Part shown: piece by piece, positions 1 to 64,000 of the stretch
Layout of the letters: the number at the start of each line of letters is the position of its first letter
Position numbering within the stretch: the stretch's first letter is position 1
NCBI GenBank assembly: GCA_965203315.1
Contig: OZ241857.1
Coordinates: forward strand, 1,600,001 to 1,664,000
DNA from: Nitrosopumilus sp.
GTDB lineage: Archaea; Thermoproteota; Nitrososphaeria; Nitrososphaerales; Nitrosopumilaceae
DNA: 64,000 nucleotides
Direction: 5' to 3'
Program-made: the position numbers and the translations under genes
Notes under the pieces: model-generated
Database searches by the model: none
Told to the model about the DNA's origin: nothing
Seen by the model: only the letters and a program-made list of their open reading frames with translations

Positions 1-162
1 ACTCTCAAAGATTCTTTTTGCAGTATCATAGCTAGGTTGTGATCTGCCTGACTCTATCTGATTTATCATAGAAGTGCTGACTCTGGACACAGTCGCCAGC
101 TTTTTCTGCGTGATACCGATCTTTTGACGTATCTGTTTTATCGAGTCTATCCTTGGAAGCAT
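1..162 (-). CDS. XRE-family HTH transcriptional regulator (probably HTH-CBS), runs off window start
   Basis: Reverse strand from ATG at 162 reads MLPRIDSIKQIRQKIGITQKKLATVSRVSTSMINQIESGRSQPSY, a typical HTH_3 motif. Confidence 0.8.
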   Translation of the reverse strand, partial: MLPRIDSIKQIRQKIGITQKKLATVSRVSTSMINQIESGRSQPSYDTAKRIFES

Positions 163-784
163 ATGTTGTGGTTTACAACTGTTTTAATTTATACTTGGCT
201 TATTGATCATACGTACTAGTATTGCGTTGTAGCCACAATCGGTCGTATGATTTTTGATCTCTGACAGAGTATTACATCTAGATACAACACACTCGTTGGC
301 ATGATGTTGCGCCATAACAACAATCATTCACAGTGAATGGAACACTTGACTCTCGTGATTGTACCAAACATCATGAATGTTACGTGTATGACACACGTCT
401 TACAATCTCAACATGAAAAATTTGTTCATTAGATTTGTACAAACTTTTGATGGAAAAGTTTGTATGTCATCATTATGGTCACTATGAACTAACAAATCAA
501 AGATCATACTCTTGGTTATTGTACCGATATTCTGTTTTTGCTTGTTTTACAAAACTTGGCATTTCTAGATTTTAATTCAAGCTATTTTATTAGCCATCTC
601 ATCGTAGTAGCGACCAAACGAAAAGTCTCAGAGTTGTTCTCAAACCATTCAATAATAGTTGAGGCTTGTTATTTCATCCAAATTTTACACAAATCTGCAG
701 ATTTGATAATCCTATATCGTCTGTCACTAGTTGTAGAGCAATTCATGTCTAGTTTAAATATCAAATTAAATAGCGTATATTACA

Positions 785-1552
785 TTGACTATATCTCCTA
801 ATACCAAAAAAGCTCTAGAGAATATAGGACTAAACATCTCTGAGATCAAAGCGATCGCTACCTTGATAAAGTCAAAAGGGATAATAGCCACGGATCTGAG
901 TCAAGAAGCTGATATCCCACACTCCCGAGTATATGAGACTTTAAGAACACTAGAGGAGAAAGAGTGGGTCGGTTCAGACGACTCACGACCGACCAAATAC
1001 TTTCTAAAGTCACCATCGACTGGAGTACAAACTATGAAGCAGAGGATAGAGGCAGAGTTTGTACAGAATCAGAATATAATATTAAACGAACTAGTACCGC
1101 TGTATGAGAAGAGCGGAACTAACGAACGTCCAGACATATGGGTACTGTCTGGTGTGAATAATATTGTGGCCAAGATCTCAGAGATGGTTGACATGTGCCA
1201 AAATGAGGTGATGATTGCAGTACCAGAACTCGGGGAGGGAATTGTAAAACTCGCGTTACCGAAACTACGAACTCTTCATGAAAAGGGAGTTAGCATTACT
1301 GTACTGACATCGGATCAGATGAACAAAGACTCGATAAAGTCGATCAAACGAGTCGCAGATGTTAAAGTCAAGCGCGGACTCTTTGGAGGAGGAATAATTG
1401 CAGACAAACGCTATGTGGTGATCTTGTTGGGTCCAGAGATGGGAAGTCCGGATTCTACAGAGATTGTGGCGATCTGGGCAGATCATGCAGGATTGGCTGT
1501 ATTTGCACGACAATACTTTGAATACTTATTAAAAGATTCAAAGAAGGTATAA
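785..1552 (+). CDS. TrmB-family transcriptional regulator
   Basis: N-terminal wHTH (DLSQEADIPHSRVYETLRTLEEKEWV...RPTKY) plus effector domain. Confidence 0.9.
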   Translation: MTISPNTKKALENIGLNISEIKAIATLIKSKGIIATDLSQEADIPHSRVYETLRTLEEKEWVGSDDSRPTKYFLKSPSTGVQTMKQRIEAEFVQNQNIILNELVPLYEKSGTNERPDIWVLSGVNNIVAKISEMVDMCQNEVMIAVPELGEGIVKLALPKLRTLHEKGVSITVLTSDQMNKDSIKSIKRVADVKVKRGLFGGGIIADKRYVVILLGPEMGSPDSTEIVAIWADHAGLAVFARQYFEYLLKDSKKV

Positions 1553-1553
1553 T

Positions 1554-2030
1554 GTGAAAAACAAATCAATCGACGAATATGATGAACCATTTTTTGTAGG
1601 TACTGCAGAGGCAGAACATGTAGAGATGTACCTAAAAGCGATATGGCACATCAAGGAGCGAGGGGAATCTGTAAAGATTACGAGTATTGCAAAGATGCTT
1701 CATATACGACAGCCCAGTGTTGTCCAGATGTTAAAAAAGTTACATAACAAGGGTCTTGTAACATACAACAAGGCAGGCGTGAGGCTTACTAAAGACGGTG
1801 CACAGATTGGCTCTGATATGATGCGAAATAGTCGACTGTTAGAGGTACTCATGGAGAGTGCATTAAAAGTTGAGATTGACGAAGAGATGGTCTGTGGTAT
1901 TGAACATCACATGAACAAACAGTTTACAAATGCGTTATGTACAATGTTAAACCATCCTAGAAAATGTCCTCATAATTACAATATTCCGATGGGCGAATGT
2001 TGCCAGCCTCAAGATGACAATATCAACTAG
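1554..2030 (+). CDS. DtxR/MntR-family metal-dependent repressor
   Basis: EMYLKAIW, PSVVQMLKKL, RLLE, CGIEHH and CPH motifs. Confidence 0.9.
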   Translation: MKNKSIDEYDEPFFVGTAEAEHVEMYLKAIWHIKERGESVKITSIAKMLHIRQPSVVQMLKKLHNKGLVTYNKAGVRLTKDGAQIGSDMMRNSRLLEVLMESALKVEIDEEMVCGIEHHMNKQFTNALCTMLNHPRKCPHNYNIPMGECCQPQDDNIN

Positions 2031-2860
2031 TTATCACATCGACAAGAATATTTTTTGTGTAAAACAATAGATTTCATACACACAAAACTAATCACATATC
2101 GAGTTGACACAATACTCGGGCAATAAGATCAAGTATCGCAATATCACATTTAATCGTATTGACAATCAAATATAGTACAAATCATTATACTATTATGAGC
2201 AAAATTATCTCTGGTTACTCTTGTGTTGTGATTGAAAATGTAGTTTGTCTAGAGTAATTAGCTGTCACAAAATTGTATTTTTAACAAATTGCAATATTTT
2301 ACGAGTTCTATTGTTCTATGGACATTACATTTATTCTCATATGATGTTCATAATTAAACGCTAACAAAAATGAGGTTTCTGGAGGTAAAGATCAACTCTA
2401 TTCTACTGATTGCTGTAAACTATAGATTCATAATATGCATAGTATTTATTGGACAACGACTGCTTTTAAATATTACAATCTGCAAAAAATTACACGTTTA
2501 TGTCTCTGATTGTGTTGGAAGGTTATTCTAGTCTGAAAACTAGATTTGGCCATACGGGTGGTTTTGGAGATGTGATTTGATTCTATGCTGATATATTTCG
2601 AATACAACTTTTTAATCTAACCGGCAAGTTACTCATGTACTGAGCAATTGTTGTCTTTGTGACCCCTCTACTCTTCTCACATAATGTGCTGTACTGCATC
2701 TATCTAGTTTATCGATATCTGTCCTTATCTCACAATCGTGTCTAGTTCCACATACTTGGAGTTATACACGTACATCTTTGATTAAATGAAATACTTTCAG
2801 GATCGTATGTCGTTTGCTGTAAAACAGTTTATTATACCCTCTTTATTTTATAATCGTAAA

Positions 2861-5494
2861 ATGAGATCTATCTACTTTTATGATAAAGGAGACAGCAAGA
2901 ATCGAAAACTGCTTGGTGGCAAGGGAGCAGGACTTTGTGAGATGACTCAGCTCAAACTGCCGGTTCCGCCAGGGTTTACTATAACGACTGAAGTTTGTAA
3001 GACATACTATGCCAACAACAAGCGACTCCCAGAGACTCTGATGACTGAAGTTAGAAGAAATATTTCAAAGATCGGGACTAGTACTGGCAAACGATGGAAT
3101 TCTACTGAAAATCCTCTTCTAGTCTCTGTGCGCTCTGGAGCTGCAATATCGATGCCAGGAATGATGGACACAATTCTAAATTTGGGACTAAACGATGATG
3201 TAGTCCAAGGTCTTGCAGATATAACGAATAACCCTAGATTTGCATGGGACTCTTATCGTAGATTTGTACAGCTATTTGGTAAAGTTGTATTTGGCATAAA
3301 CGATATAGAATTTGATCAAATACTTGATGCGATGAAGGAACGCCAAGGCGTGTCCGAAGACAGAGATCTTGATGTGGATTCGTTAAAACAGATAGTTCAA
3401 GATTACAAGAATATATGTAAGAGACATACCGGAAGAGAGTTCCCATCAGAACCAGACACACAACTAGAACTTGCAATAAAGGCTGTCTTTGAGAGTTGGA
3501 TGGGTGAACGTGCAGTGGTATATAGAGAAAAGAACAACATCACAAAGGCGATTGCAGATGGTACAGCGGTAAACGTAGTTGCTATGGTATTTGGAAATAT
3601 GGGTGATGACAGTGCTACTGGTGTTGTATTCACGCGCAGTCCAGAGAATGGTGAAAAACAGATCTATGGCGAATATCTGACAAACGCACAAGGTGAAGAT
3701 GTTGTAGCTGGAGTTAGAACTGGAAGATCAATCAGTCAGATGAAGACTAGTCTACCTGAATCGTACAAACAACTTGTAGAGACATGTAATAGACTTGAGA
3801 GACATTTTCGTGAACCACAAGACATCGAGTTTACCATCGAACAAGGCAGATTTTATCTACTACAGACTAGAAACGCAAAGATGAATGCAGTTGGAATGGT
3901 AAAGACATCCGTTGATATGGTCCAAGAGAGATTAATAGACAAGAATCGCGCACTGCAAAGACTAGATGCTGAACAACTCGAACAACTATTACATACTACG
4001 ATCGATCCTAAATCACTCAAAAAACACACTCAGTTTGCAAAAGGTATAGCTGCGTCACCAGGCGCTGCAAGTGGCGTTGTAGTATTTGATGTGAGACGTG
4101 CGGTGGAGATGGGAGAGAGTGGCACCAAAGTCATACTGATCCGTGAGGAGACAAAACCTGAAGACGTTCCTGCATTCTTTGAATCTGTAGGAATTTTGAC
4201 TAGTCGTGGTGGTAAGACATCACACGCAGCTGTAGTGGCACGAGGTATGGGCAAGCCATGCATAGTAGGATGTACAGATCTCAAGATCGATTACAATAAG
4301 CGACAATGCATCTCGTCTGGTACAACACTGCGAGAAGGAGACGAGATAACTATTGACGGAAGCACCGGTACAGTATACAAAGGAACCATTCCGATGATAG
4401 AACCCAAGATAACATCAGACTTTGAGAAGATTTTAGAGTGGTCTCAAAAGACGAAAAAGATCGGCATACGAGCAAATGCAGATACACCCTCAGCAGCAAA
4501 ACTTGCACGTCGATTTGGTGGTCAAGGAATAGGGCTATGTAGAACAGAGCGTATGTTTAACGCAAGTGATAGAATCGGTCTATTTGTAGAGATGATAATG
4601 GCCAAAGATATCAAAGAGCGAGGCGCAATACTCAAAAAACTCGGTAAACTACAGAGACGTGATTTTGCTCAGATACTCAAAGCAATGGAAGGATACAACG
4701 TTACGATCAGATTGTTGGATCCACCACTACATGAGTTTCTTCCTAATCCAGAAGATCTTGTAGCAAAGATACGCAAGATGAAGAGAACAGATGCTGAAAA
4801 ATATGATGTAATACTTGAACGTGCAAAAGAGTTGGCAGAGGTCAATCCAATGATGGGCCATCGTGGTGTACGTGTAGGAGTTACATATCCTGAGATATAT
4901 GAAATGCAGATACGCGCAGTCTTTGAAGCGCTAGTAGATCTTGTAAAGAAAGGCGTAGACGCAAAACCCCAGATAATGATTCCACAAGTGAGTAGTATAT
5001 CTGAACTAGATCATATTAAATCGATATACGACACTGTAAAGTCCGATATTGAAAAAAAACACAAGATGCAACTTCAAGTTAATTTTGGAACCATGATCGA
5101 GGTTGTCCGAGCTGCACTTACTGCAAACGAGCTTGCAACCACTGCCGAGTTTTTCAGTTTTGGAACAAATGATCTCACACAAGGAACATTCAGTTTTAGC
5201 CGTGAAGATGTAGAAGGAAAGTTTCTTCCAGAATATCTAGAGAAAGAGTTACTCGAGTATAATCCATTTCAGTCCATAGATATCAATGGTGTTGGAAGCC
5301 TGATGGAGATCGGAATTGCTGCTGGGCGTCGTGTCTCTAAAAATATTGAGATTGGAATTTGTGGAGAACATGGAGGAGATCCACGTTCTATAAAATTCTG
5401 CCATAATGCTGGTTTGAACTATGTTAGTGCATCCCCGCACAGGATTCCAATAGCTATTGTAGCTGCTGCTCAAGCCGCAATTGATTCAAACTGA
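2861..5494 (+). CDS. ppdK: Pyruvate, phosphate dikinase
   Basis: GGKGAGL, VSVRSGA-SMPGMMDT, GGKTSHAAVVARG (catalytic His), FSFGTNDL, ICGEHGG; ATG 2861 is a more likely start than 2786. Confidence 0.97.
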   Translation: MRSIYFYDKGDSKNRKLLGGKGAGLCEMTQLKLPVPPGFTITTEVCKTYYANNKRLPETLMTEVRRNISKIGTSTGKRWNSTENPLLVSVRSGAAISMPGMMDTILNLGLNDDVVQGLADITNNPRFAWDSYRRFVQLFGKVVFGINDIEFDQILDAMKERQGVSEDRDLDVDSLKQIVQDYKNICKRHTGREFPSEPDTQLELAIKAVFESWMGERAVVYREKNNITKAIADGTAVNVVAMVFGNMGDDSATGVVFTRSPENGEKQIYGEYLTNAQGEDVVAGVRTGRSISQMKTSLPESYKQLVETCNRLERHFREPQDIEFTIEQGRFYLLQTRNAKMNAVGMVKTSVDMVQERLIDKNRALQRLDAEQLEQLLHTTIDPKSLKKHTQFAKGIAASPGAASGVVVFDVRRAVEMGESGTKVILIREETKPEDVPAFFESVGILTSRGGKTSHAAVVARGMGKPCIVGCTDLKIDYNKRQCISSGTTLREGDEITIDGSTGTVYKGTIPMIEPKITSDFEKILEWSQKTKKIGIRANADTPSAAKLARRFGGQGIGLCRTERMFNASDRIGLFVEMIMAKDIKERGAILKKLGKLQRRDFAQILKAMEGYNVTIRLLDPPLHEFLPNPEDLVAKIRKMKRTDAEKYDVILERAKELAEVNPMMGHRGVRVGVTYPEIYEMQIRAVFEALVDLVKKGVDAKPQIMIPQVSSISELDHIKSIYDTVKSDIEKKHKMQLQVNFGTMIEVVRAALTANELATTAEFFSFGTNDLTQGTFSFSREDVEGKFLPEYLEKELLEYNPFQSIDINGVGSLMEIGIAAGRRVSKNIEIGICGEHGGDPRSIKFCHNAGLNYVSASPHRIPIAIVAAAQAAIDSN

Positions 5495-5914
5495 TAGATT
5501 CTAAGGTTGACGTTTTATGATGTTTCTGTAAATATTCCAAATTGTATTGTACCCACATTGTGTGGACATTGTGTCCACCACCAAAAGTTATCCTCTATCA
5601 ATTTTACATTGTTCCTCTGATCTCGCTAGTTGCAACCTTGGTCGCAAAAACTGATCTTGGCACTTCATAATGAGATATGGGTTTTGTTATCTTTGTGAAG
5701 AATCTGTTCGATTTGCGCGGGATGACATTTCGTAAGGCTATTTTTATTTTTTCCTTATAGAATCTTGTAGTGTTTTTTCTGTAACCATTCTGTTCCACGT
5801 AAATCGAAAAGATCTCGTGTGAATAGTTCATAATGATTCCCTCTAATTCACACTGATGACAGAACAGTAGCTATATCCTTTTATATCATAGTCTTGTATC
5901 CAAGTATATTGGCA

Positions 5915-6457
5915 ATGAAGACCCGTTCTGTTAAAAGTGACAAAACCATAAATGAACTTGCTAAAAAAGCTATACACAGTCACATATCTCCTACGCAAAT
6001 CGATATTTACTTTGATCAAAATCAGATTGAAACCAAGTCAGAGCAAATTACGTTTTTAAAATACTGTGCTGAAAACTATCAACCATACTTTCAGATATAC
6101 ATGCGTAAAGAATTGAAAAAATATGTCAAAAAAACAAAACAGTCAGCAGAATTTATCATGTGGTTAGCTAAAACAGATATAAATTTAATAAATTATGATA
6201 TCTTGATTGAACTATATGATGAGGATTTAGACTTGTTCAGGTTTTTTCATGATGAATTTTCAAAAGATAAAAACATAAGCACTGCTCAAATCTTAGGAAT
6301 TTTACTTGGCGGTATGGGCAAATCTAAACCATCTCAATTATTTGAAATCTTACTTGCTAAGGAGCACAAATATAATTTAGAGATTGTAGCAATAAATTCT
6401 ATATGGGTGACCAGCAAATATCAAAAAATTCCAAAAAAAATCATTTCATTAATTATA
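5915..6457 (+). pseudogene. 5' part of a large helical protein gene interrupted by an IS (continues at 7994)
   Basis: Frame runs ...SLII up to the target duplication ATA (6455-6457), then into the IS left repeat. Confidence 0.8.
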
Positions 6458-7990
6458 AGACATTATGCGTTAGTCGTTTTGACCGAAACACTTAGATCGT
6501 AGGTCTAAAAATAGCAATCATTGAGTCAAAAAACTAGTACGTCAGACGGACAAATACTGTGTCTCCAGCAAAGAGTAAAAGAGTTAGAGCAGACTGTTAG
6601 TGAACTAGAGCAACAACGAGATACTGTTGCAGAACAACTCGACCAAGAGGCGAACAATAAACCTAATTTTTACAGACAGAAAACAGAAAAGGTTGACGAT
6701 TTTTGCAATAGAATCCTCTCCAAACCAGCTACTTTGTATAAATTCACAAAAATGACGCCCAATCTATTCGCGCTGTATGAAAAAGAATACAAACAATACA
6801 TCAAAGATGAACCAATTAGAGAGAGACGCAATGATCAACTCAACAAGAGACGTAAAGAGGAACTAGATGGCGAACCAAAGATACCACAATACTCTGGCGT
6901 CAATGTCAAACGAGGAAAGGTGTCAGTATTAAACACAACAGCTGCCATGTTGATGGAGTTTATGTCTGCTCGAGCTGGAATGACTCAAGATGTGATTGGG
7001 TCCATATTTGATATGAGTCAAAGCAATGTCTCTAGACATACTAGACATGTACGTAGATTCCTGAATCAATCTTGGACAAGACCAATAGATATAGCAGACC
7101 AGATCTCTAAATGTAAAACATTGCAAGATCTACGAGAATGGATTCCTCGCTTAAAGACTGCAATTGATGGGACTCATTTCATAATCGATATACCATCAGA
7201 TTCTCAGTTAGAAAAGTGGTCAAGGTCTGGTAAACTAAAGAAACACACTTGTGTAATTCTAGTAATGGTGAACAAAGAAAAACTGATCCTAACTATGAGC
7301 CCATTGTACTATGGTAGTACGCACGAGATAACCATACTCAAAGAGTGGAAATTGGGATTTGGTAAATGGGAAGACAAGATGAGAGATCCATCAACTCCAC
7401 GTAAAGAGAGAATAAAGATGCGTCAGGATTCTGCATACCAAGGTGGCGAGAGTGTATTTCCGGGAACAAACTTTATCGTACCATTCAAAAAACCTCGTGG
7501 CGGCGAGCTCACCAAAGAGCAGAAAGAGTTTAACCGAGATCACAGCTCAGAACGCGTGGTGGTTGAAAATTCTATAGGAATGATCAAGCAGTATCGTCAC
7601 ATGCAACAACAAATTGAATGTGTTGAACCTGATTTAGAAAAAAGAATCGAAGAGGTAGCAGCACTTGTAAATGCAGGCATATTATGGGACAAAAGACGCG
7701 ATCGACCGACCAAGAGATTTGATAAGCTATTGCGTGCATATCATCGGCGTGCCAACAAATTGAGAAAGAGATACGGCTAAAACATCACAAATGCAATACC
7801 GGATACCATTATCTATTTATGATTTACTGCATTCCTGTACATTCGTGTACATTAACGCAACATTTTGATTGTATTTGCAAAGTTGAATGAGATATTCTAA
7901 TTTTAGACACTTGTGTAATGACGTTGACGCAATAACTTACGAATTTCAACCAGCTTTGGTATCGTTGAAAACGACTAACGCATAATGTCT
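6458..7990 (+). mobile_element. IS5-family (ISL2/Harbinger-like) insertion sequence, 1533 bp
   Basis: Perfect 23-bp TIRs AGACATTATGCGTTAGTCGTTTT (6458-6480 / 7968-7990); 3-bp TSD ATA at 6455-6457 and 7991-7993. Confidence 0.93.
6521..7780 (+). CDS. DDE transposase (DDE_Tnp_4 / ISL2-like)
   Basis: AIDGTH, SGKLKKHT, GSTHE, QDSAYQG, FNRDHSSERVVVENSIG; HTH GMTQDVIGSIFDMSQSNVSR. Confidence 0.92.
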   Translation: MSQKTSTSDGQILCLQQRVKELEQTVSELEQQRDTVAEQLDQEANNKPNFYRQKTEKVDDFCNRILSKPATLYKFTKMTPNLFALYEKEYKQYIKDEPIRERRNDQLNKRRKEELDGEPKIPQYSGVNVKRGKVSVLNTTAAMLMEFMSARAGMTQDVIGSIFDMSQSNVSRHTRHVRRFLNQSWTRPIDIADQISKCKTLQDLREWIPRLKTAIDGTHFIIDIPSDSQLEKWSRSGKLKKHTCVILVMVNKEKLILTMSPLYYGSTHEITILKEWKLGFGKWEDKMRDPSTPRKERIKMRQDSAYQGGESVFPGTNFIVPFKKPRGGELTKEQKEFNRDHSSERVVVENSIGMIKQYRHMQQQIECVEPDLEKRIEEVAALVNAGILWDKRRDRPTKRFDKLLRAYHRRANKLRKRYG

Positions 7991-9607
7991 ATAGATTATG
8001 CTAATCTATCAGACGAAAAAATAAGTCATAGCTCAATCAATCTTTTGTTGATACTTGCAGATAATGATGACTTTGTACAAAAACAAATATTGCATCTTGC
8101 TAAGCAAGATGATCATCTTAAATATATGATCTCTGGAACAATGTCATTTTTAGTATCATATACAAAACAAAACAAATTTTTTGTTTTAAAATTATTTCAA
8201 GAGTGTCTTAAAATAAAGCCTCAAACTAAAAAAGAAGACATACTTGTTGATTTTAGACATCTGATAGATTATTATCCTATCGAATACTTAAAAGTCTTGA
8301 TAGATTGGATAAGATCTTCTAAATCCATTGATTCAAGTAGAAAATTTGATTATCAAATACAAGAGATTGGTCAAAAAGGAAACATTAAGGAAATTGAAGC
8401 GTTATTATTAGATTGGGTTAGTACAGAAAAATCCAATCCTGTGCTAGAGAATAAAATGTTGGGCTTTTTATCTAATATTTATGTAGGCAAGCCGATTGAA
8501 CTAATATGTCTGTTAAAACAAATCTATAAAAAAGAGAAACACCGCACTAAATTTATTGCTAATGCAATACGTGAATTTTTATCGGATGAAGAAGAATTAA
8601 ACAGCAAAACTTTTTCAGAATACCATGAATTTTTACTCAAAATAGCAGATAATTGTGGAGTTGATACAAATGTAAGTAAAGAATTAAATTTTAATCTAAA
8701 AATTATTGCACTTGCTTATAATATTCAATTTTTTAAACAAAAAATAGACAAGCAAGTTGTTTTAGAAAGTCTAAAGCAATACCCAAATATTGAACGATTT
8801 TTCACAGACAACAATATTAATAATATGTTTAAAGAACCAGGTCATCCTTTAACATGCATGTTGAACAAAACTATTTATACTAAAAAAGAGACAATTACTG
8901 CACAATCTAGATATGTTAAAACGACATTGACTGAATTAGATACTTGTTTGGGGATAATCGGAAATGAACAATCTTCTGTTTTAAAATGTACGTTGAGTCA
9001 AACCACAGGATTTAACTCTGGATTTATACAGGCTATTATGTATACTAAATTGTCTAATAATTACAAAGTACAACTAGATCCAGATATTGGTTCAAAACGG
9101 CCAGATCTTTTAGTAACTATTGACGATCAAGACTATTTGTTTGAAATATACTCTCCTCAAGAAAATAATGATGTTAAATACAAATCTGGAGTACAAGTAC
9201 TAGAGGGTAAATATGTACAAAGAAAAATAATCAAAAAATTTACAGATCAGCTAACTGATTTTAGCTCTAAAAATATTCCAATTATTGCAGTCATTGACGA
9301 AACAGATGAATTTATATCTGAATATGAAAAAGTACCTTTGACATATCCTACTTTAACTCAGTCTATCTGTGAACGAATAAATAAAAATGATTCCAATTAT
9401 TGGGAATCCATAAGTGCAATTATGTCCGTTAGTTGTCGTGTTGAAAGAGATCAGTTTAAACTATATGGAAAAATTTATCCTACTGTTAGATCTAAACACC
9501 CAATATCCTCAAATATAATTCAAAAATTAAATACTGACTTGAACTTGATATCTCCTGAAATTACGTCAACTGAACATGATGGAAAGGTTTTTCAATTATA
9601 TACTTAA
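7985..9607 (+). CDS. 3' part of interrupted gene: helical region plus C-terminal PD-(D/E)xK-like nuclease motif
   Basis: In frame with 5915-6457 once the IS is removed; KRPDLLVTIDDQDYLFEIYSP resembles a PD..ExK core; ATG 7985 lies inside the IS TIR. Confidence 0.65.
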   Translation: MSIDYANLSDEKISHSSINLLLILADNDDFVQKQILHLAKQDDHLKYMISGTMSFLVSYTKQNKFFVLKLFQECLKIKPQTKKEDILVDFRHLIDYYPIEYLKVLIDWIRSSKSIDSSRKFDYQIQEIGQKGNIKEIEALLLDWVSTEKSNPVLENKMLGFLSNIYVGKPIELICLLKQIYKKEKHRTKFIANAIREFLSDEEELNSKTFSEYHEFLLKIADNCGVDTNVSKELNFNLKIIALAYNIQFFKQKIDKQVVLESLKQYPNIERFFTDNNINNMFKEPGHPLTCMLNKTIYTKKETITAQSRYVKTTLTELDTCLGIIGNEQSSVLKCTLSQTTGFNSGFIQAIMYTKLSNNYKVQLDPDIGSKRPDLLVTIDDQDYLFEIYSPQENNDVKYKSGVQVLEGKYVQRKIIKKFTDQLTDFSSKNIPIIAVIDETDEFISEYEKVPLTYPTLTQSICERINKNDSNYWESISAIMSVSCRVERDQFKLYGKIYPTVRSKHPISSNIIQKLNTDLNLISPEITSTEHDGKVFQLYT

Positions 9608-9697
9608 TATTCTAATACCGATCTGCTGTCTCTAGAACTGATTAACTAGTATTCATTACTAATTATAACAAAAATGAATCTATGCTGATGTATTCTA

Positions 9698-11230
9698 TAG
9701 TCACGAACATAATTATTTTCCGGTTCGTTTTTGCCAAATGATGTGATTTCTTTCAACATCCTCGTTGAAATCACATTGATCATAAAACATACGAGGCAAT
9801 AACAACAAAAAATCACTGATTATTAGTTCATGGTTGGAAATAAACAAAGATGATTAGTGACCAAAATTTAAAATGTCCAATGGCGCACAAAAAATTTAAA
9901 TTTTTGTTAATGTTGGTATTGAACAATAATAATTAACTAATTGATCATGTTTAGTTGACTATACATGTTTATTTGTTACTATCTTTTATGATATGTAATG
10001 AATCAAGTATGTGAGGATATGGTTAACTACATCAAAAACATGCCAAACCATAACGTACAAAAAAGAATTATTGTTGTACTAATGGTACTAAATTTTAGTT
10101 ACACACAAGTAAAAGCTGCAGAGATGGCAGGAATTACACCTCGCACCGTATTTAATTGGATTACACGGTATCAGAAAGAAGGAATTGAGGGACTCAAAGA
10201 CAAGTCAGGTCGAGGAAGGAAACCAAAAGTATCTAACCGAATGTTTGAGTACATACTGGGACTCGACAGCACCACAACAGTACAAAGAATTTTAGAGTTG
10301 GTTTTCAATATAACAAAAGTACGATATCATCCCAGCACAATACGACGCAGAATGAGAGAGCTAAGACGCTCTGCAAAGAGCTATGTCCAAGTACATTTCA
10401 CTAATCGAGCCAGTGATGAAATGATAAAAAAATTCCAAAGAGCCAACATATCTTGGATTTCACGTCTAAACAACATGGGATTTCTAGTGATGGCAGTAGA
10501 TGAGATGCACATCAACACCCACACAAAACGTCGTGTAAAAAGTTGGTCAAGGATAGGTGAAAAGATACGCATGCTAGCAGTAGCAGGAAAAGCTGAGAGA
10601 ATAACAATATTTGGAGGAATCAGCACTAACGGAAAAATATGTCATACAATACGTCATTCAGCAAATTCTAAAGACTTTATAGCATTTATGAAGATCATAC
10701 GAAAGATGCGTCCCATGATAGAACCAATAATACTCATCCTTGACGGTGCATCATGTCACACTAGTCAAATAAGTAGACGATTTGCAAAAGAAAATAACAT
10801 AAAGTTAGTGCAATTACCAGCTGCTGTTCCTGAACTCAATGCATCAGAAGCACTCTGGAAACAGTTTAGACAATATACTCCAGTCAACAAAGTCTTTAAA
10901 ACACTACGATCTCTAGAGAAACATGCAGATGAAACTATGAAAATCATGAAATGCAACGCAAATGTCATGGGTTGTCTTAAGAGAAAGATAATTACGCCAA
11001 AAATATAGCTTGAAATTACAAAAATCATTGTGTCGTGCAAGAATAAATCATGCAGACGACCATAAAATTTTGATTGTTTTGTGTATTGGCGTGAATATCT
11101 TTACAACAAATCAAAATTTATCTGACTTTTTTCGTATTTTATGATAATCGTTGTGATTTGAGCTACACGATTAACAAAAGGCAACACGATTGCTTAACAA
11201 CGAACCGGAAAATAATTATGTTCGTGACTA
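9698..11230 (+). mobile_element. IS630-family insertion sequence, 1533 bp
   Basis: Perfect 32-bp TIRs TAGTCACGAACATAATTATTTTCCGGTTCGTT (9698-9729 / 11199-11230), flanked by TA on both sides. Confidence 0.95.
9998..11008 (+). CDS. IS630-family transposase
   Basis: HTH TVFNWITRYQKEGIEGLKDKSGRGRKPK; DDE triad in AVDE, ILDGASCH, PELNASEALW. Confidence 0.93.
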   Translation: MNQVCEDMVNYIKNMPNHNVQKRIIVVLMVLNFSYTQVKAAEMAGITPRTVFNWITRYQKEGIEGLKDKSGRGRKPKVSNRMFEYILGLDSTTTVQRILELVFNITKVRYHPSTIRRRMRELRRSAKSYVQVHFTNRASDEMIKKFQRANISWISRLNNMGFLVMAVDEMHINTHTKRRVKSWSRIGEKIRMLAVAGKAERITIFGGISTNGKICHTIRHSANSKDFIAFMKIIRKMRPMIEPIILILDGASCHTSQISRRFAKENNIKLVQLPAAVPELNASEALWKQFRQYTPVNKVFKTLRSLEKHADETMKIMKCNANVMGCLKRKIITPKI

Positions 11231-11232
11231 TA

Positions 11233-11363
11233 TAGTCACGAGCGGAATTGTTTTCTTGTTTACTCCCGCATATGTGGAGCCAGAGACGGAATTTACCTCT
11301 GGCAGAACACATAACATCAAATTATGATACTGAACACTAGGAAAATTATTGTGTTCACGACTA
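11233..11363. mobile_element. 131-bp MITE with IS630-like ends, abutting the IS630
   Basis: Left end TAGTCACGAGCGGAATTGTTTTC; right end reverse-complements to TAGTCGTGAACACAATAATTTTCC; TA on both sides. Confidence 0.7.
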
Positions 11364-11444
11364 TAGACTTACAGAACTTGGTACACTTTATCGTATATGT
11401 TATATTGGCAAATTAATTTATATTAGAAATAATACAAAATTATA

Positions 11445-12280
11445 ATGTACAGAGAACAGAAAGTTAAATATTTAGATGTAGTTAGAAGTATCAATAACGT
11501 ATCGAAAAGACTCGATATGTATAACAAAATTAGTTTTGATAACACACTTGGATTTTTAGAAAAATTATTGTCAGTTCAATACAATTTACAAGAACAAAAC
11601 TTATTTCATAAATTAACTACAAGAGAATCAGAAAAAAACATAAGTTCATATGTCAACAAGCTTTTTTCATCTAACATTGAACAAATTTATGCTTCAGTTT
11701 TTTATTGGAGCGTAAATTAATGGAGCCTCCTCTCGCTAATATGAGATCAGTATTTGAATCAATTTCAAAAATGTATTATATTGTATTATTTCCTAAAGAA
11801 ATTGAAAACATATTGGTAAATGAAAAGCTTCGTAATGTTAAATTTGACAAAGTAAAAGAAGAATTAGATCGTATGGATTTAGAATATAAGAAAAAATACA
11901 AATATTTAACATTAAATCAAAACAAATATCGTGATTTTCAAAAAAAGTACACAGCAAGTCAAATTAGAAAAAATCTATACGGTGACCAATTACCTACAAT
12001 ACAAAAGAACTGGGATTTTCTTTGCCATAAGAGTCACGCTAACATAACCGAGTATCCTTATCACATAGCTTTAAATCAAAAAAATGATATTGTGTATTTT
12101 GAATTCCTCGCATGTTTGTTATTTTATAACATAACTGCAAATCTTGAAACAAGTTATGATTTAGAGTATTTTAATCTAATAAGTGAAGAACTTTACAGTA
12201 TAGCTAATCCTAAGTTCATGAGGTTTCACCTGATTCCAGATAAAACCTTTCTAGCTAAAAAACTAAAATTTGTTTGGTAA
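11445..12280 (+). pseudogene. DUF5677/HEPN-like protein split by a frameshift (ORFs 11445-11720 and 11705-12280)
   Basis: MRSVFE...LCHKSHAN motifs; one extra T in the T6 run at 11698-11703 fuses the two ORFs. Confidence 0.55.
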
Positions 12281-12548
12281 CATATAGTGGCTAGATTACT
12301 GTGGTTATGTTTTGACAATCAGTGTATAAAATGCGATCAATTAAGGGTTTGACTAGTGAAATCTAGTGATTATCAAGTAACTTTTGAGGATCTTTTTGGT
12401 TTATGTGAGATGAATGGTTGCAGAAAAAGTACCAGGATTATAAAAGAAAATTATTGAAAAACCTTACGAAACACATCACACATAAACCTAAAAGATCCAC
12501 ATAAAGAGATATAAATATTTAGTTGTATATACATGCAGGTAATCATGA

Positions 12549-13217
12549 ATGAGTGATGTTGGTAATTTGTTTGAAGGGCAGGTCAAGACGATTATGGACA
12601 AAATAAAAAAAGGACATTTTCTTGATCGTAATCTCATAGCAACTGATCTAGTTAGGGCATCAATGATCTTTGAAAGCATAGATGATCAACTAACAAAGTT
12701 TATCGTATTGTTGCTAGGAAATAAAAACAACAAACCCGTATCGTTGATTTGTTTACATCTAGAGATGTATATCTTACACAAGATATTTCCTAAACTGTCA
12801 CTAGAGTTGAGTTACCCAAATCATAATCCGAATAATGATACTGTAACTGTTCGCATAGAATATTTAATAGTTAGAGGGATAGTAAAGTTTGGTGACAAAC
12901 TTGTGCTTACTGACTCTGGGCTCGAAAAATACAGAGAGTATAAAGAAACATCGACTAAAGAGGAACTTGAAGTCACAAAAGATTTCAAAGATCTATTCAA
13001 TGATTTAACCCTTGATGAACTTTGGGCATTAGTATATTTTTCACATCCTGAACTAAAAATTGAACATAACATATATGAGAGAATAACATCAAAACGTAAA
13101 GAACTTGCTTACTCTATGTATCATAAAGATAAATTAACTCTATCGAAAACAGCACAAATAGCAGATAAATATTTGGGAGATGTTATGAATGAATTAGCAT
13201 TAGTAAATCCAAAATAA
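12549..13217 (+). CDS. wHTH protein with C-terminal UPF0175-like domain (antitoxin-like)
   Basis: C-terminus LAYSMYHKDKLTLSKTAQIA resembles UPF0175; central LVLTDSG winged-helix wing. Confidence 0.55.
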   Translation: MSDVGNLFEGQVKTIMDKIKKGHFLDRNLIATDLVRASMIFESIDDQLTKFIVLLLGNKNNKPVSLICLHLEMYILHKIFPKLSLELSYPNHNPNNDTVTVRIEYLIVRGIVKFGDKLVLTDSGLEKYREYKETSTKEELEVTKDFKDLFNDLTLDELWALVYFSHPELKIEHNIYERITSKRKELAYSMYHKDKLTLSKTAQIADKYLGDVMNELALVNPK

Positions 13218-13478
13218 AAATTCTAGATGCGACAATAGTGATAAAATTTTTAGACAAGATGTGACACAAATATAGATTCGCTAAACTGTCTCATTATTAT
13301 GAATTGGTCTATGACAAAATTGTTCCTCAAAAAAACCAACTAACGAGAACACAAGTGATATTACTTTTGTACCGTTAACTCAAAAGTAGTTTTGTATAGT
13401 CACGTTTTATATGTGTGAGCAAAATAGTTTGTCTCTGAATAAAACAATATTGTGATATCAAACATTAGAAATTACTAC

Positions 13479-14135
13479 TCATCTGTGTAACGCACTTGCA
13501 AATTCGTTGATAATCTTTGTCCAACTCTTTGCCTTTATTATCCCACTCGCAACAAGTACTCCACTAGATCCCAATTCTACTGCCTTTGTAACATCATCTC
13601 CTGATACGATTCCTGCTCCACATAGTAGACTAGTCTCCGCGTTGCGTTTTACTGCATCCACTGCCTTGGTGATCAATTCTGGCTTTTCTGTAGATACTGC
13701 TCTTCCTGAGCCTATTAGTTCAGGTGGTTCTATAGCGATATAGTCCGGATTAATCTCTGCATACCTACGTGCCTCACCAACACTACGGACACATACAATT
13801 GAGATCATATTCAATTTACGTAGCTTTGCGACTATGCTGAATATCGTTTTGCTTGGTATGCGTTGTTCACTGTGATTTATGAGCGAGCCTGCAACACGAT
13901 CTTTTTTGAGCAGCTCTGGAACAACATACCCAGTAGTACTGCCAGGTGCAGCATCATCAACATGTTGTGCAAATATTGGAATCGAACTCTGTGCTGCTAT
14001 ATTTAGTAGATGTGTTGGAGGAGCTATCGCAATCTTGACTGAATATCTCTGTGATATCTTTGTAGATATCTTTACCAGTCGGCTTAGGCTGGTTGCAGTG
14101 ATCTCTGCATAATTTTTACAGTTTATTATGATCAT
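13479..14135 (-). CDS. tpiA: Triosephosphate isomerase (archaeal type)
   Basis: IINCKNY, INHSE, IEPPELIGSG, CGAGI, GVLVASG. Confidence 0.96.
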   Translation of the reverse strand: MIIINCKNYAEITATSLSRLVKISTKISQRYSVKIAIAPPTHLLNIAAQSSIPIFAQHVDDAAPGSTTGYVVPELLKKDRVAGSLINHSEQRIPSKTIFSIVAKLRKLNMISIVCVRSVGEARRYAEINPDYIAIEPPELIGSGRAVSTEKPELITKAVDAVKRNAETSLLCGAGIVSGDDVTKAVELGSSGVLVASGIIKAKSWTKIINEFASALHR

Positions 14136-14413
14136 TTCTCTTTAAACTATAATCACAGATATTTAATCTTTGACTAGTACGTGTCTAGACTTACTCATGT
14201 GGCTCTTAACTTAGCTGGTAGGGAAAAGAGAGAAATCGATAGTTTTCACGCTACATTCCTTAAATTTTGCAAGTTATGAAAAATGGTTAGATCAACTATT
14301 GGAGATTGTCACTGTCAAGTTGCATACTAGGCGTTTCTTGAAATAACTGCATCTTAATCTTGACCTCTAGATAAGTTAAAAGAACCATAAATACAACTAC
14401 GGTAAAACAGTCT

Positions 14414-15154
14414 ATGGATATAGACAAAATTACAATTGATGATTTTGTGATGCTTGGAAATGCAGAGCCTGACAGGACTAGTGATAATAGAGTTACAGTT
14501 TGCACAGCAGGATATTCTAAGAAACATGGCCTAGTGCGCATCTACCCCGTTCCCTCTGATGCAAACATACACCGGTGGGATATCTCGGAAATTCAACTAG
14601 AAAGAAATCCTCAAGATACACGAAACGAAAGTTGGAAGATTCAAGGTTCAAAATCAGAATGGAATAAAATAAAATCTAAAATTAACGTACATGGAAAACT
14701 TAAAAAACAAGAGCAGGTACAATTACTGTCTCAATTATACAAAGAATTTGGCGTTGATTGTGTTCTAGATCTCAATGATCAAAGACGAAGTCTAGGATTT
14801 ATCAAACCAACTGATATGCAACATAGATTTGAAAAAAGGAAGCATCGAGACATGGGTATTCAAACCACGTTGTTTTCAAACAAACCATTTCTTACCATAA
14901 ATGACTATGACTTTCAACCTAGAATGAATTATCGTTGCGTTAACTGTAAAGCGAAACAATCACATGATCAACAAATATTAGAGTGGGGCGTTTATGAGTG
15001 GATGAGAAAAAATCCAGATAATATGGATCAGGTCTGGAAGAATTTGCATCTTGATGAGTCAGGATATGATATAACATTTCTTGTAGGTAATCTATTTCGC
15101 TACAAGAATTCTTTTGTGATTATCAGCATATTCAGACCTAAAATCAACAAATAA
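14414..15154 (+). CDS. Hypothetical protein, dual-OB-like family
   Basis: VTVCTAG...LVRIYPVP...DTRNESW, plus a CxxC-H site (CVNC...SHD). Confidence 0.55.
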   Translation: MDIDKITIDDFVMLGNAEPDRTSDNRVTVCTAGYSKKHGLVRIYPVPSDANIHRWDISEIQLERNPQDTRNESWKIQGSKSEWNKIKSKINVHGKLKKQEQVQLLSQLYKEFGVDCVLDLNDQRRSLGFIKPTDMQHRFEKRKHRDMGIQTTLFSNKPFLTINDYDFQPRMNYRCVNCKAKQSHDQQILEWGVYEWMRKNPDNMDQVWKNLHLDESGYDITFLVGNLFRYKNSFVIISIFRPKINK

Positions 15155-15496
15155 CAGATCTGGATCGTCTATGATATCTCGTAATAGATGACGGTGACAC
15201 GGTATACCGTCAGGTTCGTAGCACAATAGCGTGATGTTTCTCTTGTTTGAATGTAATTTGTTAATTATATGTAGACTAGTATCATTTTGTAATTCATGTT
15301 TGAATTTTACAACAAATTCATTCCACTCGATATTATTATTCTTATATCTTTGTAATAGATCTGCACTAGGAGCTAGATCTCTGATCCACTTGTCAAAATG
15401 ATCCTTCTTTACACCTCTCGGATAAAACCTAGTGATTAAAATTCTAGTTCCATCTCCATACTGCTTTGGTTTGTAGATGCTTTTAGTCTTTATCAT
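15092..15496 (-). CDS. DUF488 (YeaO-like) protein
   Basis: DGTRILITRFYPRGVKK...WIRDLAPSADL...TLLCYE...CHRHLL. Confidence 0.88.
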   Translation of the reverse strand: MIKTKSIYKPKQYGDGTRILITRFYPRGVKKDHFDKWIRDLAPSADLLQRYKNNNIEWNEFVVKFKHELQNDTSLHIINKLHSNKRNITLLCYEPDGIPCHRHLLRDIIDDPDLLFVDFRSEYADNHKRILVAK

Positions 15497-15691
15497 TACT
15501 TTACGATTTTTAGAGTATGATTTAATTTATGATGCTCAAAAACTATATCAAATTTGGTTAAAAGTTGTTATCCAAATCATACCAGAAAATCATCTGCCAT
15601 ATCATTAAGGTTCTGTTCAATTGACGGGGGTTGGCATTTTCTGCACAAAATTCTCGAAACTTTGCAAAATATGGAAGCGGTCTCAATTCTT

Positions 15692-16348
15692 TTAACTTAT
15701 CGAAGGCTGTATATTGTAAGCAAAATCTCTAAAGTTCGTCGGCGTAACAACGCCTGCCAATTCTCCGTCATCCAGTACTATTAGACGACGAATCTTGTTA
15801 CTCTTCATAATCTCTATCGCCTCGCTTATAGGCGTATTTGGTCCAACCCAGATAAAGTCCTTTGTCATTATAGAGTCTAATGGAATGTCGGCCACAGCTA
15901 TACTGTCTGATACAACTCCAACAATATCTCGTTCTGTGATCAGTCCTGCCGGTCTAGTGTCTTGTATGATGACCAAAAAACTGATCTTCTTCTCTTGTAG
16001 TATACGTGCAGCGTCAAGTAATGTCTGTTCTATGTTTATGGTTACTACATTACGTTGCATGATGTGCTTGATCTGTGTAGGGTACATTCGATCGTATCTA
16101 CGTTTCATGCTCAAAACAGCTCCCATCAAGATCATTGCGGCGACATTAGTCCCAATGATGTAGATATCCATCACTATTACGCCATAGATCAACCACAATG
16201 TTGCACCAGCCAGTATGAATATCATCAAAAACTTTGATACGTCTCGTAGATTCTTTGTCTTGTATCCTCTGTACAGTTGAGCAACCCAGCCTGTTAGGAT
16301 CAGTATTCCTGCTACGACTCCTAATAGTATAAAGAGAATATCTTCCAT
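15692..16348 (-). CDS. SemiSWEET/PQ-loop membrane domain fused to a CBS pair
   Basis: Three-TM N-terminus (AQLYRGYKTKNLRDVS...LWLIYG...IGTN) followed by two CBS motifs (GLITERD; IRRLIV...GVVT). Confidence 0.75.
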   Translation of the reverse strand: MEDILFILLGVVAGILILTGWVAQLYRGYKTKNLRDVSKFLMIFILAGATLWLIYGVIVMDIYIIGTNVAAMILMGAVLSMKRRYDRMYPTQIKHIMQRNVVTINIEQTLLDAARILQEKKISFLVIIQDTRPAGLITERDIVGVVSDSIAVADIPLDSIMTKDFIWVGPNTPISEAIEIMKSNKIRRLIVLDDGELAGVVTPTNFRDFAYNIQPSIS

Positions 16349-16352
16349 TGTA

Positions 16353-18881
16353 TCATTTCCAAAAGAACTCGTCTAGACCCGTCTGTTTCGGCTTACCCAG
16401 TATGTCATCAAAGTTGAGATCCATAGATGACGTGATTTGTTCCAAGGTCGATTCTACCACTTCGAGATATTTTTTAGTATCGATCTCATCTTTACGGGCA
16501 TTCTCGAGTGGTTTGACACCAATCTTTCCAATCGTCTTGACATACGCTATACGATCACCACGTTTTAACTCTCTGGATTGAATCTGTCTTGCAGCTTTGA
16601 TATGTTGTGGCATAGTCTTTGTATACTCTTCTGGTGATTTGCTGAGCATTACATTGAATATAAGATCTTTTAATGGAATCTCTCGTGACTCTAATCTCTC
16701 TACATAATGTGCAATCTTTTCAGATATGGACTGTTTTGCACGCACAAAGTCATCGGGAGTCTTTACATTCGATAAAATATTCAATATCTCTTCAAATAGC
16801 TGTTTGATGAAGGGTGGCGTATGTGACTTTTTTCCTGTCAGACCTTTGACATCTACCTTGCCTGACTCTTTAACTCCTAGATAGTTCTTTTTTCTATTAC
16901 TGAGAACACAATATCTGTATACCTTGTCTATCTCTAGATCAACTCCATGATCTTGTTTTGCTTGTTCGATTACCCATTTGATCTGTTCTTTGGTGGGATC
17001 TTTGATGAATAGCGAATCTGTATCTCCGTAGAGCACTTGGATTCCTGACTCTTCACACTTTTTTATGGTCTCGAGAATTGTATGTCGACCTATCGCAGTA
17101 GTAGATTCTGCAGCTGGAAGAAAGTATAGTGGAAATATATCTGCGCCCATCACACCATAACTAGCGTTCAAGATCACTTTTAGTGCCTGACTTACCACTT
17201 CATACTGTTGCCTCTGTTCGTCGGTCAACGTCTCCTTTCTAGACAAGCTCTTGTAATAGTTGACACGAAGGTCACGTAGAGAACCGATTATCATGGATGT
17301 TATGCCATTCTTCTTTATACATGCCCAATGATTTGTTTGTGGTATGGTGTTCTTTTTACATTCCATATGTGGACAACGTACTGTCTCATATGACAAGTTC
17401 TTGACCTTGATTATACTGGGGTATAGACTAGCAAAATCCATGACTATTACATTAAAGTGAACACCTTCTTTTGGATCTATGACCAATCCTCCTCGATACT
17501 TTTTGTGTTTGCTTATTGCATCGGCGGTAACCTGTTCTGATCTCTCTTCCAACTCGTCTCTCCTTGGAATTACATAACCACGTCGCCTGTGTTCATAGTA
17601 CAATAGACTTCGAATCCATTGTGACACACCCATCCTCGCGATATCGTCTATTGGCATTCTGCCTATACGTGCCACAATAACTAGAATATTCATCAAGAGA
17701 TCCTCATTTGCACTAGTCAACTCATATGTTAACAGAGCATCATTGTAACAATAGTTTGCTGTCTGGTATAACGTCAACTCGTCAAGATTTAATCCATAAT
17801 CGATCTTTTGTTTACCTAGTAGTGCCTTTGAGACACTGTTTAGTGAATAATCTGTATACTTTTGACTGAACACATAGATTTGAAAGGAGCGATTTGAGAA
17901 TGTACGGTATAGATCAATATGTACTCCATGTTTGAGAGTTGCCGCATCTCTCATCATGTATAGTGGATTCGCTGATTTGTCTATGCGTAGTACCTCTGCT
18001 CTATTGTACAAGTACGGTAGGTCAAACTCGTCTCCGTTATACGTTATCAAAAATGGATACTCTTTAATTATTTTAAAAGCATCTAGTATCATCTGATCTT
18101 CTTTATCTTCGTCATAAAAAGAGACTTTTACTGACTCTTCCAACTCGTTCACTCCTTGTTGTGTATCTCTGGTGCGCAGCACCAATATCTGATCCCTGTC
18201 ATCTGATCCTTTGAGTCCTATGGCTGTTACTCGCTGCTGTGCAAGTTTGGCATCTGGTAGCCTACCCTCCGTCTCTACCTCTATGTCTATACTCAATCTC
18301 TGTATCTTCGGTATAGGTTGGTTTAGTAGATCGGCCCATTCTGATATGAATCTCTTGAACTCTTCTGCATCGACCATACTCTTGCTATCCACTTTGTCCC
18401 AAAGCAGACTCTTTAGAGCAAGTGTAACCTCATCTGATACTGGCATCTCGTATGATTTTATGGCGCTATCCTGAATTGTATAGTATCGTCCAATGATCAA
18501 CTCTTTGTCGTATAGATAGTTCTCGTAATACTTGATATCGGACTCCCATGTATAGATTGTATTGCGAATGCTTTGATCTGTACCGCCAATCACAAGTGGA
18601 TCAGCTGCAACAATCTTTGTCATTGTGATATAGTCGTCTTGAATCAAACTGTAACGTTTTATTTGAGAGATGTCCAAGATATCATCTCGTCCTTGTAACA
18701 TGCCAAGTTCATCAGGTGCAAGCTTTGAGTAACAGTAGGGCTTGTGGTTAGTGTTATCTTGCCATAGTATGATCTTTTGTGACTCTGGCTCATAAAACTT
18801 TAACACTACAGACTTTGTGGTGTTGTTGTATGTCGCAGATACCAACAATGCAGGTGGCATTGTATCTACTGGTTCACTCAT
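16353..18881 (-). CDS. polB: Family B DNA polymerase
   Basis: DIEV, YNGDEFD, DFASLYPSII, KVILNASYG, YGDTDS; C-terminal PIP box QTGLDEFF. Confidence 0.97.
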   Translation of the reverse strand: MSEPVDTMPPALLVSATYNNTTKSVVLKFYEPESQKIILWQDNTNHKPYCYSKLAPDELGMLQGRDDILDISQIKRYSLIQDDYITMTKIVAADPLVIGGTDQSIRNTIYTWESDIKYYENYLYDKELIIGRYYTIQDSAIKSYEMPVSDEVTLALKSLLWDKVDSKSMVDAEEFKRFISEWADLLNQPIPKIQRLSIDIEVETEGRLPDAKLAQQRVTAIGLKGSDDRDQILVLRTRDTQQGVNELEESVKVSFYDEDKEDQMILDAFKIIKEYPFLITYNGDEFDLPYLYNRAEVLRIDKSANPLYMMRDAATLKHGVHIDLYRTFSNRSFQIYVFSQKYTDYSLNSVSKALLGKQKIDYGLNLDELTLYQTANYCYNDALLTYELTSANEDLLMNILVIVARIGRMPIDDIARMGVSQWIRSLLYYEHRRRGYVIPRRDELEERSEQVTADAISKHKKYRGGLVIDPKEGVHFNVIVMDFASLYPSIIKVKNLSYETVRCPHMECKKNTIPQTNHWACIKKNGITSMIIGSLRDLRVNYYKSLSRKETLTDEQRQQYEVVSQALKVILNASYGVMGADIFPLYFLPAAESTTAIGRHTILETIKKCEESGIQVLYGDTDSLFIKDPTKEQIKWVIEQAKQDHGVDLEIDKVYRYCVLSNRKKNYLGVKESGKVDVKGLTGKKSHTPPFIKQLFEEILNILSNVKTPDDFVRAKQSISEKIAHYVERLESREIPLKDLIFNVMLSKSPEEYTKTMPQHIKAARQIQSRELKRGDRIAYVKTIGKIGVKPLENARKDEIDTKKYLEVVESTLEQITSSMDLNFDDILGKPKQTGLDEFFWK

Positions 18882-19405
18882 ACCGTCTCATGCTCGTATT
18901 GGTCTAGTAATATTTTTGCCCACTTTGCAATCTTGTTCTGGTCCATCTTGGTAACCTGAACATTTGCTGCCGTTAACAGTTCGTCTACTGATTCGGGATA
19001 TGAGTTTATACATACAAATCGCTTAATTCCAACCGTGATTGCCATCTTTGTACATTCCAAACACGGTACAAATGTGGTGTACAATGTAGCATCTCTCGTC
19101 CCTGCCTCTATTCCAAATATTGCACAATGCATTATCGCATTGGCTTCTGCATGACTACACAGACAACGATCTAGTGACTGACCTGCATCTATCTTGCCTT
19201 CCATTCTCAACTGACATCTTGTACATCCTCCATCAAAGCAGTTCTTGATTCCAGGCGGCGTCCCGTTGTATCCGGTTGCAATCTGCCTGTTATTTTGAAC
19301 TATTACTGCACCAACCTTTCTAGTTATACAATTTGATCGTAGCTTTGCTAGTTCTGCCTGTAACATAAAGTATTCATCCCAATTTGGTCGTTCAAAATTA
19401 TACAT
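18878..19405 (-). CDS. dCMP deaminase (ComEB-like)
   Basis: GYNGTP, HAEANAI, PCLEC. Confidence 0.92.
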   Translation of the reverse strand: MYNFERPNWDEYFMLQAELAKLRSNCITRKVGAVIVQNNRQIATGYNGTPPGIKNCFDGGCTRCQLRMEGKIDAGQSLDRCLCSHAEANAIMHCAIFGIEAGTRDATLYTTFVPCLECTKMAITVGIKRFVCINSYPESVDELLTAANVQVTKMDQNKIAKWAKILLDQYEHETV

Positions 19406-19692
19406 ACCTATTGCCTACGATTCTATGATATATTTATTCAGTTATATTCTGGACCAGTGTTTGCTATATGTCAATTAATTTTAAGAGTCTATGCAAAAGT
19501 CATTTTTAGACACATGATGTGTAAGTTCTTTTACTTGGAGGTAGAAAATTGAAGCGTTTGGTAACAAATCTCCAAACGACTCTTGTATTAAAATATAAAA
19601 AATGCAACTGTACTATAAACACAGATCACCACAACGTCCTTCGAACCAACATACTAGAAAAAACACTCACAATATAGCTATCTGTAAAGGAA

Positions 19693-21258
19693 CTACAAGA
19701 ACGCGTCGATTCCAGATTGATCTTTGTCTCGAGATTTGGTCTGACTATCTGTCAACTCTGTCATGATCTCTTGATTTCCTGCTGACTCTATTTGATTCTC
19801 CTCCAAGACTTTGGTTATCTTGCTACCCATTGATCTTGCCGCCTTTATCTTTCTACGACCGATCCAATAATATCGTTCATCGATGGTGTCGTTTGCGATC
19901 AATACTGTAAGCTTACCAACACCTTTACGACCTGTCCTTCCTCGCCTTTGCACAAAACGGATCGAACTCGGAACATTATCATAAAATATCACTTGATTTA
20001 CTTCTGCAATATCGAGTCCTTCCTCACCAACTCGAGTTGCGATCAGCACACGAAACTCTCCATCGCGAAATTTCTGAACCGTCTCAACTTGTTTCTTTTG
20101 TTTAAGACCTGTCTCACCTGCCTTGCCGATCAAGATACCTGCAGATATGTCCATCTTGACAAGATGTTGATATATCATATCTACAGAGTCCCTATAACTG
20201 GTAAATACCAAGGTCTTGCCTGGTATCGTCTCTATCAGTTGTTTCAGTTTTGGAAGCTTTGAATGCTCAATTCCTAGAGATTGCGCAGATCTTGCAAGAT
20301 GAATAGCTTTGGTAAAGTTTGGATCTATTTCAAATAACTCTTTGACTCCTGCACCTTTCTTCTTTGCTCCACGTTCACAATATTTGAGAAACGGTGTAAT
20401 GCCATGAGCTTCTAGTATATTTAGAGCATAATGTATTCTAATTGCAGTAAACAATGGTTTGGCAGAACGTCTATCCTGATTTAGAACAAACTGTCTAATC
20501 TTCAAGAGTCCAGATAATGACTGTTGACTGAGTCCTTTAATGCCGTTTCCTCTGAGTGTATCGTATCGTTGGTTTAGCGCAGCTTTGATTGCGTTCTGGA
20601 TCTTTTTTAGTTCAAGAGGTAAATCAACTCGAACCCACTCTGTATTGGTCACTTGAGTGTATGGTTTTACATCCGGACTCTCTTCTGTGCGTTCAGCAAC
20701 AGATGCTATTCGCAATCTAGTAATGATCTCTGTTGCTTTCTCTCTATCACTAGGGAGCGTTGCAGTCATGCCAATCAGTCGTGTATTAGAGCTTGAAAAG
20801 ACATCAGCTATTCCAGAATATGCATAGTCGCCAACAGTTCGATGGACTTCATCAAAGATCACAAGAGAGAACTGATCTGGAGAGACGATTCCTCTAGCTA
20901 GATCATTTCGAGTTATCTCTGGAGTCGCGCAGATGATACTATTGATCCACATCTTGGCTCGCTTTTTTACTAGATCTTCACCCGTTATGAGTGCAATATC
21001 ATCTATCAAGAGATTTGCCTTTAGAAACTCATAGTGTTGATTTACAAGTACGCGAGTTGGAGCAAGAAACAAGACCCCCCCACTTCTCTTTGCCAAATAT
21101 TCTGCCACAACTTGCAGTGCTATCGCCGTCTTGCCTAATCCTGTAGGTAGTACAACTATACAATTTTCGTCTGCTGCTTGACGTGCCAGATTAACTTGAT
21201 ATTCTCTCTTTTCTATAGCATTTTGTCGTACATACTTTTGTTCTATATATTGAGTCAA
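19693..21258 (-). CDS. Hef/FANCM-like SF2 helicase (helicase part only)
   Basis: LPTGLGKT, DEVH, TAT, GEEGLDI, QRRGRTGR. Confidence 0.92.
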   Translation of the reverse strand: MTQYIEQKYVRQNAIEKREYQVNLARQAADENCIVVLPTGLGKTAIALQVVAEYLAKRSGGVLFLAPTRVLVNQHYEFLKANLLIDDIALITGEDLVKKRAKMWINSIICATPEITRNDLARGIVSPDQFSLVIFDEVHRTVGDYAYSGIADVFSSSNTRLIGMTATLPSDREKATEIITRLRIASVAERTEESPDVKPYTQVTNTEWVRVDLPLELKKIQNAIKAALNQRYDTLRGNGIKGLSQQSLSGLLKIRQFVLNQDRRSAKPLFTAIRIHYALNILEAHGITPFLKYCERGAKKKGAGVKELFEIDPNFTKAIHLARSAQSLGIEHSKLPKLKQLIETIPGKTLVFTSYRDSVDMIYQHLVKMDISAGILIGKAGETGLKQKKQVETVQKFRDGEFRVLIATRVGEEGLDIAEVNQVIFYDNVPSSIRFVQRRGRTGRKGVGKLTVLIANDTIDERYYWIGRRKIKAARSMGSKITKVLEENQIESAGNQEIMTELTDSQTKSRDKDQSGIDAFL

Positions 21259-21579
21259 ATTTAAAAATTGTATTCAAGTAGATGATTTTATAGTTTCGAT
21301 CTACATGCATATCTTGTATAGTTAGGCGTGCTACAGATCTAATATGTCAAGTCCTTGACTCTTAACTTGAGGACTGGTAACATTGTTCGTAAATATCTGA
21401 AAATTCCTGAAGCGCTAATGTGTTCATGTCAAATACTAGATCGTTTGATTCGTAAATGGATGCTTTTGTGCTTTGTTGTAGGTTCGACACCCAACTTAAC
21501 CGCCCATACATCATGTGTATAAAAACGACTTTTGCATAGATTCCTATGTTTATATATGTGGAGTTTAATAGTTAGCGGT

Positions 21580-22269
21580 ATGATGAGATTGACATATGTG
21601 ATGTTAATTTTATTTGTAATTTCATCTATACCGTATATATCAGTAGCACATGCCGAGTCTTTTACAATTCCAAATTGGATTGATGAATTAATCGGGTATT
21701 GGCAAGATGGCAGCATAACACACGATCAATTTATTCGTGCAGTACAATACTTGGTTGATTCTGGATACATCTATATGGTGAGCGATGATGGTAACATGAT
21801 GGATACGACAGTAACTAGTGATCTAATTCAAGATTTAAAGAGTTTAGTAAATGATGAAATTAACGACATGAAAGATACTATGGATGATGAGATGTATGAA
21901 TGTAGGGGCATTGTTGAGTGTTTTAGCGGTACTGTGGGAGGATATCCAGAAGCAGATATTATCAGGATCGGTAACGAATTGGTAATAACTTCAATTGCTA
22001 CAACTTTTAAATCATATGAGTCCGGTAGCGATGAAGCTAAAGAGTACATGAATAGTCTTTGTCCTATTGGTTCAAAAGCATTCGTTGACGTAGACGAAGC
22101 AAAAATAGGTACTGTATCAGGTTATGTGTTGGGGCTGGTATATTGTAATGGCTATAACCTAAACGATGAATTGGCCAAAAGTGAACACGGGTTTATCTTG
22201 GAAGCATATTGTCATTCTGAGTTTAGTCAAGATGAATGGGCAATCCGCAATGGTTGCCCAGTCAATTAA
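21580..22269 (+). CDS. Secreted protein with thaumarchaeal IPxWI motif and a degenerate thermonuclease (SNase)-like domain
   Basis: Signal peptide ending AHA; IPNWIDELIGYWQDGSI; CFSG...EAKEYMNSLCPIGS...VYCNGYNLNDEL...SEF...WA...GC. Confidence 0.6.
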   Translation: MMRLTYVMLILFVISSIPYISVAHAESFTIPNWIDELIGYWQDGSITHDQFIRAVQYLVDSGYIYMVSDDGNMMDTTVTSDLIQDLKSLVNDEINDMKDTMDDEMYECRGIVECFSGTVGGYPEADIIRIGNELVITSIATTFKSYESGSDEAKEYMNSLCPIGSKAFVDVDEAKIGTVSGYVLGLVYCNGYNLNDELAKSEHGFILEAYCHSEFSQDEWAIRNGCPVN

Positions 22270-22422
22270 CAGACATTGCAAGCGTTCACTAGTTAATCCA
22301 AATGACTACATCTGATGATTATTTTGAGGGATTGCTCAGTTTCGGCTTTGCGATAGTCGTCCACCAAATAATTTGATAGTTTTGTGCCTAATCATAGGAT
22401 AGAGTCCGTCTAGTCAGAGAAT

Positions 22423-22701
22423 TCATTCAAGTCGTTTTATGATATGATATCCAAATCTTGTCTTTACTGGTTCTGATACATGATTTACCGCAAGTGAGAA
22501 CGCTACTTTCTCAAACTCTTTGATCATTGTCCCTTTTCTAAAATATCCTAAACTACCATTTCGTTTTGCGCTAGGTGCGTCTATGGAAAGCTCTTTTGCT
22601 AGTTTTCCGAATTTCTGACCCTGTTTGAGTTTTGTAAGAATATTTTCGGCTTCACTTTGTTTTGCAACTAGTATGTGTGCACATTTTATTCTGTCCGTCA
22701 T
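22423..22701 (-). CDS. Parvulin-type peptidyl-prolyl isomerase
   Basis: CAHILV, FGKLAKELS, GSLGYF, VKTRFGYHII. Confidence 0.93.
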   Translation of the reverse strand: MTDRIKCAHILVAKQSEAENILTKLKQGQKFGKLAKELSIDAPSAKRNGSLGYFRKGTMIKEFEKVAFSLAVNHVSEPVKTRFGYHIIKRLE

Positions 22702-22849
22702 GTTGTGATTGGATTTAACGCAGTCTCTTAACTGTTTCGAAATCATATAGACTATGAACTAGGATATGGAAGCCTTTGTGTTAGGGGAATGTTCTATTAT
22801 TCTATGGTGTTTTGAGTAAATGACCTTAATTCTATACATTGTAGTAATC

Positions 22850-23698
22850 TCATCTTGATTCTAACTTTAGTGATATATCTCGTCTAAGATTCTCACTGTC
22901 TACAAATGACGAATCTAGCTTTATCGCAGCGTTCAATGCATGTAATGCTTCGTCTAGTAAACCGACGTCGTATAACCCACAAGCGAGTTCGTATTGTATA
23001 TCTGGTTCTTGCGGATTTAGTCTGATCAATAGTCTAAAACACTCTATTGCTTCATCCTGTCTATCATTATCTAGTAATATTGATGCCTTAGTCGTGACCA
23101 CATCCAAGTTTTCAGGATCTAAAGATATTGCTTCATCAAAACACTCTATTGCTTCATCAAGTCTTTCAAGATTGTATAACAATAATCCTTTACTCTCTAG
23201 TACATCACTGTCTGGATCTTCTTTTAACGATTTATCATAATAGTATAGTGCATCTTTTACAAGTTTCTCATCCTCAGTGTCCTCATAAATTTCATGTAGC
23301 GTCTGAGCTTTCAAATAATACGCGATTGATTTATCCATGTCATTTCGTAACATGACGTCTGCCCATTCCATAGCTTTAGCATGCATGTGACTGTGAAGTA
23401 ATAACAATCCCTTTATGTGCATACAAAACCACCTTAAATCGAGTTCAGAATATTTTATTGCTTTATCGATGTATTTCATCGACTCTTGTTTTTTACCCAA
23501 ACCTGTATAAATTATAGATTTAAATAAATTTATTTCCGGATCTTTTGGCATTTCGTTTGATATCTTGTTATAATGTCCAATTGCCTCATCATAATTTTCT
23601 AATTCTATTAGTTTTCTCATCTTTTTTGCTATTTCTTCCATCTTTTCCAATTTTTCGTTATTCGAAAATTCTTCAATATCATTAAACACTTTGCTCAT
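22850..23698 (-). CDS. TPR-repeat protein
   Basis: Repeated DEAIECFD/R, KGLLL and ALYYYDKSL helices. Confidence 0.88.
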   Translation of the reverse strand: MSKVFNDIEEFSNNEKLEKMEEIAKKMRKLIELENYDEAIGHYNKISNEMPKDPEINLFKSIIYTGLGKKQESMKYIDKAIKYSELDLRWFCMHIKGLLLLHSHMHAKAMEWADVMLRNDMDKSIAYYLKAQTLHEIYEDTEDEKLVKDALYYYDKSLKEDPDSDVLESKGLLLYNLERLDEAIECFDEAISLDPENLDVVTTKASILLDNDRQDEAIECFRLLIRLNPQEPDIQYELACGLYDVGLLDEALHALNAAIKLDSSFVDSENLRRDISLKLESR

Positions 23699-24055
23699 GT
23701 ACCGTTTTAAAATCAGTATTTTTTAAATGTTTATGTGTAAACTAATCTTTGGTATGTAGTTATTAAAACAAATATCAAAATACATATTTTGCATAGTATA
23801 TCGTTCTGTTCGACAACTTGTAGATCACTAGTACATGACTGCAAGATATTTCTACAGTATTTTATATTGTGATAACCTTTGATCTCTTCTGCCATGAACA
23901 AACTATGTTTTTTGATTTGACTATTAACACTTTACATCTTGTGTCGTGTTTCAGGATCTAAGAGTTGCCTCTAGCCAAACAACTATTCAAAAAACAAATA
24001 TCTGATTCAATATACAAATATCCTTTTAAGGACGAATACATGAATGAGAATTTGA

Positions 24056-24871
24056 TTGAAGCTACAAAAGATCGCTGTTGTGAGTAAGGTTGGTTCTCGT
24101 GCTGCAGAACAGTCTGCAAGTGATGTCGCAAAAAAGTTCTTGAATGCAAAAGCAACCGTATACACCATATCTCCAATAGATGTTGCAGGAGCACACAAGC
24201 TTGATGCAATCGATGAACTCGCCAAGATACGTCTAGATCTGGTAGTTACTATGGGCGGTGATGGTACAACACTACGCGTCTTTCGTAGTATAGATAACGA
24301 GACACCGATCCTTACCATCAACGTTGGTGGCAATCGTGGTATATTGTCTGAGATTACGATTGATGAACTCGATGCAGCAATCAGCCAGATCCAAAGGGGC
24401 AAATTCTTTTTGGATAAACGAACACGAGTTATCGCATCTTGTGGCGGAGTTGACTTTCCTCCGGCTCTCAACGAGATATACATAACTCGAACAAATCTTA
24501 CCAAGACGGCAGAGATCACCATAAGATTTCAAAACGATACTGTAAAACAAAAGATGGATGGCGTAATTATTGCAACTCCTAGTGGTTCTACTGGACACTC
24601 TTTCTCACTTGGAGGTCCAATACTGCATGAGAGTTTGGACGTCTTGATAATTACTCCAGTAGCTCCTGTGTATAGACTCGAGTCTATTGTAGTACCCGAT
24701 GAGCAGATCGAAGTAATCTGTTCTCACAATTGTAGTATAGTTATGGATGCACAGGTCATCAAGACAGTTGATTATGAAGAACCAATAACGATCAAAAAGT
24801 ACAAAAAACAAGCAGTCTTTATACGACTAAAGAAACGTGGATTACGGCAAATGAGTAAACTTGGTTTCTAG
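24056..24871 (+). CDS. nadK: NAD kinase
   Basis: GGDGT, ALNE, DGVIIATPSGSTGHS. Confidence 0.95.
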   Translation: MKLQKIAVVSKVGSRAAEQSASDVAKKFLNAKATVYTISPIDVAGAHKLDAIDELAKIRLDLVVTMGGDGTTLRVFRSIDNETPILTINVGGNRGILSEITIDELDAAISQIQRGKFFLDKRTRVIASCGGVDFPPALNEIYITRTNLTKTAEITIRFQNDTVKQKMDGVIIATPSGSTGHSFSLGGPILHESLDVLIITPVAPVYRLESIVVPDEQIEVICSHNCSIVMDAQVIKTVDYEEPITIKKYKKQAVFIRLKKRGLRQMSKLGF

Positions 24872-25337
24872 AGTTATGGATGCAAGCGCATTTTATGCTG
24901 GTGTACCGTTCAAGACAACCGAGATATGTTACACAACATCGCTTGTATATGACGAGATCAGACATATCAAAGAACGTCATGATATATTGGGAGCACTGGT
25001 GGTTACTGGACGATTACAGATTCGTGAACCAAGTCCAAACTCGTTACGCATAGCAAATGATATCGCAAACGAGTCAGGCGATATCTCCAAACTATCATCA
25101 CAAGATATCTCTGTACTTGCATTGTGTATAGAGATCGATGGTAATTTGGTCAGTGACGACTATGCTATATCAAACGCTGCCAAGAGATATGGTCTTGTGG
25201 TGGAGCCTATAATGACTCGCGGGATTCGTAATGTGGGAAGATGGATATATTATTGCCCAGGTTGTAGCACGACATCTCGAACAGACACAGAGTGTCCTGT
25301 ATGTGGAACACATCCAAAACGTAGATTGATCAAGTAG
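24861..25337 (+). CDS. nob1: Nob1-like PIN endonuclease with Zn ribbon
   Basis: MDASAF, LSSQDISVLAL, SDDYAISN, CPGC/CPVCG. Confidence 0.88.
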   Translation: MVSRVMDASAFYAGVPFKTTEICYTTSLVYDEIRHIKERHDILGALVVTGRLQIREPSPNSLRIANDIANESGDISKLSSQDISVLALCIEIDGNLVSDDYAISNAAKRYGLVVEPIMTRGIRNVGRWIYYCPGCSTTSRTDTECPVCGTHPKRRLIK

Positions 25338-26013
25338 AGTCAAGTGTTTTTTGATTATCTGATTTAGACAGTCTCTTTGTGTCCAAGACATGTCTGATCT
25401 TCTTTGCACGTGCCGATCCCAACCCATCTATCTTTGCAAGCTCTGCTACCTTTGCAGCAAATACCTTGTCTGGAGTTCCAAAACGATCTAGTAGTCGTAC
25501 TGCAAACTTTTCTCCAATTCCTGGCAGACTAGAGATGACGGCAAGCTGTTGTAGATAAAGATCACTTGATTTTTTAATCTTTTTTAGAAATGGTCCTTCT
25601 CTCGACTTGGAACTCTTACACATTGCTAAAAGAAGTTTCGCAGTGTGTTCTGCATTGGGGGTTGGAATTATTGGTATCTTTAAATTTATTGTAACCGTCG
25701 AGATTGCACCATAAAAGATAAACGGATTATCTACAATAGTCTCCAACTCGTCTATGTCTCCTTCTAGTAACAAGATCGGCTTCTCAAAATGTTCCTTTAG
25801 TCTCATACATTGATCATAAAGCCTTCCATCAAACACTGATGAGATTAGATCGTGAATGGTTTTACGTTCTATAATGGTCTCGGGAGCTACAATATAGTCA
25901 CCTATGGGCAATGTCTTTATCTCGACCTCGGCACCAACCTTTTTGAGCAAGTCTGCAATCCTGCTCTTTCGTTCTCGCTCATCTACTATGATCCGAAGGT
26001 TTTCGATCAACAC
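25330..26013 (-). CDS. xpf: XPF/ERCC4 structure-specific nuclease
   Basis: VDERE, GDY, ERKTxxD, tandem HhH (LPGIG, IDGLG). Confidence 0.93.
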   Translation of the reverse strand: MLIENLRIIVDERERKSRIADLLKKVGAEVEIKTLPIGDYIVAPETIIERKTIHDLISSVFDGRLYDQCMRLKEHFEKPILLLEGDIDELETIVDNPFIFYGAISTVTINLKIPIIPTPNAEHTAKLLLAMCKSSKSREGPFLKKIKKSSDLYLQQLAVISSLPGIGEKFAVRLLDRFGTPDKVFAAKVAELAKIDGLGSARAKKIRHVLDTKRLSKSDNQKTLDST

Positions 26014-26054
26014 AATGCATTCATGTATGTTTGGTTAATATCTTGTATGATGTG

Positions 26055-26082
26055 TAATGCGTAGTGTATAATGCGTAGTGTA
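26055..26082. repeat. 14-bp tandem duplication TAATGCGTAGTGTA x2
   Basis: Read directly, just left of the MITE. Confidence 0.8.
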
Positions 26083-26086
26083 TAGT

Positions 26087-26227
26087 AGACTGTATGCGTA
26101 TTATTAAGAGTGCCCATGTTCAATCATCAAACACGACAACAATGAATCAATTTGCCTCTAGAAAGTACACATGTGTTTTATTGTACGTTAAAATGTGCAT
26201 ATGATGTAAGAAATACGCATACAGTCT
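26087..26227. mobile_element. MITE family A copy 1 (141 bp)
   Basis: TIR AGACTGTATGCGTA...TACGCATACAGTCT; near-identical to 28868-29008 and 58925-59062. Confidence 0.88.
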
Positions 26228-26323
26228 TATATCTTAGAGATGGAGTGGTGATACAATAATCGAAATTGCGATCTGTTTGATTTGTTGCTTCAATACATGT
26301 TAGGGCCACATATCCCTAATCGC
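26228..26323 (+). pseudogene. 3' remnant of an IS1595-family element
   Basis: Reads EMEW*YNNRNCDLFDLLLQYMLG and ends TAATCGC(C), matching the end of the element at 57909-58511. Confidence 0.65.
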
Positions 26324-27846
26324 GGGGTTGTCCGGTGAATATCTCGTAAAATCTATGCATTTTATGATCTCTTAAACAAAATACAACAAATTAACTCTAT
26401 TTGCCGTTATTTTTCTATTAAAAGTTAAACTTTGGTGCAAAGTGTACCGTTTTGCACTTCAATAATCAAGTTTGATTAATTAAAACGCCACAAATTAATG
26501 CTCGACAAGCATGCATTTACCAAAAAACAGTATTTGGTTACCACTCAATACCCACTTGTGCTAAAATTACTTTTGAATTATGTGCAGCAATCTTGAACTT
26601 TAACTCTTGAACCATGTTTTCCCATTTTATTGCTTTAATGTCTTCACCAAATAGGAGTTTCATTGTTGAAAATACGCCTTCAACATTTGCACGGTCTCCA
26701 TATCCTAGAATTATCTTCCAATCATCTTGATTTTCTTCGCGTTCGTCTGTTGGCATGGAATTTAGATCTTTACCATCTAAAGCACCAAATTGAAACTCGG
26801 CTAATTTACTTCTGGGATCATCTCCATGTGATACTGCATTACGTTTTATCAATATTCCATTGATGAGATTATACATCATACAAAACTCGTGAATCTTTTT
26901 TGTATCATAACCTTTGTCGGCGAGAATTTTCTTTGTGATTGGTTTACCGGTACGATTACATTCATCAACTATCTCTGTTGCATCTTTTAATAGTTGCTTA
27001 AACTGTGACGAATCTGATTTCTTGTCAGTCGTAATGCTGTATGACCTTATAATCTTTGAATTCACGTCTATACAAATGTGCATTTTTACAAATCCATCTC
27101 GTTCTACTTTGTAATGGGCTTCAATCCATCGACCACCTGCATGTTGTCTAAAGCCAGAAGCATCAATAGCTAGAGTATGTGGCATTTTAGACTTTATAAT
27201 TAAGAGATCGTTTAAAATATCGACTTCCTGTGCTTTTATTCTAGCGTGTAACTGAGATCTACGTGGTATCTTGAAATTAGGAAAAGATTTCTCTAACTCT
27301 TTTATGAGTCGTCTATATGAATAGTTGTTTCTAGATTTTGTAATGCCTGCGTACATTATAAGAGCTTCTGAATAAAGGAATTGTCCACCACGTTTATTTT
27401 TATTCATAAGAGTTAACTCTTTTTCGAATTCTTCTTTAAATTTATCCTCGTCTTCCAATCTTAAAACAAGCATAAAAAATAAAAGTCTTAATCTTGGTTT
27501 ATGTTTTAATGATTTCATAATTCTACTTAAATTTCTTGCTTTCTCACGTTTTTCTTTACGATTCATGTCCTCATCTTTTAGAAACTTGAACCAATAAGGG
27601 AAATCACTCGCCATGACATTTCTAAAAATAGTTCCCCTTTATAGATCTTTTCATTTTGATATCTATTTTGTGTTTTAAAATTAATTGTAAACTAGAACTT
27701 GTTACTAATTCTATGCAGCAGTTGAAAAAACAACACTAGAAACGATGCAATTAGAGAAAATATTTCTCATGTGTTCAAAATCGAGCGATTTGTATCCCCG
27801 ATGAGTGGATTTGCAGCTGCCCTATTCCTATTCACCGGACAACCTC
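26324..27846 (-). mobile_element. IS5-family (IS903-like) insertion sequence, 1523 bp
   Basis: 18-bp TIRs G(G/A)GGTTGTCCGGTGAATA (26324-26341 / 27829-27846); 8-bp TSD CTAATCGC (26316-26323, 27847-27854). Confidence 0.92.
26538..27614 (-). CDS. IS5-family DDE transposase
   Basis: LAIDASG, KMHICID, ADKGYD, YGDRANVEGVFSTMK. Confidence 0.92.
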   Translation of the reverse strand: MASDFPYWFKFLKDEDMNRKEKREKARNLSRIMKSLKHKPRLRLLFFMLVLRLEDEDKFKEEFEKELTLMNKNKRGGQFLYSEALIMYAGITKSRNNYSYRRLIKELEKSFPNFKIPRRSQLHARIKAQEVDILNDLLIIKSKMPHTLAIDASGFRQHAGGRWIEAHYKVERDGFVKMHICIDVNSKIIRSYSITTDKKSDSSQFKQLLKDATEIVDECNRTGKPITKKILADKGYDTKKIHEFCMMYNLINGILIKRNAVSHGDDPRSKLAEFQFGALDGKDLNSMPTDEREENQDDWKIILGYGDRANVEGVFSTMKLLFGEDIKAIKWENMVQELKFKIAAHNSKVILAQVGIEW

Positions 27847-27887
27847 CTAATCGCCTAGATTTATATGAAATGGTGCAGTAAATTGGT

Positions 27888-28070
27888 GTGGCATTGAAAT
27901 CGGATATAGAGGTACTTAAAAACTTGAAATGCACTAGGTGTGGAAAAGAAGTAGAATCATTAGCATTTCCTGACGAAAAGTACATAGTATGTATGGATTG
28001 TATAGATGGGTACATGAGAGAAGCCGAAGCGCATTTTGACAAATATCCCCCACGTGACGAGAAAGAGTAG
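27888..28070 (+). CDS. Small Zn-finger protein
   Basis: CTRC and CMDC pairs; ends 9 bp before the TIR gene. Confidence 0.55.
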   Translation: MALKSDIEVLKNLKCTRCGKEVESLAFPDEKYIVCMDCIDGYMREAEAHFDKYPPRDEKE

Positions 28071-28079
28071 TGTCACAGC

Positions 28080-28517
28080 ATGGCCATGGATGAGCCCATA
28101 CCTTCCTTTATTGACGAAGGTACATTTGAAATATTCTTGAGTTATAGCAGTGATACTGAAAAGCAATTTGAGATGTACGTTGATGAACTGAAAATACGTC
28201 TTAGTCAACACAACATGAATGTGATTACAGCTCCCCACGATCAAGATGGTGGGGATGATGGTGACGAATACATCATGACAAAGATACAAACATGTGATGT
28301 GTTGTTGGCATTACACACTGAAACTTGTAAATCATCAAATTACTTTGATCAAGAGATTGGTGTTGCTCTTGCATACAAAGTTCCAATAGTTCCAATTTGT
28401 GTTAAAGCAAAACCTTATGGATTCATCCAAATGAAAAAGTGTATATCTTATGATCATGCCATGATTGATAAAACATCACAGATAGTACATTCAATCAAAA
28501 AGCAATATTGGCGTTAG
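28080..28517 (+). CDS. Stand-alone TIR-domain protein
   Basis: IFLSYS, CDVLLALHT, SNYFDQEIGVAL (putative catalytic Glu), PIVPI. Confidence 0.85.
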   Translation: MAMDEPIPSFIDEGTFEIFLSYSSDTEKQFEMYVDELKIRLSQHNMNVITAPHDQDGGDDGDEYIMTKIQTCDVLLALHTETCKSSNYFDQEIGVALAYKVPIVPICVKAKPYGFIQMKKCISYDHAMIDKTSQIVHSIKKQYWR

Positions 28518-28553
28518 CGCATCAACCAATCAAGTATCATCTTTAGACTAAAC

Positions 28554-28796
28554 ATGATCAAATCAAGTTTTCAAGCAACGCAGCTACTAGGTATGATTAC
28601 AGGTAAACATATTCAAGAAGATACAATCAATCAGTTAGCTTTGTTGTATCTAAGCGGTAAATTTTCTAATAAAAAAACAACAACAGCAATTATTGAGAAT
28701 CTATTAACAAAAAATAGAGATGGCTTGGCACATAAACTACGTTTGGCCCTACAAAATCACTCTAGTGAAACCTCAGAATCTAGTTTTGCCTCTTGA
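28554..28796 (+). CDS. Hypothetical protein
   Basis: 80-aa ORF co-oriented behind the TIR gene; no motif recognised. Confidence 0.35.
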   Translation: MIKSSFQATQLLGMITGKHIQEDTINQLALLYLSGKFSNKKTTTAIIENLLTKNRDGLAHKLRLALQNHSSETSESSFAS

Positions 28797-28867
28797 GCAT
28801 GTTTGTTCAAGTTACCCTCTCCACGGTTAACATAATATAGTGCCACGATTATGTTTTTTGGTATACA

Positions 28868-29008
28868 AGACTGTATGCGTATTATTAAGAGTGACCATGT
28901 CCAATCATCAAACACGACAACAATGAATCAATTTGCCTCTAGAAATTACGCCTGTGTTTTATTGTACGCTAAAATGTGCGTAAGATATAAGAAATATGCA
29001 TACAGTGT
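28868..29008. mobile_element. MITE family A copy 2 (141 bp)
   Basis: AGACTGTATGCGTA...TATGCATACAGTGT; same orientation as copy 1. Confidence 0.88.
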
Positions 29009-29012
29009 AGTG

Positions 29013-29411
29013 TTATCTTCTAGGATTATCTGTACTGGCATCTTTATCCCTAGTCCCTGTAGTACCGGACTTCATCATCTCTGTTATCTTTGCTTCTTGT
29101 TCTTTTAGATTTTCTTTAATGCGAGACTCTTGTTTCTCTAGAACAGTACTTTGAGTCTTTGCTATCGTCTGTCTCTCTTCTAGATCTTGGATCATCTTTT
29201 CTTTAGTTGATCTTATCAAAACCGCACCAACATTTTTGAACACTGTCTCATCATCAGTAATCTTTCCCAACTCTTCTAGCGCCTTTGCGATCTCAATCTT
29301 TTCCAACTCGAGTTGATGTCTCTGTGTCATTATTGTTTGAAGATTTTGTTGGGACTGTTGCAACTTTGCAATCTGCTCTTGTAGCCACGGTGGCATCTGC
29401 TTTGATGACAT
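29013..29411 (-). CDS. pfdB: Prefoldin beta subunit
   Basis: Coiled coil with VFKNVGAVLI hairpin; exosome superoperon context. Confidence 0.92.
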   Translation of the reverse strand: MSSKQMPPWLQEQIAKLQQSQQNLQTIMTQRHQLELEKIEIAKALEELGKITDDETVFKNVGAVLIRSTKEKMIQDLEERQTIAKTQSTVLEKQESRIKENLKEQEAKITEMMKSGTTGTRDKDASTDNPRR

Positions 29412-29434
29412 TGTTTGTGTTGGAATCTATTTCA

Positions 29435-29680
29435 TTATATCTTTACCGATTCAATCGATTCATAGCTCGTTTGGATTAGTCTGAGGAGTGAGTTGAGGCT
29501 TGCTCTTAATGGTGCAATATTTTCATACTCTACATGTATACTCATCTGTTCTTTATCGACAAGCTTGGCGTCTGTTATGCTCTCTGGATAAAATTTCGAG
29601 TCTGTACTTACAGCGTCAAATATTGCAGCAGTCTTTTCCTTTGCTGACACAATCACGGTTGCACTAAATCTTAACGTCAT
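29435..29680 (-). CDS. pcc1: KEOPS subunit Pcc1
   Basis: LRASLNSLLRLI motif; lies between L37Ae and prefoldin. Confidence 0.8.
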   Translation of the reverse strand: MTLRFSATVIVSAKEKTAAIFDAVSTDSKFYPESITDAKLVDKEQMSIHVEYENIAPLRASLNSLLRLIQTSYESIESVKI

Positions 29681-29876
29681 ATGCAGTTCCAGCTATCTTG
29701 AAGCTACATTTCTTACATGACCATATTCCAACTGCGTCACGACTCAACGTCTTGGAGCCACATTCTGGACAGATACGTTTCTCCTTTAACTTTAGATGAA
29801 CCTTTGTGTACTGTTTTCTGATCTTTATTCCATAACGAGCTCCTAGACCCTTTAACGATTTTTTGCTTTTTGCCAA
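29664..29876 (-). CDS. rpl37ae: 50S ribosomal protein L37Ae
   Basis: GARYG, CPEC, GIWSCKKC, AGTAY. Confidence 0.95.
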   Translation of the reverse strand: MAKSKKSLKGLGARYGIKIRKQYTKVHLKLKEKRICPECGSKTLSRDAVGIWSCKKCSFKIAGTAYDVKI

Positions 29877-30689
29877 CTATTGTCCCTCTTGTATTGCCTC
29901 TAGTTTGCCACGTATCTTTGCACCTACACGAATCGCAATCTCTCCACAATGTGTTAACTCGTCTTGTGTAAATCCATCAAATCCACCTTTTTGTATCGCA
30001 CAAATGTTTCCATCCGAGTTGGTGGCAATTGTAATTCGCGCATCCATAATCTCCCACTCTTCGCCGTTTGGATCAACTATGATGTGTGATCCAATCTTGC
30101 CCATAGTTACCGATACCGGAATAGTCGTTATCGGCACAGGCGATTCACCTTCAACGAGTTTTGGTACGTCGTTCTCCATTACCCACTTTGGTGTCTTTGA
30201 TGAGAGTAGAGATGCGGTTGCTGCATAAGAACACGCATCAAATAGATTACCATCATAGTCTACAACGACATTGTCTGCAAATATTCCTACCACTGATCTA
30301 TCTTGTTCAATTACTAGTTGCGATAGATCGATCATATGACTCTCTCGAATTCCTCGATCAACAACTCTTGCCAACTCGATCACATCAGGCCCTGGAGGTC
30401 CCGTCTCTACTGTGGGGTGTGATAGCGGCAACATCTCTGCTGTACAGATAAAGATTCCTTTGTCACCCATGTCTGGAAATGGTTTGTCTGGTTGAATCTT
30501 TACGCCACATACGACCTCTGTATCTCCAATTCGAACACGTGCAGAGCCACTTGCTTTTGGAATTGCGTTTATCTCGATCGATATCTCACGTGGTTCATCT
30601 AGTTCTCTACCGTCTATGCGTTTACCTTGCTCCAAGAGCTCTAGAATCTGTGACTTGTGTAGTTGATCAATGACTGACTGTGAACCCAT
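29877..30689 (-). CDS. rrp42: Exosome subunit Rrp42
   Basis: RIDGR, GSARVRIGDT, ELARVVDRGIRES, DYDGNLFDA. Confidence 0.95.
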   Translation of the reverse strand: MGSQSVIDQLHKSQILELLEQGKRIDGRELDEPREISIEINAIPKASGSARVRIGDTEVVCGVKIQPDKPFPDMGDKGIFICTAEMLPLSHPTVETGPPGPDVIELARVVDRGIRESHMIDLSQLVIEQDRSVVGIFADNVVVDYDGNLFDACSYAATASLLSSKTPKWVMENDVPKLVEGESPVPITTIPVSVTMGKIGSHIIVDPNGEEWEIMDARITIATNSDGNICAIQKGGFDGFTQDELTHCGEIAIRVGAKIRGKLEAIQEGQ

Positions 30690-30692
30690 CTC

Positions 30693-31427
30693 TTACGCTT
30701 CTCCATTTTTAAAATACTTTGTTTGTAGTGCCTTCTTTTGTAGTTCATGTACTATTTTACATCCTTTTACTCCTACATCGACACACTGTTTGTACTCGTC
30801 CGGAGTTAATACTCCATCTAACTGCAATAATGTTATCTTTTCTAGATTTGGCATATATCCTATGGGCATGTCTGCTTGCCCTGCTTGATCTTCTTCATTA
30901 TTTACATCCAAGATTATCGTATCTGCAGCTTTGCCGGCAGCACATGCTGCCACCAGATCTCGCATAGGGATTCCAGCATCAGCTAATGCAACAGACGCTG
31001 CAGAGAGAGCAGCACATCTAGTTCCACCATCAGCTTGGAGAACTTCGATGAATACATCTACTACTGTCCTAGGAAACTTTTCCAACATTACAGCTGGTTC
31101 TAGTGCTTCTTTGATGACTTTAGATATCTCGATCTCTCTCCTTGACGGAGCTGGATTCTTTCGCTCAGTTACTGAGAATGGTTCCATATGGTATCGAACA
31201 CGTAATATTCCTGTATCTGTATTCGACATATGTTTTGGATGAACATCACGAGGTCCAAACACTCCGACCAAGATCTTGTTGTCTCCAAACTCGATATATG
31301 CTGAACCATCTGCATTCTTTAGTCCTCCGGCTTTTATCATTATCCTACGTGGCTCGTCGACTCGACGACCGTCACAACGTATCCCATTCTCATCCAAGAG
31401 AACCATCGTTGCTTCTCTTCCACCCAT
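30693..31427 (-). CDS. rrp41: Exosome subunit Rrp41
   Basis: ADGSAYIEFG, SRREIEISKVI, QADGGTR. Confidence 0.96.
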   Translation of the reverse strand: MGGREATMVLLDENGIRCDGRRVDEPRRIMIKAGGLKNADGSAYIEFGDNKILVGVFGPRDVHPKHMSNTDTGILRVRYHMEPFSVTERKNPAPSRREIEISKVIKEALEPAVMLEKFPRTVVDVFIEVLQADGGTRCAALSAASVALADAGIPMRDLVAACAAGKAADTIILDVNNEEDQAGQADMPIGYMPNLEKITLLQLDGVLTPDEYKQCVDVGVKGCKIVHELQKKALQTKYFKNGEA

Positions 31428-32104
31428 TATTTACTACCTCTTGACTCTAACATCTCTTTCACCTGATCAGTTAAATTCGCAATATGCGTCTTTTCATCTA
31501 CCATCTTGATGGCTTGTTTTGCCTTTAATAATCCCTCTGTCGATTCACAAGAGATGACTATCCATCCATTCTGTCCTATGGTTATCACAGCACCTGTGGC
31601 CATCTCGATGGTTTGAATCATCGATCCACGTTTACCAATAAGACGTGGAACTTTGCTAGGTGATATTGTGACTAGTACACCAGAGTCAATCTTTCCAAGA
31701 TCTCTGTCTGCAATGGTAACTAGTGGATCACGTGTACGATCAAAGTTGGCGATACGAGCGGCAACTAGATCACCAGACTTGAGTTTTGAAACTAGATCAT
31801 CTGCATGTGCTGAAAAGTCACGTCCAAAGACATCTTGAGCTGGTAGAAATCCGACATAACAAGAGTTGATATCCAACTCCCAAGATAGTGATGTGTGTGA
31901 TATAATCTTCCCAATAACTAGATCATTGATCTTTGGCATGTATTTACCAGTCAATGGAATGACTCTTACAGAGTTGTCATAAATCTCAGAGATACCAACA
32001 GCAGTTGCTATAATCTTGTTTCCCTCTTGTACTACATTCTGCTCTGGTCTAAGAGCTCCGGCTGTTACAACATCACCTGGAATTACCTGCTTGCGTCTAT
32101 CCAT
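31427..32104 (-). CDS. rrp4: Exosome subunit Rrp4
   Basis: S1 plus KH domains (VPRLIGKRGSM, GQNGWI). Confidence 0.94.
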   Translation of the reverse strand: MDRRKQVIPGDVVTAGALRPEQNVVQEGNKIIATAVGISEIYDNSVRVIPLTGKYMPKINDLVIGKIISHTSLSWELDINSCYVGFLPAQDVFGRDFSAHADDLVSKLKSGDLVAARIANFDRTRDPLVTIADRDLGKIDSGVLVTISPSKVPRLIGKRGSMIQTIEMATGAVITIGQNGWIVISCESTEGLLKAKQAIKMVDEKTHIANLTDQVKEMLESRGSK

Positions 32105-32790
32105 TATTTTACTACCTCTACAGACGCACTACCTTTAGTAATTGAGCCTAATCTATCTATCACGTTTGGCCTTGCTGCGGCGGGTATTTCAAGTATTGCT
32201 TTTAATGAACCATTATTCTGCCACTCTTCTCTCTGTAGTACTCCTATCGATTTTAGTACTGCATACGACTGTGCTACAAACTGTGCTGGAACTATGATCT
32301 CTAATTGTATGCTCTCTGATTTTAGTGCGATTATGGCTCGTAATTTATCTACTATATCTTTGACCTGTTCTTCTACACTGCGATGTGGATCAATTGATAC
32401 TCTGCCATCTTTCATGGCTTGTTCGATTCGAAGAGGTGGATGTGGTAGATGGGTCTTGGGATCTACATACGTCTTTGCAATATGTGTTATGATTTGTCTT
32501 CGTTTCTCCTCGATCATCTTTCTACGTTGATCTGTTGTGAGGTTGAGATCACCTTCTCGTATCATTCGTTTTGCGATCTCGGCTGTATCCTCTGTCTTGA
32601 AAGCTTTGAGTAGTTTTTCTGCAGAAGGTTTGGTACCCTTTTTAGAGTCGATATAGATATCATCTGAGATCAACACTGATGAGACATCATCTCTCTTGCC
32701 CAACTTGAACTCTAGAGCTGGATCTGGCTTTACTAGGATCTCAAACTTTTCTCCTTCAAACGTAAAACGCACTATTGTTGATTCTGCCAT
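32104..32790 (-). CDS. Ribosome maturation protein SBDS/SDO1
   Basis: GEKFEILV, LTTDQRR, PHPPLRIEQAM. Confidence 0.95.
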   Translation of the reverse strand: MAESTIVRFTFEGEKFEILVKPDPALEFKLGKRDDVSSVLISDDIYIDSKKGTKPSAEKLLKAFKTEDTAEIAKRMIREGDLNLTTDQRRKMIEEKRRQIITHIAKTYVDPKTHLPHPPLRIEQAMKDGRVSIDPHRSVEEQVKDIVDKLRAIIALKSESIQLEIIVPAQFVAQSYAVLKSIGVLQREEWQNNGSLKAILEIPAAARPNVIDRLGSITKGSASVEVVK

Positions 32791-32869
32791 CTAGATACCT
32801 AGAGATTGTTCAGTATTTATCTATACCATTACGGGACTCGGAATTATGTCTGGAGAGAGATGTACTACC

Positions 32870-33100
32870 ACTAATGTAATGAACTGACAAGTCAAACAGA
32901 TCGCAATCTTGTTGCATCCCAATTTCATCTTGAGAATAGTAGGAAATTTGCACGAATACCAATATTTTCCTAGGTTTAGTTTTGCAAAGCCCAACCCATC
33001 ATTCAGTTGACGTACCCAGCATTCACGGAGATCTTTTGATGACTAGATGATTCTTGTTTACACCCATTTGTCTGTGCGTATCCTGTTGACTTGATCGTTG
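32870..33100 (-). pseudogene. Degraded IS1595-family remnant
   Basis: Aligns by eye with 57935-58400 (e.g. TTTTGATGACTAGATGATTCT vs TTTTGATGATTAACTGATTCT; shared CCATTTGTCTGTGC); boundaries approximate. Confidence 0.6.
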
Positions 33101-33368
33101 ATCTAGAGTTATCTGTGATGTATCGAATCTCTTCGATTTACGTGGGGTGGTATCTTGCAAACTCTTTTCCTGGTTCTGTTCATTTGACGGAGGTTGAGAT
33201 CGTTACGATGTTATCTCAAAGAACGTATAATATTCGACTCAAAACAGCAACAATTTACGATAGTCCATATGATGCCGTTTCGATGTTTTGCAAAATTTTT
33301 CGAGAATTTTGTGCAGAAAATGCCAACCACCGTAAATTGAACAGAACCACATTCACACCGTAAAATTT

Positions 33369-34277
33369 TCATGAATCTATGTATCGCTGTCTCAGCATTT
33401 TAAGTATATATGATATCTCGTCGGCAATAATCTTGTTTTTTGTTACTGTATATGCTTGAGTATCTATCAAACCAACATCCTCGTCGTATTCGTATGACGT
33501 AGGTCTGGGCAACATCCACTCAGGTAACATTTGGTATTTTAGATTGGTATGAGGTCCTCCACTCTCTACTATTAGTGGCATCCATGTGAAATCGTATGGA
33601 TAAACTTGCGGTACATGACACTCTTGACATACGGTTTCTAAAAACTCATCTTCATATTCGGACTCTCTAACAACTATCCAAATATTATGTTCAGCAATCA
33701 GCTCTATACCACATGACTCGCATCTAAAAGTACTTTTATCGTTCTGGTTTTTATCCTTAATCTTGACACTGCGTTTAAGAGATTCATGACCAAGCCATAC
33801 TGTCGTTATCTCAAATCTACATGTTGGACATTTGCCTACATATGGAAATTCATAACATCCAAATATCAAACCCGGATACATTGCAAAGTTATCTGCATAC
33901 TTTTTTACGTCTTCGTCAAGATGACTGCGAATCTTTCTACTAACGTTTAACATATTGATCTTGTATTTCTTACTTTTATGATCATCGCAGCTATTATTAA
34001 TTCTCTTCACAAGATCGTCCATTACTGAATCATACTCGTCGCTACGTAATCTTTTTTGAATCTGTTCCATCTCTTTCTTTTTATCTGCTAGTGAGTCGAT
34101 GCACCTTTTATCGTCTACTGCACGCTTCATTCTTTTAAAATTTTGCTTGCTAAAGAATTGTGTCTTCATGGGGTACCATTTTATATCATTATGCATAAAC
34201 TGTCTACGACACTGACAACATACTATATCTCCGTACTTGGTATCTTTTTTGACCAACAATAAACTATAGTACATCAT
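33369..34277 (-). CDS. Hypothetical multi-CxxC protein, paralogue of 49105-49983
   Basis: Four CxxC pairs; shared blocks YPGLxFGCY, GHESLKR, DKSTFRC, ELIAEH, VESGGPH. Confidence 0.75.
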   Translation of the reverse strand: MMYYSLLLVKKDTKYGDIVCCQCRRQFMHNDIKWYPMKTQFFSKQNFKRMKRAVDDKRCIDSLADKKKEMEQIQKRLRSDEYDSVMDDLVKRINNSCDDHKSKKYKINMLNVSRKIRSHLDEDVKKYADNFAMYPGLIFGCYEFPYVGKCPTCRFEITTVWLGHESLKRSVKIKDKNQNDKSTFRCESCGIELIAEHNIWIVVRESEYEDEFLETVCQECHVPQVYPYDFTWMPLIVESGGPHTNLKYQMLPEWMLPRPTSYEYDEDVGLIDTQAYTVTKNKIIADEISYILKMLRQRYIDS

Positions 34278-34767
34278 TCATAAATCTCTTTTTATTGAAT
34301 GAGTCTCTTTTTAGCTAGTCAAGTCGGTCTTTGCAATGTGCTGGGGAAAGGATGAGAAAATTTTATTCTGTAAAAATTCAATCTCTGGATGCATCGTTTC
34401 TATATTCTTGTGTATGTACTACATCTTGTGATGGCACGTCTTGATCACCTTTATCTGACTGCGACTTGTAGTAGATTGTAGTAATTGATCAACAAACCTT
34501 TTTTGTACTATGTCCTCAGCCATTGTGTAAAAGCATGGCTACACGATACACGATACATGATATGATACAATGTGGTACGAATATGTTCACAACAGATGTC
34601 ACATTATGTATTCTAGATATCATGGAATTGTACTAAAATACTAGAGTACTAGATTATACCGCATCTCACATACCTGAATAAAGTATTTTTACGTGAATAC
34701 ATACGCAATTTGAGATTACCATTGTCTCTTAGCCAAAATTTAACTAATGTAGTAATCGTGCTATGTT

Positions 34768-35580
34768 GTGGACGAGAGATTTGTCAAAGTCGGCGACCAC
34801 AAGATTCGTTATCTTGAATCCGGCAACTCTGATCATACAATCGTCATGCTTCATGGTTTGGGGGCATCAGCTGAACGATGGACAAACGTTATTCCTATCT
34901 TTGATGATGAATATCATGTGATCGTACCAGATCTTATCGGTTTTGGATATAGCGACAAACCTATTGCAGATTATACGCCTGCATTCTTTGCAAACTTTAT
35001 TGATGATCTTCTCAAAACACTACATATACAGAGTCCAATCTTGATGGGCTCTTCACTTGGTGGTCACATATCTATAGAATATTCGAGTATGCAAAATGAT
35101 ATCAGAAAACTAGTTCTAGTCTCATCCGCTGGCATTATGAAGCAATCTACTCCATCTCTTGATACATACATCATGGCTGCAATGTATCCTGACGAGTCTA
35201 TGGCTAAAAACGCATTTGAAACTATGGATGGTTCTGGACGCAGTGCAGATCCACAACTAGTGGATAGTTTTATCAAGCGTATGCGTCTACCTAATGCAAA
35301 GTTTGCGTTCATGTCCACATTACTTGGCTTAAAAAATTCTGAACCTGTAACTGATAAACTAACAAAAATATCTGTTCCAACTCTTGTTGTGTGGGGAGAT
35401 AACGATACTGTAATTCCATTCTCATATGCTGATCAGTTTGTATCGGCGATCCCTGACTGTCAGCTGTATGTTATGGATGGTTGTGGACACACACCATTTG
35501 TACATGATCCATATCTATTCGCCTCTAAGGTATTAACCTTCTTGAATGAAGATTATGTACCAGAACCTATTGCTCCCTAG
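34768..35580 (+). CDS. Alpha/beta hydrolase (candidate PHA depolymerase)
   Basis: LHGLG, PDLIGFGYS, GSSLGG, WGDND, GH; next to the pha genes. Confidence 0.85.
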   Translation: MDERFVKVGDHKIRYLESGNSDHTIVMLHGLGASAERWTNVIPIFDDEYHVIVPDLIGFGYSDKPIADYTPAFFANFIDDLLKTLHIQSPILMGSSLGGHISIEYSSMQNDIRKLVLVSSAGIMKQSTPSLDTYIMAAMYPDESMAKNAFETMDGSGRSADPQLVDSFIKRMRLPNAKFAFMSTLLGLKNSEPVTDKLTKISVPTLVVWGDNDTVIPFSYADQFVSAIPDCQLYVMDGCGHTPFVHDPYLFASKVLTFLNEDYVPEPIAP

Positions 35581-35729
35581 ACATCACAAATTTGCCTTTA
35601 GAGTATCGGCCTTGAAGATTAGTACTAATCGCTGATGCCATAGACGACTTTTCGTGCCACTATCTCAACTTCATTCAAGTACGAGACGATCAGTTTCATT
35701 TAAATACCGTTTTATTCCATTAATTACCA

Positions 35730-36140
35730 ATGAGTGGTAATGAAAACCAATATGATCCCACGAAAATGTTTCGGGAATGGATCCAACAAGGTGGTAAATC
35801 TCAGTCCGAGTTCATCGAGAACTTTGGGCGACTGATGAGTAACACACCATTTGATCCATTGACAACTCTGAGAGATATCTCTGCAAAGATTCAAGAGACA
35901 CAATCTGATCTCTTTGAAGGCGTATCCTCTGCTCAGCGTAAGGGTATCGACACCATGTTTAACATGGGACAGATGCTTCCATCTATCTTGAACTGGGGTG
36001 CGTACAAGACAACGATCAGTAGTAACGGACGCATATCGATCCCTGAAGCAGAACGTAATGCATTGGGGCTAGACGAAGGTGATCTGATCCAAGTTATAAT
36101 TTTACCACTTGGTAAAAAGAACAAGGAGGTGAAAGATTGA
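35730..36140 (+). CDS. AbrB-domain regulator (PhaR-like)
   Basis: C-terminal NGRISIPEAERNALGLDEGDLI; overlaps the phasin start as in haloarchaeal phaR-phaP. Confidence 0.75.
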   Translation: MSGNENQYDPTKMFREWIQQGGKSQSEFIENFGRLMSNTPFDPLTTLRDISAKIQETQSDLFEGVSSAQRKGIDTMFNMGQMLPSILNWGAYKTTISSNGRISIPEAERNALGLDEGDLIQVIILPLGKKNKEVKD

Positions 36141-36553
36141 GTAACGAAAAACAAGATCCAAAGGACGGATTTTCAGTGTATCAAAAGAGCGTCGACAAGG
36201 TATTTTCTAATATAAAACAGTCAGTACCACAATACTATCAGTCAATTACAAATGTACAGCAAGAATGTCTACAAGCATTTGAGAATATTGTAAACACTAC
36301 CCTTGCATTACAAAAAGACTACATTCACAAGACTGGTATGGCATCAAACGTATCTGACTCTACGATCAGGGCTGTCCGTGATACAACCGAAGAGATGACA
36401 AAGTTTGCAACGCTACAAAACCAAGTTGTACTAGCAACTATTGATGCGACACAACAAAACATCAAGACATTCAACGACAACGCAAAGTCATTTGCTGATC
36501 TAAACAGAAGTATATTCCAGTCATGGATCGAGACATTTACTATAAAGAACTAG
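36137..36553 (+). CDS. Phasin-like protein (PhaP)
   Basis: Amphipathic helical, Q/T/N-rich; PHA cluster context. Confidence 0.6.
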   Translation: MSNEKQDPKDGFSVYQKSVDKVFSNIKQSVPQYYQSITNVQQECLQAFENIVNTTLALQKDYIHKTGMASNVSDSTIRAVRDTTEEMTKFATLQNQVVLATIDATQQNIKTFNDNAKSFADLNRSIFQSWIETFTIKN

Positions 36554-36565
36554 GTTGATCTCTGA

Positions 36566-37639
36566 TCACCTTTTTTTCTCTGATCTATGTGCCAGCCACT
36601 CTCCCATCTCTGGCAGAACTCGTTTTTGAGACAAACTACTAGCAATCATTCCTACATGGCCTGTTGGGTAGACCTGGAGTGTCTTGTCCTGACTATTCAC
36701 TGCATAATGAAGTGGCATACTACATTCTGGTGATACTAGGTGATCTCCTACTGCCACTTGTGTAAATATCGGCATATCTATCTGTTTTAGATCTACTAGA
36801 TCATTGCCTATGCGCATCTTGTTCTGAATGAGTAGATTCTCTTGATAGATATCTTTGATCCATTGTCTAAACAACTCACCCGGTATAGGTGGTGTATCGC
36901 CCAACCATCGTTCTACGCGAAGAAAGTTGTCAACGAACTGTTGATTGTCTATGTTCTTAAAAAATTTGACATACTTTTCAATCCCTTGTTCAAACGGCTT
37001 TAGAACCGAGAAACAGTAATACATAAACTCTGGTGGCATGTTTCCTATTGTATCTACCATCTTGTCGACATCAACATGTTTTGCTAAATTACTGATCACC
37101 GTTGTATCTCGCCAACCGTCTATTACTGGAGCAGTCGCGATATAGTTTTTGATATTCTCTGGATGAAGTGCAGCATATGCGGTAGCAAGTGTACCTCCTG
37201 TACAATATCCTTGCAATGATATCTCTTCTACCGATGCCTCATCTTTGATATATTCTATATGTCCGTCTAGATATCCATTTACATAATCGTCAAAGTCCAA
37301 GTACTTGTCCATGTTGGTTGGCTCTCCCCAATCCAACATGTATACATCAAATCCTTGATCTAGTAAGTTTTTGACCCAACTCTTCTCTGGATGGATATCC
37401 AAGATATGATAGCGATTTATCAACGCGTATGAGATTAGTAGTGGTGTCTGGTATAACGTTGATCGATCTGATGTGTAGTGTAATAGTCTCGTCTTGTCTA
37501 TAGTATGTGATGTGTAGTGCAGAGTCACTTCCATGTTTATATCCTCTGGCGCAACAGCTAGCTTTGGTGCATCAGTTACATTCTTGCTAAATTTTATAAT
37601 CTCCTCGATTATCTGGGGGTCAATCTCTTCTCTCTGCAT
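36566..37639 (-). CDS. phaC: Class III PHA synthase subunit PhaC
   Basis: YALINR.HILD, GYCTGG lipase box, DHLV, GHVG. Confidence 0.93.
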   Translation of the reverse strand: MQREEIDPQIIEEIIKFSKNVTDAPKLAVAPEDINMEVTLHYTSHTIDKTRLLHYTSDRSTLYQTPLLISYALINRYHILDIHPEKSWVKNLLDQGFDVYMLDWGEPTNMDKYLDFDDYVNGYLDGHIEYIKDEASVEEISLQGYCTGGTLATAYAALHPENIKNYIATAPVIDGWRDTTVISNLAKHVDVDKMVDTIGNMPPEFMYYCFSVLKPFEQGIEKYVKFFKNIDNQQFVDNFLRVERWLGDTPPIPGELFRQWIKDIYQENLLIQNKMRIGNDLVDLKQIDMPIFTQVAVGDHLVSPECSMPLHYAVNSQDKTLQVYPTGHVGMIASSLSQKRVLPEMGEWLAHRSEKKR

Positions 37640-38243
37640 TCTGCCTACTCCGTTTCTTTGCCTCTATCTCTAGCCTGCCTACTCGTTTTCTGAGAGTATT
37701 AATCTCTTTGTATATCTCATCAATCTCTTTCTTGCTAGGAAGATTTGCTGATTGGAGTATTGTATTTACTATGTTATTCCAATGATTTGTGATCTCTAAC
37801 TCTTTTGCAACTAACTTGCCATAGTTTGTTCCAAACTTTTCTGAATCGAACAACTCTGTAAAATCATTATCGTATATGTCAATCCATATTCGCTTAAATG
37901 CTTCTATCTGTTCTACATCTTTAGGAATCTTGGGCACCTTAAAATTAACTCGTTCTTGTGCATCTGCCCATGTCTCTGATAGTTGCTTATAGTATTCTGC
38001 AACGTATGTGTTAAACTCGGTCAACAATCCATTGATCTCGATCAACTCTGAACTGATCTTCTTCGAGTTTGTAGCAAAAGTCCGCATCGGTCCAACCGAT
38101 GTCAAAGCTTGTGGTTTACTTGTCATCAGATGTATGATATCTGTCCAAAATAGCGATAGATGTTTGTAGTAGGTTGACATATCGTTATCGTTTGTTTTTG
38201 TATCTTTGGTAAGACTTGACGCGTTATCCACTTCCATAGACAT
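37620..38243 (-). CDS. phaE: PHA synthase subunit PhaE
   Basis: LPSKKEIDEIYKEINTLRKRV motif; directly upstream of phaC. Confidence 0.85.
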   Translation of the reverse strand: MSMEVDNASSLTKDTKTNDNDMSTYYKHLSLFWTDIIHLMTSKPQALTSVGPMRTFATNSKKISSELIEINGLLTEFNTYVAEYYKQLSETWADAQERVNFKVPKIPKDVEQIEAFKRIWIDIYDNDFTELFDSEKFGTNYGKLVAKELEITNHWNNIVNTILQSANLPSKKEIDEIYKEINTLRKRVGRLEIEAKKRSRQNAERRD

Positions 38244-38334
38244 CCTAGTGATAGAGTTCTCAATAAATTATTCGATTCGCTAGGACTGTTGTCATATTAT
38301 CTGAGATGGATTATCAAGATATTCAAAACTTTTC

Positions 38335-39264
38335 TCATGTTGACGATGTAGCACTATCCTCGAGCATATCTTTGAGTCCCGCACATCTATTTCTAATAGT
38401 TACCTCGGTGACTCCAGACGCACTAGAGATATCTTTTTGAGACTTCATCTCACCGGTACTTATACATGCTAGGTATAATGCAGCCGCAGCTATTCCCATA
38501 GGATCTTTGCCTGCAATCATTCCTTTCTTCTTTGCTTTATCTAGAATTGTGATTGCCATGCGCTTACTCTTTTCATTGAGTTCAGCAATACTTGCAATTC
38601 TCGCAACTCCTTTTATTGGATCTACTACTGGCATCTTTAGTTCCAACTCTCTATAGATCAATCGATAACAACGCGCGACATCTTTTCTTCTGATGTTTAT
38701 TCCCTTTGCAATATCGTCTAAAGTTCTTGGCGTCTCTGTGTTTCGACATGCTGCATAGATACAAGCAGCTACCAAACCTTGAATCGATCTACCGCGCACC
38801 AATTTTTTCTCCATCGCTTTTCGATAAATGTATGCAGCTTTTTCGACCACGGCGTCAGTCAACGCGATCTTGTCCTTTAATTTATCCATCTCGTTTAACG
38901 CTTGTCTTAGATTTCGATCTGTAGAGGAATGAGCTTGCGTTCTGTTGTCCCATGTACGCAATCTCTCTATGGAACTCTTTACACTTGCAGAGAGTGGCTT
39001 GCCTGTAGAATCTTTGTTTGCTACACCGATGATAGTGGACAATCCCATATCATGCATTGTAAGTGATGTTCCTGCACCGACCCTTGTTCTGTTTGTCTCG
39101 TCGTTTGAGAATGAACGCCACTCTGCACCTGTGTCCGATATCCTATCTGATACTACAAAACCACATCTTCCACAAAAGAGCTCGCCTGTGTTGTCATCAG
39201 TGATCATCCGTTTATGACCACATGCAGGACACTTTGTTCCTGTGACCACGGTATTAAGCATCAA
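38335..39264 (-). CDS. tfb: Transcription initiation factor IIB
   Basis: CPAC/CGRC Zn ribbon, EWRSF B-reader, two cyclin repeats, GVTEVTIRNR. Confidence 0.96.
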   Translation of the reverse strand: MMLNTVVTGTKCPACGHKRMITDDNTGELFCGRCGFVVSDRISDTGAEWRSFSNDETNRTRVGAGTSLTMHDMGLSTIIGVANKDSTGKPLSASVKSSIERLRTWDNRTQAHSSTDRNLRQALNEMDKLKDKIALTDAVVEKAAYIYRKAMEKKLVRGRSIQGLVAACIYAACRNTETPRTLDDIAKGINIRRKDVARCYRLIYRELELKMPVVDPIKGVARIASIAELNEKSKRMAITILDKAKKKGMIAGKDPMGIAAAALYLACISTGEMKSQKDISSASGVTEVTIRNRCAGLKDMLEDSATSST

Positions 39265-39385
39265 TTAAAATCCACACATTACCTTTTTATCAGTTTTTAT
39301 TTCTAAAGGTTAATCGTATGTGTAAAGTTGAGTCAGTTTTGCCTTTACGTAAATCTTTAATAATTTATCAAAATGTTATGATACA

Positions 39386-39706
39386 TTGAGTAATCTAGGT
39401 GCTGGTAACGAGATATATGATCTACGCCAAACGATTCAACAACTCAAGTCAGATCTCAATAGTATCGGCTCTTCTGTGTCTGATCTGCCAGAGCTGGTTG
39501 ATATAGCAAACTTGCGTAGATCAAATGAACACTTTGCACAGATGAGTGAAAAACAAACAGAGTTGATCGCAGCATATGAACGATACTCGATCTTACTAGA
39601 AGATATGGTCTCTACACTGTTTACTATCCAAAACAGCCTCAAAGATATTCTAAAGGAACAGTCTTCATTGATCCCTGATCCCAAAAAGCGTTCTCGCAAG
39701 CGCTAG
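39386..39706 (+). CDS. Hypothetical coiled-coil protein
   Basis: 106-aa ORF with a TATA-like TTTAATAA upstream. Confidence 0.6.
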   Translation: MSNLGAGNEIYDLRQTIQQLKSDLNSIGSSVSDLPELVDIANLRRSNEHFAQMSEKQTELIAAYERYSILLEDMVSTLFTIQNSLKDILKEQSSLIPDPKKRSRKR

Positions 39707-40695
39707 TCTTGTATGTCATTACTATCTATGACTCTATACTCTACTCCGTCTGAAGATACGACTAGTGCACCATCTAGATCTATTCTTACTGCCTTTCCAT
39801 GTACCGTACTGTTTGTATGATCTAGTTTGATCGTTATGTCTCTACCTATCGTATATGATCTATCTGTCCACTCTTTTATGATATCTGCTGTTCTCTTTAA
39901 TTCGAGAGTCCTTACAATATGTTCCAATTCGATTAAAAACTCTTGTACAAGCACTATCGGTCTAGTCTCTTTACCATTCAGTGACGCAATCTCGTACTTT
40001 GCATCTATCTCTCTTGTGATGTCTTGTACATCTACATCAAAGTTTATCCCCACTCCTACAACTAGATGTGCAACTCTGTTTGACTCTAATGAGACATCTA
40101 CTAGTATTCCTGCAACCTTTTTGTTTTGTAGCATTACGTCATTTGGCCATCGTAGTTGAACTCTTTTGTGTAATGCATGTTCTATCGCCTTTGCTAAAGC
40201 AAGAGACGTCGCAGCTGGAAATAGCATGGCAGCTGTTATGTCCAACTTTGGATACAGTATAACTGACATGAATATTCCTCCATCTCTTGATATCCATCTT
40301 GTACCAGATCTTCCTCTTCCTCTAGTCTGCTGTTCTGCTACTATTACTGTACCATCGTTTTCATGCTTGTTTATCATTTGAAATGCAACATCCTGTGTCG
40401 AGTCTACTTGTTCATAATAGTAAACCCGTTTGCCAATCTTTGTTGTTGTGAGATCTGTGGTGATCTCCCACGGTAGTAACCGATCAGAGTTGGCGACAAG
40501 TCGATATCCTATCTTTTGTTTTGATTCTATCGTGTATCCTAGATCTCTGATCTTTTTGATGTGTTTCCATACTGCAACTCGACTTACTCTCAAGACATCA
40601 CTTAGATCTTGACCAGATAGATACTCTGTATTGTGTGCCTTTAAGAATCTCAAAACCTTGACAAGCCCTGTATCATCAAACGAGTTGTAGATCAA
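39703..40695 (-). CDS. birA: Bifunctional biotin ligase / HTH repressor
   Basis: SRVAVWKHI HTH, DSTQ, QTRGRGR, WPND, KVAGIL. Confidence 0.94.
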   Translation of the reverse strand: MIYNSFDDTGLVKVLRFLKAHNTEYLSGQDLSDVLRVSRVAVWKHIKKIRDLGYTIESKQKIGYRLVANSDRLLPWEITTDLTTTKIGKRVYYYEQVDSTQDVAFQMINKHENDGTVIVAEQQTRGRGRSGTRWISRDGGIFMSVILYPKLDITAAMLFPAATSLALAKAIEHALHKRVQLRWPNDVMLQNKKVAGILVDVSLESNRVAHLVVGVGINFDVDVQDITREIDAKYEIASLNGKETRPIVLVQEFLIELEHIVRTLELKRTADIIKEWTDRSYTIGRDITIKLDHTNSTVHGKAVRIDLDGALVVSSDGVEYRVIDSNDIQD

Positions 40696-40700
40696 TTGTA

Positions 40701-41219
40701 CTAGATTCCAATATCGATATCAAATCCGCCGTCGCCCATGTCGCCACCTGCGTCTCCGCCGTCGCCCATGTCCGATTCGGGCATACTCTCTGCTGGAACA
40801 TAGTCTGACATGTTCATATTCATCATATTGAACATCATACTAAACATCATTATGTCGATCACTCCAAAGAACATCATCATAGGAATAAACGATCTATTGT
40901 CATCTAACCAACCTCTCATCTTTTCCTTGTTTTCGGTCTTGTAGGCTTGCGTCATCTGCATCCAGTTGGATTGCATCTCGTGAATTCTCGATTCGAGCTC
41001 TGTTCTACCTTTCTCAGTAACTAGTATCTCTATCTTCGTTCCAAGCCAACCCTTCTTCTCATTGACTCTTATGAAACCACGTTCTTCCAACCTGCCTAGT
41101 ATCTCATCGACCTCTTTTGGATCTATGTTTGTGATCTTTACGATATCATTAAACTTCTTCTTGCCTCGTATGATCGCACCTAGCACCATCAGATCTTTTG
41201 GTTCTTCCATATCTGCCAT
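40701..41219 (-). CDS. wHTH protein with Met/Gly/Asp-rich tail
   Basis: LGRLEERGFI...VTEKG; tail DMGDGG x2. Confidence 0.7.
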   Translation of the reverse strand: MADMEEPKDLMVLGAIIRGKKKFNDIVKITNIDPKEVDEILGRLEERGFIRVNEKKGWLGTKIEILVTEKGRTELESRIHEMQSNWMQMTQAYKTENKEKMRGWLDDNRSFIPMMMFFGVIDIMMFSMMFNMMNMNMSDYVPAESMPESDMGDGGDAGGDMGDGGFDIDIGI

Positions 41220-41406
41220 TATTCAGTATGATTAAAAAGTTCTTTGTTTTGGGGCACATGAGAATAGACTGTCTAGTGATATGTACATACACGTGTACAT
41301 ACACATACAATACAAATAGACGATGTACAAGATGTACAAGACACACACAAGATATGAAATTATCAAGAGCACAGATTCAAATTATACTTGTGATCCTATT
41401 ATCATA

Positions 41407-41817
41407 ATGAAACATGACTCTCTCTCCGAAGTAGAGATTAGGTCTATCCTAAATCTAAAACGCATAGCTGTTGTTGGCATGTCTCGCGATCCATCAAAGG
41501 ACGCGCATCAAGTACCCAAGTATCTTATCAAAAATGGATATGATGTAATACCCGTAAATCCTTATACTGATGAGATACTTGGTAGACGCTGCTACTCTAA
41601 AGTATCTGAGATCGAGTCTCCTGTGGATATAGTTGAGATATTTCGTCCGTCTGATCAAGTCCTTTCTATAATGTATGATGTCATCAAGAAACAACCATGT
41701 GTGGTATGGTTGCAACTGGGAATTCATAATATTGCGGCTGAACAACTAGCAACAAAATCTGGCATCAAAGTCGTCTTTAATCGATGTATGTTGATCGAAC
41801 ACACGAGATTGATATGA
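41407..41817 (+). CDS. CoA-binding protein (YccU-like)
   Basis: IAVVGMS, PVNP, DIVEIFR, WLQLGI, NRCM. Confidence 0.9.
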   Translation: MKHDSLSEVEIRSILNLKRIAVVGMSRDPSKDAHQVPKYLIKNGYDVIPVNPYTDEILGRRCYSKVSEIESPVDIVEIFRPSDQVLSIMYDVIKKQPCVVWLQLGIHNIAAEQLATKSGIKVVFNRCMLIEHTRLI

Positions 41818-42173
41818 CTCTGTTTACAGATTTTTACAAGAGCTTGCTTGAACTAGCAGAGCAGTATGAAGAACAAGGTCTATCACTTAGAATAGATAGC
41901 GATCTAGAACAAGGATCGATTCATGTTCATGGCGAGCACTCGACACAAGTCACTCAAGCAAGAGACGGTCTAAATTATGCACTCGAACTTGCATACACCA
42001 CATCTGAACATCATCCATATTGGGGATTATTGCATCATGCTGTACAAACAGCATCTGTAGTTTTAGAGAAGTGGAATGATGATATGTCTGATGAGGACTG
42101 GGATGAGATTCAATGGATGGTACAAGAATTAAATCATATACTTGAGAGGGAAGAATCTACTAGGCAGAGATAA
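41814..42173 (+). CDS. Hypothetical protein
   Basis: ATGA overlap with the previous gene; EHHPYW motif. Confidence 0.65.
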   Translation: MTLFTDFYKSLLELAEQYEEQGLSLRIDSDLEQGSIHVHGEHSTQVTQARDGLNYALELAYTTSEHHPYWGLLHHAVQTASVVLEKWNDDMSDEDWDEIQWMVQELNHILEREESTRQR

Positions 42174-42197
42174 ATATTCTGGACACTCATTTGCTGT

Positions 42198-43403
42198 ATG
42201 TCGATCAAACTTGGATTGATAGGCAAAACCAATACTGGCAAGACCACCTTCTTCAACTCTGCAACATTGTCATCTGGCGAGATCTCGTCATACCCGTTTA
42301 CAACAAAACGCCCCGAGTTTGGAGTGGGTCATGCTATAACACTATGTGTTCATCCAGAGTTTAAACTACAAGATGATCCAAACAACTCCAAATGTAGTGA
42401 TGGATGGCGTTACATTCCCATCGAGTTGATCGATCTACCTGGTTTGATAAAAGGTGCATGGTCAGGTAAGGGACTTGGAAATCAATTTCTAACAATTGCA
42501 GCACAATCAGATGCACTGTTACATATAGTCGATGCCTCTGGCGGAATAGATGCAACTGGAAAGATCACTACAACTGGAACAGGTGATCCAATATCAGATC
42601 TTGCGGATATCGAAGAAGAGCTGGTAATGTGGTATAACAAGATATTTGAAGGCAATAGAGACAAAGTATCCAAACTGATTAGAGCAGGTTCTGATACCGA
42701 GTCTGCGATATCAGATCTATATCGTGGAATAGGTGTAAATCGTGATCACGTAAAGAACGCAATCGCCTCTGCCCAACTCGAGTCCAAACATATCGATGAT
42801 TACACTATATCTGATAGTAAACTCTTTGCAGGGTGTCTGAGGCGATTCTCCAAGCCTACGTTGATTGTAGCAAACAAGATCGATGTCGAAGGTGCAGACA
42901 AGAACTTTATTCGATTGCAAGAACGATATCGTGACTCGATCGTGATTCCTGCTAGTGGTGATAGCGAGTACAGTCTTCGACTAGCTGAACAACGTGGTCT
43001 CATCCGATACTCGCCTGGCTCGGAGCAGTTTGAGATACTCCAACAAGACAAACTAAACACTAAACAGCTTGATGCCTTGGACTTTATCAAACGAGGCATA
43101 ATGGGAGAGTATATGCGAACTGGAGTACAGTTTGCAGTAAACGTTGCTGTGTTCAAGTTATTGAAGATGAACTCGATATATCCAGTGGCTGATGCTGATA
43201 AACTCTGCGACAAACAAGGACGTGTTCTACCTGATCTCATTCTATTAAAAGATGGTGCAAATATAGGTGATCTTGCTAAAGAGATACACACCGATCTCAC
43301 AAAAGGTCTGCTGTATGCCAAAGATGTGCGGTATAACCTCAGACTTCCTATCGACTATCAGCTTCGGGATCGAGATGTCGTATCACTAGTCAACGCAATA
43401 TGA
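42198..43403 (+). CDS. ychF: YchF/Obg-family GTPase
   Basis: GKTNTGKT, YPFTT, DLPG, GLGNQFL, NKID, TGS domain. Confidence 0.92.
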   Translation: MSIKLGLIGKTNTGKTTFFNSATLSSGEISSYPFTTKRPEFGVGHAITLCVHPEFKLQDDPNNSKCSDGWRYIPIELIDLPGLIKGAWSGKGLGNQFLTIAAQSDALLHIVDASGGIDATGKITTTGTGDPISDLADIEEELVMWYNKIFEGNRDKVSKLIRAGSDTESAISDLYRGIGVNRDHVKNAIASAQLESKHIDDYTISDSKLFAGCLRRFSKPTLIVANKIDVEGADKNFIRLQERYRDSIVIPASGDSEYSLRLAEQRGLIRYSPGSEQFEILQQDKLNTKQLDALDFIKRGIMGEYMRTGVQFAVNVAVFKLLKMNSIYPVADADKLCDKQGRVLPDLILLKDGANIGDLAKEIHTDLTKGLLYAKDVRYNLRLPIDYQLRDRDVVSLVNAI

Positions 43404-43579
43404 GATCTCTTTCTAGCTCTTGTTCGCAGTACTGCCTTACAACATATGCAACGAGTATCGTTTATACACATAAAGATGTCACAAAAAGTACATCGCTTTT
43501 GTCCTATCTCGTATCTGATCTTATTTGGTGCAGGCTTGGCTTTATACATACAACATATGTTTCGACACGTTCTACCCAT
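43358..43579 (-). CDS. Small Cys-rich Zn-binding protein downstream of the TFB paralogue
   Basis: CRNIC...RYEIGQKRCTFC...RCICCKAVLRT; start overlaps the TFB stop. Confidence 0.6.
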   Translation of the reverse strand: MGRTCRNICCMYKAKPAPNKIRYEIGQKRCTFCDIFMCINDTRCICCKAVLRTRARKRSHIALTSDTTSRSRS

Positions 43580-44468
43580 CTAGATCATCTCCCACAACTT
43601 GACGAATCTCTCTTGTCCTATCTCGAATAGTTACAGCACTAATTCCTGACACATCTGCGATTTTTACTTGTGATATATTCTCTGCATTTATTATAGAAGC
43701 TAGATGTATAGCAGCAGCGGCCATCGCCACTGGATTCTTACTCGTTGTAATGTTCTTTCTTTGAGCAATATCTAGTATGTCTAGTGCACACCTCTCTGTC
43801 CTCTCTGATACCGGAATCGATTTTGCAATTCTTGGTACAAACTCGATTGGACTATATGCGACCGGCGTGATATCCATCTTTTTTATTATAAATCGATATA
43901 TCTTTTGTAGATTCTTCTTTTTGATGTTTCCTGCTGTTGCAATGTCTTGAAGTGTTCGTGGGGTATTTGTGAGTCTACATGTTATGTATATTGCAGCACA
44001 CAGTGCACTAGTAGTTGATCGTCCAGATAGTATCTTCTTTGCTACCATCTTTCTAAAAAAGTGCGCTGTCTGTTCAACTATTGGCTCTGGCAACCCAAGC
44101 CGACCTGCCATGCCATCTAGTAGAATGAATGCTTTCTGAAACGACTTGGTCGACAAGGCATATCTGCTGTTTCTGTCCCACATCCTTAAACGATAGAACA
44201 TTCGTTTATTCTCACTTGACAGATCCCTGCCAGTAACATCTTTGTCTTTTGACTCGATGATTGTAGACAGTCCCATGTCTACCATCTTTAACGAGATCTT
44301 TTGTCCAGTTCTAGATTCGTTATAATGTTCTCCAGTACTCTCAGGTCCTGTGTAAAACACTCTCTCTGAACAGACTGCACCACAATTACTACAAGCAATC
44401 TCGCCTGTATGATAATCTGTAACTATATTACTACTCTTGCAATCTGCCTGATGAACTATCTCTACCAA
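43572..44468 (-). CDS. tfb: TFB paralogue (divergent B-reader)
   Basis: TDYHTGEIACSNCG, RLRMWD, PRTLQDIA, GISAVTIRDR; lacks EWRSF. Confidence 0.9.
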   Translation of the reverse strand: MVEIVHQADCKSSNIVTDYHTGEIACSNCGAVCSERVFYTGPESTGEHYNESRTGQKISLKMVDMGLSTIIESKDKDVTGRDLSSENKRMFYRLRMWDRNSRYALSTKSFQKAFILLDGMAGRLGLPEPIVEQTAHFFRKMVAKKILSGRSTTSALCAAIYITCRLTNTPRTLQDIATAGNIKKKNLQKIYRFIIKKMDITPVAYSPIEFVPRIAKSIPVSERTERCALDILDIAQRKNITTSKNPVAMAAAAIHLASIINAENISQVKIADVSGISAVTIRDRTREIRQVVGDDLDG

Positions 44469-44519
44469 TATGTTGTATATTGTCTTTGAAATTATTTAAA
44501 GCGACAATCATATTCAAAC

Positions 44520-44558
44520 TAGTGCTAAACCAGGTATTTACAAAAACTTTTGGCACCA
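44520..44558. promoter_or_regulatory. Putative operator: inverted TAGTGCTAA-N21-TTGGCACCA upstream of the TFB paralogue
   Basis: About 20 bp upstream of a minus-strand TTTAAATA TATA box (44493-44500). Confidence 0.6.
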
Positions 44559-44814
44559 TGTCGTAAATACATACATAGTTAAATTCTCAAATATGCGCTA
44601 AATTTTATGTCTTGTGTTTTGTTTACCATTTGTAGATTTTACATAAAACCTATGATCAACTTTGAGTCGTGTCAACCATTGAATCATACACGTCTGAACT
44701 CTAGTGCTAAAGATGTTAATTCAAATATCTTGATAGACATCTCTGCAAATTCGTTATCGTCTAGATATACTAGGCACGGTTTTAAATCATATTCAACTTG
44801 TACGTGATGTATAG

Positions 44815-45252
44815 ATGAGTTACTCTTTTCGACTACAATCTCACTCCTCACTCCCACAATCGGTATTGTACAAGATAAGTACAGATATTTCCAACTTTGA
44901 TAAAGTCATGCCTAATCACTTTCGTTCAATTGATATAGTAAAGTCTAGTGCCAACACGATCACAACCAAGGAGCATATCGTCTTTTTACATATTCCGATA
45001 ACTATCAAAGTACATCACAAGATTGTACCGCCGGATATGCATCAAGTAGATATCTCGAGTGGACCATTTTCTGGCACGCAGTTTGTTGAGCGCTATACAC
45101 CTCATCATACTGGAACAATTATAACTATAGATGTGACACTCCCTTGCTATCTACAACTCTTTAAACCTGTTAGATATCTCGTATCCAAAATAATGCTTAA
45201 TACCTTGGAGCAATTTGTTATGTCTGCAGAGATGTACGAGTCCAAGAGATAG
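44815..45252 (+). CDS. SRPBCC / polyketide-cyclase-like protein
   Basis: YKISTDISNFDKVMP...ISSGPFSG pattern. Confidence 0.72.
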   Translation: MSYSFRLQSHSSLPQSVLYKISTDISNFDKVMPNHFRSIDIVKSSANTITTKEHIVFLHIPITIKVHHKIVPPDMHQVDISSGPFSGTQFVERYTPHHTGTIITIDVTLPCYLQLFKPVRYLVSKIMLNTLEQFVMSAEMYESKR

Positions 45253-45270
45253 TTGGCACTATAGTGCAAA
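45253..45270. promoter_or_regulatory. Putative operator palindrome TTGGCACTA-TAGTGCAAA
   Basis: In a short intergenic gap, 12 bp before the TATA-like ATAAATAT of the desaturase-like gene. Confidence 0.62.
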
Positions 45271-45310
45271 TAGCTTTGCAGAATAAATATCTTGATTATG
45301 TATGCTGATC

Positions 45311-46645
45311 ATGGTTTATGATGTTTTAGTAATTGGTGCCGGAGTTGGCGGATTGTCATCAGCTGCACTGTTGGCAAGACAAGGTTACTCTGTCAAAGTC
45401 GTCGAGCGTGCAGAGAAGGTTGGCGGCAGAATTGCATCTACTGTGTATCGCAACCATATATTGGATAATGGTTTTCATATAATGCCTTTTTATAAAAAAT
45501 CAGCAATCTATTCTATACTGAAAGAACTTGGGATAGAGTCAAGGTTACGTCTTGCCAAAGTTGATAACATTGCATTTTATGATAACGAATTTTATCGATA
45601 TCCAAAAGGGATTACAGATATTCTTCGAATGTCGATGATTCCAATAAAAAGTAGATTTCAATTATTGCGTCTATTACTTCCACTCGCATTCTCTTCTGTA
45701 TCGAGAACAGAACAATGGGATGATACTCCTCTTACAAACATAACTCATAATCTAGATTCGGCCACATCAGCATTCTTTGAAGCAGTATGCATGCTGGCGT
45801 TTGCTGACACTGCAGAACACATATCTCTAGGCGAGTTTGCGCGTACTATAATTCGAGCAAATCCATTCAAAGGAGGTACTAGCGAATTTGCATATCCACA
45901 CTCTGGTGGATACGATGCTATTACTAACCTCTTGGCAGACTATATTCATGAAGCAGGAGGTGAGATAGAGACAAGTTCTAGAGTACAACAGGTGATGGTC
46001 AAAGATTCAAAAGCAGTTGGTATTAAATTTGATTCAGGCGAATCTTTAAACGCACGATCAATAGTGATATCGTTTCCTGCATATCTTGCTCTACATCAAC
46101 TCTTTGAACCAAATATTATAGATCCCAAGTTTGTCGCAAAGATAGATCAACTCAACAAAACTACATCTGTGGTCGAAGTTCATTTTGCGCTACGATCACA
46201 GCTCGACTCTAGACAAGTGATCTTTCCTGTAGGGGACTATGTCACTAAAGGAATATTCTTCATCTCAAATATCACACCAAAAGTATCTCCTCTTGGAGAG
46301 CATCTGATAATTGCAGGCACACCTGTACCGCCTTCAATCCCAAAGAATCCTAGCAAGGTTAGAGACGTTGTTGATAAAATGAAACAAGAGATATCAACTA
46401 TCTATCCAAAATTCAAATCTGAACTCATCTGGGAGATGCCAAAAGCATGGAGTCTAGTCGAGTCAGTAGTCAAGGAACCAGGCAAGGTGTGGTTATCCAA
46501 GATGCCACACCAGATATCTGGAATTGACGGTCTATTCTTTGTAGGTGATTCTACTGTAAGCTATGGGATTGGAACCGACTCTGCTGCGCACAGCTCTATA
46601 CTATGTCATCCAAAGATCAATACCTATCTGTCAAATACTTCGTAA
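45311..46645 (+). CDS. Phytoene-desaturase-like FAD oxidoreductase
   Basis: VIGAGVGGLSSAALLA, VERAEKVGGR, LDNGFH, YPHSGG, LFFVGD. Confidence 0.8.
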   Translation: MVYDVLVIGAGVGGLSSAALLARQGYSVKVVERAEKVGGRIASTVYRNHILDNGFHIMPFYKKSAIYSILKELGIESRLRLAKVDNIAFYDNEFYRYPKGITDILRMSMIPIKSRFQLLRLLLPLAFSSVSRTEQWDDTPLTNITHNLDSATSAFFEAVCMLAFADTAEHISLGEFARTIIRANPFKGGTSEFAYPHSGGYDAITNLLADYIHEAGGEIETSSRVQQVMVKDSKAVGIKFDSGESLNARSIVISFPAYLALHQLFEPNIIDPKFVAKIDQLNKTTSVVEVHFALRSQLDSRQVIFPVGDYVTKGIFFISNITPKVSPLGEHLIIAGTPVPPSIPKNPSKVRDVVDKMKQEISTIYPKFKSELIWEMPKAWSLVESVVKEPGKVWLSKMPHQISGIDGLFFVGDSTVSYGIGTDSAAHSSILCHPKINTYLSNTS

Positions 46646-47473
46646 GATCTTTGGAATCTCATCAAGCTCAACATCGCCTACGACACGTGCTGCAAGTTTA
46701 GGGATATCTTTGGTGTGCAATGCATATCCACCAACTAGGATCGGTTTGTTGTATGTGTCATTGATCTTTTTGATCAATCTCTGACCTGCTACTATGTTCT
46801 CAGGCAGAGTTATTGAAACAAAGACTACGTCAGGATCATTATCTCTAATAAAGTCTAGAATCGCTCTAGTTGGAATAGATGTTCCCATATTGTATACTCT
46901 ATATCCTCTTGTAGTTAGATACGTCTCTAGTACATCACATCCTAGATGGTGCTCTTCGCCCACCGGAACACAGATCATTATCTTCTTTTTATTCCCTTTA
47001 TTGGATACGCGACTCATGATTATCTTTATCAATGTCTGTGCAACGTTACTTGCTACATGCTCGGTGGCAATTCCAATCTTACCGTTGGCCCAATCCTGAC
47101 CTATATCCTTCATGACTGGTCGTAATATCTTGTCAAAAAATCCTGCCTCCGCAAAAGATTTCGCATACATGTCGTATATCTTTAAACACTCTTGAATATC
47201 TCCTTCTGTCAATTTCTGGTACAGATTCTTCTTTGATCTATTTGTTGCTCTATCTCTTTTTTTGATATCTTTTGGACTATGTGCTGCAAGAGCAGAGAGT
47301 ATCTTTGGGTCGTTGCGATATTGTACTGGAATATCATCTTGTTCAACTTGTGATGCTTTTCCGAGATACTTTACTATCTTTTGCTTTGACGTGTTCTGTT
47401 TAGAGTCCCAGACACTCTTTACCAAGTATAGATACCTGTCCGACTTTATCTTCTTGACTCTGATGTATACCAT
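46631..47473 (-). CDS. CarH/LitR-type cobalamin-binding regulator with atypical N-terminal domain
   Basis: W-ANGKIGIAT-EH (Wx9EH), GEEHHLG, VSIT and VGG B12 motifs. Confidence 0.85.
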   Translation of the reverse strand: MVYIRVKKIKSDRYLYLVKSVWDSKQNTSKQKIVKYLGKASQVEQDDIPVQYRNDPKILSALAAHSPKDIKKRDRATNRSKKNLYQKLTEGDIQECLKIYDMYAKSFAEAGFFDKILRPVMKDIGQDWANGKIGIATEHVASNVAQTLIKIIMSRVSNKGNKKKIMICVPVGEEHHLGCDVLETYLTTRGYRVYNMGTSIPTRAILDFIRDNDPDVVFVSITLPENIVAGQRLIKKINDTYNKPILVGGYALHTKDIPKLAARVVGDVELDEIPKILRSI

Positions 47474-47504
47474 CTGTTTGATATGTCTGCTTTTGATATA
47501 TAAC

Positions 47505-47598
47505 TAATGCCAATTTTACAATATAGTGCCAACTTTTTGTTATTTACTTGGCACTATAAAGTATTTTTAACACTAGTTTAAATTCATAGTAGTGCCAT
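47505..47598. promoter_or_regulatory. Divergent promoter with four boxes, including the perfect inverted pair TATAGTGCCAA-N15-TTGGCACTATA
   Basis: TAATGCCAA 47505, TAGTGCCAA 47524, TTGGCACTA 47548, TAGTGCCAT 47590; TATA-like elements near 47495 (-) and 47577 (+). Confidence 0.72.
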
Positions 47599-47607
47599 GA
47601 TATTCTA

Positions 47608-48945
47608 ATGAAAAAGACAGTTCTCGTAACAGGATGCACTGGCTTCATTGGTTCTAGACTGATATCACGGCTTGGAGAATTAGACTATAGTGTACTGGGA
47701 ATGAGTCGACGAGATCTAGATGATACAGATAACATTAGATATGTCAAAGCTGATGTCTTTGATCTAGACAACCTGATAGATGCCATGCGTGGAGTTGATG
47801 TAGCATATTATCTACTACATTCGATGGAAGGCAGTCGAGACAAGTGGCAACAGTTTGCAGGACGAGAGAGAATACAAGCACAGAACTTTCTCAAAGCAGC
47901 TACTATCTGTGGAGTAAAGAGGATCATATATCTTGGCGGTCTAGTTGATGACTCTCTAGATCTATCCCCTCACATGAAGAGTCGAATAGATGTTGGTAAA
48001 ATATTGGCATCTGGTGATATTCCTGTAACTGAACTTCGAGCATCTATAATTATTGGTGCACAGAGTGGCTCTTTTACAATGTTGCGTTATCTGGTAGAGC
48101 GACTATCTGTAATGATATGTCCTTCGTGGGTAAACTCTCTTGCGCAGCCAATCGCAGTTGGTGATGTAATCGAATATCTTGTTAGATGTATAGGGGTTGA
48201 TGAGACAGAAGGTAAGATATTTGAGATTGGTGGTCCAAAACAACTCACCTACAAGGATCTACTATATGCCTATGCCGAATACCTTGGCAAAAATATCTAC
48301 ATCTTGCAGATCCCATTTCTCACAACTAGACTCTCTTCGTACTGGGTTGATCTGATAACTCCTGTCAAAGCAGCACTTGCACGTCCACTAGTGGATAGTC
48401 TTGTACACGATACAGTTGTGACTAGTAGACCTATACACGATCTCATTCCTTTGAAACTCAAGTCATTTGAAGAAGCGATCGATATAGCAGTACATGAGAT
48501 GAGTGATTCCCCTCCACATCTCAAACTAACAGAGAAGACAAGTTTTTGTACAAATCAACGAATTCTTCAAGTGTCACTGGTCGCAATGATGATCATAGGT
48601 ACTACATACTATTGGCTAGATGACAGATCAGATGTCTTTCATGTACTGTGGCTGTTTGCTGCGTTCTTGTGGTATACATCTTGCATCTCTGCAATCTTTT
48701 TGATCCAAAAGAAGACTCGACTTGGATATGTTCTTGCTGGTATATTGTCGTGGATAACTCTGGCATTCTGGCTCTTTGACAACTATTATGTTGTATTTGG
48801 TGATACAGCTATTGCTGGTATGCCAAATGATGCGATGACTAGTCGTAACTTTGTCGGAATGTTTGTAGCGGCCATCTCTATCGTTGCATCACATAACCTA
48901 TTTCACAAGATTGTAAAGTATCAGTTTAAGGGAAGACAAATCTAG
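47608..48945 (+). CDS. YbjT-like NAD(P)-binding (SDR) protein with C-terminal membrane domain
   Basis: VTGCTGFIG, YYLLHSM, ELRASIIIG, QPIAVGDV, SSYWVDLITPV; about four TM helices at the end. Confidence 0.82.
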   Translation: MKKTVLVTGCTGFIGSRLISRLGELDYSVLGMSRRDLDDTDNIRYVKADVFDLDNLIDAMRGVDVAYYLLHSMEGSRDKWQQFAGRERIQAQNFLKAATICGVKRIIYLGGLVDDSLDLSPHMKSRIDVGKILASGDIPVTELRASIIIGAQSGSFTMLRYLVERLSVMICPSWVNSLAQPIAVGDVIEYLVRCIGVDETEGKIFEIGGPKQLTYKDLLYAYAEYLGKNIYILQIPFLTTRLSSYWVDLITPVKAALARPLVDSLVHDTVVTSRPIHDLIPLKLKSFEEAIDIAVHEMSDSPPHLKLTEKTSFCTNQRILQVSLVAMMIIGTTYYWLDDRSDVFHVLWLFAAFLWYTSCISAIFLIQKKTRLGYVLAGILSWITLAFWLFDNYYVVFGDTAIAGMPNDAMTSRNFVGMFVAAISIVASHNLFHKIVKYQFKGRQI

Positions 48946-49104
48946 TACGTGATATTTTCATATATGACGAACCATGTCAATGATCTCTACAAGATAAATT
49001 TTCAGATGGTAATATGTGATTATATTACATACACTAGAATTTAGAACTTGATCTTTACAGATACTATGATTCTGATATAAACCTCAATAATTTTTATATC
49101 TGCC

Positions 49105-49983
49105 TTGCCGTTGTTTAATATGTCTAAATCACAAGAGAATACTGAATATATGTTGTGTAATGTATGCTTTGAACCATTTATGTATAATGATGTAAAATGG
49201 CTCCCAGAGAAGACAAAGTATTTTTCTAACAAAAATTTTAAACACGTACTTAAGGGTCTCGAAGATAAATCATTTGTTGAGTCATTTAAGAAAAAAAGAA
49301 AAGAGATGCTGGATTTGCAAAAGAGATTTCATAATGGTGATTATGACTCGATCGTAGATGACTTTATAAATATGCATAAAGTAGGTATAGAAATCGAAGA
49401 AATTAAGATGTACAAGATTCATATGTTGAATGTTGTTAAAAGACTGCGTAATAATTTAGATGATGACATGAAACGACATGTGGATAACCTTACGCAGTAT
49501 CCTGGACTAGTATTTGGCTGCTATGATTTTTCATATACCTCGAGGTGTCCACACTGCACGTTCCCAACAGTTCTAGTGTGGCGTGGACACGAGTCACTAA
49601 AGCGCTGTATAAAAATTAAGAGCAAGGATGACGACGACAAGAGTACATTTAGATGTATATCGTGCAGTACCGAATTGATTGCAGAGCACCATATTTGGAA
49701 ACGTGTTGATACTCCTAAAGGCATATATCTGGAAACCATCTGTCAAAAATGCAATAAAGCACAACCATATCCCTATGGTTTCAATTCCCTTTCAAATGTA
49801 GTCGAGAGTGGAGGACCACACTCTAGAATAGAATATGAAAAAATTCCTAAATGGATGATCACTGTACCTAGGTCGTATATTTGTGTTGATATTGGAGTAT
49901 TGGATTCTCAAATATACACTGTACCTGACAACAGAGAGATTGCGGACGCTGCATCGATTCTATTTACATTCTGGAAAAATTGA
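49105..49983 (+). CDS. Hypothetical multi-CxxC protein, paralogue of 33369-34277
   Basis: CNVC, CPHC, CISC, CQKC plus the shared blocks. Confidence 0.75.
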   Translation: MPLFNMSKSQENTEYMLCNVCFEPFMYNDVKWLPEKTKYFSNKNFKHVLKGLEDKSFVESFKKKRKEMLDLQKRFHNGDYDSIVDDFINMHKVGIEIEEIKMYKIHMLNVVKRLRNNLDDDMKRHVDNLTQYPGLVFGCYDFSYTSRCPHCTFPTVLVWRGHESLKRCIKIKSKDDDDKSTFRCISCSTELIAEHHIWKRVDTPKGIYLETICQKCNKAQPYPYGFNSLSNVVESGGPHSRIEYEKIPKWMITVPRSYICVDIGVLDSQIYTVPDNREIADAASILFTFWKN

Positions 49984-50413
49984 CCCATGTGTTGATGATC
50001 TGAATGTGCTTGTTAGACTGTGGCAATTGCTTTTTGAGTCCCTCCTCAATGAAGTCTATTTTTAATATGATTGATCACAATAACTGATGTCAAGTTAGCA
50101 GAAAAGACAAGAGCCGATAAACCAGATATCTCTAGAGACATGAACATAACATTTTGATAGACAAACATGAAAGAGATATGTTAAAGAACATTTAGCAATT
50201 GTGATCGAAGAACTGGAATCCAAACTTGCATGATTCCAACATAATTACGTGATTGGTCATCTTGAGTTTTCTATCGCTGGGTATGTCAGGATCTATTGTA
50301 GTCTTGCTCAAATATAATCAATTATTATTTGGATTTATTGATTTGTCGTCAATCATATCTGAATTACTGTGCAGATATAGTATAAAAAACCTAATGAATA
50401 AAAGTATCTGCTA

Positions 50414-51568
50414 ATGGTCAATTCTGTTGATATTCGTCATGCTCTACTAGATCAATGGAATCGACAACTAGCTCAACATACTTTGTACCACTCAGACTCG
50501 TTAAGTGGTGCCAGTCCACCATCTGTATTTGTAGGATCGTATGGATACCCCAAAGTGCTTGTAGGACCTATGGTTCCGCCAACACACGGTGACACAAGTC
50601 TACTCGATAGTCCAGAACAATGGAAAGATATGTCGCTTGATGAGATCATAAACTTTAGACTCAATCTAGTTCGTGGTACGCAAAAGACGCCTATCGATCA
50701 AACAGATACTAGATACATACAAGAACTCCAAGTATTGAGCATGTCATCAAGACCTATCGATACTGATCTAGAATTTGATCAACCGATCAAGCCTATTGTA
50801 TCACTTGACGATCACAGTCCTGTATTTGGTCCAATGGGACAGATAACTAATGCTCGATTTGGTTCTGCATCTACACTTCGACCTATTGAGAGAGTCTTTT
50901 ACGATCGAGATCTTGGCGCAGCAGATGCTGTATTGAATCTATATCGAGCAGATGTCGAGATCTCTAGAATTCAACGTTGTTTTAGTATTGGTATGTTGGG
51001 TAAGAGTCGATCTCTAGTACCAACTCGTTGGAGTATTACTGCAACCGACGATATCATATCGAGATCTCTTGCTGATGATATCTTGGATCACTCTCTCATC
51101 GACTCTTGTATGGTGTTCACATATGCACATCTTGGAAACAAGTTTGTTGTAATACTGTTTCCGCACAGATGGCTCTATGAGATGATCGAGGCATGGTACT
51201 CTGATGGTGTATTGGGGTTTGGTTCTGATCATGAAGATGCACGTGGGATATCACATCCGCCAGCAATTGCTGGCGCATACTTTGCTGCTAAACTTGGCGT
51301 CTTGGAGTATCTTTCACATATACAGAGACAGGCTGGAGTCTTGATATTGCGTGAGATCAGTCCCGAGTATGCGCTTCCGGTCGGAGTATGGCAGATTCGT
51401 GAAGGTGTGCGGGCAGCTATGCAACAGATGCCCATAATGCTTGAATCCTTTGATGTTGCACTAGACGTGGCTACAAAGATGACAAACATTGCCACCCACG
51501 AGTGGCTTAAACACGGTCACATCTTCGAGATGCTTAGACAAAAGGTGTTGTCTGATTTTGTGATATAA
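50414..51568 (+). CDS. nreA: Nre-family (NreA) PCNA-interacting DNA repair protein
   Basis: SPPSVFVGSYGYPKV, LVPTRWSITATDD, GAYFAAKL, PVGVWQIRE; C-terminal PIP QKVLSDF. Confidence 0.9.
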   Translation: MVNSVDIRHALLDQWNRQLAQHTLYHSDSLSGASPPSVFVGSYGYPKVLVGPMVPPTHGDTSLLDSPEQWKDMSLDEIINFRLNLVRGTQKTPIDQTDTRYIQELQVLSMSSRPIDTDLEFDQPIKPIVSLDDHSPVFGPMGQITNARFGSASTLRPIERVFYDRDLGAADAVLNLYRADVEISRIQRCFSIGMLGKSRSLVPTRWSITATDDIISRSLADDILDHSLIDSCMVFTYAHLGNKFVVILFPHRWLYEMIEAWYSDGVLGFGSDHEDARGISHPPAIAGAYFAAKLGVLEYLSHIQRQAGVLILREISPEYALPVGVWQIREGVRAAMQQMPIMLESFDVALDVATKMTNIATHEWLKHGHIFEMLRQKVLSDFVI

Positions 51569-52073
51569 CTGATGTAAAGAGATCTCGCTGTGGTTCAGAG
51601 TACAGCAAAAAGTATGTTTGGTTGGCAAGATATGTTTTATTAAATTTGTAAATTATGGGGTTTATCGTAGCCAAGACTGTTCCTAACATTAACTCCTTAC
51701 GCTTGTATTTGTCTATCAATGCAATAAACGACATCTTTTCATTATGATCAAATTCATTCGAAAAATGTCCAAAGACGTGCATTATGACATTACTATGTGT
51801 CTTGATGGTTGGCTGTCGTTCTAACACTAGATGTAGATCTTTTTCGTATTTGGTTAGAATATTGTTCATCTCTCCATGTTTATAACTTGCAACTATTCTA
51901 CCAAGTGTCTTTAGTTTAGATTGGTCACGGGACATTATCAGATACTTGTTTCTCGCATGAAACTCTACTAGATGACGAATTCTAGCTAGTCTCTTAATGT
52001 GGTTGAATCTAGATGACACGAACTCGGTAATATCGCTATCTGATATCTCACTAGTTCCATTTGCTGACTCCAT
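51534..52073 (-). CDS. DUF1722 (YbgA-like) protein
   Basis: LVEFHARNKYLIMS, LGRIVA, HSNVIMHVFGHF, YLANQTYF. Confidence 0.88.
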   Translation of the reverse strand: MESANGTSEISDSDITEFVSSRFNHIKRLARIRHLVEFHARNKYLIMSRDQSKLKTLGRIVASYKHGEMNNILTKYEKDLHLVLERQPTIKTHSNVIMHVFGHFSNEFDHNEKMSFIALIDKYKRKELMLGTVLATINPIIYKFNKTYLANQTYFLLYSEPQRDLFTSVISQNQTTPFV

Positions 52074-52124
52074 CTATTTGATTTATGATCCTATGAATAT
52101 AAAGTCAGATCTTTTATATTTGAT

Positions 52125-52176
52125 TTAGCACCAGATTTAGCTAAATTTGTTGGCACTATATTGAAAATTACCACTA
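52125..52176. promoter_or_regulatory. Three same-orientation boxes (TTAGCACCA, TTGGCACTA, TTACCACTA) upstream of the DUF1722 gene
   Basis: At 52125, 52150 and 52168; minus-strand TATA TTTATATT at 52096-52103. Confidence 0.6.
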
Positions 52177-52208
52177 GCTTATATATCAAATTAACACATG
52201 TCTATTCA

Positions 52209-53090
52209 ATGAAAGCACAACTACTAGTACTGACACTTGTCGTAGTGATATCTACAATATCTGTCGCACATGCCGAAGTTCCTTCGTGGATAAAGAGTAC
52301 AGCAGGATGGTGGGCAGATGGTTCTATATCGGATGACGAGTTTCTCAGTGGTATCTCTTACTTGGTGACAAATGGATTCATAGACGTTCCGACTAGTACG
52401 CAGACATCTACATCCGATACAGTTCCTTCATGGATCAAGACTAATGCAGGATGGTGGGCAGATGGTTCTATATCGGATGACGAGTTTCTCAGTGGTATAT
52501 CGTTTCTGATAGGCGCAGGACTCATTACTGTCGGTACTGATACAACTCAAGATATTGAAAGTGGTGATCAAACCGAACTAGAGTTACTTGAATCAGAACT
52601 TGAAGAGTGTGCCAAGATTACTAGAGCTGTTGATCGAATAGACTGTGAAAAGCCTATCAAAGACGAGATCAAACTCTACGAGTACAAACAAGATTCGACA
52701 AAGTTTGTTGTAGGTCCAATAGTCTACTATTGGAAAGGTCTTGGCTCTGACGGAAATAGTTTCGAGATAAGCTCAAGTGGTCAAGCACTATTGAACATTC
52801 GAATGTTGGCAGAGAATACCGCCTCTGAGAATGTAGCACTACACTGCACTAGCCCGTCTATATGCAACTATGATGTATGGGATGGCTCCAAGTCATTCAA
52901 ATACTCTGGGATGGACTTCACTAGCGGCATGATAGTCATCAAGCCAGGCGCTGCAAAAGAGTTTAACATTCTGTTTGGACCAAACATTGGATATGGTGGA
53001 ACTCAGTTCATATATGATCCATCAAAGAACTACCAGTTTCGGATCAATGAGAACTTTGGAAGTGTCAACATTGATCTGCCACTGGAGTAA
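52209..53090 (+). CDS. Secreted protein with two thaumarchaeal VPSWIK-AGWWADG repeats
   Basis: Signal peptide ending AHA; duplicated domain. Confidence 0.85.
   Translation: MKAQLLVLTLVVVISTISVAHAEVPSWIKSTAGWWADGSISDDEFLSGISYLVTNGFIDVPTSTQTSTSDTVPSWIKTNAGWWADGSISDDEFLSGISFLIGAGLITVGTDTTQDIESGDQTELELLESELEECAKITRAVDRIDCEKPIKDEIKLYEYKQDSTKFVVGPIVYYWKGLGSDGNSFEISSSGQALLNIRMLAENTASENVALHCTSPSICNYDVWDGSKSFKYSGMDFTSGMIVIKPGAAKEFNILFGPNIGYGGTQFIYDPSKNYQFRINENFGSVNIDLPLE
52302..52498 (+). repeat. Identical 53-bp direct repeat (52302-52354, 52446-52498)
   Basis: GCAGGATGGTGGGCAGATGGTTCTATATCGGATGACGAGTTTCTCAGTGGTAT x2. Confidence 0.9.
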
Positions 53091-53104
53091 TTTTTTTTCT
53101 TAAC

Positions 53105-54505
53105 TTATTCCATTCTTATCTCTTCTCGTTTTATCCATATGGTTCTATCATCCTGATCCATTATCTCCACTCCCATGTTAATGACTCTCTGTCGTATCTC
53201 ATCTGCCGCATCAAATTTGGCCGATTTCCTTAAATCTCTGCGTCTTGAAATCAATGCATTGATCTCGTTCTTCTGCTCTGTAGTTACTGTGGACAGTCTT
53301 AGTCCCAATATGTCGATCATCTCTTGAAACTTTGACATTGTAGATTTGATACTCTCTTTTAACACGCCTTTTGCATCGAGACGGTTTATCTCTCTGATCA
53401 TATCGAACAGTGACGAGATCGCAAGATGCGTATTTAGATCTGACTCTAACGCCGCATAAAACTCTAGATGCAACTCTGTAATCTTGTTGTCATATGTACC
53501 ATGTGTACTGTGGCCTATGTCGTCTGTTGTATCTTGTACATGAATCATGGTATAGTAACATGTCTCGATCTGTCTCCACTTTGTGAGGCTCTCTCTGAGT
53601 AATTCTGGTGTATAATCGATCGGTTTTGAATAATGTCCTGATAGACAGAACAGTCGTATTATGTTTGGACCCCAATCTATCATGGCTTGACTGATCGATC
53701 TGATATTTCCAAGTGACTTTGACATCTTTGTACCCTGTATGGTTACCATCCCTACATGTAGCCAAATCTTTGCCATTGGGGTACTAGTGCATGACTCTGA
53801 TTGGGCGATCTCGTTCTCATGATGTGGGAATATCAGATCCCTTCCTCCTCCATGTATGTCAAAACTATCCCCCAAGTACTTGGCACTCATAGCAGAACAT
53901 TCGATATGCCAACCTGGTCTTCCCTTGCCCCAAGGACTATTCCAAGAAGGTTCTGTATCAGTAAACTTCCATACGGCAAAGTCTAGTGGATCTGACTTTT
54001 TCTCATCTATCTGAATTCTTGCACCTGCCTTTAGCTCATCGATCTTCTTCTTTGATAGTTTACCATATTCGGCAAATTTGGCAACTGCAAAATAGATTCC
54101 ATTATCTGTTACATATGCTGTATTGTTCTGTATCAGAGCTCCAACTAGACGTATGATATCTGCAATATGTTCAGTTGCTTTTGGGTACGATGTCGCACGC
54201 AATATGTTCAGCTTGTCTGCATCTACAAAGTATTGATCGATATATCTAGTACTGATCTCTTTGGCACTCATTCCTTCAGTATCTGCTCGTGATATTATCT
54301 TGTCATCTACATCGGTAAAGTTTTGAATCATCACTACTTTGACCCCCTTTGACTCTAGATATCGTCGCAATACATCAAAGACTATGATAGTTCTTGCATG
54401 ACCAATATGTGACTCGTCATATACGGTAACACCACATAGATAGATCTTGACCGTCTCTTGTTCTAAAATTATCTGTGTATCCGATAATGTGTCATGTAGT
54501 TTCAT
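53105..54505 (-). CDS. cysS: Cysteinyl-tRNA synthetase
   Basis: [32 protein letters not shown]. Confidence 0.97.
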
Positions 54506-55290
54506 TTGTGATCCCTTGGGTCTTGCGGTATGATTCGTTTGTGATGTGTGTTCTTGTTTAGTGATATGATCTGCTGTATCGTACTAGAATCTATCTGTGT
54601 TGTTTTTGCAATCTCTGATACATCCATACCTTTTTCCATGCAATATATGATCGAGTCGATCTCTTCATACGTTGCACCAATCTCATCTTGAGCGTCATGA
54701 TCGGACCATAGATGTGGGCTACTCTTCTTTGAGATGATCTCTGTCGGTACTCCTAGATACTTTGCAATCTCTCTTATCTGAAGTTTATACATCGACGAGA
54801 TTGGTACAATGTCTGCTGCTCCATCACCAAACTTTGTAAAGTATCCCAACATGTATTCACTCTTGTCGCTAGTTCCCAAAACTAGATATCCTTTTACATT
54901 TGCATAATAGTATAGAATATTTGCTCGCACCCGTGCCCTTAGATTTCCTTTGGCTCGTTTGTTTGGCTCTATGTACATAGAATATTCATTTACTATTGGT
55001 TTGATATCGATTAACTTGTATGCTATGCCTGTCAACGCAACTACTTTGAGCGCGTCTCTTGTCTCTTGTTCTGGAGTGATATCGGTATCTGGCATTACTA
55101 TGCCTAACGCCTTGTTTCCAAGTTCTTTACATAGATATGCAACAACAGACGAGTCTATTCCACCACTGAGTCCAAAGATCACACCTTGAGAGTCTTGATG
55201 TGCCATCTCTTTTATGATGCCGTCTCTAATCTCTGATACGATCTGTTTATAGTCTTGATTCTTTATGTTGTCGATTATAGTTTGATTCAA
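54502..55290 (-). CDS. nadE: NH3-dependent NAD synthetase
   Basis: GLSGGIDS, GNLRARVR, GYFTKFGDG; probable TTG start at 55290 rather than 55464. Confidence 0.94.
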   Translation of the reverse strand: MNQTIIDNIKNQDYKQIVSEIRDGIIKEMAHQDSQGVIFGLSGGIDSSVVAYLCKELGNKALGIVMPDTDITPEQETRDALKVVALTGIAYKLIDIKPIVNEYSMYIEPNKRAKGNLRARVRANILYYYANVKGYLVLGTSDKSEYMLGYFTKFGDGAADIVPISSMYKLQIREIAKYLGVPTEIISKKSSPHLWSDHDAQDEIGATYEEIDSIIYCMEKGMDVSEIAKTTQIDSSTIQQIISLNKNTHHKRIIPQDPRDHK

Positions 55291-55525
55291 CTGTTGGTAT
55301 GAATCTGCTTGGGAATTAAAAAGTTGTACTGCATCATGTACATCGTACTGTACATCGTCTGTACATTGTATAATGTACATCGTATATTCACGTGTATAGA
55401 GGGGGACACTATTGATACAAAAAACAAGATAACGTCGATCATTACTATGGAAACCTAATATCATGCTCGTATAATGTCGTATGTGTCAAGTTGTATGTCT
55501 TGTACTATGAATCATGTACGATAAA

Positions 55526-55828
55526 TCAAATGTCCACATAGATCCCATCGTCTCTTGTCTCTATTGGATATGTTGTCAGTTTGACATCTTTGAGATAATC
55601 GACCAACTCGCCGGTTTTAATGTTATAGTGCCAAAAGTGTAATGGACACTCTACTATGTTGCCGTCTAGTTTTCCAGGCGCAATTGAACCATCTTGATGA
55701 ACACAGAGATCGTCTAGTGCGTGATATCCATCTTGATTGAATATGGCGATCTGTTTGTCATCGATCTTGAAAGATTTACCTTTTCCTGATGCAATATCGC
55801 CCTTTTCGGCAACCTTTTTCCATGCCAT
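55526..55828 (-). CDS. Rieske [2Fe-2S] ferredoxin
   Basis: CVH and CPLH ligands. Confidence 0.92.
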   Translation of the reverse strand: MAWKKVAEKGDIASGKGKSFKIDDKQIAIFNQDGYHALDDLCVHQDGSIAPGKLDGNIVECPLHFWHYNIKTGELVDYLKDVKLTTYPIETRDDGIYVDI

Positions 55829-56489
55829 ATTTGTATCAACATTAGTTGCTGTTTATTTAGATTCGTAATGATCTATAACAAGATGTTACGTTGTTTTTGA
55901 TACTCAGACAAGAACTGGATATCTGATTGTGGCATTTGTAAAACAGTTCACCCAATCATTTGATGTGCTCACCTTCAGACTCCTCGTCAATACATGTTCT
56001 TTCTTTTGTGGGTTGCCTTTTGATAAATACGACTGATAGTCTTTTATGACCGTCCTTTAGAGACATGTGTGTCCTATCATAGTTGTACTGTTTCATGACC
56101 AGAACAATTGGATCGAATCTCTTCGATTTATGCGAGGTAGATTTTTACAAGACTTTTTCTTAACATGTTAAAGTTGTATGTTGTTTTCTGTCAAAATTCC
56201 ATTTCGCATAAATTGAAGGGATCCTATATGTCAAATACGGTCAGAATACTTGTCAAGGAACGGCTCTGTTCGATGAATATTTTGATAATAATGATGGTTT
56301 AAAGATGATTTGCATAAAAATACAAGACAGATGCGCGGCGTGGAATTAGTTTATAGTCGCAACTCAAAATTACTGTATCTAAATATCGTTTTTTATTACA
56401 AAATGGACACGATTCTGACAATTAGATTACAGAATTGATATTCGACGAAAAAAACTAACAGTTTGCAAGTGTGTGTTTTTAATTATTCA

Positions 56490-56758
56490 TAGATTATGTG
56501 TAGCAACTCTAAAGAATAATTCTTGAACCATGTTGTCCCATGGTATTGATTTTAGTCCTTCACCAAACACACGCTTCATTGTAGAAAATACACCTTTCAC
56601 TGAAGAGCGATCACCATAACTCTGTTTTCTCCACAACACACTTGATTTTTTAATCTATCCTTTTCTGTGATCTTTACATCTTTGCACTTTGAACCAAAAG
56701 TTAATTGAATTTGGGCCGCTTCACTTCTAACCTTTTGAAGATTTGTTTTAGCGTTATA
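56490..56758 (-). pseudogene. Frameshifted C-terminal remnant of an IS5-family transposase
   Basis: SYGDRSSVKGVFSTMKRVFGEGLKSIPWDNMVQEL matches the 26538-27614 transposase C-terminus. Confidence 0.75.
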
Positions 56759-56759
56759 C

Positions 56760-56968
56760 ACCAAAGTGCAAAAGTATTTTCCAACACGACAACAAAAGAA
56801 CACACATGTACTTTTTATGGGCGTGCCCATCTTGTAATGACGACAGCGTATATGCTATTTCCATAGGCAAAATCGTTCAAGTGGTGTTTTTGATTTTCGT
56901 AAAGATGTATTTATAATTACACACATGCTATTCTACGATCTACATGGAAAATACTTTTGCACTTTGGT
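56760..56968. mobile_element. 209-bp MITE
   Basis: Perfect 24-bp TIR ACCAAAGTGCAAAAGTATTTTCCA (56760-56783 / 56945-56968); no clear TSD. Confidence 0.75.
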
Positions 56969-57044
56969 ATGTGGGATTTTCCTCATCTCCCGATAACTTC
57001 ACAAAACCCATCTACAATATATAGTTTAATCGACTACAAATTGT

Positions 57045-57482
57045 ATGTGTGGACATGAAGAAAAAAACAGTCCAATGTATGAAGAAATAAAAGTTAGAGG
57101 AATATCGAAGTCGTCTATCGGCACCATCAAAGAATCGAATGACATTGTAACAACTATAAGTATTCGCAAGGACTCTCTAAAAATATGGGACAAATATAAG
57201 AACGATCCTGAAGAAACATACGAGGATATGTTTAAACGCATATTTGATACTATTGATTACTTTGTTAGAACTATTACCGCATCAGATGTGGAGTTCTTAC
57301 ATAAGCGGCCTCTTACACACAATCGTTTTACGGAACCACAAGTAGATCTAATTCGTCGCATATTTGATATGATAACCGACATCACAGAGCCAGCAACTCC
57401 AGAAGAGATTGTCGCCGTTAGAGAATTTCAAATTGACAATGGAAGACTATATACCGATAACGAAATTTTGACAATAAATTAA
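57045..57482 (+). CDS. Putative antitoxin
   Basis: RHH-like TTISIRKDS...ETYEDMFKRI; ends 5 bp before a RelE-like gene. Confidence 0.55.
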   Translation: MCGHEEKNSPMYEEIKVRGISKSSIGTIKESNDIVTTISIRKDSLKIWDKYKNDPEETYEDMFKRIFDTIDYFVRTITASDVEFLHKRPLTHNRFTEPQVDLIRRIFDMITDITEPATPEEIVAVREFQIDNGRLYTDNEILTIN

Positions 57483-57487
57483 AAATA

Positions 57488-57751
57488 ATGTGGAAAGTAC
57501 ATAAAGAAAATGCATTTGAATCACAAGTTAAAAGATTAGACCCACAAATCCAAGAACGCGTAAACGATGCAATAAATGAACTACGTGATTCGGTATTACC
57601 AGCACGACTAGGAGAATACAAACGCAGTATGAGAGATTATACATATGAGATTGAAAGAAAGTATAGACTAGTGTATAATTTTGAGTATATTGAAAAGACA
57701 ATAATTGTATATCGCGTATGCGATCACAAATCGGTCTACATTAGAGATTAA
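57488..57751 (+). CDS. RelE/ParE-family toxin
   Basis: AFESQVKRLD...YRLVYNF...RVCDHKSVY. Confidence 0.8.
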   Translation: MWKVHKENAFESQVKRLDPQIQERVNDAINELRDSVLPARLGEYKRSMRDYTYEIERKYRLVYNFEYIEKTIIVYRVCDHKSVYIRD

Positions 57752-57908
57752 ACTTTGGTTTTTTAACTTATCGTGGAGTATTTGGCATTTGGGAGAGTTC
57801 GTGGAATTATACTCATAGTAAAATTATCATGATAAAAAATTAAAAGATTACATGATTTATGCTCCAAATATCGAAAATTTACATAATTCAAGGTGAATTA
57901 TTTAATAT

Positions 57909-58511
57909 GGCGATTATAAACCTACAGCCCCTAACATGGTTTGTAGAAGTAAATCAAACAAATCACGATCTTGGATATTGTATCGTCAATCCACCTCTTT
58001 AAGATACAGTAGGAATTTCTTTGAACTCACACCACGATACTTTGCCAAGTTCAATTTAACAAAGCCCCAACACCCTTCCATTCTGTTGATATGCACTCGC
58101 ATTTTAGAAAAAGAACTGGCGATTAGGTATCCATTGTCCCCAAATACCCTTGAACTACGTACAAATTTAATGTCCGAAATCAGTCAGAAAATGAAAGGAT
58201 ACATCAGAAATTGATTGAAAATTAATGGATTCTATCTCAATATGTCCGAATTTCGTATCTGTTTTGCCATGTTATCGATCAGCAGGTTTGCGGGGCTTGA
58301 TATCTCTAATCTCCAAGAAATTTTTGATGATTAACTGATTCTCGATCATATCCGTGAAAGACCAGAGTGTCATATCCTTTCCATTTGTCTGTGCATTCAT
58401 GCTTGATTATTGCCAATTCATTATTACTCATATCGATAAGAGATTTTAGATTCAATGCCACTTGTCACTCATTGCTCCACATCATTTAGGGGCTGTAGGT
58501 TTATAATCGCC
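57909..58511 (-). mobile_element. Internally deleted IS1595-family element, 603 bp
   Basis: Perfect 26-bp TIR GGCGATTATAAACCTACAGCCCCTAA; TTAATAT on both flanks; minus strand HINRMEGCWGFVKLNLAKYRGVSSKKFLLYLKEVD*RYN. Confidence 0.85.
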
Positions 58512-58605
58512 TTAATATAATCATACATGTTAGTATCTATTGACACTGAGTTGCTCTAAAGCAATTTCGTAGAAGGTGTTCTAGACCCTTCTACACCCTT
58601 TGTAT

Positions 58606-58713
58606 TAGTCCTGTGATTATGCTTTTTGGCATACAAGTGATTCACTTTACTAACTGCCTCTTGATTGATGGTATTTCATATCCTGATTGCCAAAAAACAT
58701 AATCACAGGACTA
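58606..58713. mobile_element. 108-bp MITE (family B)
   Basis: 26-bp TIR TAGTCCTGTGATTATG(C/T)TTTTTGGCA with one mismatch; TAT/TA flanks; lone related end at about 28838-28867. Confidence 0.8.
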
Positions 58714-58924
58714 TATACATGTGATGTACTAAAGATCGCTCTAGATCATAATCATTAACTTTGACTTCACTTGATTTTATGAATATTTTTTCACATAATT
58801 TCAACTATACTCGTACAAAATCTGTCCAAGCACTACTTCCATATGACGATAACAGATTCTCGATGCTGATAATATCACCTTATTATGAGGGTCTAAATTT
58901 TGACTATGTGCTAACCACTACAAT

Positions 58925-59062
58925 AGACTGTATGCACATTATTGAGTGCCCATGTCTCATCATCAAACATGACAACAATGAATCGATTTGCTTCTAGAAA
59001 TTACGCCTGTGTTTTATTGTACCTTAAATGTGCGTATGATGTAAGAAACATGCATACAGTCT
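58925..59062. mobile_element. MITE family A copy 3 (138 bp)
   Basis: AGACTGTATGCA...TGCATACAGTCT with 3-bp TSD AAT. Confidence 0.88.
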
Positions 59063-59136
59063 AATAACAGAGATTGCGATCGCCTTGATTTTATTGGTGC
59101 AATACATGTTTGGGGGGTTCGAAATGAGCAATCGCC
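59063..59136 (+). pseudogene. 3' remnant of an IS1595-family element
   Basis: Similar to 26257-26323 (ATTGCGATC...CAATACATGTT) and ends AATCGCC. Confidence 0.55.
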
Positions 59137-59270
59137 TTTCAAATACCCACGATAAGTTAAAAGAACCAAAATTTGTTGGACATAGCCTTTGGTAAGAAAC
59201 AAACAACTTTTTGGCTCTTGTAATACAGACAACATGATAGCATTTTATATTCATGTTGTAGCGATCTGAT

Positions 59271-60512
59271 ATGAGTCGTGTAAAATCTAACGCAAAACTA
59301 GTCGCACAAGGTAAACTCTCATACGAGTGGGCACGCTCTCATATGAAGATTCTAGATAATACTATCTCTAGACTAAAAAAATCAAAGCCACTACATGGTA
59401 TAACGCTAGGATTTTGCCTTCACATCACAAAAGAGACTTGTGTTCTTTTGATGGGAGCAAAAGAACTCGGTGCAACTGTTGCCTGTTGTGGTGGAAATCC
59501 TCTAACTACTCAAGACGATATTGCGGCATTTCTAGTAGAACAAGGTATTCATGTATATGCATGGCATGGTCAATCTGTAAAAGAGTATGATTGGTGTATA
59601 GACCAAGTTTTAAAACACAAGCCACTGATCCTCACCGACGACGGTGCAGATATGAACATTAAAGCTCATTTTGATAAGCGATTTACAAATCAAGAGATTC
59701 TAGGAGCAACTGAAGAGACGACAGCAGGCGTCACTAGAATTCGAGCCGTAGAGAATCAAGGCAAACTTCGTTATCCTGTAATCTTGGTAAATGAGGCATA
59801 CACAAAACACATGTTTGATAATAGATACGGAACAGGTCAAAGTACGATAGATGGTTATCTGCGCGCAATGAATCTACTATTGGCATCCAAACGCGTAGTT
59901 GTAGTTGGATATGGTTGGGTAGGGCGTGGTGTAGCAGCACGCTGTGCTGGAATGGGATCTAGAGTAATCGTAACCGAAGTTGATCCTGTAAAGGCACTTG
60001 AGGCTCATATGGATGGATTTGATGTAATGCCAATGTCTCAAGCAGCTAAACTAGGCGAGATATTTATCACATGTACTGGAATGACTAGCGTCATAAGACG
60101 CGAACATATCTTAAAGATGCAAGACGGTGCTGTCTTGGGAAATGTAGGTCACTTTGACGTTGAAATAGATAGCAAGTTTCTACTAAAAGAGTCCAAGTCG
60201 GTAAGACAAGTACGACCAAATCTAGACGAATGTGTCTTGTCTAATGGTCGTAGGATATATCTGATTGGTCAAGGGCGTCTTGCAAACCTAGTCGCAGCTG
60301 AGGGTCACCCCCCTGAGGTCATGGCACAGTCATTCTCCAACCAAATACTCTCGATACTGTATATCCTCAAAAACCATAAAGAGATGGAAAAGAAGATCAT
60401 TACTGTTCCACCAGAGATCGATAAACAAGTTGCAGTAGATGCGCTACAGGCAATGCATATCAAGATAGATAAACTAACTCCAGAGCAACTCAAGTATGCA
60501 AACAGCTGGTAA
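59271..60512 (+). CDS. ahcY: Adenosylhomocysteinase
   Basis: NPLTTQD, EETTAG, FDNRYGTGQS, GYGWVGRG, GHFDVE, GRLANL, GHP. Confidence 0.97.
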   Translation: MSRVKSNAKLVAQGKLSYEWARSHMKILDNTISRLKKSKPLHGITLGFCLHITKETCVLLMGAKELGATVACCGGNPLTTQDDIAAFLVEQGIHVYAWHGQSVKEYDWCIDQVLKHKPLILTDDGADMNIKAHFDKRFTNQEILGATEETTAGVTRIRAVENQGKLRYPVILVNEAYTKHMFDNRYGTGQSTIDGYLRAMNLLLASKRVVVVGYGWVGRGVAARCAGMGSRVIVTEVDPVKALEAHMDGFDVMPMSQAAKLGEIFITCTGMTSVIRREHILKMQDGAVLGNVGHFDVEIDSKFLLKESKSVRQVRPNLDECVLSNGRRIYLIGQGRLANLVAAEGHPPEVMAQSFSNQILSILYILKNHKEMEKKIITVPPEIDKQVAVDALQAMHIKIDKLTPEQLKYANSW

Positions 60513-60542
60513 GATTATAACATATGAAGAGTCATCAGTATT

Positions 60543-62195
60543 ATGACCAAGAGAGCAATAATTACTAGTGCGCTACCATACGCCAATGGTGAGATTCATC
60601 TAGGTCACATAGCATCAACATATCTTCCTGCTGATGTAACATGCAGATTCTTAAAACTAGACGGAGTCGAGTCTTACTATATCTGTGCATCTGATGACTT
60701 TGGAACTCCAATACTAATCCAATCTGAACGAGAAGGTAAGACTCCCAAAGAGTATGTTGAATATTGGAACAAGCGAGACTGTGAAGACTTTGCAGCACTT
60801 GGAATAAAGTTTGACTACTTTTACAAGACCAGCTCGCCTGAAAATATCGAGTTTGTCCAAAAAGTATTCAAAAAGTTAGACGCCGCTGATCATATCTACG
60901 AGAAAGAGATAATCCAGTTTTACTGCGCATATGATAAAAAGTTCTTGCCAGATAGGTACGTGAGTGGTTCATGTCCTTACTGCCAAGCTACCGATCAATA
61001 CTCTGATCTGTGTGAGAGCTGTGGACGAGTTCCTGAAGAGATTATTGATCCACGTTGTACATTGTGTGGTAGACCACCAACAAAAGAGAAGACTGTACAT
61101 TATTTCTTTAGATTGACAAATTTTGCGGACAAACTATCTGATTGGCTTGATCAAAACAAGAATCTACAAAAAGACGTAAAAAAGTATGTACAAAACTGGA
61201 TCAGCTCTGGTCTGATCGATTGGGACATCACTCGTGATATATCTTGGGGGGTACCGGTCCCTGTCGATGGCGTAGCGAATAAAGTATTCTATGGGTGGTT
61301 TGATAATCATCTCGCGTACATATCAACTGCACTCAAGTTTCTAAATGATAATGGTATCGACGGCAAAGAGTTTTGGAACTCTGCTGATATCTATCACTTT
61401 ATTGGTAAGGATATTGTTTATCATCACTATCTGTTCTTACCTGCAATGCGACTTGGTATCGATAGTGAATTCAAACTACCTGACTATATTCCAACTCGTG
61501 GTCATCTGACGCTACAATCTAAAAAGATCTCTAAAAGCAGAGACTGGTATATTGGGCTGCGCGACTTTCTGAAACATTATCCGCCTGACTATCTCCGATA
61601 CTATCTGATCTCGATAAATCCCTACTCGCAAGATGATTTGAACTTTGATTGGGACGACTTTGCAGTTAGGATCAACTCTGAATTGATAGGAAACTTGGGA
61701 AACTTTGTAAATCGAGCATTAGGGTTTACAAAAAAAGTATTCGATGGCATAATTCCCGAGACCACAAAATACGATGATAAAGATCAAGAGATCATCACAC
61801 AGATTAACAGATTAGGAGATGACGTTGGTAACCTGTTACATCAAAATCACATAGATCGTGCATTAAAGAGACTCTTGGAATTTTCATCTACCCTCAATGT
61901 ATACTTTCAACACAAAGAGCCATGGAGACGTGGTGTCGGCACTGAAAATTGTATCTATCTATCGGTTAATGCTGTGTACAGTATCGCTTTGTGTGTATCC
62001 CCATTTCTACCCGAGTCTGCACAAAAGATATGGAACCAACTAGCAATGACTCAACCTATACAAGACTATACGTGGAGAGACATATCGACACTTGCAATCA
62101 AACCAGGACACAAGATAGGTGATCCATCGCCGTTATTTACAAAGATAGAAGTTGCTGACATTGAGAGACATAAGAACGATCTAGGTGTACCGTAG
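60543..62195 (+). CDS. metG: Methionyl-tRNA synthetase
   Basis: ALPYANGEIHLGH, Zn knuckles, FIGKDI, KISKS. Confidence 0.97.
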   Translation: MTKRAIITSALPYANGEIHLGHIASTYLPADVTCRFLKLDGVESYYICASDDFGTPILIQSEREGKTPKEYVEYWNKRDCEDFAALGIKFDYFYKTSSPENIEFVQKVFKKLDAADHIYEKEIIQFYCAYDKKFLPDRYVSGSCPYCQATDQYSDLCESCGRVPEEIIDPRCTLCGRPPTKEKTVHYFFRLTNFADKLSDWLDQNKNLQKDVKKYVQNWISSGLIDWDITRDISWGVPVPVDGVANKVFYGWFDNHLAYISTALKFLNDNGIDGKEFWNSADIYHFIGKDIVYHHYLFLPAMRLGIDSEFKLPDYIPTRGHLTLQSKKISKSRDWYIGLRDFLKHYPPDYLRYYLISINPYSQDDLNFDWDDFAVRINSELIGNLGNFVNRALGFTKKVFDGIIPETTKYDDKDQEIITQINRLGDDVGNLLHQNHIDRALKRLLEFSSTLNVYFQHKEPWRRGVGTENCIYLSVNAVYSIALCVSPFLPESAQKIWNQLAMTQPIQDYTWRDISTLAIKPGHKIGDPSPLFTKIEVADIERHKNDLGVP

Positions 62196-62941
62196 TGCAG
62201 CCGATCCCACGTATATCTACTCGTGGATACTATGATCTACGGTCGGGAAGAACTCTCAAGAGAAACGACTATTATCTATATCCGCGCAATGCATTTGTCA
62301 AACTCTGTGGAGTCAATGAGCTGGTGATAGTGGTTCACGGTCTACGAAACGATCGTGCTGGTGCTGTAGCAAAGGCTACACTCGCAAGACGACGACTACG
62401 TAGACTAGGATATAGATATCCTGTGATAGGCTTTAGTTATGACTCTAACACGACTGGCGCACATCTTGTAAAGCATGCACGTCATGCATTACGTGTAGGC
62501 GAGATGATTGCAAGAAAGAATGGACGCAACCTTGGTAGATTCATCATAGACTATGCGTCAAATAATCCAGATACAAAGATACGTTTGATGGGCCACTCAC
62601 TAGGTTCACTAGTTATTCAAAGTACTATACAATATCTGGCCAAGCATAGTGACACAACCATCGAGAGTGTTCATCTATTTGGCGCATCCATACCTAATGA
62701 CTCGTTTACACGTAACAAAGATGGCCGTCTCGTAGACCGTGTTGTACGGACCAAAGTTATGAACTATTATGCTCCTACAGATGAGGTACTCGAGATGGCA
62801 AGGTCACAACGATACATCGCGATGCCACTAGGACTAGATGGAACTGCTGATAAACCTATAGCAAAGTACAATCAACGAAGACTAGTTCCAGTCAATCATC
62901 GTTTTGCCAGCTATCTACAGGTACTGCGGTCGTTCCCTTGA
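62195..62941 (+). CDS. Alpha/beta hydrolase-fold protein (DUF726/DUF900-like)
   Basis: VVHGL, MGHSLG, HLFGAS, YAPTDEVL. Confidence 0.75.
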   Translation: MQPIPRISTRGYYDLRSGRTLKRNDYYLYPRNAFVKLCGVNELVIVVHGLRNDRAGAVAKATLARRRLRRLGYRYPVIGFSYDSNTTGAHLVKHARHALRVGEMIARKNGRNLGRFIIDYASNNPDTKIRLMGHSLGSLVIQSTIQYLAKHSDTTIESVHLFGASIPNDSFTRNKDGRLVDRVVRTKVMNYYAPTDEVLEMARSQRYIAMPLGLDGTADKPIAKYNQRRLVPVNHRFASYLQVLRSFP

Positions 62942-62990
62942 GATACTGGTACATCGAAACTTGAATAAGACCTCAGTATGTGTATATCTT

Positions 62991-63905
62991 GTGGTACAGT
63001 CGATAAACTTTACAGTATTGGGTAGACCAGACATTGCAGCTGAACTTGGCAAGAAGGGACTTGCAAGCGACATTACATTTTACGATCACAGTGCAGCAGA
63101 TGTGATTCGTACATGGCTAGTCCCAAACGAGTTTCCAAACAAGATACAACCACTCTTTCAAGCAATTGGACTCGCCGAGTATATCATACTGGATGTTGCT
63201 ACACTCGATCGATCTGTGGGTGAAGAGATCATCGCTCTTGATATGTTGTCCAAAGATCGTGGAATGCTCTTGCATACATTTGATGTTGACGAGTCTAGAC
63301 TAGATAGTCTAGTTCGAGATACCATAGTCGACAGATATACTCGAGTGGATCACAAAGACGTACGTCAAGCGATCAATAAATTCGAGCCAGTCACTGTACC
63401 CGGCAGTGCAGAGATTGTAATTGATCATGCACTTGATGTAAAAGGTGTTGGAACAGTGATCTTGGGCAAAGTCGTATCAGGTACTGTTCACCAATATGAT
63501 ACTCTGAGACTATATCCTAAAGATGTAGACGTGCTGGTCAAATCAATTCAGATGCATGATGCTCCTGTCACTGAATCTACCTCTCCCGCGCGAGTTGGTC
63601 TCGCAGTCAAAGGAGTCAGTTCCGATGATATCAGACGTGGCGATATCCTCTCTGCCACAAACCATGATATCTATTCAGAGGTGCATCTAGATTTCGAGCA
63701 GAGTCGATTCTACAAAGGTACACTATCGGTCAATCAAGGATATCTCTTGAGTGTTGATCTTCAGATACGTGCTGCAAAGATCACATCCGTATCCCCACTG
63801 CATCTAGTACTAGACAAGCCGATTGTATCTCGACCAAATCAAACAGCTGTTGTACTAAAACCAGAGTCTCAGACACGCCTAGTTGGACACGGGCGAGTAT
63901 GTTGA
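62991..63905 (+). CDS. SelB/EF-Tu domain II-containing protein lacking an intact GTPase domain
   Basis: IDHALDVKGVGTVILG, VKSIQMHD, RVGLAVKG, IRRGDIL; no P-loop. Confidence 0.82.
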   Translation: MVQSINFTVLGRPDIAAELGKKGLASDITFYDHSAADVIRTWLVPNEFPNKIQPLFQAIGLAEYIILDVATLDRSVGEEIIALDMLSKDRGMLLHTFDVDESRLDSLVRDTIVDRYTRVDHKDVRQAINKFEPVTVPGSAEIVIDHALDVKGVGTVILGKVVSGTVHQYDTLRLYPKDVDVLVKSIQMHDAPVTESTSPARVGLAVKGVSSDDIRRGDILSATNHDIYSEVHLDFEQSRFYKGTLSVNQGYLLSVDLQIRAAKITSVSPLHLVLDKPIVSRPNQTAVVLKPESQTRLVGHGRVC

Positions 63906-64000
63906 TATTACATCGTATTGTATATCACAACTATGGATAGTTATTACAACTATGTGATATATCCGACTAGGAGATTTACAAATTGATAAATGAATCAAGA

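Follow-up and report, generated by a model that had tools for sequence, protein, structure and literature searches.

A putative cobalamin sensor gene cluster with promoter-phased boxes in Nitrosopumilaceae: a candidate B12-dependent light-response regulon

In a 64-kb stretch of a Nitrosopumilus genome (the window), a gene for a putative cobalamin sensor lies among genes of diverse families, many of them preceded by a common 9-bp box. This arrangement raises the question of whether the genes form a regulon and whether its signal could be light, as an earlier note had proposed. The window was compared with five related loci (L001–L005), all from the single family Nitrosopumilaceae. The genes named in the note were all found where it placed them, and motifs, fold, synteny and box enrichment bear out its core observation, the clustering of a cobalamin sensor with box-bearing genes. 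Its interpretation holds in part: the sensor and the box stood, while the membership of nreA and of a 292-aa ORF, and an SRPBCC label, did not. The genes of the region are as follows.

43358..43579, minus strand: Cys-rich small ORF, some 60 residues of it conserved, which overlaps the TFB paralogue gene where the latter ends
43572-44468, minus strand: TFB paralogue, 298 aa (Pfam TFIIB, repeats E 2.7e-30, and Zn_Ribbon_TF)
44815-45252, plus strand: 145-aa ORF (orf145), possibly SRPBCC-like, directly upstream of the oxidoreductase gene (sub-threshold Polyketide_cyc)
45302-46645, plus strand: CrtI/HpnE-like FAD oxidoreductase, amine-oxidase fold (Pfam Amino_oxidase, E 1.8e-33)
46631-47473, minus strand: putative B12 sensor/regulator, 280 aa (Pfam PF02607 and PF02310)
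47608-48945, plus strand: NmrA/epimerase-type SDR, 445 aa (Pfam Epimerase, NAD_binding_10 and NmrA)
50414-51568, plus strand: NreA (Nre_N, E 1.5e-86)
51534-52073, minus strand: stand-alone DUF1722 (YbgA-like) protein (PF08349, E 1.3e-31)
52209..53090, plus strand: orf309, probable secreted protein (from the translation, with an in-frame ATG at 52209)

The gene order orf309 / DUF1722 / SDR / sensor / FAD oxidoreductase / orf145 / TFB paralogue is conserved between loci of Nitrosopumilus, Nitrosarchaeum, N. limneticus and Nitrosomarinus. All five related loci keep the core cluster in synteny, with boxes at the same positions. The nreA gene is absent from 5/5 of these loci and has no box even with one mismatch allowed; the 292-aa ORF was rejected as a regulon member on the same two findings.

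The sensor begins with a basic beta-sheet N-terminal domain (residues 1 to ~45); a basic linker joins it to a four-helix bundle, after which comes a Rossmann B12-binding domain. A motif scan located Wx9EH in the four-helix bundle (W128...E138-H139) and ExHxxG in the Rossmann domain (E173-x-H175), and the full pattern ExHx2Gx41SxTx25GG is satisfied. According to excerpts of PMC8156234, CarH homologues are defined by the presence of both motifs, and MetH-type domains lack the Wx9EH cap over the adenosyl group. The sensor has 1676 homologues, and all 120 among the matches listed are 280-285 aa long. Wx9EH is present in 120/120 close homologues and, among distant full-length ones, in 42/46; the strict B12 motif occurs in 119/120 close homologues and in only 8/46 distant family members, in which the motif spacing varies. 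G172, E173 and H175 are invariant in 34 aligned family members, and identity to the orthologues in the related loci over the whole protein is 63-66%.

In a profile search against the PDB, the nine best distinct sequences were B12 photoreceptors (E 3e-31 to 5e-26), including photocobilins, a Chloracidobacterium MerR-B12 protein, LitR and CarH, followed by MetH (E 1e-20). Foldseek with the AF2 model of the sensor (pLDDT 91) yielded only the same photoreceptors among the matches listed (ranks 1-49), and photocobilins were the best matches in both searches (8j2w, 8j2x; E 3e-31 and 3e-13). The best NCBIfam model was CarH, with 59 bits, far under its cutoff of 400. By motif, profile and modelled fold, the cobalamin-binding domain is of the CarH-type AdoCbl photoreceptor type, as had been claimed, and the protein could bind AdoCbl and take light as its signal. 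In Thermus thermophilus CarH, a histidine adjoining the tryptophan makes the bis-His light state; this residue is replaced by Ala in the sensor, and Ala follows W in 127/162 family members. Photocobilins likewise combine a W...EH cap with the lack of a bis-His adduct, yet are light-sensitive according to excerpts of PMC10979010. They carry a globin-like biliverdin domain, whereas the modelled sensor ends after the Rossmann fold with no C-terminal globin, and in these excerpts they are not described as DNA-binding.

It appears highly improbable that the sensor instead serves a methyltransferase system as its corrinoid protein. Many homologues are named 'methanogenic corrinoid protein MtbC1' by JGI, and the NCBIfam models MtgC and MtbC match it with 38-44 bits, far under their cutoffs. 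However, the PDB profile search ranks photoreceptors above corrinoid proteins (9e-19), no methyltransferase partner was found in the window cluster or the related loci, and the conserved N-terminal domain and operator-like boxes would have no role in such a system. Some homologues are named 'histidine kinase' by other sources; this identity was rejected for the sensor, in which a Pfam search found no kinase domain.

We regard it as quite unlikely that the sensor reads cobalamin supply or the cellular redox state rather than light. Its B12-binding domains would suit such a function, and ammonia-oxidising archaea make and use cobalamin; no cobalamin riboswitch is known from archaea, and an Rfam search of the window found no family at gathering score, cobalamin riboswitch included. 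Nevertheless, the adenosyl cap motif in every close homologue argues for a photoreceptor, the conserved cluster has no gene for cobalamin biosynthesis, transport or a B12-dependent enzyme, and the gene families it shares with bacterial clusters are those of light regulons (excerpts of PMC11417400 and PMC9758184). In these sources, LitR-controlled operons hold PhrB, LitR and RudS, a TudS-DUF1722 protein (PMC11417400), and the conserved region of Pseudomonas pmlR1, encoding a LitR-type regulator, includes a short-chain dehydrogenase together with an FAD-dependent oxidoreductase (PMC9758184). The sharing of families with light-inducible bacterial clusters thus holds for DUF1722, the SDR and the FAD oxidoreductase, all seen in the excerpted descriptions of Pseudomonas LitR clusters. 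The likeness to the class II LitR clusters of Pseudomonas (phrB-litR-RudS plus SDR, FAD oxidoreductase and UfaM) is one of gene families only: DUF1722 is fused to TudS there and stands alone here (PMC11417400, in excerpt), and, unlike those clusters, the window lacks ufaM, a TudS domain and a photolyase. No carotenoid or other known photoprotective gene was found in the 64 kb either.

Instead of MerR, the sensor has at its N-terminus a three-stranded beta-sheet domain that is strongly basic, with 11 K+R against 3 D+E in 45 residues. No other part of the protein is as well conserved (73-82% identity for this domain), with R5, K7, Y14, Y16, Q31, Y36 and G38 invariant in the 34 aligned members. 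Pfam, the PDB (by sequence and by fold) and BFVD gave no significant match, the best E being 1.6 in the fold search, whose model reached only pLDDT 71, and 0.29 in BFVD; the domain was not found in longer proteins. The idea that the regulator has an architecture of its own is upheld, the domain matching no known family. Being both very basic and best conserved, it fits a domain that contacts the conserved DNA box, and the sensor may bind DNA through it.

The desaturase-like label fits the FAD oxidoreductase, which is CrtI-like: NCBIfam HpnE and CrtI-family matches lie below cutoff, and a PDB search found plant phytoene desaturase (5mog, aligned over residues 7-437). Its start is likely the ATG at 45311, and orthologues with 66-69% identity occur in 5/5 loci. 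The SRPBCC assignment of the 145-aa ORF did not hold beyond a sub-threshold lead, Polyketide_cyc in 4/6 orthologues (best E 0.0033); a PDB profile search found nothing significant, and the ORF is syntenic in 5/5 loci. The gene described as YbjT-like does encode an NmrA/epimerase-type SDR, but DUF2867 had no Pfam match; the translation carries hydrophobic C-terminal segments, and L001, L004 and L005 carry syntenic orthologues (54-56% identity), while L002 has fragments and L003 none. The DUF1722 gene is syntenic in 5/5 loci. The TFB paralogue shares 36-37% identity with the housekeeping TFB in the alignment; the first knuckle of its Zn-ribbon is degenerate, its C-terminal HTH residues are unlike those of the housekeeping TFB, and its orthologues (58-64% identity) are syntenic in 5/5 loci. 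Directly after it, copies of the small Cys-rich ORF with 67-77% identity occur in the four loci with matches; L005 has no match, and the ORF has none in Pfam. The orf309 product, probably secreted, has no Pfam match and contains a duplicated motif of ~30 residues (PSWIK..AGWWADGSISDDEF); one or two syntenic copies are present in 5/5 loci. This gene, the Cys-rich ORF and the strict spacing of the boxes from the TATA element (-30/-10) go beyond the earlier note.

The box, not spelt out in the earlier note, is TTGGCACTA, or TTRSCACTA in generalised form; it behaves as a real operator-like element whose position is conserved in the five other loci. Exact copies number 6 in the window, where 100 dinucleotide shuffles gave 0.36 on average and never more than 2; with up to one mismatch there are 30 (shuffles: mean 13.1, maximum 22). 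Eight of the nine generalised copies fall between 44520 and 52176, 12% of the window. Over the window and the five loci together, intergenic DNA has 52 copies and coding DNA 5 (1.69 versus 0.048 per kb). The sixth exact copy, at 55626 inside a Rieske-domain ORF, is probably due to chance.

In 30 of the 31 promoter instances with a detected TATA-like element (window plus five related loci), a box begins 28-31 nt ahead of that element. A second box at -10 to -12, overlapping the BRE position, is present in 6/6 sensor and 6/6 orf309 promoters and at the FAD-oxidoreductase and window SDR promoters, and some promoters have third boxes at -52 to -64. Boxes nearly always point toward the gene, with a phasing common to seven promoter classes, and divergent spacers contain both orientations. 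Class II promoters (TFB paralogue, orf120 operon, orf423) have the -30 box only, the BRE-proximal position being free of boxes. As a control, 15 of 47 other window ORFs have a TATA-like element, and, even with a loose definition of the box, only 1/15 has one there. The promoter elements in the window are listed below.

44520..44528, minus strand: box TTAGCACTA of the TFB-paralogue promoter, with the TATA element 30 nt downstream
45253..45270, plus strand: FAD-oxidoreductase promoter, box TTGGCACTA at 45253-45261, then a partial inverted copy
47505..47532, minus strand: candidate sensor operator, box1 TTGGCACTA at 47524-47532 and box2 TTGGCATTA at 47505-47513
47548..47598, plus strand: SDR promoter, box1 TTGGCACTA at 47548-47556, box2 TTAACACTA at 47567-47575, TATA TTTAAAT at 47577-47583
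52125..52186, plus strand: orf309 promoter, TTAGCACCA at 52125-52133, TTGGCACTA at 52150-52158, TTACCACTA at 52168-52176

The sensor TATA element TTATATAT (47496-47503) abuts box2, ~29 nt upstream of the ATG, and in a six-genome alignment the invariant columns upstream are the two boxes and the TATA element, except A35, A91 and A102. Between its TATA element and the ATG, the SDR promoter has a further copy, inverted and with one mismatch (47590-47598). The FAD-oxidoreductase box is 30-31 nt upstream of TAAATAT (45284-45290), and at -28 to -30 in 5/5 related loci. Two more copies are found in the TFB-paralogue spacer, at 44550-44558 (plus) and 44702-44710 (minus). The orf309 TATA element TTATATAT (52179-52186) is 30 nt ahead of the ATG; DUF1722 shares this box-bearing divergent spacer, its boxes being inverted relative to DUF1722. 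The statement that the box lies upstream of most cluster genes is accurate with the exception of nreA, the 292-aa ORF and the 145-aa ORF, which in the window has no correctly placed box, only an internal copy at 44946-44954 and the distant inverted copy at 44702.

We put it at slightly better than even that the sensor is an AdoCbl-dependent oligomeric repressor, probably released by light, which has a new beta-sheet DNA-binding head and is paired with a TFB paralogue of its own. In the dark, the AdoCbl-loaded sensor would oligomerise via its B12 domains, and its heads would occupy direct TTRSCACTA repeats spaced 18-19 bp. Every regulon promoter would offer one repeat starting ~30 nt upstream of the TATA box, and the strongest promoters a second at -10 to -12, which would cover the BRE, the required TFB site; occupied repeats over the BRE and upstream of TATA would thereby block transcription. 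The sensor itself, the membrane SDR, the CrtI-like FAD oxidoreductase, orf309, the TFB paralogue and probably DUF1722 would be shut off. Light would cleave the Co-C bond, the oligomer would dissociate and the promoters would open, and the induced TFB paralogue may reinforce or widen the response, by analogy with alternative sigma factors in bacterial light regulons. The output of this putative light-response regulon would probably be lipid/isoprenoid modification plus envelope or tRNA-related photoprotection.

Fixed box orientation and phasing are usual for archaeal activators, and repression is therefore only a candidate sign. A sensor that binds the boxes as an activator, recruiting TBP/TFB or the TFB paralogue from -30 and switched by light or its cofactor state, nevertheless seems unlikely. 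Upstream sites are typical of archaeal activators, and the gene-directed boxes phased in seven promoter classes, like the class II promoters with a free BRE, would suit this role; however, the boxes overlapping the BRE in four promoter types, and the inverted copy between the SDR TATA element and gene start, would be expected to block the pre-initiation complex. In addition, CarH and LitR are dark repressors according to excerpts of PMC8156234 and PMC11417400.

An alternative to which we give a similarly low probability is that the sensor does not bind DNA but is a B12-dependent anti- or co-factor of the TFB paralogue, the boxes being read by the paralogue or the Cys-rich protein. AerR/PpaA, which modulate CrtJ/PpsR, provide a model for such a partner, and AerR (7te2) is among the profile matches (E 1.1e-18). 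The lack of detectable kinship of the N-terminal domain to any DNA-binding fold, the constant adjacency of the TFB paralogue and Cys-rich ORF to the cluster, the proximal box exactly at the BRE position and the divergent HTH of the paralogue all fit this scheme. On the other hand, the -30 and third boxes are out of reach of a BRE-bound TFB, divergent spacers hold boxes in both orientations, and the character of the N-terminal domain fits contact with DNA.

A light-released repressor coupled to a TFB paralogue would resemble Streptomyces LitR-LitS, in which a B12 sensor controls a dedicated ECF sigma factor: here too, the sensor gene adjoins that of an alternative initiation factor, itself a likely target by its -30 box, although TFB, unlike LitS, is an archaeal general factor. 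Gene order and box position suggest such a sensor-to-TFB-paralogue cascade. CarH and class I LitR (Myxococcus, Thermus, Bacillus) share with the sensor the four-helix bundle and Rossmann domain, the motifs Wx9EH and ExHx2Gx41Sx[VT]x22-27GG (PMC8156234, in excerpt) and an operator, here a candidate one, at the regulator's own gene. The same excerpts describe for CarH an operator of direct repeats overlapping the core promoter, but these are 11-bp nAnnTnnACAn repeats, as opposed to TTRSCACTA with a period of 18-19 bp. The defining MerR winged helix of CarH/LitR is replaced here by the basic beta-sheet domain, the target in an archaeal host would be BRE/TATA instead of -35/-10, and, unlike CarH, the sensor lacks the His next to Trp and has no carotenoid genes under its control.

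The view that the system was undescribed in this group is in agreement with a full-text literature search, which found no such system in ammonia-oxidising archaea. If experiments confirm it, this would be the first B12 light switch to be put forward for archaea, and its DNA-binding head would be new.

The genes of the window were catalogued by an ORF listing combined with Pfam and NCBIfam scans, which recovered all the genes that the earlier note had named in proposing a B12-dependent light-response regulon. The cluster around the predicted cobalamin-binding protein (hereafter the sensor) comprises the following features:

43358–43579 (−), small Cys-rich ORF, overlapping the stop of the TFB paralogue gene
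43572–44468 (−), TFB paralogue with TFIIB repeats
44815–45252 (+), 145-aa ORF (orf145), without a match above threshold
45302–46645 (+), FAD oxidoreductase of the amine-oxidase/CrtI family; its best NCBIfam neighbours (PRK07233, HpnE, CrtI family) all score below cutoff
46631–47473 (−), cobalamin-binding protein (the sensor), 280 aa, with PF02607 and PF02310
47608–48945 (+), NmrA/epimerase-type SDR, with hydrophobic C-terminal segments in translation
49105–49983 (+), Cys-rich 292-aa ORF of no family
50414–51568 (+), NreA, with Nre_N (291 bits) and Nre_C (114.6 bits)
51534–52073 (−), stand-alone DUF1722 (YbgA-like) protein, PF08349, 109.7 bits against a cutoff of 22.5
52161–53090 (+), 309-aa ORF (orf309), in which an in-frame ATG at 52209 opens the signal-peptide-like MKAQLLVLTLVVV

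No TudS domain was found by Pfam in the DUF1722 protein. A PDB search placed the FAD oxidoreductase nearest by sequence to the uncharacterised archaeal oxidoreductase 3ka7 and also gave a full-length alignment to the plant phytoene desaturase 5mog. The gene labelled SRPBCC in the earlier note, orf145, is present, but the label itself lacks a match above threshold: the best SRPBCC (Polyketide_cyc) score is 18.1 bits against a Pfam cutoff of 23.4, with four of six orthologues at E<1, and a PDB profile search with orf145 gave no significant match. The remainder of the window contains housekeeping genes, among them a housekeeping TFB, together with three DDE transposases and PhaC/PhaE-like genes. 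Photolyase and carotenoid genes are absent from the 64-kb window, as had been stated for photolyase and crtB, and Rfam and tRNA scans of the window returned no matches.

Three other observations concern the surroundings of the cluster. The three DDE transposase genes (6521–12280 and 26538–27614) and a stretch of low GC content (0.28–0.33 at 8–12 kb) suggest mobile-element insertions. A stand-alone TIR_2-domain ORF of 145 aa at 28080–28517 (+), close to a transposase, may be defence-related. The PhaC-like gene (alpha/beta hydrolase with PhaC_N) and PhaE-like gene at 36566–38243 (−) adjoin the housekeeping TFB gene, indicating a potential for polyhydroxyalkanoate synthase.

The sensor carries both photoreceptor motifs attributed to it earlier, W128-x9-E138-H139 and E173-x-H175-x2-G-x41-S-x-T-x25-GG (residues 173–249), the latter an exact fit to ExHx2Gx41SxV/Tx22-27GG. 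According to excerpts of PMC8156234, Wx9EH and the B12-binding signature jointly define CarH homologues, and the Wx9EH cap is missing from MetH. A search for homologues at E<=1e-3 yielded 1676 clusters at 90% identity; among the 120 matches listed, all are 280–285 aa long, all carry Wx9EH and 119 carry the strict B12 motif, and the source taxa, where given, are Nitrosopumilus, Nitrosarchaeum or Nitrosopumilaceae. In the sources these proteins are named "cobalamin B12-binding domain-containing protein", "histidine kinase", "MtbC1" and, once, "light-induced transcriptional regulator". In the 50%-identity library, Wx9EH is carried by 42 of 46 distant homologues of full length and the exact B12-motif spacing by only eight of the 46; residues G172, E173, H175, S220 and G248-G249 are invariant in a 34-sequence alignment of the sensor family. 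A distant Arg/Ala-rich branch (P0157–P0219), with 23–30% identity, has the invariant residues of the N-terminus and, for the most part, Wx9EH.

A search of PDB sequences with the family profile was led by nine B12 photoreceptors at E-values of 3e-31 to 5e-26, namely the photocobilins 8j2x, 8j2w and 8j2y, the Chloracidobacterium MerR-B12 protein 8jbs, LitR 3whp, and CarH 5c8d, 8c31, 5c8a and 8c35, followed by methionine synthase (1e-20) and then by corrinoid proteins and AerR (about 1e-18). The AlphaFold (AF2) model of the sensor is confident (pLDDT 91.3, pTM 0.74), and the Foldseek PDB matches listed for it (ranks 1–49) are those same B12 photoreceptors; its four-helix bundle and Rossmann fold match the cobalamin-binding domain of CarH with a target-normalised TM reaching 0.85 and an E of about 1e-12. 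By comparison, the scores against the corrinoid proteins MtbC, MtaC and MtgC are 38–44 bits, far below the NCBIfam cutoffs of 215–370, and no methyltransferase gene is found among the neighbours of the sensor in the window or the related loci, which essentially excludes a methyltransferase corrinoid protein.

The sensor thus has in common with CarH/LitR the Wx9EH and B12-binding motifs and the four-helix bundle with a Rossmann fold, while differing from the known photoreceptors in other respects. In Thermus CarH, a His next to the Trp forms the bis-His light state, whereas the sensor and 127 of 162 family members have Ala after the Trp; a photocobilin without the bis-His adduct is nevertheless described as light-responsive in excerpts of PMC10979010. 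Photocobilins have a globin-like biliverdin domain fused to the B12 domain, whereas the sensor, with its 280 residues, has nothing beyond the Rossmann fold, and its alignments to 8j2w/8j2x span only their B12 domain. Finally, CarH and LitR begin with a MerR winged helix, in place of which the sensor has a predicted three-stranded beta N-terminus. Since the defining MerR domain is absent, the sensor is not a member of the CarH/LitR family in the strict sense; CarH-like domains in more complex, uncharacterised architectures are mentioned in the same excerpts of PMC10979010.

In the predicted structure, residues 2–39 of this N-terminal domain form three long antiparallel beta strands. The first 45 residues contain 11 K+R versus 3 D+E, and the domain is the best-conserved part of the protein, with 73–82% identity to the five related loci versus 63–66% for the whole protein; R5, K7, Y14, Y16, V18, Q31, Y36 and G38 are invariant across the 34-sequence family alignment. 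We infer that it binds DNA. Neither MerR nor any other HTH was matched there by Pfam, even at E<=5, and a sequence profile of the domain had no match in the PDB. Foldseek gave a best E of 1.6 against the PDB (PC4-like, probability 0.44) and of 0.29 against BFVD, and an Atlas search with the N-terminal 62 residues scored 0.82, inside the range reached by shuffled sequences. The domain was not found in any longer protein, and the short matches in the family search are fragments of the sensor family. A likeness to integrase "arm"/AP2-type or transposase N-terminal beta-sheet DNA binders was rejected, having no support from Foldseek against PDB or BFVD, the PDB profile or Pfam. The earlier view that the regulator has an architecture of its own is borne out by this N-terminus, which lacks MerR and has no match in Pfam, PDB or BFVD.

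The 9-bp box reported upstream of most of these genes was confirmed. The common 9-mer TTGGCACTA occurs in six exact copies in the 64-kb window, at 44946 (−), 45253 (+), 47524 (−), 47548 (+), 52150 (+) and 55626 (−), versus a mean of 0.36 in shuffles. The generalised box TTRSCACTA has nine copies in the window, eight of them within 44520–52176, which is 12% of its length; binomial arithmetic on these counts gives a chance of about 4e-7 for such a concentration. In the window and five related loci together (134.7 kb), 52 copies are intergenic versus five in ORFs (1.69 versus 0.048 per kb). The box at 55626–55634 (−) is intragenic, falling within a 100-aa Rieske-domain ORF away from the cluster; it was rejected as an operator and is probably due to chance. 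Another exact box, at 44946–44954, lies inside the orf145 coding sequence, and such a copy is missing from the orthologues; either chance or a role as a roadblock site could account for it.

The boxes hold fixed positions in the promoters. TATA-like elements are located 27–31 nt upstream of the start codons, therefore implying leaderless or near-leaderless transcripts. Among the 31 promoter instances in which a TATA-like element was detected, 30 have a gene-oriented box starting 28–31 nt upstream of that element: the sensor (6/6), orf309 (5/6), orf423 (4/4), the FAD oxidoreductase (5/5), the TFB paralogue (4/4), the window SDR (1/1) and the operon headed by the 120-aa orf120 (5/5). The FAD-oxidoreductase promoter of the window stands outside these script counts and was inspected by eye (box at 45253, TAAATAT at 45284). 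Directly next to the TATA-like element and over the BRE position, at −10 to −12, a second box occurs in all sensor and orf309 promoters, in the window SDR promoter and in four of five FAD-oxidoreductase promoters, and a third box is found at −52 to −64 in orf309 promoters (6/6) and at −55 to −57 in orf120-operon promoters (4/5). When the sensor promoter was aligned across six genomes, all invariant upstream columns other than A35, A91 and A102 mapped to one of the two boxes (box 1 and box 2) or to the TATA-like element. As a control, of 47 other ORFs of the window, 15 have a TATA-like element, and only one of the 15 has even a loose box at these positions. The DUF1722 gene has its upstream spacer in common with orf309, with the boxes inverted relative to it, so its likely membership in the regulon is less certain than that of the other genes. 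The orf145 gene of the window lacks a suitably positioned box, and the orf120 promoter upstream of it has been lost; the 346-bp spacer preceding the gene (44469–44814) retains three box copies.

Five Nitrosopumilaceae loci were compared, from two Nitrosopumilus MAGs, a Nitrosarchaeum MAG, Ca. Nitrosopumilus limneticus and Ca. Nitrosomarinus. As judged by tblastn, the order and orientation of orf309 (one or two copies), DUF1722, SDR, sensor, FAD oxidoreductase, orf145 and TFB paralogue are kept in all five, except that the SDR is full-length in three, fragmented in L002 and absent from L003; conservation of cluster and motif across Nitrosopumilaceae, named in the earlier note as a check, was found in these five loci, with the SDR excepted in two. 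An ORF of 120 aa heads the orf145/oxidoreductase operon in all five loci and one of 121 aa heads the SDR operon in three, and the window lacks both (44469–44814 and 47474–47607, respectively). Beyond the TFB paralogue, the related loci encode further proteins, one of 226 aa that is membrane-anchored, one of 140 aa and one of 104 aa, none of which has a homologue in the window. Boxes at L001 13073 and 13710, L004 13075 and L003 8283 lie upstream of the genes for the 226-aa, 140-aa and 104-aa proteins, and the regulon seems to be larger in Nitrosopumilus.

Between the SDR and DUF1722 genes (48946–51568), the window genome alone carries the 292-aa ORF and nreA. Neither occurs in any of the five loci and neither has a box, which suggests that they were inserted into the cluster, and both were rejected as regulon members. 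The nreA gene listed in the earlier note is therefore real, with Nre_N and Nre_C domains, but does not belong to the conserved cluster. With nreA and the 292-aa ORF excluded, the regulon interpretation is supported in part: a conserved regulon controlled by the box, built around a B12 protein of the photoreceptor type, has good support, and its response to light and its photoprotective function are putative.

The TFB paralogue has TFIIB repeats in two stretches (Pfam, E 2.7e-30) and a Zn_Ribbon_TF match of 29.8 bits against a cutoff of 29, in which the first CxxC knuckle is lost or degenerate. Its score against the NCBIfam TFB model, 248 bits, is below the cutoff of 384, and it is therefore regarded as a divergent paralogue. 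Its C-terminal HTH reads SGISAVTIRDR versus SGVTEVTIRNR in the housekeeping TFB, which hints at a possibly altered reading of the BRE. The overlapping small Cys-rich ORF has about 60 conserved residues with the pattern C-x3-C ... C-x2-C ... C-x-CC and no Pfam match; it has counterparts in matching position in the four loci with matches, none coming from L005, and may be a partner of the TFB paralogue.

The promoter anatomy fits an oligomeric factor with heads about 18–19 bp apart, anchored at −30 and with a second head over the BRE. According to excerpts of PMC8156234 and PMC10979010, the dark-state AdoCbl tetramer of CarH occupies direct repeats that overlie the promoter, and photolysis releases it; as a candidate operator, the direct TTRSCACTA repeats at −30 and −10 to −12 fit that pattern. 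By analogy with CarH, an oligomer of the sensor would place one DNA-binding head at −30 and another over the BRE, repressing the promoters in the dark and releasing them in the light. Its own gene would be autoregulated, and the TFB paralogue, itself regulated, would serve as an initiation factor of a second tier, comparable to the LitR–LitS pair of Streptomyces.

The boxes are strictly oriented and phased, and the BRE is free at the promoters of the TFB paralogue, the orf120 operon and orf423; these features fit equally well an activator acting at the boxes or a mechanism linked to the TFB paralogue, each of which we hold to be rather unlikely. In another reading, likewise rather unlikely, the photoreceptor would target the archaeal pre-initiation complex directly: from its fixed −30 and −10 positions the sensor would decide whether the housekeeping TFB or the TFB paralogue with its Cys-rich partner occupies the BRE, so that light would switch general factors. 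Ammonia-oxidising archaea make cobalamin and use AdoCbl-dependent enzymes, so AdoCbl should be available in their cells. A response of the sensor to the supply of B12 seems improbable to us.

Regarding the output, excerpts of PMC11417400 and PMC9758184 show that Pseudomonas LitR clusters have in common with this cluster the DUF1722 (as RudS), short-chain dehydrogenase and FAD-dependent oxidoreductase families, in agreement with the likeness to light-inducible bacterial clusters pointed out earlier. At the family level, this likeness supports a possible light or photo-oxidative theme. A stand-alone DUF1722 (YbgA) was inactive in the RudS study, as stated in an excerpt of PMC11417400.

In the full-text literature searched, no CarH/LitR-like or B12 photoreceptor was linked to Thaumarchaeota or Nitrosopumilus, although reviews of B12 architectures may go further, and no light-sensing regulator of ammonia-oxidising archaea was described. 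The terms "CarH" and "Thaumarchaeota" occur together in just one retrieved paper, a general review of B12 that, in the excerpts seen, treats them separately (PMC8123684), and the B12 photoreceptors named in the matched PDB structures and in excerpts of PMC8156234 and PMC10979010 are all bacterial. We rate the system as a known sensor module combined with a new putative DNA-binding head, in a new domain of life and with a new promoter logic.

Much of the nitrification in the sea is due to ammonia-oxidising archaea, and light inhibits these organisms. Provided that the sensor functions in the proposed way, it would be the first AdoCbl photoreceptor of the archaea and would bring a new DNA-binding domain, in a compact regulon where one protein and a 9-bp box would govern about six promoters that give leaderless transcripts. 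The BRE/TATA phasing would offer a clean model for small-molecule or light gating of archaeal transcription initiation. Should light indeed switch the TFBs, transcription would be gated by light in the manner of a sigma switch, through a DNA-binding fold not seen before. Such a mechanism would be conserved in the five related loci, with sensor homologues in 1676 clusters, and could underlie the perception of daylight by non-phototrophic nitrifiers. The regulon, if real, would point to photoprotection chemistry in organisms whose cluster lacks carotenoid genes, with a membrane SDR and a CrtI-like oxidoreductase taking part alongside DUF1722 and secreted proteins.
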